Below are positions 1 to 44,352 of a stretch of 44,352 nucleotides of DNA, one piece after another. Origin of the DNA: Nemertoderma westbladi (lineage: Eukaryota > Animalia > Xenacoelomorpha); the NCBI GenBank assembly GCA_032718475.1, contig JAUCBJ010002913.1, positions 1 to 44,352 on the forward strand. Reading direction: 5' to 3'. How positions within the stretch are numbered: the first letter of the stretch is position 1; the number at the start of each line of letters is the position of its first letter. Position numbers and translations under genes: made by a program. The notes under the pieces were generated by a model. It did no database searches. It was given only the letters and a program-made list of their open reading frames with translations, and was not told the origin of the DNA.

Positions 1-63
1 AGGGTTTTAACATTAAGGCGGGATATTAATTCGCCAAGGCGGAATTTGCGTCCAGTTTCCCCC
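1..63. mobile_element. Partial copy (right end) of MITE family A, truncated by the window start
   Basis: aacattaaggcgggatattaattcgccaaggcggaatttgcgtccagtttccccc matches 1312-1378. Confidence 0.75.
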
Positions 64-1148
64 ACATGTCTCAGTTATATATAAGTCCCTCCGACTGGTT
101 TAATGTTCAAAATCTCACAATTATCACATTAGATGGAATTGGTTGATAATGACAATCATTCTTTAGGAAATGACAGCCAAGGCGCTCAAAGGGCGTCGAA
201 AATTATCTGAGTAACGTTACTAGTTCACCTTAATATGTGAACACGAAAACTTTGTTTGATAAAATTAATGAGCACATTACAGACTATGTACAGAACATAC
301 CCCTTACGCGTAGTGGTGTAGGAAGAGTGTGTATGCGCACTCCGCCAAAGTGCAGCAATGATGATGAAAGAAAATAAAATATGTCATTTAAATTTGCGGG
401 CGGCCTTAAAGATCTTATGATGTTATCTGGGGGTCTTTACTCCCCCAGCATTAGTTAGGTAGGACCCCATTGTACCACTGGGTTTGTGAGTACTAGCACC
501 TAAAAGTGTCTTGCCTTGGGACGCAAAATTTATACTCAGTAACTGTGACACTTATGGGTATGTATTGTATTGTAGTGTATATTGTATTTACAACGGACTT
601 TAATAGTGAAGACCTCTGCCTAAGTGCAATTATTAGGAATAAAAATTGTGTAAATTAATCTTCAATAAATTTTTTTAATGATACGAAACAATCAATTAAA
701 GCACAGGGAAAAATATGAAATGAAATAAACTGGAAATTCAGATAAGATTAATTTAATAGGCCCAATATTATGCACTAAAGCAATATACACGATGGGTGTG
801 ACGATAGTTCGGAATTTGATAAAATATATTAGTTATTGGTAGGTATTTCTGTTACGGTATTGAAATGGAAATAAATCTGGGTGAAGAACAACCCATAAAT
901 GCAGAAAAAAAATATTTAAAATGCTGTGAGTTGGGAAAAGTCACTAAATACGAAAAGAACCGTTACGTTTTACGTTAGTATTAAATAAGGGTAACATAAA
1001 GAAATAATGCGATAAAATAATCTGTACAAAAGCACTGGAAGCAAAAACAGGTGGGGTCGCTTGTTACACCTATAATTCTAACATTTATTGACCAAACAAA
1101 TCTTATTAAACCTAAAAATATTTTAAAATTATATTCCTACCACATATA

Positions 1149-1378
1149 GGGGGGGAAACTGGACGCAATAAAAATGCATCCCTCTCCAGGGGAAATTCGA
1201 CGCAAATAACAGATGATTATTCTCAAAAATTTAACTGTAACCTGTTCTACTTGAGTTTTGGTTAAAACAACGTGCCACTGTAACCTGCTCCTTTCCCTAA
1301 ATTGAGAATTCAACATTGAGGCGGGATATTAATTCGCCAAGGCGGGATTTGCGTCCAGTCCCCCCCCCCCCCCCCCCC
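1149..1378. mobile_element. MITE family A (~230 bp, TA-flanked, Tc1/mariner-like non-autonomous element)
   Basis: Terminal inverted repeats GGGGGGGAAACTGGACGCAA ... TTGCGTCCAGT(C)n, with TA on both sides. Homologous copies at 1-63, 7803-8051 and split at ~11430-11555/37430-37520. Confidence 0.8.
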
Positions 1379-3796
1379 TATAGTAATTATAATTAATATG
1401 CTATATGATAGCTCCGATGTTCCAATATAATCATTAATAAAAAATATATTGTACCTGCATTTGCGGAAGAATATTGTAATGAAATACAATTTATTCCAAA
1501 ATTGCAATATTACATATTGAAGTTAAAAGTCCCCCCCCCCCCCCCCCCGTATAATTGACACCAAGTTGTGGGCAACATATCCTATTACAACTTTACATTC
1601 AATTGCGAAGTAAATAGACAGGATAAAAGGATAAGAGTTCTTAACAATGTAACTATAAACCTTGAAATGATGGCTAAAATGTCGTCATAGTTCGACACAA
1701 ACATTATATAGAATACTAATAATAATTCAAGTAGGTTACTGGCTATACCATAACCGCTACAGGATCAAGGACACTAAAACTTCAATCACATTAGTCTGGT
1801 AATCTTGATTGATTTTGTAACAACAAAGGTTGAACACGTGGGTTTTCTCCCGCAATCGTTTCGTAAGACTGCAATTTTGGAATAAATAATAAAATTACAG
1901 AGGTTACAGAGGTTAAATTAGAAAGTAATTTACATTGACCCTCGGGGCTCCATTAGCACGCACTCGCTACGTTCGTTCGTGTAACAAACCACTGGGACCA
2001 GGACACCGTAAAGTAGCGGAACACAGTACTGAGTGAGAACGTAGTCCCCAAGAAAAAATATCACCAAATTATAATAAGTTGGATGGAACGACAAATTATA
2101 AAACAAATCTTTGGTTCACCAAATCTACTAATTATGCAGTGATTGTCCTTTGTATAATAATTGTACAACCTAATAAAACTTACGAAAAAATGTAACTATA
2201 TTTCATATCTTAAGTTTCAATAAGAAACAGGATTAAAAAATATAAGCTACTAATATATACTTTTATCATAACATAATAATGCGTATCTTTGTTTGAAAAT
2301 CACTATAAGATTATGGGAACTATTTTATGATGATATTATTTAAGGTATATAATGCTACTCGATTAAAAAAGGCATTGGAAAACAAACAGTGAAATAAAGT
2401 GATACTATAGCCTATCAAGAAGTTACTCCCAATCGCTGTTTTTAATTCTCTCATTTAAGAATTTGAGTGAGTAAATGCGAATTTTCTTATAAATGTTTCA
2501 AGAATAAAAAATTAGCATTTCTAAAAAATATTAATGTTCTAAAACAAAAACAATTTGTTCTAGAATATTTATTATACTATTTTGTTAACCTGTATAAAGA
2601 CCGCATTAAAAAAACAACCCAATTTTTAATTGTAGGCCGTAGCGCACAATTAAAAAAGTAATAATGATTTCCAAATAAACATAAACTTTATTTCACGTCA
2701 CCAAAAGGTATTATAATGTAAATGGATAAATATTTAATATACAATAATAGTAAAATAAAATAATTACTCTAATTCAGCAATATAAATTGGAGTGCAGAGC
2801 GATCTTATAATGAAAGTTTTAGGTTTGTTCAGTTCAGTGCAAAATATTTCTCCTGTGGTGTAACAAACTGAGTTAGGGTTATATTAATAAAGTTTATAAT
2901 AAATATAAATCAATAAAGGTAATAGTAGTAATAATAAAGCGAACATTTATGATACATACCGGTACTGAATGAATAATATACATTAAAGAGACGAATCCTA
3001 GACGAATCGCAGGTATGAAAACCACCAACACACGAAAAATTATCTTAATAAAAGAAAAAAATCCTGTAAATTGTAATATTTTTACACAAAAAAAAGGTAA
3101 CCTTTATATATATAAGATCCTGTACATGACATCCGATGTGCAAGTCAGTTCGAAAAGGAACGCATCCTATCCAAAATGGCATAAATTTATATTAAAGTTA
3201 AATAGTTTCATTTTTCTCGCGAGAATTAATTACTTTGTATAAAATAATTAATTTTTTGAACATCAAACTAATTATGAAATGTAACAAGTTAATTTTGTTG
3301 AACAATAAACTAATTATTATTTAGCGCAAATAATCTGTAAGCGAATTAATTAATTTCAGCAAGAAAAATAAATGCATCGTTTCGTGTTTTAATACAAAAT
3401 TTTTGACAAAAAGCCCCACAATATAAGAATCATCCCAAGAAACAGTCGGTTTTATCGGCAAATCAATCGGAAACGCCAACCGGAAGTGGGAAAAATTATT
3501 AAACATTATAACTCGGAGATTGAGAAAATAAATAACCAAAATGTTGTTAATATTATTTATTGTGCGACTATAATAATTAATATAACAGTTACAACTAATA
3601 ATAATAAAGTCAGTTCTAACTAACTACTCTCTCGGCTATAGTGATTATATAGGCTATTACAACAAAAACACTCCAATAAATATGTGTCCATCGTAACATC
3701 CAATACTAACATCGATGAGTAGTTTATTGCTCAATCACAGATCCCATCTCTATGGCACTTATAGAACAATTTAACTCCTACCTCATCTGGCAGAAC

Positions 3797-6700
3797 TTAC
3801 TCGTCTACAACAGCAACAACCGGTTGTTTGGCACCTCCTCCGTTCTCCTTCGCTATACGCAGTTTAATCTCCTCGATTTCCAAACCATCTTCATCGTAAT
3901 CCTCACCAGCGGCGAGACCGGCGGCCAGATGATCCTTTACATCGTCGACAGTGATATCCCCTGTGGTGTCCATCTTGTCGTAACCCCTCCCTTCCTCCTC
4001 CAACTCCCCCATAACATCATCATCATCCTCCTCATTGATACCCGACTTACCGAAGGCCTCCTCCATCTCCGACAACATCGCCGCCGTCTCCATATCATCC
4101 CCCGACTTCTCCACACTCTTACTAACAACCGTCTCAGTCTTGGACTCCACCGTCTCGTCCCCGTCGCTCGTCACCAACCTCGACGTCTGCGTCGTCTCCA
4201 CCGAACGATGAGTCACGACAACCGCCGATGTAATGACGTCATCATCGCCGCTTCCGCTCGCGAAAAATTCCTCTTTCATTCGAGCGATTTTCTCGTGGAC
4301 GTTCTCCCCGCGGGACTGCGCCTTATCGTCGTCCGTTCGAGAATTAGTTTCCTCGGGAATCTCAGTAGATTCATCTCTCTCTGGTTTATCTCCCTCCTGT
4401 TTATCTCCCGCCGGTTTATCTCCCGCCGGTTTATCTCCCTCCGGTTTATCCTCAACAGGTTTATCTCCTTCCGACTTCCCGCTCTCTTCCTCCCGTATCG
4501 CTACCACCGGCTTAGGCCGCATCCCTTCAGCCAACTCCACGACGCACACCGGCTTCGTGACGCTCCCCGCGGACAACGTGAACCTGAGGAACTCCCCGGT
4601 CGAACGTAGATAGAAACCCTCGCCAGCGTCGGTGAACACGCAGCTGTTTATACCGACGACGTTGTCCTTGGGGATCCCGTCTACTTTCAGCTGCGGTCGG
4701 AGCGAAGCGAGCGAATAAACTGCGAGCTCGCCGAGGTTGTTTAGACAGGAGATGCAATCCTCGGAGTAGGTTGGATCGACGGAGCTGACGTACTTAGCGA
4801 AACCGATCTTACGAACGCGGGACCCGTCAACGGCGGTGAGACGGAACTTACGCAAGGGTTTCAACGACGGAAGAAGAAACAGTTTCAACTGCTCCTCGGT
4901 AACGACGACTAGAAGATGTTTATTATCCGCGGACGACCTCTCCTCCCCTCTGACCGGACGCCCATCCCGGTCGACGGCCAGCAGCGCGACCACCGGCGCG
5001 CGGTGCTTCAACCGGAGTTCCTTCGCGAGTTCGGTCCGCGAGGAATCCTCGACGACCGACGGGATTAGGTGCACAAGGACCTGCCCACCGTGCGTTCCGA
5101 CCCAGAGAGTCCGACTCCGAGTCAACCCGTCCCGAACGTACGTCTCCACGAAGTAGAGAACCCGAACCATCGAGGACAACGAGGAATCTTCTTTCCGCGT
5201 CTCAACGAGTCGATGGACCCGCGGGTGATCCTCCTCGTGCGGTTCGACTTTAACCGGCGAAATCTCAGCTTTCCCTTCCTCGGATTTACTCGCTTCGCTC
5301 GTTTGGCCTTCCTGCTTCGTTGGCGACTTACTGGCGGACGATCGTTTCTTCCTTAGCCTCCGGAAGGATTCCCGCAACGACTGTTTCAACGTCTTCCTCC
5401 GATTCATCCCTCCGTCGCCTCCGTCGGCCACGTCGCCGCTTCCCGCCGGTGGCAGCGTCGACACCGGGGCCCCCAGGACCGCCGCGCGCTGCACGTCGAC
5501 CACGGCGAACCCGTGCCCGGTCCCGACGGCGACCACCTCCCCCGCGCCGCCGCCGAGAGCGACTGCGGTCACCGAGCCCGGCGGCTCGCACTGCACCAAC
5601 AGGGCGGGCTGAAACCCGGGCGCCGCGTTCAACGCTCCGTCCCTGGGCGCCAACGCCCCGTGGCCTTTCCACACGAATCCCTCGGGTACGATCCGCACCG
5701 CTACGACAGGCACCGCTACCAACCGACTCTCCCGAACCATCCCGTACACAACCAGCTGTCCGGCACTCCCCCCAACGACCAGCCGCCCCCCGGAGAGCGC
5801 GACCTTCTGCACCGCGAGCCGCGGGTCGTCTGTGTAGGGATCGAACTCTCCGACCTTCCGAAACGGAGGCCAATCCTCATCGGCTTCCACAGCCCCGGTA
5901 CCTGCCGAATCCGCGTCAGTAACAAACAAACTCACCGTCTCGGCCTTATACAACAACCGCAGACTCGAATAACCCGCGTCCCAGAAACATAAACTCCCGT
6001 TCTCGTGCCCCGTAACCAACAGATCGCGTCTCTCCTTCTTCCCCCCCAACAACAACTCCTTCCCGCCGGCTACCGGCCACGCCGACCCCGACGCTCCGAC
6101 ACTGAATGCCTCGGCGCCGCTCGCAGCTATATCACTCCACACGCCCTCATCCACGTCGGAGTAATGAGCGGAACAAGTTATAGAAGAGAAATGTAGCGAG
6201 TTGAGGTACGGCTTACGGAAAACCGGCCAACCTTCCGAAGATAAATCTATAAATATTATCTCTTCTTCCGCTAGAATCACTAAAGTAGAAACGACTAAAG
6301 CGTTTCTATCGCCGAAAGCGATGAAATCTACGATCTTTGAGGTTAACTCAAAGACGACGTGGCGGCTTCCTTGCATTACGGTAACGCAATGCCGATCGCC
6401 GTAGGAAGCCCGGGGCATCCCCCCGCTGAACACCGTGTAATCCCCGTCCATCCCGGACCCAATGGCCAACCGCTCGATCCGCTTACACGGGAAGGGCCCG
6501 TAGGGGATGGCAGGCCCGGTCTGGGGGGCCGCGGGACTCACCGCGTTCCATTGGATCAACGAGCCGTCCGAGTGGGCCACGGAAAAGCGTTCCCCGTTCC
6601 CGAACCAAGCCAGAGCCTCCAACCCCTGCTGGCTGGGAGACACGAAGGTGGAATCCGCAGAAGTCTTCTCGATGTCGAAGAGAACCACCAAACCACGGTT

Positions 6701-7345
6701 GTAACCAATAAGAACGCGATTAGGGTCACACGGATGGACAGCTATCGCTTCAACAGATCCCGGGTTCACTTTATAATCATCCGGGACATTCTGCATGGCG
6801 ACGTTCTGGTAAATAACCGAGTCTAAAAGTTCGAACGTTCCAACATCCAAAACGAAAACGTTACCACTATCCGTACCTAAATAACATCGATTACCATCCA
6901 AACTAATCGCGCACACACTAACTCCATTTAGTTTATTATCATTCACCACTTTATAGGATTTAACCACCTCGATAGACGACTCGGAACCGTCGCTCGACGT
7001 GTTTATTTCCCACAAGTGTAGGGAGTTGGATTGGGGGTCTGACAGGGTTATCACGCGGCCCTGGTGCGGTACGAAGAGCAGCTGGCGGATGGGTTCCGAG
7101 TGGGTCCCGATGAACTCAACGCCGGGCTGGCCCAGCACCCGTAGCTCGCCGGTCTTACTGCCGACGGCGAGGAGACCCAGAGTGGGGTCGTACGCGACGG
7201 CACTCGGTTTACTAGGGAACCCGTGTCGAACTGTCGTTTGGAAGTTAAACAACTCCTTCCTCAATTTATCGCGTGAAATATCTTTGTCGGTCTTTTTAAA
7301 CAGACCCATAACTCTGTTAGCTTTACTTCGCACAGTCGCAGCCAT
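3797..7345 (-). CDS. lgl: Lethal(2) giant larvae homologue (Lgl/LLGL, WD40 polarity protein), intronless, 1182 aa
   Basis: N-terminus KLRKELFNFQTTVRHGFPSKPSAVAYDP...GQPGVEF, PYGPFPCK, FSGGMPRASYGDRHCVTV and WPPFRKVGEFDPYTDDPRL motifs. The polybasic aPKC phosphorylation segment RRKTLKQSLRESFRRLRKKR is typical of Lgl. No C-terminal R-SNARE, so not tomosyn. Confidence 0.93.
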   Translation of the reverse strand: MAATVRSKANRVMGLFKKTDKDISRDKLRKELFNFQTTVRHGFPSKPSAVAYDPTLGLLAVGSKTGELRVLGQPGVEFIGTHSEPIRQLLFVPHQGRVITLSDPQSNSLHLWEINTSSDGSESSIEVVKSYKVVNDNKLNGVSVCAISLDGNRCYLGTDSGNVFVLDVGTFELLDSVIYQNVAMQNVPDDYKVNPGSVEAIAVHPCDPNRVLIGYNRGLVVLFDIEKTSADSTFVSPSQQGLEALAWFGNGERFSVAHSDGSLIQWNAVSPAAPQTGPAIPYGPFPCKRIERLAIGSGMDGDYTVFSGGMPRASYGDRHCVTVMQGSRHVVFELTSKIVDFIAFGDRNALVVSTLVILAEEEIIFIDLSSEGWPVFRKPYLNSLHFSSITCSAHYSDVDEGVWSDIAASGAEAFSVGASGSAWPVAGGKELLLGGKKERRDLLVTGHENGSLCFWDAGYSSLRLLYKAETVSLFVTDADSAGTGAVEADEDWPPFRKVGEFDPYTDDPRLAVQKVALSGGRLVVGGSAGQLVVYGMVRESRLVAVPVVAVRIVPEGFVWKGHGALAPRDGALNAAPGFQPALLVQCEPPGSVTAVALGGGAGEVVAVGTGHGFAVVDVQRAAVLGAPVSTLPPAGSGDVADGGDGGMNRRKTLKQSLRESFRRLRKKRSSASKSPTKQEGQTSEASKSEEGKAEISPVKVEPHEEDHPRVHRLVETRKEDSSLSSMVRVLYFVETYVRDGLTRSRTLWVGTHGGQVLVHLIPSVVEDSSRTELAKELRLKHRAPVVALLAVDRDGRPVRGEERSSADNKHLLVVVTEEQLKLFLLPSLKPLRKFRLTAVDGSRVRKIGFAKYVSSVDPTYSEDCISCLNNLGELAVYSLASLRPQLKVDGIPKDNVVGINSCVFTDAGEGFYLRSTGEFLRFTLSAGSVTKPVCVVELAEGMRPKPVVAIREEESGKSEGDKPVEDKPEGDKPAGDKPAGDKQEGDKPERDESTEIPEETNSRTDDDKAQSRGENVHEKIARMKEEFFASGSGDDDVITSAVVVTHRSVETTQTSRLVTSDGDETVESKTETVVSKSVEKSGDDMETAAMLSEMEEAFGKSGINEEDDDDVMGELEEEGRGYDKMDTTGDITVDDVKDHLAAGLAAGEDYDEDGLEIEEIKLRIAKENGGGAKQPVVAVVDE
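4381..4472 (-). repeat. 15-bp coding tandem repeat (~6 units, GDKP[A/E]) in the Lgl C-terminal tail
   Basis: Repeated ccggtttatctccc[g/t]; protein EGDKPVEDKPEGDKPAGDKPAGDKQEGDKPE. Confidence 0.85.
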
Positions 7346-7530
7346 GTTTAAATGTAAATCTTCAAAGTGTTATTGCTGTATTATTATTAGCACCGGTACC
7401 AGTATCGGTTCGATTTGTAATTATTATCAAATTGTATTGTATTAAAAACGTAACCTAACAGAAAGAAGTACAGGAGTATATTATCAGATTATCAGATTAT
7501 AATATTCTGATATTACTGTATTACTACTGT

Positions 7531-7564
7531 ACTACCAAATTGGTAGTACTACCAATTTGGTAGT
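7531..7564. repeat. Perfect 34-bp palindrome ~190 bp upstream of the Lgl start codon
   Basis: actaccaaattggtagt followed directly by its reverse complement actaccaatttggtagt. Confidence 0.8.
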
Positions 7565-7802
7565 TTTACATGCAATCTTCAGATCTTAATATTCATAAAT
7601 ATCATTCTGTTCTTATTCTCATTTTTTGTATTTGTAATGTTAGGCCTACTTTATTTATACATTATAGGAATGATATGTATGTACTAATATGATATGATAT
7701 GATAATGATATAATAATGATATGTATTAAAAAAAATTCGCCATGAAACAAACCACTAAATAGGCCTAGGTGTGCTATACTGTAACTATAAATGCAAGAGA
7801 CA

Positions 7803-8051
7803 GGGGTGGAAACTGGACGCAAAACCCGCCTTCGCGAATTAATATCCCGCCTCAATGTTAAATTCTCAATTTAGGGAAAGGAGCAGGTTACAGTGGCGCG
7901 TTATTTTAACTAAAACAATAAACTAAACACAATAGAACAGGTTACAGTTTTATTTTTGAAAATAATCATCTGTTATTTGTGTCCCTTTTCCCCTGGAGAG
8001 GGATGGATTTTTATTGCGTCCAGTCCCCCCCCCCCCCCCCCCCCCCCCCCC
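7803..8051. mobile_element. MITE family A copy, opposite orientation to 1149-1378
   Basis: ggggtggaaactggacgcaa ... ttgcgtccagt(C)n-TA; the internal sequence is the reverse complement of the 1149-1378 copy. Confidence 0.8.
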
Positions 8052-8408
8052 TATCTGCCTATTTCAAATGCAATTAAATTTATGTATAATTTTATAAGAA
8101 AAAGAATATGAGAGTAGGCCTACATTACAAACTTGAAAACGTATTGAAAACTTGAAAAAAAACATCATATTAAGTATAGTTTTATAAAAGAAAAGCACAA
8201 AGGAGTATCAGAATACTTTACAATATGTACATGGGCAATCTATTTTGGAAATTCTGAAATTACAAAATTTAAGCATAAGTTTTTAAGAAAAGCACAACTT
8301 GACAACATATATAAACTTAATATCTTTACGTATAGTTAGACATACAACTGTACAATGAGTATATAAACTTCATATCTTTACATATAGTTAAATGTACAAT
8401 GAGTAGGC

Positions 8409-8670
8409 CTATATAACTTCATATTTTCTGATCTTTACGTCTAAATTTGCAATATCCTGTAATATTTCGCACCTTTCAGCTTCAATGCCAATATCAATAC
8501 ACTCACAAATGTTAGATGCTGTGGATGCAATGCCGCCCTTTCTTTTGACACAAAAGGTATGGTACCATTTCTCACATCCTTCACAATATTCCCAGTTGAT
8601 CAAGTAGGCTATCCTTTATGAGGGCGAGGTGGATTCACTTCAAAACACAAGTGACAAATACTGAAATATC
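8409..8670 (-). pseudogene. Degenerate PHD-finger coding fragment, probably transposon-derived
   Basis: Minus strand reads ICHLCFEVNPP..., then after a stop/frameshift INWEYCEGCEKWYHTFCV...ICEC, matching the C4HC3 PHD pattern. Confidence 0.5.
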
Positions 8671-10755
8671 GACAAGCGAATAATAGTGACAAGCAACAGC
8701 TTCGTCAGTACTCTCACAGCAGTGCTCTCCATCAGTGCTTTCCATGTAATCAGTCTGTCAGTATCAGTACCACTGGTGCACTGGATCTGCATGAGTATTC
8801 TTTCTCAATGTTCTCTTCATTTGTCATTTTCAATCAGAGAACAGTCGTCGGAATCAAAGTCAATAGAAGATTCATCCGACTCAGCAAAGTCTACACCTTG
8901 CACACTCTTACCATCCTAACGCCTAATGCAATAAATGGCCATCCTAATCTGCTAATGGAAGCTACAACACAACTCTAGTTAATATTTTGAAATATCTTGC
9001 TAAGAAAGATCCGAAGTCATTGTGTGGTGATTTCTTAGAACACTTTAACACTCTAACATATTAACTTAATTTCGCGAATATTAAATTTCAATATTCACCA
9101 TTTAAGGTGCCTTTTAAAGGAATGTAGCAGGTTCTAATGGCAGGCAATACACTAAATTTAGGAACACTGTTTACAGAAAAATGTTTACTTCTAAGGCACT
9201 AATTTTTCAATATTATTAATTTAAGAATTTAACATTAACCCTACATCCTATGGCAGTATGGGAAGGCTGAAACGACACCCCAATTTGCAATTTGCATACT
9301 GGAGGGTAGAGAGGTAAGGTACTGCACTGGCAGACTGGTACAGTGGTACTATGCAGCTATGGTATGGCTATGGCACATACTGAATGGCTCCATCCTTATA
9401 TCAGTCAGTCAGTCAATACCCAGATACCGGTACCATTGTGCATTGCAGGCATTGTTAAACTATAGGCCTACTGTCAGACTGCCAATTTTGGTAGCTCATT
9501 CCAATATTGGAAGTTCCACACTGTATTTTACAGTTTTATGTCACAAAAAATTAACGGCACTGTCAAAAAAATTTCCACACGGTCAATATTTTGCTTTATT
9601 TATTATGATTTGAATAAGCTTGTGAAAAAATAGCATTTCCACAAAATTGAATGCAACTTCAAAGAAAAATGCCAATATTGGCAGGCGGCTGCCAATTTTG
9701 GTAGGAAAACTGCCAATATTGGAAACATGCCAAAATTGGTAATGTGCCGGACTGACCGGTACAAATTTTAACACTAAGCACTACTGCACTAAATACAGAA
9801 ATAGATAGAAACAAGATCAGAAGATGCTCTGCGAGACAACATGATGGTTTGCATACCGGTAATGGTTATCGTAAGAAATATAAAATGTATCGTAGTGAAC
9901 ATACTTCTGTACTGACAACATATATTAGGCCTACTTACCGGTACAGTATTACTGTATTACCGTAGTACAGTACCGGTAGTAGGCCTACCTAGGTACTGAG
10001 GTACTGAGGTACGGCAGAACGGCTAGTCAGATAGTACAGCAGTACAGGTTACAGCAGTAGGCAGGCTTGGCTTCGTTACGCCATTCAGGCAGCAGACACT
10101 CAACATACTACGGCAGCACTGTCAGACTGTATAATATTACTGCAGTACTGTATTCATTGTACTACAGTACTAATGCAGTAATGTACATCCAAAGAACACA
10201 CAGCCAGCCCAACCAGGCTTCCTTCCTTCTTATGGAGCACAATCCATCCAATAGAAGCGAAGCACAATGCGTCATTCTGTCACACATATTAAACACTCCT
10301 CCCTCTGTTAGGGTATTAGTATTACTGTCATGTACTGTATTACAATCCTATCTCATGAATCATCAATATTGATAATGGAAATATTTAAATACAGTACAAT
10401 GTATGATGGCTGTGGTTATTTTTGTTGACACAAGATTGACAGATCAAGATCAGATGTAAACTGCAGATTACATTACGATTACAGGATTGTATACTTGGTC
10501 TGATGAGACAGACGTCTGCGGGAATGTGTGTACTACAACTAACAGTACACGTAGCAATAAGGATATGGGAAGTGTGGTTGTTGGGGGTTGTTGTGTCTGG
10601 AACTCAATGTTCTGCCTCACTGCCCAGGGCAATGCATGGCTGATTTTTTAATCGAAGTGGGGGGGGGGGGGGGGGGGGGGTGTCTGCATATTATATTTTG
10701 TATTTTGGCCGTCTTTCAAATTACTGTTATATTTTATTTTTGGCTACTTATTGAT

Positions 10756-10797
10756 TGCACTGAAAGATGGTAATTGTTTTCTTCCGAAACGTTTGCA
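10756..10797 (+). ncRNA. Degenerate minimal hammerhead-ribozyme-like motif of the Penelope-element type
   Basis: tgca-CTGAAAGA-tgg...cc-GAAAC-GTT-tgca: 4-bp stem I and palindromic stem III, but one extra A in the CUGANGA core. Confidence 0.35.
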
Positions 10798-10929
10798 TTT
10801 GACATTTGTACGTAAATATAATATAATGAAATTAAAAACTTTATCGCTGTTCCTCATCTCTATTTTTCGTTTTTGATTTGATTTACCAATTTATTATTGG
10901 TGTTATGGTTGGAATGATAATTTTATATT

Positions 10930-11124
10930 ATTATAACTTTTTTGTTGGGTACGGCTTTTGCCAAGTCGGCAATGACGTCCAGGTGGGATCGATCTGGGCC
11001 ATCTTTACCTGAGCCACTAGCTGAATGGTTAGAGCGTTAGACTTCCAACCCGGAGATCACCAGTTCGATCCCACCCGGACGTCACGGCCGACTTTGCAAA
11101 AGGTGCCCAACAAAAAGTTATAAT
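10930..11124. mobile_element. ~195-bp inverted-repeat element containing a tRNA-derived (Pol III A/B box) sequence
   Basis: Arms 10930-10997 and 11060-11124 are imperfect reverse complements. Internal TAGCTGAATGGTTAGAGCG (A box), CTTCCAA (anticodon-loop-like, TCC) and AGTTCGATCCC (B box). Acceptor and anticodon stems do not pair properly. Confidence 0.65.
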
Positions 11125-11429
11125 CTCCTAAGATGTTATTGAAGGTCTACGTAGACATCGGACCAGGATGCCTTTATACACATATCAACAACTGTAAAGT
11201 CATAATAATGTTTTCAATATGACATTGTTAAAAGTATGTCCAAAGTGTGAAAAACTTTAAGATCCTCTGGGATGAAAAAATATCTGCTTTAAAGTGACCC
11301 ATTAATAACACCTAATACAGTATGATTGTACTCAAACCAGCTGGCTGACATTCTTGAATGACAGTAGCCAGGTGAATAGTTGTAAGAAAATAATTATTCT
11401 TTATCACGTTCTTATTATAATCCAATGTG

Positions 11430-11555
11430 ATGTTCCCATCTCGACTAATTATTATATCTCGCCCCATCCCAAATGTTAAAATTATAAATTAAATGGAAAG
11501 GAACATAGGTTTACAGTGGCGCGTTATCCTAGCCAAAACAATAAACTAAAAATGA
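11430..11555. mobile_element. Left part of a diverged MITE family A copy interrupted by the LTR element
   Basis: ttacagtggcgcgttat...aaaacaataaactaaa matches 7888-7927; the continuation is at 37430-37520. Confidence 0.7.
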
Positions 11556-11603
11556 TGTAAACGCTTTTGCGGATCTAGCTAGTCATTTTCCCCGCAAAGT
11601 ACT

Positions 11604-11710
11604 CTGTAGGTGTTTTAGCGGACATAAAAAGCCGTTTTCCTACTGTGTAGGTGTTTTAGTGGACATAAAAAGCCATTTTTCTGTATGTGTACTTTAGCGG
11701 ACATAACTAG
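11604..11710 (+). repeat. ~41-bp tandem repeats (about 2.5 units) in the outer LTR U3
   Basis: tgtaggtgttttagYggacataaaaagccRttt repeated; absent from the inner element's LTR. Confidence 0.7.
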
Positions 11711-12269
11711 CGATTTTATGCCGCAATACGCCAAAATACTCTTGATACAGTGTAGTTCAGATGACGACATCTATCAGCTGATATGTCCACGTAGAGCTTT
11801 TTCTTTGTTCTTTGTTCACTCGACCAATCAGAGCGATTTTCATTTTATTTGCACAGAAGCCTCCGGGAAATCGCGCAATGCATTATGGTCTTTGTTTACC
11901 TTTTTTCCTAAGCCCAGAACATCGGCTGTGGAATTATTCTGTGTTTCAGACTTTAGCCAAACATTAGAACGGCTTTGATCATAGAAACGTATAACTGTTA
12001 TCAGCTTGTCATATCTCATACAAACCTGATCATATACAAACACCGCATTATTTTACTGCTATTTACTGTCGGTTATTAATTGTATCAGTTGATGGAATAT
12101 TGTTATATTTGGAGAATAACGATAAATAATCAGAAAACCCCAATCTTCTTGATATACTGAAGGTTAGAGAGACCGGTTACATATAGCAATTGCGACTTAC
12201 ATTATAGTGGTTTTGGAGTGAATTGAATGCTATTTCATAGGCCCTACATGTGTCAGTTGCTGTTCTCCT

Positions 12270-12307
12270 TATATATGATTAAAATTAGTGAAGGTTGGCA
12301 GATCAGT
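12270..12307 (+). promoter_or_regulatory. Candidate LTR TATA box / ATTAAA poly(A) signal / Inr cluster
   Basis: TATATA 12270-12275, ATTAAA 12278-12283 and TCAGT 12303-12307; same arrangement in the inner LTR (20015-20052). Confidence 0.45.
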
Positions 12308-12726
12308 GTGCAGCAGTGTGCGGTAGTGTGCATGAGTGTGATAGATAACAAAGCATTTCCTAAAGAATGCGCTTTATACGTGAATCATTAGCCATCCCGT
12401 TGTGTTTAGTGTAAGTCATAACTCTGTTTACATACTTAGAGCGCCACGTCCTAAAGGAACTGTTAATATTTCCCGAAAGTGAATAATATTTGTCAGAGAT
12501 ATTATATTAACGATCAATCGAATAGTACAGTAGGCCTACACCGCTATAAGGTCAGAGCATCCGAATCCAGTCTCCCTTAACCGTGGGTGAATGATCGCGC
12601 ATAGGCTGGCTTCGGCTAATGTAACTTATGTGTATCAAATACTTGTTATAGGCTAAAGTCGATTTATAACCTAGAATACACCTAAATTTGGCAGGTTAAA
12701 CTGCTAAAGGTCTAAAAGAGCGAACA

Positions 12727-12737
12727 ATAACAGTTAT
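12727..12737 (+). other. Non-tRNA primer-binding-site position of outer element, complementary to its own LTR 11991-12001
   Basis: ATAACAGTTAT lies directly after the LTR CA end; its reverse complement ATAACTGTTAT is at 11991-12001 (12 bp if 11990/12738 are included). No TGG start. Confidence 0.75.
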
Positions 12738-14247
12738 AATTTCTTTATTGCAACGTAGGCAATAAAGGCAAAAGTACCAGTTGACCGGTAACCAGTAGGC
12801 CTGACTACCTAACCACCCGAACCGGTACTTACAGCAGTACAGGTACAGCAGTATTATTCGATTTTGAGAATTATATACTGGTAGGTCTTGATATTTAATC
12901 AGGGACTGCAGCCTTGGTTTTTTATTGGTATTTTACTTATTTCTGTCAGTTTTACTTATTTGTAAGTTAATATTGAGCAGAAGGCGTGTAAGCCTGCTCA
13001 GATTGTATAAATAATTTGTAGGCTGGATTGTTGTCTGACTGTTGTTAAGTCTGAAGAGATTGCAGTGTGTGTAGAGTGTATGTCCAATAAAGTACTAGTT
13101 AGGATCGTGGGAGCATCCAGTGCTGTAAGGTAAATCCCCCCGAAAGAATAAGTCGTACTACTCGGTTAGAACGCATACTAACTAACCATTTCGGAGTCTG
13201 CATATACTGTAGTTTATTTAGGCTTGATAGTAGTCTGCCAGCGTTTGGTTTGTATTTTGTTTGTGTAGTCTGTACGGGTAGCGTAATATTTATTATTCAG
13301 AGTTTATGCGATTATTCGCAACATACATACCCCCAAGTTTATTCCTACAGTAATTGTGCTTGTTATACATACCGTTATATTTAAATTAACCCCGGTACTA
13401 CATCAGGGCTGTTTGGCGTAGGTAAAGACTGGTGATTTTATGCTCCGGTCACTCCGGCAGATACCGTGGTTCTTTTAGCTGTACAAGTATTTTTAACTGC
13501 TGGTTATTTGTTGTATACCTACTTGTACCTAATTTAGGGTTTAGTGTACAGTGCTTTCCGAAGGTAATTAGTTTGTAGACAGTATATTTGTGTTGTAAAG
13601 TGGTTAATAGGCACGTTAGGTATAGTAGGCTGCAGTAATCAACTTCTAGGTAGGAACACTCCATGTACATAACGTAGTACTTATAGCGCTACGGCTATAA
13701 GTCGTCAGACGGTGGTATTTTTCCTATCTAGACAATGCAATTTATTTTCTACTGCTTTATTATTTTCAAATACCGTAGTATCCTGTCCGTTTGTAATAAC
13801 CAGATATTCTAACCCCTTGTTAGGCTGGTTTGTAGATTTCTTGTAAAATTACCCCTAAAATTTGTACGTGTAATTTTTGTGTTTGTTTAGAGATTGTAAT
13901 CTCACCCCGTATTGTACGTAATTTGTAGTAATAAGTAACTTAGGAAAGTAGAATTATTTGTTTTAGTGTCCAACAAGTAGCACTTCACTGAGAGTGTACA
14001 GCTTCTGTGTAGTGACTCCCTCCCAGAAATAATAACATTTATTTCAAACATTGACAAAAACCCATAAAAAGGTATATATATATATTTTATAAATCAACTC
14101 AAACCGATTTATAAAACAGTAGGCCTGTCATACATCAATTAGGTCTTAATATCAGTTGGACTACTGCTTAAATAACGGTAATAAAGTAAAGTAAAGTAAC
14201 TAAGTACCCCTAAAATTCAGACATTCAATTATTCTAAAATAATTGCC

Positions 14248-14505
14248 ATACCGGTATTTACAATAGGCTTATTATATTTATTCTATAAATTTAAGCTGAA
14301 ATTATATACCGGTATTCTGTAATTAATTCTAGTCTATAATTATACTTATGTATACACTATAAGTGTAAGCTGTATACCGGTATTCACGATAGGCTTATTA
14401 TATATTTATATATATTTGTGCTGAAATTATATACCGGTATTCTGTGACAAACCTAGTCTGTAATAATACTTATATATATACTATAAGTGTATACCGGTAT
14501 TCTAA
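14248..14505. repeat. Degenerate AT-rich tandem repeats built on tataccggtattc in the long 5' leader
   Basis: Five ataccggtatt cores in an approximately duplicated ~125-bp unit. Confidence 0.6.
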
Positions 14506-14639
14506 TATATAGTGTATATATATCACGTTACACTGGATAACGATATCGGTAATTAATTACTAGGCTAACAGTGATACTGAATTACTAGACTTGCTTTAAC
14601 TGTAATTATAGCAGTAGGCATTCAACTGTACAAACAAAC

Positions 14640-17600
14640 ATGTCTGACACAAAGCAAAACATGTCAGACAATCTCCTAGATACAACCATCTGTAACCCAG
14701 ATAGGAGTGCTGAACGTTTGAGACCAAAGTTCAACTCACCTCCTACTGTAAGAAAGATCATCCCTCCAGTAGTAATATCAGACCCTAGGCTAGTCCAATA
14801 CCGTAGGTCTATCATAGGCACTCGGGCTCAAGTCAAGCGGGATCAAGAAGCAGCTGTCAAACAGCAGCAACACCCTAGCCGAGAACTTATTTCTCAGCGG
14901 CCCGATAGCTCCAGTAGTTTGGATAATGTAGAGCTGACACCCGAGCGTGGAGCAAAGATGGAAGATGCGGTTTATTCGGATCCCCTTCTCATTCTTCCTG
15001 CGGCCGTACTCACTAGGGTATTGATTGCGGTGGAGGAACACCAAATTGATTGGGCGAGAAGTAAGCGATCGACCAAGGACAGTTATGCGGGATACACAAG
15101 GGAGGAACTGAAGTCTATTGTCGAGTCGCAATGGAACTTCCCCGGACCCGGACTCCCGTTTGACTTATCGGAAGCTGCCTGGGAAGACATACACAGGATG
15201 GGAGTGACAAAAGACACTAGTGATCCCGCTGTGTGGAAGAGGTCGGCAGCAGGATACGTACAGGGATTCTTCAGCTCTTTGGAGCGATTAGAGGAACAAC
15301 TGTTTCAACAACCCCAAGGACCTCAAGAGCAGGGAGAGCTGCTTTATCAAGTTCGAGAAAGAATTCTAAGAATCAGACTAATCCTATCGGCCTTTGAGGA
15401 GGCTTCGAAAAGAAGACAAGACACGTCGTTGCAAGTTGCCGTAAAGACTTGGTTTCAGCGGGTGAGTCTCAAGGTTCAAGGAACGGCCCAGTGGAAATCT
15501 CAGCTGGCTGAGCGCTCAACCATGGAGAATCAACAGACGCTACCTTTTCCCAAGTGGAAAGTGAAGCGACAGCAGAGAAACCGCATAAGAGGGACGCTAT
15601 TGATATCTATCTGTCAGACTATCAACGATTTCTAGGTGATGAAGAGTTGAGGAGAAGGCTGGCTGGACTTCGTCCTAGTAGTGAAGGAGCCAAGTTTGTG
15701 CTGGACGCAATAGATACGGAAATGCTAGCTGCGAACCAAGCTAAATTTGATGAAAGCATCCGCATCGCTAAGGTTCAAGAAGAACAAGTAAAGAAAAAAC
15801 GTATAGAAGACCGAAAGGTGGCAGCAGTGGCAGAGGCAGAAGCGGAAAGAAAAGCGGCAGAAGCGGAAAGAAAAGCGGCCGAAGTGGAAAGGAAAGTGGC
15901 AATGGCAGCGGCAGAAGCGGAAAGAAAAGCAGCCGAAGCGGAAAGAAAAGCGGCAGCGGCAGTGGCAGAAGCAGAACGGAAGGCATCTGAAGAGACAGCC
16001 CAACTAGAGTTGGAAAATCTTCAAGAGAAGCAAGACAACTTCAAGAAACAGATAACAGCTAGTCAGATGCAGCTGATAAGTAGATCCACCCCCAAGCGAC
16101 AGGGCTTTACATCATCGGATGAAGGCAATACAACAGATCCTGAAGGCGGAGGAAATAGATCTCGTCTCAGCAGGCGTAGAAGAATGCCCCACCGTCAGAA
16201 ATTGCCTGATTTGCCCCCAGCTGTGAGAAGGCAACTAGCTAGCACAGACTTAGGTAGTACAGAACCCACAGACCAAATTATTAGAGTAGAAAGACTCCCT
16301 ACTATAGTAGATGAGCCTGAAATCATTAGGCCTGTTCTCAAAGCCACCCCTCCGGTGATAGAGACACCTGTACTCCCAGAACCTACCTCTAAATTCCCTT
16401 TGCACAGCACTAAACTACCTGTGCCCAACAGAACCGCCCCTGAGACAGTTCCTGTCCTGGACTCCGAGCGAAATATCAATGATTTGTCGCCCGTTGTCCC
16501 TCGTCTACCCGCTACTATGTTGGCGGCTCCCGCTTCGGCGGTCGAGTGGGTGGATGAGAGACGGCGGGGGATGGATCTCCTGCTCGGGCAGATGCAGGAG
16601 ACTGTTCACCAATTCAAGGGAACAGTAAGGGAAAGTAGGTTAGAGTTGCAAGAAGTGCAGCAGAATATCGCGTTAGAACGCGATAAATTAGTAAATATAC
16701 AAAAAGGTATACCACCACCCCCTGTAACAATGTGTCAACCTGTTAGGTCTGAAGTATTTCATGCGCGAGGTGTGGAGCCTACACGCATCTATACTGCTAG
16801 TGAAGTAGAAACTCCTATAGTAAACCCTATTAAGGGTAATTATAAACCTGTTGACAATGATATTCCATATAGACCTGATCATAATCCGAGAAATTTAAAT
16901 ACCGATAACTCGATATTAAATAACACGAAGGCCCAAGAAAGTTTTACGCGTCAAATGGCTAGAACCGAAGCCCGTCAAGCGGTAAAGGTGCGAGAGATCG
17001 TCAAGTTCAATGGAGATGAGATGAAATGGTTACCTTTTAATGAATATTACAAAGATAACATACAGAACTCTGTGCTATCTAACGGAGAGAAACTTAGATT
17101 CCTCATCGAGTGCTTGGAAGGATCTCCCAAGTTAATGGCGTTAAAGTTTATTGGACATCCAGATGGATTAAGACAAGTTTGGGATACACTAAACATCAGG
17201 TATGGTAATAAGAATAACATAGCTAGGTATTTGTATGCAAAATTGGTAGCGCCCCGAAAGTTCATTAGCAGCGGGATTATAGAGTTTTCCGATGAGATTC
17301 AGGAGATCTGTAGACAATTAGATTGGCTAGGTAAATCTCATGAATATCAGAGTTCTATGGTTATTGGAGCCGTGGCCTCTACTTTACCAAAGGGTGGAGT
17401 AGGTACATGCTGGGACAAGAAAGTCTTATATATGATGGAACAACAATGAAGAGACCCTACCATGGCTGATCTCATGTCATTCTTAGATGGAGAGGTAAAA
17501 TTACAGCTCCTAAAGCAGTCCAGAGAGAAGACACCGGAAAATAAGGTAAGTGAGAAACCCGTTTCTAGGAGAAAGGTAACACCAGTGTGTTATACAGACA

Positions 17601-19279
17601 ACGGCGAAAGCCAGGCCTCTCAAGAAGAGGACAGCGGGAAAGACACTGAAAGATCTTACTATGTCAACAAAGCGCCTAAAGACTAAGTAAATTTAAGTCT
17701 CGATCCAATGACAGGAGAGAACAGGTAACAAAAACTCCTCCTACGTCTCCTAATAGAGTTCACGGAAGAAAGCCCGAGGAAAGAACGAGAGTGCACAACG
17801 TTACCCAAAGTAAGGTGAGTAACATCAAACCAAAATGTGCGCTGTGCGACGGGCCCCACCGTTTAAGAGTGTGTGATAAATTTTTAAAGAAATCACTACA
17901 AGATAGACGTGAAGTCATGTGGGATAAGCGGTTGTGTTATAATTGCCTCAGACAAGGACACCAACGGCGAACCTGTTACTCCGACACAAGGTGTGCAAAG
18001 TGCGGCGTAAAACATCATATCTTGTTGCACACTGAATTCGAAAGAAACAGCCCGAGTCAGGTAAGTGAGTCCGAACTACATGTCCAATTCAGTGATGTGA
18101 ACGACACTGATCAAAGTTCTGAGATGGAAGGATTCTATACAGATGAATTCTCCGACGAAAACGAATCCTGTTACCTAATAAATACCGCAGTGTATCGAGC
18201 ACTTACGTATGAGAAAGAAACTGACAGTGACCTCCCGCTAACTTCTCCTGACCGACAACCATCTTGGAAAGCACCAACTTCCAATGTAGGAATCCGAGAA
18301 TTTCCCGTAGTGCAGTTGAGAGTCCACGGGCCTGACAAGAGTTATATAGTGAACGCCCTCCTTGACTACGGCAGCACAGGAACATTCATCGACAAAGAAC
18401 TAGCCGAAGACATCTTTGCTGGACAACCCAAGTTCCGAACTAAGTTAAACATGTCAGGAACTATGCAGGTTTGCAGTAATTATATATACAGTAATTGCAG
18501 ATTACTATGTAGGTGCGTTGTCCACCCCCCAGGATGAACTAGGAGAACACAGCATAAGGTCAGTAAAATTGGTGGCGATAAAGAACTTCGCTACCAGCCA
18601 AGTGGAACCTTATAACTGGGATGAGGACGATTTCACCCAGCAGCATAAGATACCTAGATTCAACACAGACTACCCTGGAGTGCAAATACTCATCGGCCAA
18701 AATGCGCATGAGGCGCTTGAGACATTGGAGAAACGGCCTGCTCAACCGCAACCACTACAAACCTATGCGGGAAGAACTAGAGTAGGTTGGTACTTTACTG
18801 GCCCTTCCCGTAGAACTCTCATGGAAAGGTTACCCAAAGAAAGGGTCTACCAGGTAAGCGAATGGGAAGAGGAGATCAGTGAGGTAGACGACACAACTGA
18901 GGGAACACCATACTCCTCAGATAATGACGACATCCACCAACTCTTCGATGAGGAGAAGACCATCGACCTCCTTACGGAAAACGAAACTTGGCAAAACCAA
19001 GTGAACCTATGTCACCTCATTCATCCAGCTGAACAAGTCGAATACAACGAAGAACTGAATGAAGTGATAGATCGCTACAATGCGAAGACTCGCGATGAAC
19101 ACGCCGTACGATTCTTTACTCAAGAGGCTGTAGAGCCCAATTCCTACGATAAGGCCCTATCGGTAGAAGAAGAAAGAGCCAAGCAGATCCAGGAAACAAC
19201 TACACGTTTTCTTAAAGATCAAGGAAGATATGAAATTGGTCTGCCATTTCGAAAGCGAGAACCTAAATTTATAAACAAC
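14640..19279 (+). pseudogene. gag: Outer element gag-protease region (frameshifts and stops), ending at the nested insertion
   Basis: ORFs 14640-15635, 15554-17449, 17462-17686, 17791-18537 and 18518-19279. Contains a DUF1759-like capsid segment (KFNGDEMKW...LSNGEKLRFLIECLEG), three zinc knuckles (CALCDGPHRLRVC, CYNCLRQGHQRRTC, CAKCGVKHHILLH) and protease ALLDYGS (DSG in the inner copy). CGA>TGA stop at 17447-17449. Confidence 0.9.
15820..15990 (+). repeat. Coding repeat AEAERKA (21-bp units), predicted coiled coil in Gag
   Basis: gcagaagcggaaagaaaagcg repeated; protein AEAEAERKAAEAERKAAEVERKVA... Confidence 0.8.
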
Positions 19280-20479
19280 TGTAAAAGCTTTTGCGGGATA
19301 TAACTGGCCCTTTTGCTTCGCAATCCAGTTTCCCTTAATGCGCTCAAATACTCTAAAGAAAAACTCCCTAACTCAAAGGATGAAAGCTACCGGCTGATTG
19401 GCTGATTTGCCTAGCGACGGCCTCTTTGTTGGGTTCGATCAACCAACCAGAGCAAGGTCAACCAAGCAGAGCGATTCAGCCTTATGTTGGCTAAATCAAT
19501 GTAATTGGCTGCAAAGGCTAAGGTGGTTTGGCATTTTAGACGATTTGGAACCTGTGGAATATGGAACTCTGCCAATGAGAGCTTTTCCTTTCTGTGTTGA
19601 AATCTACCTGCAGCAGCTCACAGGGTTCAGTGTGTTGGTTTTCCTGATGCCATGAACATCGGCCATGGAATTATTCTGAATTATTCCAACATTAGAACGT
19701 CTTTAATTATAAGATCACATAACTGTTACCGGTACATGACCAGCACTGGACAGCGTGAGGACCGGTACGGTACCTGCTGCTGTATTGCACATTATTTACT
19801 GCTATTTGCTGTTTGTTATTAAATGTATCATTCGTTTGCATATTGTTATTTGGAGAATAACTATAAACGATCAGAAACCCCGATCTTCTTGATACACTAA
19901 GGTTAGAGAGACTGGCTACATATAGCAATTGCGGCTTATATTATCGTGGTTTGTAGTGTGTAGTGAATTGAATGCTATTTTATAGGCCCTACAAATGCCA
20001 GTTGCTATTCTCTTTATATATGATTAAAATCAGTGACTATCGGCAATTCAGTGTGCAGCGGTGTGCAATAGTCTGTATGTGCTTGTCCGCGTAACAAAGC
20101 ATCTCCTAAAGAATGCGCCTTATGTGTAACTTATAATCCATTCGTTGTGTTTAGTGTAAGCCATAGCTCTGTTTATATAGATAGAGCGCCACGTCCTAAA
20201 GGAACTGCTAATATTTCCCGAAAGTGAATAATATTTGTCAGAGATTATATATTAACGATCAATCGAATAGTACGGTAGGCCTGCACCGCAATCAAATTAA
20301 AGCATCCGAATCCAGTCTCCCGGGTATATCCAGCGGGTGAATGGTCGCGCATAGACTGGCTTCGGCTAATGTTGGATTTATTTGTGTCAAATACTTGTCA
20401 TAGGCTAAAGTCGATTTATAACCTAGAAGACATATAGATTTGGCGGGTTAAACTGCCAAAGGTCTTAAAAGCGCGAACA
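19280..20479 (+). repeat. 5' LTR of inner element
   Basis: TGTAAAAGCTTTT...AAAAGCGCGAACA, 1200 bp. Confidence 0.95.
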
Positions 20480-20490
20480 GTAACAGTTAT
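20480..20490 (+). other. Non-tRNA primer-binding-site position of inner element, complementary to its own LTR 19719-19729
   Basis: GTAACAGTTAT lies directly after the LTR; its reverse complement ATAACTGTTAC is at 19719-19729. Confidence 0.75.
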
Positions 20491-20760
20491 AGCTTCTTGA
20501 TTGCGGCGTAAGCAATCAAGTTGATAGTACCGGTCGACCGGTAACCAGTAGGCCTGACTGCCTGATCATCCGGACCGGTACTTACTTACAGTACAGGTAC
20601 AGCAGTATTATTTCGATTGTGATATTGTATATTGTAGGCTGTTAGGGGATTAGGGATTGATCACCCCTTATTCCTTTGCATGGTTTACTTATTTCTGTCA
20701 GTTTTATTTACTAGTAGGCTAATATTGAGCAAAAGACGTGTAAACCTGCTCAGATTGTAC

Positions 20761-21340
20761 AGATAATTTGTAGGCTGGACTGTTGTCTGACTGTTGATAG
20801 GTCTGAACGGATTGCAGTGCATGTAGAGTGTATGTCCGATAAAGTGCCGGTTAGAAATGTAGGGGCAGCCAGAGCTGTAAGGTAAATCCCCCACCGAAAG
20901 AATAAGTCGTACTACTAGGTTAGAACGCATACTAACTAACCATTTCGGAGTCTGCATGTCCTGTAGTTTATTTAGGCTTAATAGTAGTCTGCCAGCGTTT
21001 GGTCTGTATTTTGTTTGTGTAGTTTGTACGGGTAGCGTAATATTTCTTATTTAGATAATTTGTAGGCTGGATAGTTGTCTGACTGTTGTTGGGTTTGAGG
21101 AAATTTCGGTGTGTGTAGAGCATCTGTCCGATAAAGTGTTGGGAACGTAGGGGCTTCAAGTGCTGTGAGGTAAACCCCCTGTGAAGGATAAGTCGTACTA
21201 CTAGGTTAGAACACATACTAACTAATCATTTCGGAGTCTGCATATACCGTAGTATGTTTAGGCTTGATAGTAGTCTGTCAGTATTTGGTCTGCATTTTGT
21301 TTGAGTAGTTTGTACGCGTAGCGTAATATTTATTATTCAG
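20761..21340 (+). repeat. ~290-bp diverged tandem duplication in the inner element leader
   Basis: agataatttgtaggctgga... starts at 20761 and again at 21053; single copy in the outer element (~13010-13295). Confidence 0.75.
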
Positions 21341-22201
21341 AGTTTATGCGATTATTCGCAACATTCATATCCCCAAGTTTATTCCTATAGTAATTGTGTT
21401 TGTTATACATACCGTTATAGTTAAACTAACCCCGGTACTACATCAGGGCTGCTCGGCGTAGGTAAAGACTGGAGATTTTGTGCTTTGGTCACTCCGGCAG
21501 ATACCGTGGTTCTTTTAGCTGTTCAAGTATTTTTAACTACTGATTATTTGTTGTACAAGTACTTGTACCTAATTTAGGGTTTAGTGTACAGTGCTTTCCG
21601 AAAGCAATTAGTGTGTAGGCAGTATATTTGTGTTGTAAAGTGGTTAATAGGCACGTTGGTTCTGGTAGACCGCGGTAATTAATCTCTAGGTAGGAACACT
21701 CCGTGATACATAACGTAGTACCTATAGCGATACGGTTATAGGTCGTCAGGCGGTGGTATTTTCCTATCTGGACAACGCAGTATATTTACTACTACTTATT
21801 ATTTTCAAATACCGTAGTAACCTGTCCGTCGTAATAACCAGATATTCTAACCCTTTGTTAGGCTGGTTTGTAGATTCCCTGTAAAATTACCCTAAAAATT
21901 CGTATTTGTGTATTTGTAATTTTTGTGTTTATTTAGAGATTGTAATCTCACCCAGATTGTACGTAATTTGTAGTAATAAGTAACTTAGGTAAATTAGAAT
22001 TATTTTATTTTAGTGTCCAATAATTAGCACTCCACTGAGAGCGCACAGCTTATGTGTAGTGACTCCCCCAGAAATAATAACATTTATTTCAAATATTGAC
22101 AAAACCCATTAAACGGGTATATATATATTATAAACGCGTCACCCGAACCCATCCTGGACGCCGAGCGAGATATTAAGAATTTATCGCCCGTCGTCTCTCG
22201 C

Positions 22202-25012
22202 TTGCCCGCTACTACATTGGCGACTCCCGCTTCGGCGGTCGAGTGGGTAGCTGAGGGACGACGGGAGATGGGTCTCCTGCTCGGGCAGCTGAGGGAACAT
22301 TGTAAATGTTCCTCCCAGCAGGTCCGGGAGTTGGAAGGGACTGTTCAGCAGTTAAAGGGAGCAGTAAGAGAGGGTAGGTTAGCGTTGCAAGAAGTGCAGC
22401 AAAGTATTGCGTTAGAACGCGATAAGTTAGTAAATTTACAAAAGGGTATACCACCACCCTCTGTAACAATGTGTCAACCTGTTAGGTCTGAAGTATTTCA
22501 TGCGCAAGGTGTGGAGCCTACACGCATCTATACTGTTAGTGTTAGTGAAGTAGAAACTCCTATAGTAAACCCTATTCAGGGTGATTATAAACCTGTTGAT
22601 AATAATATTCCATATAGACCTGATCATAATCCGAGAAACTTATATACCGATAATTCTATATTCAATAATACGATGGCTCAAGAAAGTTTTACGCACCAAA
22701 TGGCTAGAACCGAAGCCCGGCAAGCGGTAAAGGTGGGAGAGATCGTCAAGTTCAATGGAGATGAGATGAAATGGTTACCTTTTAATGAATATTACAAAGA
22801 TAACATACAGAACTCTGTGCTATCTAATGGAGAGAAACTTAGATTCCTCATCGAGTGCTTGGAAGGATCTCCCAAGTTAATGGCGTTAAAGTTTATTCGA
22901 CATCCAGACGGATTAAGACAAGTTTGGGATACACTAAACATCAGGTATGGTAATAGGACTAACATAGCTAGGTATTTATATGCGAAATTAATGGCGCCCC
23001 GAAAGTTTCTTAGCAGCGGGATTATAGAGTTTTCCGACGAGATTCAGGAGATCTGTAGACAACTAGATTGGTTAGGTAAGTCTCATGAATACCAGAATTC
23101 TATGGTTGTAGGAGCCTTAGTATCTACTTTGCCCAAGGGTGGAGTAGGTACACGCTGGGACAAGAAAGTGTTATATATGATGGAACAACAACGACGAGAC
23201 CCTACCATGGCTGATCTCATGTCATTCTTAGATAGAGAGGTGAAATTACAGCTCCTAAGGCAGTCCAGAGAGAAGACACTGGAAAACAAGGTAAGTGAGA
23301 AACCCGTTTCTAGGAGAAGGGTAATACCAGTGTGTTATACAGACGACAGCGAAAGCCAGACTTCTCAAGGAGAGGATAGCGGGAAAGACACTGAAATAGC
23401 TTATTATGTCAATAAAACGCCTAAAGAACAGGTAAGTAAATTCAAGTCTCGAACCAATGACAGGAGAGAACAGGTAAGAAAAACTCCTCCTACGTCTCCC
23501 AAGAGAATTCAGGTGAGAAAGCCCGAGGAAAGAACGAGCGTGCACCACACAGCACATGTTAAAGTAAGTAACATCAAGCCCAAATGTGTGTTGTGCGACG
23601 GGCCCCACCGTTTGAATATGTGTGATGAATTCCTGAAGAAATCATTAGCGGAGAGACGGGAAGTCATGTGGGATAAGCGGTTGTGTTATAATTGTCTCAG
23701 ACGAGGACACCAACGGCGAACCTGTTACTCCGACACAAGGTGTGCAAAGTGCGGTGCGAAACATCATATCTTGTTGCACACTGAATTCGAGCGAAATAGT
23801 CCGAGTCAGGTAAGTGATTCCGAACTACATGTCCAATTCAGTGATGTGAACGACACTGATCAATCTGAGATGGAAGGATTCTATACGGACGAGTTCTCCG
23901 ACGAAAACGAATCCTGTTACTTAATAAATACCGCAGTGTATCGAGCACTCACGTATGAAAAAGATACAGACAGCGACCTCACTCTAACTACTTCTGATCG
24001 ACAACCATCTTGGAAAGCGCCATCTTCCAATGTAGGAATCCGGGAATTTCCTGTAGTACAGGTAAGGGTCCACGGACCTAAAAGGAGTTATGTAGTGAAC
24101 GCCCTCCTTGACTCCGGTAGTACAGGAACATTCATCGACAAAGAACTAGCCGAAGACATCTTTGCTGGACAACCCAAGTTCCGAACTAAGCTAAACATGT
24201 CAGGAATTATGCAGGTTTGGAAATCTACAGTAATCGCGGATTATTATGTAGGTGCGTTGTCCACCCCCCAGGATGAACTAGGAGAACACAGCATAAGGTC
24301 AGTAAAAATGGTAGCGATAAAGAACTTCGCTACCACCCAAGTGGAACCTTATAACTGGGATGAGGACGATTTCACCCAGCAGTTTGAAATACCTAGATTC
24401 AACACCGATTACCCTGGAGTCCAAATACTCATCGGTCAAAATGCGCATGAAGCGCTTGAGACATTGGAGAAACGGCCTGCTCAACCGCAACCTCTACAAG
24501 TCTATGCGGGAAGAACTAGAGTAGGTTGGTACTTTACTGGCCCTTCTCGTAGAACTCTTATAGAAAGATTACCAAAAGAACAGGTATATCAATTAAGTGA
24601 ACGGGAAGTGGAGAGCAGTGAAGTTGACGACCCAACTGAGGGAACACCATACTCCTCAGATAATGACGACATCAACTCCAATGTAGATCAATGGAGACAT
24701 TGCCCCGAGACGATCAATCTAGCCGACATCGCCTCCAGAGGAGCAACTCCTCAAGAACTGATAGATACTCCAGCGTGGTTAGGTGAACCCGACTTCCTAA
24801 GTAAAGAAGATGAATGGCCTCCTCATCTTACCACGGCGGAGATTAGACAGGCCAAGGGAGCGGAGAAAGTAACACAACAACTCAATCGCCCAGCTGGTCG
24901 TTTATGTTTACTGGAAAGAGACCGAAAACTGTCCGGAAACTATGAAAGGCAAGATACTCTTCCCACGACCACCTCCCTAATCCAACAAATATCTAGGGAC
25001 TCCATAACGTAA
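22202..25012 (+). CDS. Inner element ORF: N-truncated Gag, protease, then in-frame fused remnants of RNase H and the integrase C-terminus
   Basis: 936 open codons (first in-frame ATG at 22268). Capsid segment, three zinc knuckles and ALLDSGS, then jumps to VDQWRHCPETINLADIASRG and to QQLNRPAGRLCLLE. RT and integrase core are absent. Confidence 0.85.
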   Translation: MPATTLATPASAVEWVAEGRREMGLLLGQLREHCKCSSQQVRELEGTVQQLKGAVREGRLALQEVQQSIALERDKLVNLQKGIPPPSVTMCQPVRSEVFHAQGVEPTRIYTVSVSEVETPIVNPIQGDYKPVDNNIPYRPDHNPRNLYTDNSIFNNTMAQESFTHQMARTEARQAVKVGEIVKFNGDEMKWLPFNEYYKDNIQNSVLSNGEKLRFLIECLEGSPKLMALKFIRHPDGLRQVWDTLNIRYGNRTNIARYLYAKLMAPRKFLSSGIIEFSDEIQEICRQLDWLGKSHEYQNSMVVGALVSTLPKGGVGTRWDKKVLYMMEQQRRDPTMADLMSFLDREVKLQLLRQSREKTLENKVSEKPVSRRRVIPVCYTDDSESQTSQGEDSGKDTEIAYYVNKTPKEQVSKFKSRTNDRREQVRKTPPTSPKRIQVRKPEERTSVHHTAHVKVSNIKPKCVLCDGPHRLNMCDEFLKKSLAERREVMWDKRLCYNCLRRGHQRRTCYSDTRCAKCGAKHHILLHTEFERNSPSQVSDSELHVQFSDVNDTDQSEMEGFYTDEFSDENESCYLINTAVYRALTYEKDTDSDLTLTTSDRQPSWKAPSSNVGIREFPVVQVRVHGPKRSYVVNALLDSGSTGTFIDKELAEDIFAGQPKFRTKLNMSGIMQVWKSTVIADYYVGALSTPQDELGEHSIRSVKMVAIKNFATTQVEPYNWDEDDFTQQFEIPRFNTDYPGVQILIGQNAHEALETLEKRPAQPQPLQVYAGRTRVGWYFTGPSRRTLIERLPKEQVYQLSEREVESSEVDDPTEGTPYSSDNDDINSNVDQWRHCPETINLADIASRGATPQELIDTPAWLGEPDFLSKEDEWPPHLTTAEIRQAKGAEKVTQQLNRPAGRLCLLERDRKLSGNYERQDTLPTTTSLIQQISRDSIT

Positions 25013-26652
25013 CAACATACGGAGTGGGTGTGTGACTACATTATTTTATATTTATTTTTATTATTTTATATTATGTATGTATTATTATGTAATTTTATTA
25101 TAATCGTTTTATTTAATTTTGTAGCATGTTATTTTAGCGATTATTTAGTAGATTAGTGCAATATATTCGCATTTATTACGTAATTACTTATATTATATAT
25201 TTAGTGCGATGGCGAGAAATAATTATTTTTCTCTTTCCTTACTGTCCGTATCATATTATAAATACGTGACTACAGTAAGATGAAATATCCGTACTTATTA
25301 AAGTACAATAAAGCCACTACTATATTTAAGTATTATTGGTAAGCAGAGTATTAGGAATGCAAAGTTCAGATCCTTGTGTCTCGGCTAAACCAAGCTCTAG
25401 GTAGACCTTGGAAACGACTTGCCTCTTCACACTGACATTGCTTCGTGCGATATTGCTCTCATACCGTATATTAAATAATACATATAGTAGCGTGATGTCC
25501 CTTTAACAGTAGCGTAAAACGCAAAATAAATCTGTTAAACCCTTTGACCATCTGCAATTCTAGTCGATTAAGATATCGCGGCACCCACCGATATACTTGA
25601 AAGACAAAATTCTAGAATTAGTGGTTAACGTCCCCAGACAATTTCTGGAATAAACTGGTGCCCATCCTAAATATTAATTATTAATATTTACAAAATCTGT
25701 CAAATTTTAGATCCTTTAACATTCTAGTCGATTAAGATATCGTAGCACTTACCGATACTCTTAAAAAGACAAAATTCCTAGAATCAAGGATCCCAGTCCC
25801 CAGACACGTTCTGGAATAAAATTACGTCTATTTAACACTAAATAATAAAATTTACAGGAATAAATTTAAATTCATATATTTCAATGAATTTAATAAATTG
25901 TCATTTTGTACAATTTATAACATTCCCAAAATTCCATTAATTAATAGATCATGGGAGCGGAGATTCACTCTATTAAGTGTATTTGTGTGCGAGAATCTCC
26001 AATATATAGTCAATAGCCGATAAAATTCATAAAATCATATATAGAGAGGATATTGACAATTAAAGAATTACTATTAAATAGCATCCCAGATCTGTATGCA
26101 TGGGAATTACCCTAATTCTACCGCTAGCTTTCCATAATGTCACCATAGCAACAACCACGCTAGAATTAGAAGCGAGTTAACAGAACAATAAAAAGCTTGC
26201 TCATTGAATAGCATACGGAATAAATAGCACACCGCTAGTATCCAAGGATACATAATAACAACGTGACATTCTGGAAGGCACTTGACTAACGGACAAATGA
26301 CCCGAATGTGTGATAGAATGTGTACCATTTGTGACAGTTACGTGGAATTTGTGCGTTTGTAGGTGAATGTTACTACTAAGGTGTGTTTACAGTAGCGAGT
26401 CGCAATTGTGAAAGTAACCCTAACTCTCCAGTAAGAACCTGAAGTATATCTAAGCCTTTGGGACGGACGGTGGAGTGGCTCGTGCTGGTTGTTATAGTCG
26501 TTGTGCAGCTACGACGTTGGCGATAGGCACATCGGCGAAAGTACACCAGCGCTGAGGATCTCGCACTGTCCGGGGGCAGAGAGGGGTAGGCAGCGACGCC
26601 CGCTCGCCTAAATATAAACTCATTATAATATGGATAAACTTATATAGCAGAT

Positions 26653-28178
26653 ATGATTGAGTTGATAGAAGATGATCTTGGTATCAGCGAGCGATATACT
26701 CTACCTTTACAAGCGTTTGTTGATAGCTTGATGCGCGGCGACGTTGGTCCAACTACTACGGAGGACGATGGTCGTTATATCTAACCGCCAATGTCCCGGA
26801 AGCAACTTGCGCGTGGGTTGGACTGTAGAAAATTCACCGCTCGCTATACGCATCGTAATGGTATGTATATGGACTTCTTAACTACCGGCCATCCTATCGA
26901 TTTACACGATACGGACGATGTAGATACCGAAAGGGAAATGGTTTTATTTAAATATCATACCCAGCGGAAGCGGAATGATAAACTGAGACTCGAACACGAC
27001 AATTCTATTCGAAACCGACTCGAAAGTGAAGATGTTGAAGAGCCGGATAAACGCAGCGACTTCACCAAAATATCTGGAATTCTTGAGAGAAGCCTATCTT
27101 GATATTACCAGTCAACAGAATCTAGAAACTCGATATCCTCAAGGTATACATCATGACCGCATGGTAGAACTCAAACAGCTCTATTCCACTATGATGTATC
27201 TTACCGTCGATCGACCGCTACCTGTTGTACCGGATAGCTTCGAACGGATGGAGGAATATTATAAGCTGGAGAAAGATCACTCGCGTTTCCCCTATAAGAC
27301 GTGCGTCTTTGGTATTATTGAGATGAATGCCCTAGACCCAACCAACAAACGGAAAGATATAAACATCCGCGGAGACGTTGCGCTAAACACGGTTTTACTC
27401 GCTATACTTACGGGAGTTTCGAGCGAAACTTGTTCGATGTATCACCTACGCTCGCTCGGCTCAAACGATCCTTAAATAAACCTATGATCAGAGTTCCGGA
27501 ATACTCGATCAGACCTCCTCATTCCCTAGTGAGACCTCAAGCTCTTGATCTTAATAGTATGACGGATCCTCCTGAACTGTATTCATTGTTTAAAGATCTA
27601 GTGTTACCCGAGCAATTAGTCGGTGGCACTCCGGTTGTGGGCTCCCTAAATATCCGCCCATCTTACCTGGCCGGATTGGGGCACGGACACCTGATATCGC
27701 CATTCAACCGTATAATCGTAATCGTTCCCGTTTAACACGATACAACCGTCATCAAGGTGGAGGAGAGCGTTGTACGAAACGAGTTAAACGCTATTCTACA
27801 AAGATCAGAAAAGAAACCTACGTTTGTTCAGATAAACTTAAATTATAACGGCAAGTCCAAGCGGTAAACGGATTGGCTTTATCCCAGTTCGATTGGGAAA
27901 TCCCGAATCTCTAAGACGATATTGAGCTTGGATGACCCTATTCTCGGCGAGAGTTTGGACGAACGTATCCAACGATGAGCGGAGGAAAATCAGCTCGAGG
28001 AGAAGCATATCGAAATGGCGGATACCCCGACCATAATCCTACACCTTATGATGCAATCACATTGCACCCTTCACCCAGGAGTTATGGCCCTCCTAGTAAA
28101 GTGGCTCCCCCCAAAGAGAAAAGGACTCTTGCTAGCTTTAAAAAACTGCGTAAACGCCGTCCACGCAAGACAGACTAA
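26653..28178 (+). pseudogene. Inner element accessory coding region of unknown function (degenerate)
   Basis: Homologous to 34631-36181; pieces 26653-27475, 27484-27735 and 27975-28178. Confidence 0.7.
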
Positions 28179-28248
28179 CTGTTTAGAGTATTTTTATATT
28201 TTAGAAACTGTGATTTTTTATATTTTATAGAATTAAATCCCATTTTCT

Positions 28249-28256
28249 GGGAGCGG
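28249..28256 (+). other. Short polypurine tract of inner element
   Basis: ttttctGGGAGCGG immediately before the 3' LTR TG; identical in the outer element. Confidence 0.65.
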
Positions 28257-29455
28257 TGTAAAAGCTTTTGCGGGATATAACTGGCCCTTTTGCTTCGCAA
28301 TCCAGTTTCCCTTAATGCGCTCAAATACTCTAAAGAAAAACTCCCTAACTCAAAGGATGAAAGCTACCGGCTGATTGGCTGATTTGCCTAGCGACGGCCT
28401 CTTTGTTGGGTTCGATCAACCAACCAGAGCAAGGTCAACCAAGCAGAGCGATTCAGCCTTATGTTGGCTAAATCAATGTAATTGGCTGCAAAGGCTAGGG
28501 TGGTTTGGCATTTTAGACGATTTGGAACCTGTGGAATATGGAACTCTGCCAATGAGAGCTTTTCCTTTCTGTGTTGAAATCTACCTGCAGCAGCTCACAG
28601 GGTTCAGTGTGTTGGTTTTCCTGATGCCATGAACATCGGCCATGGAATTATTCTGAATTATTCCAACATTAGAACGTCTTTAATTATAAGATCACATAAC
28701 TGTTACCGGTACATGACCAGCACTGGACAGCGTGAGGACTGGTACGGTACCTGCTGCTGTATTGCACATTATTTACTGCTATTTGCTGTTTGTTATTAAA
28801 TGTATCATTCGTTTGCATATTGTTATTTGGAGAATAACTATAAACGATCAGAAACCCCGATCTTCTTGATACACTAAGGTTAGAGAGACCGGCTACATAT
28901 AGCAATTGCGGCTTATATTATCGTGGTTTGTAGTGTGTAGTGAATTGAATGCTATTTTATAGGCCCTACAAATGCCGGTTGCTATTCTCTTTATATATGA
29001 TTAAAATCAGTGACTATCGGCAATTCAGTGTGCAGCGGTGTGCAATAGTCTGTATGTGCTTGTCCGCGTAACAAAGCATCTCCTAAAGAATGCGCCTTAT
29101 GTGTAACTTATAATCCATTCGTTGTGTTTAGTGTAAGCCATAGCCTGTTTATATAGATAGAGCGCCACGTCCTAAAGGAACTGCTAATATTTCCCGAAAG
29201 TGAATAATATTTGTCAGAGATTATATATTAACGATCAATCGAATAGTACGGTAGGCCTGCACCGCAATCGAATTAAAGCATCCGAATCCAGTCTCCCGGG
29301 TATATCCAGCGGGTGAATGGTCGCGCATAGACTGGCTTCGGCTAATGTTGGATTTATTTGTGTCAAATACTTGTCATAGGCTAAAGTCGATTTATAACCT
29401 AGAAGACATATAGATTTGGCGGGTTAAACTGCCAAAGGTCTTAAAAGCGCGAACA
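28257..29455 (+). repeat. 3' LTR of inner element
   Basis: 1199 bp; about 5 substitutions and one 1-bp indel versus 19280-20479 (counted by eye). Confidence 0.95.
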
Positions 29456-29460
29456 ACAAC

Positions 29461-32400
29461 CGACCCTTGGCGGAGAAAAGAATTGCGCAACTACATCGAC
29501 GCCTTACGGCAAATGCTTCAGCTAAGGAAATGTACAAGACTCAGTTGAAGAAATTTATTGACAAGGGATATGCGGAGCGAGTATCGGAAGAAACACCCAT
29601 AACTGAGAGAACATACTATCTAACATATCATTACGTTCCCAAACCCGGTAAACCCAATGAAGTCTGGGTAGTATTTGACGGCTCCGCCCTCTACATGGGC
29701 CAATCCCTTAATTCCGAGTTGTTGCCAGGACCCAACTTACTCCAATCCTTGTTGGGAATACTCTTAAGATTATGACAATATTCAATCGCTTTCACCTCCG
29801 ATATAGAAGGCATGTTCTTACAAGTTAAGGCGCTGGATAGAGATCGAGACAGCCTACGATTTCTGTGGTGGCCTGAAGGAGACCTCAACCAGAAAACGGT
29901 GGAGTACTGGATGACCATCCAGCTTTTGGGATCATCTCGAGCCCTTCAAACGCCTGCTCAGTAGTGCGCACCACTGCTGATGACAACCGGGACGCCTTCT
30001 TCAAAGAGGTTATTGATAACATCAAACGGGATATATACATGGACAACAATTTAAAGTCCCTCCCATCGGTGGAAGAAGCCATTGATGTCGCCAAAGGAAT
30101 GGTAGATTGCTTGAAAAGAGGTGGATTTCGATTAACTAAATTCACCAGTAACTCCCATGAATTTCTGGAATCGATCCCGGTAGAAGACCGAGGAGTTAAA
30201 GATCTAGACCTTATCAAGGACGATCTTCCAGAAACCAAGACGCTTGGTTTGAAATGGGACACAGAGAGAGATATCCTGTTTTTCCAGCTAAAACAGTGAG
30301 ATAATCCAGTTCGGACTAAATGGATTTGTCTAAGTATCCTGAGCACTTATTTCGATCCATTGGGATTTATTAGCCCAGTTATATTGATTGCTCGGAGTTT
30401 AGTACAACAAATGTGGCTTGAAAACCACTCATGGGACGATCCACTTAAGGGAGTACTATTAAAGAAGTGGATGAAATGGGAAGATTCTCTACCATCCATC
30501 GAGAATTTTACGATTTCCCGTTCTTATTTTGGTCATGTTCTCCCCACGTATTCCTGTCAACTCCATGTGTTTGGAGATGCCAGCGATATGGGAATAGGTA
30601 TAGTAGCCTACCTGAGAGTTGAAACTCCGGATGGAATCAAAGTCGCCTTGGTTACCTCTAAGGCATTGATAAACAACAAGTTGAAAGTTCCTCGAGCAGA
30701 GTTAAAAGCGGCTCTATACGCTACAGCCATCGGCCGGAATGTAACAGAACAGATAGACTATCCACTGGAGAAAACTGTCTATTGGACCGATGCTTTACTC
30801 GTGTTGGAGTATATAACCAATGAAGTTTGTCAGTTCAGCGTCTTCGTTACCAACAGAGTAGCCATTATACTTAGTCGCACGAAGATAGATCAATGGAGAC
30901 ATTGCCCCGGGACGATTAATCAAGCCGACATCGCCTCCAGAGGAGCCACTCCACAGGAACTGATAGATACTCCAGACTGGTTAGGTGGACCCGACTTTCT
31001 AAGCAAGGAAGAGGATGAATGGCCTCCTCATCTTACCACGGCTGAGATTAGACAAGTCAAGGGAGCGGAGAAAGTCAAACCTAAAACCCGGGCGAGTAAA
31101 TCGAAGTTATTTAAACCCGCGATAGATCTGTCTGTACTACACGTTTCCGGAGACGATGCTTTGGATCCACAATCCCCCGCCACAAATAAGTCTGTTGTGG
31201 AAATCAGAGAGAGAGATTGGAAATCTGGAACGCCAGACGTCTCGCAGGGACTCTCACCATTCTGCAGAGAGCGATACATCACTATAGTTCCTGGAATCGG
31301 CTCTGTAAGGCCGTTACATATTTAAAGCGATGTTTTCATCATCACTACTCCAGGACGAAGACCACTAGTGATACTGCTCCACTGACATCTGCGCAGGTCC
31401 ATGTTGTTAAAGATCTTCCCAAATACAAGATATCCGACAGGTTTCTGAAGGAGAAGATCAGTTACCAGGAGCATGAAGAAACCAATAAGCAGATACTGAG
31501 ACTCCTGCAATGCTATTAGGATTCCGATAAGTATTTCCTGTTGTTGAGAAATCCACAGATGCGCTTAAGGGATCGTTTCTCTAGCACAATGATAGATGGG
31601 TTAATACGTGTTGGAGGAAGACTAACTAATGCTGCATTATCCTTTGACACTAAGTTTCCCATACTCATTAGAAATCTTGAAATACAAATCAAGATGATTG
31701 TAGATGTTCACAGTAAACTTTATCATGCTGGTAGAGAACGAGTTCTTAGCGAAATTCGAACTCGCTATTATTTTCATAAACCCCGTAGAGCTCTGAACCA
31801 AGTTCTTAGGAACTGCATACCCTGTAGGAAAGCATTCAGTAGGCCTTTAACACAGCGAGAGGCAGAATTACCTAGGGAACGAGTAAGCTTCTATGAACCA
31901 CCCTTTACTAATACCGGTGTGGATCTATTTGGCCCTATTGAAGTATATCGTGCTAGGACTATAGTCAAGAGATGGTGTGTCATCTTTGTCTGTATGACTT
32001 GTAGAGCTATCCATCTCGATATGGTGAACGATTTATCTACCAACAGCTTCGCCGTTGAGCTTACGCCGACAGATCGCTCGCTTTGGAACTAGTAACACAA
32101 TGAGATCTGATAAGGGAACGAACTTCATTGGTGCCAACAATGAAATCAAGGCTTACGTCAAAGATTGGAACCAAAGACAGGTGGACGATCAGCTAAGGGT
32201 AACAGCGTCTAGCTGGACCTTCAACGCCGCCGACGCCCCTGGGTGGGGAGGAAGTTGGGAGAGATTAATCAGGAGCGTGAAGACAGCATTTCACTTTATA
32301 GTGCCGTGCCGCGCTTATCTCACCGACGAACTTTTGCGGACGTTAATGGAGGATATCGCCGCCTATCTCAACGAGAGACTGCTTATGCCAGTCTCATCGA

Positions 32401-32922
32401 GTCCCAATTCCCTGGAAGCGCTAACACCCGCGCACTTCCTACTGAAGAAACCTGAGCCATGCTCCCACGATCGGAAATCACGGACGGAGACGAATACTGC
32501 CGGCAAACTTGGCAACTTATGCAGTTGTTATCCCGTCGTTTCGCTGACCATTTCGAAAAACATTATCTGCCTACGCTACAACTTCGAACTAAGTGGTTTG
32601 CGCAACAAGGGAAAACGTCAGCGCCGGAGACATGGTCCTTATTGTGGATTCAGATCTTCCACGTAAGCGGTGGCAAACAGGTCGTATCATCGAGACTCAT
32701 ATCTCGGATGACGGTTTAGTGCGATCGGTAGAACTTGTCGTCATGCGACGTAACTTTAAGAAACCGGGAATTGTCTTCGAGACGCAGCAGCTCAATCGCC
32801 CAGTTGGTCGTTTATGTTTACTGGAAAGAGACAGAGAACTCTCCGGAAACTATGGAAGGCAAGATACTCTTCCCACGACCACCTCCCTAATCCAACAAAC
32901 ATCTAGGGACTCCCCAACGTGA
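29461..32922 (+). pseudogene. pol: Outer element pol: RT, RNase H, integrase and C-terminal DUF5641-like region, with multiple stops and frameshifts
   Basis: RT: VVFDGSA, LLPGPNLL, SDIEGMFLQV, YMDN, TKTLGLKW. RNase H: LHVFGDAS, VPRAELKAA, YWTDA, FVTNRV. Integrase: HAG...CIPC, TGVDLFGP, SDKGTNF, WGGSWERLIRSVK, LTPAHFL; then DGLVRSV...RPVGRLCLLE. Confidence 0.93.
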
Positions 32923-34630
32923 CAGCGTCTGGAGTGGGTGTGTGACTATATTATTTCATATCTGTCTTTATCATTTTTATATTTCTGTATGTTTTATTAT
33001 GTAATTTTATTATAATCGTTTTCTTTAATTTTATTTAGTAAAATGTTATTTTAGCGATTATTTAGTAGATTAGTGCAATATATATTAGTGTTTATTACTT
33101 AATTACTTATATATTATATATTTAGTGCGACGGCGAGAAATAATTCTTTTTCTCTTTCCTTACTGTCCGTATCATATTATAAATACGTGACTACAGTAAG
33201 ATGAAATGTCCGTACTTATTAAAGCACAATAAAGCTCCTACTATATTCAAGTATTATTGGTAAGTAGAGTATTAGGAATGCAAAGTTCAGATCCTCGTGT
33301 CTCAGCTAAACCAAGCTCTGGGTAGACCTTGGAAATGACTTGCCTCTTCTCACTGACATTGTTTCTTGCAATATTGCTCTCATACCGTATATTAAATAAT
33401 ACATATAGTAGCGTGATGTCCTTTTAACAGTAGCGTAAAACGCAAAATAAATCTGCTAAACCCTTTGACCATCTGTAATTCTAGTCGATTAAGATATCGC
33501 GGCACCCACCGATATACTTGAAAGACAAAATTCTAGAATCAGTGGTTAACGTCCCCAGACAAGTTCTGGAATAAACCGGTGCCCATCTTAAATATTAACT
33601 ATTAATATTTATAAAATCTGTCAAACAAATACAATAGAGTAAATACTTACAAGTTATCTCTAGAAAACATGTTCTGTTCTGTTCTGTTAAAATTTAGATC
33701 ATTTAAAATTCTAGTCTACTAAGATATCATAGCACTTACCGATACTCTTAAAAGGACAAATTCCCTAGAATTCAGGATCTTAGTCCCCAGACATGCTCTG
33801 GAATAAAATTGTGTCTATTTAATATTAAATAATAAAATTTACGGGAATAAATTTAAATTCATATCTTTTAATGAATTTGATAAATTGTCATTTTTATACA
33901 ATTTATAACATTCCCAAAATTCCATTAATTAATAGATCATGGGAGCGGAGATTCACCCTATTAAGTGTATTAGTGTGCGAGAATCTCCAATATATAGTCA
34001 ATAGCCGATAAAATTCATAAAATCATATATAAAGAGGAATATTGACAATTAAAGAATTACTATTAAATAGCATCCCAGATCTGTATGCATGAGAATTACC
34101 CTAATTCTACTGCTAGCTTTCCATAATGTCACCATGGCAACAACCACGCTAGAATTAGAAGTGAGTTAAAAGAACAATAAAGGCTTGCCCCATTGAATAG
34201 CATAAGGAATAAAATAGCACACTGCTAGTATCCAAGGATAACCAATAATAACGTGGCATTCTGGAAGGCACTTGACTAACGGACAAATGGCCCGAATGTG
34301 TGCGGTTTGTGACAGTTGTGTGGAATTTGTGCGTTTATAGGTAATTGTTACTACTAAAGTGTGTTTACAGTAGCGAGTCGCAATTGTGAAAGTAGCCCTA
34401 ACTCTGCAGTAATAACCTGAAGTAAATCTTAGCCCTTGGGACGGACAGTGGAGTGACTCGCGCTGGTTGTTGTGGTCGTTGTGCAGCTACTATGTTGGCG
34501 ATAGGCACATCGGCGAAAGTACATCGGCGCTGAGGATCTTGCGCTGTCCGGGGGCCATGAGGGGTAGGCAGCGACGCCCGCTAGCCTAATTATAAACTCA
34601 TTATGATATTGATAAACTCATATAGCAGCT

Positions 34631-36181
34631 ATGACTGAGTTGATAGAAGATGATCTTGGTATCAGGGAGCGATATACTCTACCTTTACAAGCGTTTGTTG
34701 ATAGCTTGATACGCGGCGATGCTAGTCCAACTACTACGGAGGACGATGGCCATTATATCGAACTGCCGATGTCCCAGGAGCACCTTACGCGTGAATTGGA
34801 CTATAGAAAATTCACCGCTCGCTATACGCATCGTAATGGTACGTATATGGACTTCTTAACTACTGGCCATCCTATCGATTTACACGATACGGACTATGTC
34901 GAAACCGAAAGGGAAATGGTACTATTTAAATATCCTACCCAGCGGAGTCGGAACGATAAACTGAAAATCGAATGCGAAAATTCTATTCGAAATCGACTCG
35001 AAAGAGAAGACGTTAAAGAACCGGATAAACGCGGTAACTCCAACGTATATTTGGAATTCTTGAGAGAAACATTGTAAAACCGAATAAATATAACCCGCGT
35101 TTCCCCTACAAGACGTGCATCTTTGGTATTATTGCGATGAATGCCCAAGACCCAACCAACAAACGGAAAGACATAAACATCCGCGGAGACGTTGCTTTAA
35201 ACACGGTTTTACTCGCTATATTTACGGGAGTTTCGAGCGAAACTTGTTCGATGTATCACCTACGCTCGCTTGATTCAAACGATCCTTAAATAAACATATG
35301 ATCAGAGTTCTGGAATACTCGGTCAGACCTCCTCATTCCCTAGTTAGACCTCAGACTCTTGATCCTAATAGTATCACGGATCCTCCCGAACTGTACTCAC
35401 TATTCAAAGATCTAGTGTTACCCGAACAGTTAGTCGGTGGCACTCCGGTTGTGGGCTCCCTAAATATTCGCCCATCTTACCTAGCCGGATTGGGATGCGG
35501 ACATCTAATATCGCCATTCAACCGTATCATCGTCCCGGTTTAACCCGATACAACCTGTCACCGAGGAGGAGGAGAGAGTCATACGAAACGCGTTGGGCAC
35601 TATTCGTCAAAAGATCGGAAAAGGAACCTACAATTGTTTAGAGAAACGTAAATTGCAGCAACAAGTCCAAGCGGTAAACGAATTAGCTTTATCTCCGTTC
35701 GATCAGGAAATCCAGAATCTATAAGAAGATATCGAACTTGGAAGACTCTACTTTCTGCAAGAGTTTGGACAAATGTTTTCAACGACAAGCGGAGGAAAAT
35801 CAGCTCGAGGAGAAGCATATCGATTCCGATAGAGCCCGAGAACGCGAGTTGGAAAGAATCATCAAACCGAGGAAATTTCTCACTACACATGGTCCAGCTA
35901 CCGCTCTCGTGCAAATGACCCGTCAGGGACCAGTAAGAGCTGCTGTCTCAAAACGCGCTCTCAAGGTTGTTCGACCTCGTTCCACTGATGTTGATACCGA
36001 TCAACCGGGTACCTCGACCGGCGGATACACCGACCGTAACCCTAAACCTTCTGATGCAATTATATTTCACCCTTCACCCAAGGGTTATAGCCCTCCTAGT
36101 AAAGTGGCTCGCACCAAAGAGAAAGGGACTCTTGCTAGCCTCAAAAAACTGCGTAAACACCGTTCGCGCAAGAAAGACTAA
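34631..36181 (+). pseudogene. Outer element accessory coding region of unknown function (not env-like), degenerate
   Basis: ORFs 34631-35077, 35298-35543 and 35738-36181. Mostly synonymous differences to the inner copy in the MIRV...VPV segment; basic C-terminus KKLRKHRSRKKD. Confidence 0.7.
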
Positions 36182-36250
36182 CTGTTTAGAGTATTTTTAT
36201 ATTTTAGAAACTGTGATTTTTATATTTTATAGAATTAAATCCCATTTTCT

Positions 36251-36258
36251 GGGAGCGG
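36251..36258 (+). other. Short polypurine tract of outer element
   Basis: GGGAGCGG immediately before the 3' LTR. Confidence 0.65.
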
Positions 36259-37429
36259 TGTAAAAGCTTTTGCGGATCTAGCTAGTCATTTTCCCCGCAA
36301 AGTACTCTGTAGGTGTTTTAGCGGACATAAAAAGCCGTTTTCCTACTGTGTAGGTGTTTTAGTGGACATAAAAAGCCATTTTTCTGTATGTGTACTTTAG
36401 CGGACATAACTAGCGATTTTATGCCGCAATACGCCAAAATACTCTTCATACAGTGTAGTTCAGATGACGACATCTATCAGCTGATATGTCCACGTAGAGC
36501 TTTTTCTTTGTTCTTTGTTCACTCGACCAATCAGAGCAATTTTCATTTTATTTGCACAGAAGCCTCCGGGAAATCGCGCAATGCATTATGGTCTTTGTTT
36601 ACCTTTTTTCCTAAGCCCAGAACATCGGCTGTGGAATTATTCTGTGTTTCAGACTTTAGCCAAACATTAGAACGGCTTTGATCATAGAAACGTATAACTG
36701 TTATCAGCTTGTCATATCTCATACAAACCTGATCATATAAAAACACCGCATTATTTTACTGCTATTTACTGTCGGTTATTAATTGTATCAGTTGATGGAA
36801 TATTGTTATATTTGGAGAATAACGATAAATAATCAGAAAACCCCAATCTTCTTGATATACTGAAGGTTAGAGAGACCGGTTACATATAGCAATTGCGACT
36901 TACATTATAGTGGTTTTGGAGTGAATTGAATGCTATTTCATAGGCCCTACATGTGTCAGTTGCTGTTCTCCTTATATATGATTAAAATTAGTGAAGGTTG
37001 GCAGATCAGTGTGCAGCAGTGTGCGGTAGTGTGCATGAGTGTGATAGATAACAAAGCATTTCCTAAAGAATGCGCTTTATACGTGAATCATTAGCCATCC
37101 CGTTGTGTTTAGTGTAAGTCATAACTCTGTTTACATACTTAGAGCGCCACGTCCTAAAGGAACTGTTAATATTTCCCGAAAGTGAATAATATTTGTCAGA
37201 GATATTATATTAACGATCAATCGAATAGTACAGTAGGCCTACACCGCAATAAGGTCAGAGCATCCGAATCCAGTCTCCCTTAACCGTGGGTGAATGATCG
37301 CGCATAGGCTGGCTTCGGCTAATGTAACTTATGTGTATCAAATACTTGTTATAGGCTAAAGTCGATTTATAACCTAGAAGACACCTAAATTTGGCAGGTT
37401 AAACTGCTAAAGGTCTAAAAGCGCGAACA
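36259..37429 (+). repeat. 3' LTR of outer element
   Basis: 1171 bp, TG...CA, followed by TSD AATGA. Confidence 0.95.
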
Positions 37430-37520
37430 AATGAATAATGTTACAGTTTTTATTTTTGGGAGTAATCGGTTGTCATTTTCGTCGATTTTCCCCTGCAGAA
37501 TCGATGTATTTTGATTGCGT
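37430..37520. mobile_element. Right part of the interrupted MITE family A copy
   Basis: gttacagtttttatttttg...ttttcccctgcagaatcgatgtattttgattgcgt matches 7941-8019. Confidence 0.7.
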
Positions 37521-37712
37521 TGATAGCGAAAGTCACTGAAAGCACACCACACCATTTACACTGTAGTAGGTAGTTACACTGTACTTCTACAAGATTAATG
37601 TATTATCTCTGTGATTATATTACTTACTTACTACTGCTGTACTGTTAGTACTTATAGTATACTGCAATAGCCTATCTGCCTTATTGCAGTTAGGCGGTAG
37701 GCCTACTGAATT

Positions 37713-38180
37713 ATGGATAGGCCTACCGGTAATGAGGATGATGACATTACCCAACTCGCGAAGGATTACTCCAACTACCTAACATTCAACGTGGACTCAG
37801 AGATAGAAACGCTAGAGAACGACACGGAAGCTGTGCTATCCCGCCTGGATGAATTCCTCAGTGTTGTAGATAAAGTGAGAGGGGATACAACCGACGTACT
37901 CAACCTGGTTATACCGCAAGTCGCGGTACAAACCGAACAACTCGATAACGCCTTCCGGAAGATCGATAAATTAGAGGAATTATTAGCAATAGTAAAGAGA
38001 AAAGTAGACATTGCAGAATCAGAGGTTATTAAAGTCGAACAACACAACAATCGATTTAAGAAGGCGTTAAAGACTGCGACGTCTTTTCTTAAGCCGAGGA
38101 CTCAGCAGTTTGTAGAAGAACCGTTGCAGGAACCTAGAGTAGAACTGTTCCAAACTAAGGGTTTATTTAGCAAGGAATAA
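37713..38180 (+). CDS. BLOC1S4: BLOC-1 subunit 4 (cappuccino) homologue, 155 aa, intronless
   Basis: AKDYSNYL...VLSRLDEFLSVVDKVRGDT...IPQ...FRKIDKLEELLAIVK...ESEVIKVE...LFQTKGLF follows the cappuccino coiled-coil pattern. Confidence 0.8.
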   Translation: MDRPTGNEDDDITQLAKDYSNYLTFNVDSEIETLENDTEAVLSRLDEFLSVVDKVRGDTTDVLNLVIPQVAVQTEQLDNAFRKIDKLEELLAIVKRKVDIAESEVIKVEQHNNRFKKALKTATSFLKPRTQQFVEEPLQEPRVELFQTKGLFSKE

Positions 38181-38479
38181 AAAAAAGTCGTACTGTTCGT
38201 GTTAGTGGCACTCAATTCCAATGAATTTATAATATTTGTACTATTTTACAGTATTTATGTACAACGGTAAGTGAATACCGGTAATTTTTAATTAAATATA
38301 TTTATAATATAATAATTATTACTAAACTATACAATCTTATCTAGCTTTCGACGAAGTCTAGCCTCTGCAGCTCTGTTTTGTATGTTTTGCCTATACATAA
38401 CAGCAGCATAGCATACCGGTACTAAGCAGACAAACTCCTTATTACTGTATTATTCATGAACAAATTGCCTCAAGTCAGC

Positions 38480-38786
38480 AATTCAGGCACCAAAGTGTGT
38501 TTCAGCCGGATTTAATATTCCACCCCCTAAAGGGTGTGTGGTATCCCTGTACGCTGTATCAAAAAACATGTGTACATAATTGTTAGGAATTATATAGTAA
38601 GGATCAATCGAATGATACCTAAACAGCCCATTTTGGTCAGCCGATATATTTAGTCTCCCTTTGTGGGTCATACGCCGCGCTAGTTTGAATTGTATCTGAT
38701 GTTAACACGTTTGGCAAAATTAAGCAAGATTTCTGTGATAATAAAAATTGATGGTGAAAATTATCGAAGTCTTAAAAGCGTGAACA
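38480..38786 (+). mobile_element. Old, diverged LTR 3'-portion relic related to the BEL/Pao LTRs
   Basis: Collinear blocks gatcaatcgaat (38602), ggtcag..ccga..agtctccct..gtgggt..cgcgc (38635-38680), tttggca, and terminal gtcttaaaagcgtgaaca (38769-38786; 17/18 match to the inner LTR end). Left boundary uncertain. Confidence 0.6.
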
Positions 38787-40335
38787 CCATTCACTCACAT
38801 TACTAAATATATTCGGGGCACTATTTGCTTTTTGGTCAGTTGTGGAATGGTTGTTTGCTGATATCGAAATTAAAATGACTCACTAATTATGTAACCTTTT
38901 TTGTAATACAGTATAACAAAGCGGTAATGAATAACGTCATACATACAACGCTGTCGAACGGGATGATTGAATATTCTTCTGATTGTTGAACCGCCCATGA
39001 ACAGTTTTAAAAACACAATATTATGATTACATATTTCTCTAATTTAATAATTAACTAACTATTTACAAAAATGACAAACATATTACAACGACCATTAGAA
39101 ACTGATTTTCCATCACCGTACCAACACTATGTATACTCCTATTATTGTAGCAATACTAATTGACCCTTTTAATTATGACGAACAGAAGGGGCATGTCTTC
39201 CAAATGATGAGGTAAGTTAACTGAGAGGCAGAGGCATTCTCGGGGAACAATATTATGCGGGCAACAAAGTGATACTTGTGTGCTGGCCAGTTGTTGCATA
39301 GAAGCTATATTCCCATTAATTTATCAAATTGAGGTTCCTGAGGTCATTACGGGATGGGTTTTCGGTCGCAAGTACAAATTGAATTTACGGCACCCTAAAG
39401 TCTTTCTAAAAAACATTCATTCAAATAATACATGAAACATAATTTGTGAAACAAGATTAATGCTTGACAAGATTGATTATTTTAATAACATAATACAATA
39501 TCAGATTAACAATTAATATAAGAGAAACTTCTCTGTAGTTTCTCTGTGTATACGCAGTTTCATTATAATGACCTAAAGAAGCCCTGTTGGGAGAAAGTTC
39601 ATTTCATTAGTCACCTCAGGTCAAACCGTACTACCTTAACTGTTTAATTAATATGATAACTATGTTGACGAGAGCGCGAGAATTACTTCTTAAAAACTAA
39701 GAAAGGCTTTCGACTTTCAAGTACGATAGAACGGCTACAATCTTGTGTTGTTTTAGCTTAATAGAGATATTAAAATATCCCCTGCCGCTGGCGTTTATAT
39801 TTGAGCATATTTTAAATGTTTGCCTCATATTCAATTGATGATGTGTACCGCCTTCTGGCAAAGCGGCACCCAGTTTAAACTATCAATCACAGCTAGCGAG
39901 TAGCGACCCACTGTCGGCGACCTTCAAACAAACAGGTGCAGAGTCGGAAAGAACTGTCACATGCTTTGCTTGGCTTGTGGTACCATTTGATTACATAATA
40001 GATTTTGGCAGACTGGGCGGTCGCTCTGACCATATGCATTGTGCACCAACAATGCCTAAAACATCTATGGGAACAGCCAATTAGTGCGCTTGAATCATTT
40101 ATCTTTATTCCTGCCTCTATCGTTATTCTTTACTTTGTATAACACAATTTACAGTGCGGCAAAGTATGGCTGGTTGACCATTGAAATGCATTGGTAAAGG
40201 TATTCGGCGTTCACGTGGGCTAAAAAATTTAAACAGTACAGTTTTAGCACTATACATTAATATAGATAGGGCAACAGACAAACTGTCTATGACACAAATA
40301 CCAACACATTCCGATAGCCCGCAATTACGGCGTCT

Positions 40336-40745
40336 CTAAAGAGTCCAAATATAAATTAATAAAATCCTCTATGAAACAATAAAAATTCCTACAAAAAATA
40401 CTGCTGTATTAAATATTAGTTACTGCAGTAACATATAACAATTACTGCAGTAACAAATATTTATTACTGCAGTAATAAATATTTATTACTGCAGTAATAA
40501 ATATTTATTACTGCAGTAACAAATATTTGTTACTGCAATAATCAATATTAATAAATTAATAAATAATTGAATAAAAATTTATACTGCAGTAACAAATTAT
40601 TTGTTACTGCAGAAAAAGACAATTATTTATTACTGCAGTAAGTTTAATTCTTACTTTCAGTAACAAATATTTATTACTGCAGTATTTTTTGGAGGCATCT
40701 TTATTGTTTCATAGAGGTTTTTATTTCTTATATTTTACCCTTTAG
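40336..40745. mobile_element. Foldback/MITE-like element with ~70-bp TIRs and an internal array of palindromic 21-bp repeats
   Basis: ctaaag...cctctatgaaacaataaa...aaaaaatactgc is mirrored by gcagtatttttt...tttattgtttcatagagg...ctttag; internal (ttactgcagtaaYaaatattta)n. Confidence 0.8.
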
Positions 40746-41744
40746 TAGTCAAAGTCAATATACCCCATACCATAGCCAGCTTCAGGCAGGACTGTATGAA
40801 ATGACTGACAGTACTACTTTGAAATCTTTGAGAACACTTTGTCATTTTCTTGGACCACTTTTAGAAATTTGAGACACTTTTAGTTCTTTGAGAAAATCTC
40901 AAAGAACAGATGCACTTTGAGACCCCGACTGTATATCAATGATATAATGTATGAGTTGATGTCAATGAATCCCTGCTGTTGCCAACTACTGTACTATGCA
41001 CATTAACATTAAATCATTAACAAACTTTATTTCCCTACTTCAATATATATATTTTATGACACAGCGGACAATATTATTTATTCTATAAAAATGTAGGATA
41101 CCTGCAGTCTGGAAATATTGAGTATGGTTGAGATGTTGAGTATTGATGATGAGAGTATGGTGAGTATGGTTGAGATATGGAAAATATTGAGTTTACTGGG
41201 TGATATTGAGTTTTGGCGTTATATTATGTTTTCGGGGTGATATTGAGTTTATGGCGTTATATTAAGTTTACGGGGTTAATTATTAAAGTTAATTATTTTA
41301 TTAGGAAATGTTGCAATGAATTGAACAGAACAGGATCATATGTTACAACATTGTGTGAGTGTTTGTTGCAAGTACAGTTGAAATAAGAAAATCAATACCG
41401 GTATGATAATGTAGGAAGATAAAATGTAGGTAGATACCGTAGCAACTGCAAAACTAGAAATGTGTAAATCAATAGACGTATACAGTATTGTTTAATGAGA
41501 TACTGCCATCGCTCCTTCATAACATTACTGTAGCTATATATTACATGCCATGTGATGCACTACTAAGCCTATGGAATGTTATAGTATAATACAGTATTAA
41601 GCCAGTTTATTCTCTTATATTATTATATATATTATTTCTTATGAACTTGTTAAAACATATAATTAATAAAGGTGGATCTTCGCAATGCGAGATTTTAGGT
41701 TAACCAATGCTTTAAGCAAATGTACTGTAGGTGCTGTAGGTAGG

Positions 41745-41955
41745 TTGATCTCGATTGCTGCAAAGCTATACAATAGAATTCTATTAAATCGCATCAGGAA
41801 TCCCATCGAGAGACTGCTCCGTGGAAATCAGAATGGGTTCCGTAAAGGTCGTGGGACCATGGAGCATTTTTTGGCGCTTAGATAGGATCTGGCTGAGACA
41901 GGCATCTGGCTGTTATCTTTGTTGACTTCTTCAAGGCCTTTGATTCAGTCTCTTG
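41745..41955 (+). mobile_element. Non-LTR retrotransposon (LINE) RT fragment, degenerate
   Basis: LISIAAKLYNRILLNRI...NQNGFRKGRGTMEH, then VIFVDFFKAFDSV after a stop/deletion. Confidence 0.8.
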
Positions 41956-42371
41956 ATCACGTACAGTATGTTCTTCAGTAGGGCTGTGCGTTTTGCACTT
42001 TTTTCGATTTCATTGTACTACCACCGGTGCGCAAAAGTTGCCAAATGGTAAAAAATTAAGGCAAAAAATTTCTCTAAATTTCGTCTATATCTTGACGGAT
42101 CCCAAGGGAGTTGTAATTTTGAGCCATCGCGATGCACCACAATGAAATTTATAACAATAAAACACATTGATTAAAGATCAATGACCCAAGAAAGAACTTC
42201 CTGCATGCATCAAATGTGTCCAAACTTAGTTAGATAGCAAGTGACTCTTATTCTCAATTTTCGCGATGGACAAGTTTTAGTTCTCCTACTGCATTAATAT
42301 TATGCTCATTGAACCGCAATGACAGATTCAGTGGGGGTAGTCACCATCAAAACAAGCGTAGAGCCAATATT

Positions 42372-42580
42372 CTACAATAAGCTGCAATAATGTACTACGT
42401 TTATGTAAAAATCCAAACTGTTTATCGGACAATAAGTTATCAAAAAGGTACAGTAGTCCATAACTTCTATAACAATTATACGTTCTAAGAGTTGGCAAAC
42501 TGAAGAGGTTATCGAAACTGGTCGGTAATTTACAGCGTCGGAACGCTTTCCTTTATTTTTAAAGATGGGGATTATATAAA
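42372..42580 (-). mobile_element. Non-LTR retrotransposon (CR1/L2-like) RT fragment, degenerate
   Basis: IIPIFKNKGKRSDAVNYRPVSITSSVCQLLERII. Confidence 0.8.
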
Positions 42581-43366
42581 CCATATTCTGGAACATTTTT
42601 TAAATGTATGAATAGCTACGTAATAGTATGAGTAAAGGTGTAATGCATTGTTGCCCAGCTACGTATTTGGATAAACAAAATATTCCAGATTATGATGTAT
42701 TTATTAAATAGAATAAAATAGCCTCGCGCAGGTGCATAACCATGCAAAATTTGAACGCCCATATCTCAGCTATTTTTCAACGAAAATCAAATTGCGTTAC
42801 ATATTTGAAATGCAGGGCCAGCTTTCCATTGGTACCAACAAACAGCTATAAGGTAGAATAATAACTGCGGTGTAACTGGTGTAATATCGCTGGAGACACC
42901 TTTTTTTTAAACGCTTGTAGCTAAAGATTGAAAGCAAAAATAAAAATTCTGGCTCACCCAGTCAGTGGTCGGGAGGTGAAAATATCTCTGTTTCAAATTT
43001 CATGCAATCTCATTACGATTTGTAGAAAAATTAGGGGGGGGGGGGGGTGTCACTGAATTACGACACTATATTCTGGGACATGGTGTATAATAATATGAAA
43101 CCACTCATTCACCCATAACACCAATAATAAACTATAAAACAAATAATGTGGTATACAACAATATTCACGGCGTAGATATTTTTATATTTTATTTAGTTAA
43201 TTGCACATATGAGTCAATTTATTAGCGACTGGTGTTATAGATTAAACGCTAAATATCTTTCTTTGCCTTCTGGTACAAAATATACAGCTATTTGCTTGAA
43301 TTTTTTATTGGTACACTACACAGTACTATCTTTCTTAAAATAAAAAGTTGAGATAAACGGATAGAT

Positions 43367-44008
43367 ATGGAGTGTTCGAAGAATCTTGTTCTAGAGATCG
43401 TATTAGCAGCGTTGCACCTAACTATTTGTTGGGGCGTCCAATGTAAACAAGGTGGGGTTCTATACCTTCACTCAAAGAACGAGGCCTTGCGGAGCGAATA
43501 CGTTGACAAGATTTATGATCTCGGTAGTCAGTTGCAATATTTCAACCAATCGTACGATAGAGAATGCGGAGTTTGTTTCGAAATGACTTTCAGATGGATT
43601 GGAGACTATAAAAAGGAGGACCATGACGAAATGGTCTTTGAGTATGTAGCCGTGGATTGCTATGATAAATGTTTAACCATGAATGAAAAGCTGTGCAGAT
43701 TTCAGCTTGCTATTCAACAAGATAAGCCACGGGATGATCAAGAATTAAACGTCAAATACATGGGAATGATTGAAGCTTGGATAGAAAACCACTTCTCATT
43801 TGTGGATAAGTCCTGCCAAGTCCAGTGTTGTAATGGCACTGAATTATGCGGGCCCCGCACATGGCAATTTGACGAAGACAGGAAAACCACAAGTACGGTT
43901 GCTTCTGTGGAAACGACTGCGCAGACTAGTGGCTCAGATACAGCTACTGGTACATTTAAACTAGTTTTAGTTGGTCTAGTACTCGGCGTCCTCTGCAAAT
44001 ATTACTGA
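43367..44008 (+). CDS. Secreted, probably GPI-anchored cysteine-rich protein, Ly6/uPAR (three-finger)-like, 213 aa
   Basis: Signal-peptide-like N-terminus ending ...TICWG|VQC, ten Cys in the mature domain ending CQVQCCNGTELC, a Ser/Thr-rich stalk and a hydrophobic C-terminal tail. Confidence 0.65.
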   Translation: MECSKNLVLEIVLAALHLTICWGVQCKQGGVLYLHSKNEALRSEYVDKIYDLGSQLQYFNQSYDRECGVCFEMTFRWIGDYKKEDHDEMVFEYVAVDCYDKCLTMNEKLCRFQLAIQQDKPRDDQELNVKYMGMIEAWIENHFSFVDKSCQVQCCNGTELCGPRTWQFDEDRKTTSTVASVETTAQTSGSDTATGTFKLVLVGLVLGVLCKYY

Positions 44009-44352
44009 ATCTTCTAATATACGTTGCACAATGGTGGCGGAATATCATTTAAATACAGCATGTTCAATTAATTGGACAATTTAAAATGCAGTTACGAATT
44101 ATAAATAAAATAAAATATTTTGTAAGAATCAAAGCTCTATAATTTAAAAAGGGGCAATTATACCGTAGCTATAGGGGTGATGGTCGATGGAGGAAATAAT
44201 TAACACAGACCACATCACAGCGAATTAAAGTAATATATCGTAGTTTAAGTGTCACAAGGCCCTAAGTCGATTTTTGTCAGATTATACTTTTTTTATACAG
44301 TTCCAGACTTTAAGACATGCTCTATCGGCTGGTGAAGTTTTTAACACTTTAA

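Follow-up and report, generated by a model that had tools for sequence, protein, structure and literature searches.

The analysed stretch of DNA, hereafter the window, comprises 44,352 nucleotides of contig JAUCBJ010002913.1 (assembly GCA_032718475.1) of Nemertoderma westbladi and contains two nested LTR elements (outer 11556-37429; inner 19280-29455), the inner one being inserted between the protease and RT regions of the outer one. Each is delimited by a near-identical LTR pair with TG...CA ends and by a 5-bp target duplication (Table 1). The domains DUF1759 (E 4e-12), Peptidase_A17 (4e-36), Integrase_H2C2 and DUF5641 (7e-12) are arranged in the order gag-PR-RT-RH-IN, PF05380 is present in 24 of 24 protein matches, and the ORF at 17680-18537 contains a triple Cys-His box (CX2CX3HX4C, CX2CX4HX4C, CX2CX3HX4H), for which motif definitions in BEL/Pao gag are given in the available part of PMC554778. 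These domains in this order, together with the triple Cys-His box, identify the elements as BEL/Pao, as the initial annotation had it. The RT pieces of the outer element matched no RT family in the domain search and were placed as RT by eye. The inner element is non-autonomous: RT, integrase, most of RNase H and part of gag are missing from it. In the parts that both have, the two are ~85-92% identical internally and are, as judged by sequence, sister families. The first ~350 bp of the two LTR types (11556-11900 versus 19280-19640) cannot be aligned, the remainder is ~80% identical, and immediately ahead of the 3' LTR the two elements do not differ in sequence; a swapped U3 is likely.

Table 1. 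Coordinates of the features of the two nested elements in the window.
Feature	Outer element	Inner element	Strand	Remarks
5' LTR	11556-12726	19280-20479	+	outer 1171 bp, TG...CA, 7 differences from 3' LTR, TSD AATGA 11551-11555 / 37430-37434; inner 1200 bp, 6 differences from 3' LTR, TSD ACAAC 19275-19279 / 29456-29460
3' LTR	36259-37429	28257-29455	+	second copy of the 11-mer at 36694-36704 (outer) and 28696-28706 (inner)
Candidate transcription-start zone	11900-11930		+	LTR-type homology begins; analogy with relatives
5' arm of predicted covarying long-range helix	11966-11994	19694-19722	+	uses 25 nt upstream of the 11-mer and its first 4 nt
Predicted self-primer segment	11991-12001	19719-19729	+	LTR 436-446 (outer), 440-450 (inner)
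Likely poly(A) signal ATTAAA, then GT-rich stretch	12278-12283	20023-20028	+	overlaps TATA-like TATATAT at 12270
3' arm of predicted helix	12372-12402	20118-20147	+	locally diverged patch
8-bp hairpin just 5' of PBS	12687-12708	20439-20460	+	two one-sided changes, pairing kept
Non-tRNA primer-binding site (PBS)	12727-12737	20480-20490	+	ATAACAGTTAT (outer), exact reverse complement of 11991-12001; GTAACAGTTAT (inner), exact reverse complement of 19719-19729
9-bp hairpin just 3' of PBS	12743-12767	20496-20520	+	one compensatory change
gag-protease region	14589-19303		+	four overlapping frames; DUF1759, triple Cys-His box
Inner ORF		22100-25012	+	partial gag and protease fused to small pol remnants
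RT - RNase H - integrase region	29428-32922		+	several broken frames; Peptidase_A17, Integrase_H2C2, DUF5641
Purine-rich tract adjoining 3' LTR	36251-36258	28249-28256	+	sequence

Approximately 3.3 kb following the integrase in both elements (32920-36258; 24872-28256) consist of tandem repeats and broken ORFs. This region matched no Pfam family, the one piece searched gave no homologue and an atlas match at 0.77 was the only lead; the region could encode an accessory or env-like gene. Elsewhere in the window, an intron-less ORF of 1190 codons on the minus strand (3797-7369) encodes LLGL (lethal giant larvae), with a GC content of 53-64% in its core versus ~35% in the flanks. The best identities of the protein are 46-47%, to echinoderm, hemichordate, amphioxus and mollusc proteins, and the ORF is possibly a retrocopy, or the genome may be intron-poor. 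At 40399-40684, a 22-bp unit whose core is palindromic is arrayed in 12.5 copies.

The initial annotation had noted exact reverse complementarity between the bases that directly follow each 5' LTR and an 11-mer within the same LTR. This is the case in both elements, although the length of 11 bp applies to the inner element only; in the outer one 11990 also pairs with 12738, giving 12 bp. Because LTR pairs and 5-bp TSDs define the LTR ends independently of the pairing, both matches begin at the first base after the terminal CA, and the described abutment of the pairing on the LTR boundary is thereby confirmed. Neither PBS is followed by a TGG for a tRNA CCA end, also as noted before, the first TGG being located 152 nt (outer) and 201 nt (inner) downstream; an 18-nt tRNA-type PBS is lacking and there is no TGG within 150 nt of either LTR end. 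Nor was any tRNA or Rfam family detected within the elements, and there is no element-encoded tRNA-like primer. The 11-mer is found in 28 (outer) and seven (inner) of 20,000 doublet-shuffled LTRs. Anchored matches of at least 11 nt occur at three of 6,522 internal positions in the outer element, two of which are the PBS itself, and at eight of 7,746 in the inner element, one being the PBS. The 11-mer is a near-palindrome, and the outer pair may also be read as a direct repeat with one mismatch (10/11). The inner pair decides for the reverse-complement reading, since it matches at 11/11 positions as a reverse complement versus 8/11 directly, and the anchored direct match is just 6 in both elements.

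The primer-PBS pairing is the longest all-Watson-Crick helix common to both elements within the ~1.1 kb compared, and the single compensatory change reported between the outer and inner pairs is present. Because 11 of the 112 shared helices of at least 7 bp contain a compensatory change, one such pair is by itself modest evidence, and because the two elements are sister families only one compensatory event may be counted. The inner element is without RT yet a recent insertion (6 LTR differences, intact TSD), which implies that the variant pair was copied recently. In both elements the PBS is flanked by two conserved hairpins. No splice junction within the window LTRs extends or replaces the contiguous PBS match. 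A donor-like AAG/GTTAGA in the LTR (12163 / 19902) and an acceptor-like TTTCTGTCAG in the leader (12950 / 20702) are kept in both elements; the two flank the PBS, and splicing between them would yield an mRNA without it.

Relatives were collected by a metagenome scan, giving 79 BEL/Pao loci (from the best 80 of 504 matches) in 43 clusters, which are 35-40% identical in RNase H to the window element; three scans of viral contigs gave no relatives. The curated set encompasses the 16 of the 43 clusters with a settable LTR and LTR 3' end, several of them being close kin. The LTR end was set by motif in seven of the 16 (L027, L026, L049, L047, L040, L015 and L017) and rests on the contig end in L051 and L043. 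Left out were L053 and L064 (LTR end guessed; best match 6-7 and 9 nt, respectively), L004 and L073 (less than 140 nt of LTR) and L048 (which shares a cluster with L047). Of the 16 curated families, 14 have anchored self matches 10-14 nt long, with letters differing between families, so that the covariation of PBS and LTR 11-mer which the initial annotation proposed to look for in related families is indeed apparent. The match is contiguous in three of the 14, like in the window elements, and exists only across a GT-AG junction in the remaining 11. L040 has a 13-nt self match with one mismatch and covaries with its sister L043; the site of L068 is of the TGG type, with 5 nt as its best self match. 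No self match of at least 7 nt is present in the tRNA-type controls L068, L081 and L082, the latter two being further TGG-type elements taken from genome contigs. When LTRs and PBSs of non-cognate families were combined, 12 of 306 pairs reached 10 nt, nine of the 12 between sister families. A blind scan of 60 upstream regions, which covered 2,011 listed ACA sites and skipped those near the region ends, gave nine matches in seven clusters, all of the junction type and all at YACA/GT ends. When self matches were sought with the LTR ends left unfixed, the output was too noisy to use. Under relaxed criteria, 20 clusters, one of which is among those counted above, yielded the candidates L007, L021, L024 and L033 along with clear false positives; none of these enters the counts.

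The pairing in the relatives is anchored at the LTR end or at most 3 nt from it, where minus-strand synthesis must start, and as the complement in the junction-type families exists only after splicing, the pairing probably occurs in RNA. The joined, intron-less junction is present in L045 (RNA or DNA) and in L037, within a 3' LTR that has non-element sequence next to it; L037 looks like the product of a spliced 3' LTR copy. The proposal of self-priming is thus supported by the family covariation, the splice-junction primers and the tRNA-type controls without self match, while the specific Tf1-like start at A11991/A19719 has become a less likely version of it. Two quick trees were built from a single 245-residue stretch of RNase H. 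In them the window element forms a long branch next to P0003, and the self-type and tRNA-type rows are separated by a branch with a support of just 50, a single origin being one possibility. Among other features of the relatives, copies of one family (L064 ~5121, L072 ~5822, L076 ~2032) differ in the orientation of a 10-nt segment flanked by TAACA and TGTTA, and a second joint in L045 (174/175), compared to L027 (548/786), skips the LTR end and the PBS and has ends that are not GT-AG-like. The L080-L082 loci are whole 13-kb BEL/Pao elements within contigs filed as a bacterial genome, which are probably animal DNA in a bacterial bin.

The position of the primer relative to the RNA start is less evident than the pairing. 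The start had been proposed near the point where the two LTR types become alignable, but the alignment begins at 11903/19639, ~85 nt upstream of the 11-mer. The inner LTR contains TCAGT at 19627-19631, ~90 nt upstream of the 11-mer, and CCAAT boxes are found ~150-170 nt upstream of it in the window LTRs. A TATA box with Inr precedes the primer by 92 nt in L037 and by 102-106 nt in L003, and none was found upstream of the primer in 14 of 16 LTRs, including both window LTRs. A poly(A) hexamer is located downstream of the primer in 14 of 16 LTRs. In the outer LTR, ATTAAA at 12278-12283 is the only poly(A)-like hexamer, and as the TATA/Inr at 12270-12307, suggested earlier as an alternative promoter, overlaps it, this region is more likely the RNA 3' end. 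A longer leader is also indicated by the predicted helix between 11966-11994 and 12372-12402. Its arms are locally diverged between the elements, yet paired within each, with -14.1/-14.5 kcal/mol for the own partner versus -7.1/-5.9 for the swapped one. Among 3,184 window pairs it ranks first in swap sensitivity, with p values of 0.026 and 0.00125 against shuffles, but it was picked post hoc, and across the whole region the best shuffled partner is not surpassed for either arm (fractions 0.40 and 0.28). As the 3' arm lies beyond the likely poly(A) signal, the helix is most simply placed in the 5' leader, with the RNA starting at least 25 nt, and perhaps ~90 nt, upstream of the 11-mer. In the relatives, the 30 nt upstream of the primer pair with post-PBS RNA in four of 18 sets (p <= 0.012), the result being non-significant in 14 of 18. 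Such pairing is absent in the window elements (p 0.75 and 0.40), where 31 nt upstream against post-PBS RNA performed no better than shuffles (0.38 and 0.21). On folding, the primer-PBS duplex of the outer element, ~725-750 nt separating primer and PBS in the window elements, is dominant only if the RNA starts at most 12 nt from the 11-mer and is lost with 60 nt upstream, and that of the inner element is rare (0.02-0.2) for all starts tried. Global folding gave z values of -2.1 and -1.1, and the primer-PBS and upstream-helix conformations are within 1-3 kcal/mol of each other.

Taken together, it is very probable that the window elements self-prime in one form or another, and, going by these matches, they are intron-less members of a broader group whose primers are often splice-assembled. 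That the primer lies within the 5' leader, at a distance of at least 25 and perhaps ~90 nt from the RNA start, and not at the tip, is favoured over each alternative at about even odds. In the mechanism favoured here, transcription would begin upstream of the 11-mer, which would pair with the PBS held open between the two conserved hairpins; the complementarity is exact, and the folding is a prediction. By analogy with Tf1, the RNase H of the element would then cut 3' of the duplex after 12001/19729 and free a 3'-OH that sits opposite the first base after the LTR, from which RT would copy the LTR back to the cut and jump to the R copy at the RNA 3' end, probably near 12300. The upstream leader is predicted to pair with 12372-12402 and to cover the first 4 nt of the primer, possibly as an on/off conformation. 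In Tf1 the primer is retained and copied into the new PBS. If the primer is likewise kept on the minus strand and copied here, paired changes would spread automatically. Intron-less LTRs would result from splicing of the transcript in its 3' LTR copy as well. A broader proposal, which we put forward tentatively as one that may well prove incorrect, is that BEL/Pao constitutes a third self-priming LTR superfamily with a non-Tf1 route, in which the primer is cut inside the leader ~90 nt from the cap, a covarying masking helix acts as a switch, the primer is usually host-spliced across a broad radiation, and intron-less lineages stem from copied-back spliced RNA.

One may also envisage that the elements behave exactly as Tf1 does, transcription starting at A11991/A19719 and the first 11 nt being cut off as primer, with the upstream helix forming only in the 3' LTR copy, where it would mask the second 11-mer, or being due to chance. 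The 11-nt length equals that of Tf1 as given in the accessible part of PMC7175516, both start positions are pyrimidine-A, the outer duplex has a probability of ~1.0 for starts 0-12 nt upstream and drops with longer 5' ends, and the window elements lack the upstream pairing with post-PBS RNA. However, there is no TATA at -30 and the initiator is weak; the helix partner at 12372-12402 is situated past the likely poly(A) signal and is therefore not expected at the RNA 3' end; and the splice-junction relatives, where exon 1 supplies only 3-8 nt of the duplex, would require first exons of 3-8 nt. We therefore regard this version as rather unlikely. Considerably less probable is a 3'-derived primer, according to which transcription is driven by the TATA/Inr at 12270-12307 or by the Inr-like TCAKTY at 12085/19828, so that the 11-mer falls in U3 and its 3'-end copy pairs with the PBS. 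Both candidate promoters are conserved, the TATA and Inr at LTR 715/750 and 736/771 and the Inr consensus at 12085/19828, and with a U3-R 3' end, formation of the upstream helix would be possible. Such a promoter would leave the outer LTR without a poly(A) hexamer, its TATA-Inr spacing of 35 is long, a cut at the 3' end separates R from the template and makes a second RNA necessary, and if the 3' copy were spliced, the progeny would tend to lose the intron, whereas most relatives keep it.

The pairing may, on the other hand, serve as an RNA structure (packaging, dimer or translation switch) while a host RNA such as a tRNA half acts as the primer. One RNA ending in U could pair with both PBSs, via G-U in the inner one, the near-palindromic PBS can weakly self-dimerise (-5.0/-5.6 kcal/mol), and the tRNA-Asn anticodon loop presumably shares six letters with the 11-mer. 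This reading leaves unexplained the concerted changes of LTR copy and PBS, both here and in the 14 of 16 families with different letters; the elements have neither a TGG site nor a tRNA or Rfam family, and the tRNA-type elements show no self match. It is accordingly improbable. Chance, or a functionless duplicated near-palindromic motif, is more improbable still: the sister elements supply one compensatory event only and the outer pair doubles as a direct repeat, but the shuffle rates are 0.14% and 0.035%, the inner pair fits solely as a reverse complement, and the pattern recurs across distant families.

The replication of BEL/Pao elements is poorly understood and is described as tRNA-primed (PMC8742986). 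If self-priming holds, each of the three LTR superfamilies would include tRNA-independent priming. This bears on the order in which self-priming and tRNA priming arose, a question raised in the portion available of PMC3601003, and the elements would be freed both from the tRNA supply and from tRNA-fragment silencing. With an internal or splice-built primer, reverse transcription would be started in a novel manner and be tied to host splicing. Such elements would be overlooked, or given wrong boundaries, by annotation tools demanding a tRNA PBS. In the nested pair, two naturally occurring variants with exact predicted cut sites are present.

The ICTV profile of Belpaoviridae lists an 18-nt PBS for tRNA-Arg or tRNA-Gly and tRNA-primed replication (PMC8742986). 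The window elements agree with this family in having LTRs of 0.2-1.2 kb, the gag-PR-RT-RH-IN order, a purine tract and an animal host, but differ in lacking the 18-nt tRNA PBS although they are BEL/Pao by their proteins. The literature searched, which did not extend to subscription papers, GyDB or Repbase entries, contained no BEL/Pao self-priming, and a word search of the available text of the BEL/Pao surveys PMC554778 (only PCR or sequencing primers), PMC3118150 and PMC6238403 gave no discussion of the PBS. In fungal GalEa copia and bivalve TRIM elements, which have no canonical tRNA site, a structure has been proposed as substitute (PMC6934838, in the part available); as described there, their inverted repeats are inside the internal domain, 12-41 bp apart, whereas the window pairing joins LTR and PBS. 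Self-priming has also been predicted from PBS-LTR complementarity in Tcn1 chromoviruses and in the Ty1/copia TAR lineage (Houba, Osr-1) (PMC6317226, available sections); these are plant or fungal gypsy or copia elements, for which those sections describe no splice-built or internal primer. The closest parallel is Tf1, in which the first 11 RNA bases pair with the PBS and RNase H cuts between bases 11 and 12 (PMC7175516, as far as available). Tf1/Tf2 of S. pombe, Tj1 of S. japonicus and the Tf1/sushi group belong to Ty3/gypsy (Metaviridae), while the window elements are BEL/Pao by their domains. As in the Tf1/sushi group, the window PBS is complementary to a ~11-nt LTR segment and lacks a tRNA site, and the hairpin next to it recalls the U5-IR-like stem-loop of Tf1-type elements. 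The mechanism is thus already known from Tf1, and BEL/Pao self-priming with a possible internal primer is likely new: the Tf1 primer is the first 11 nt of the RNA, whereas that of the window elements may be internal and that of their relatives is intron-split.
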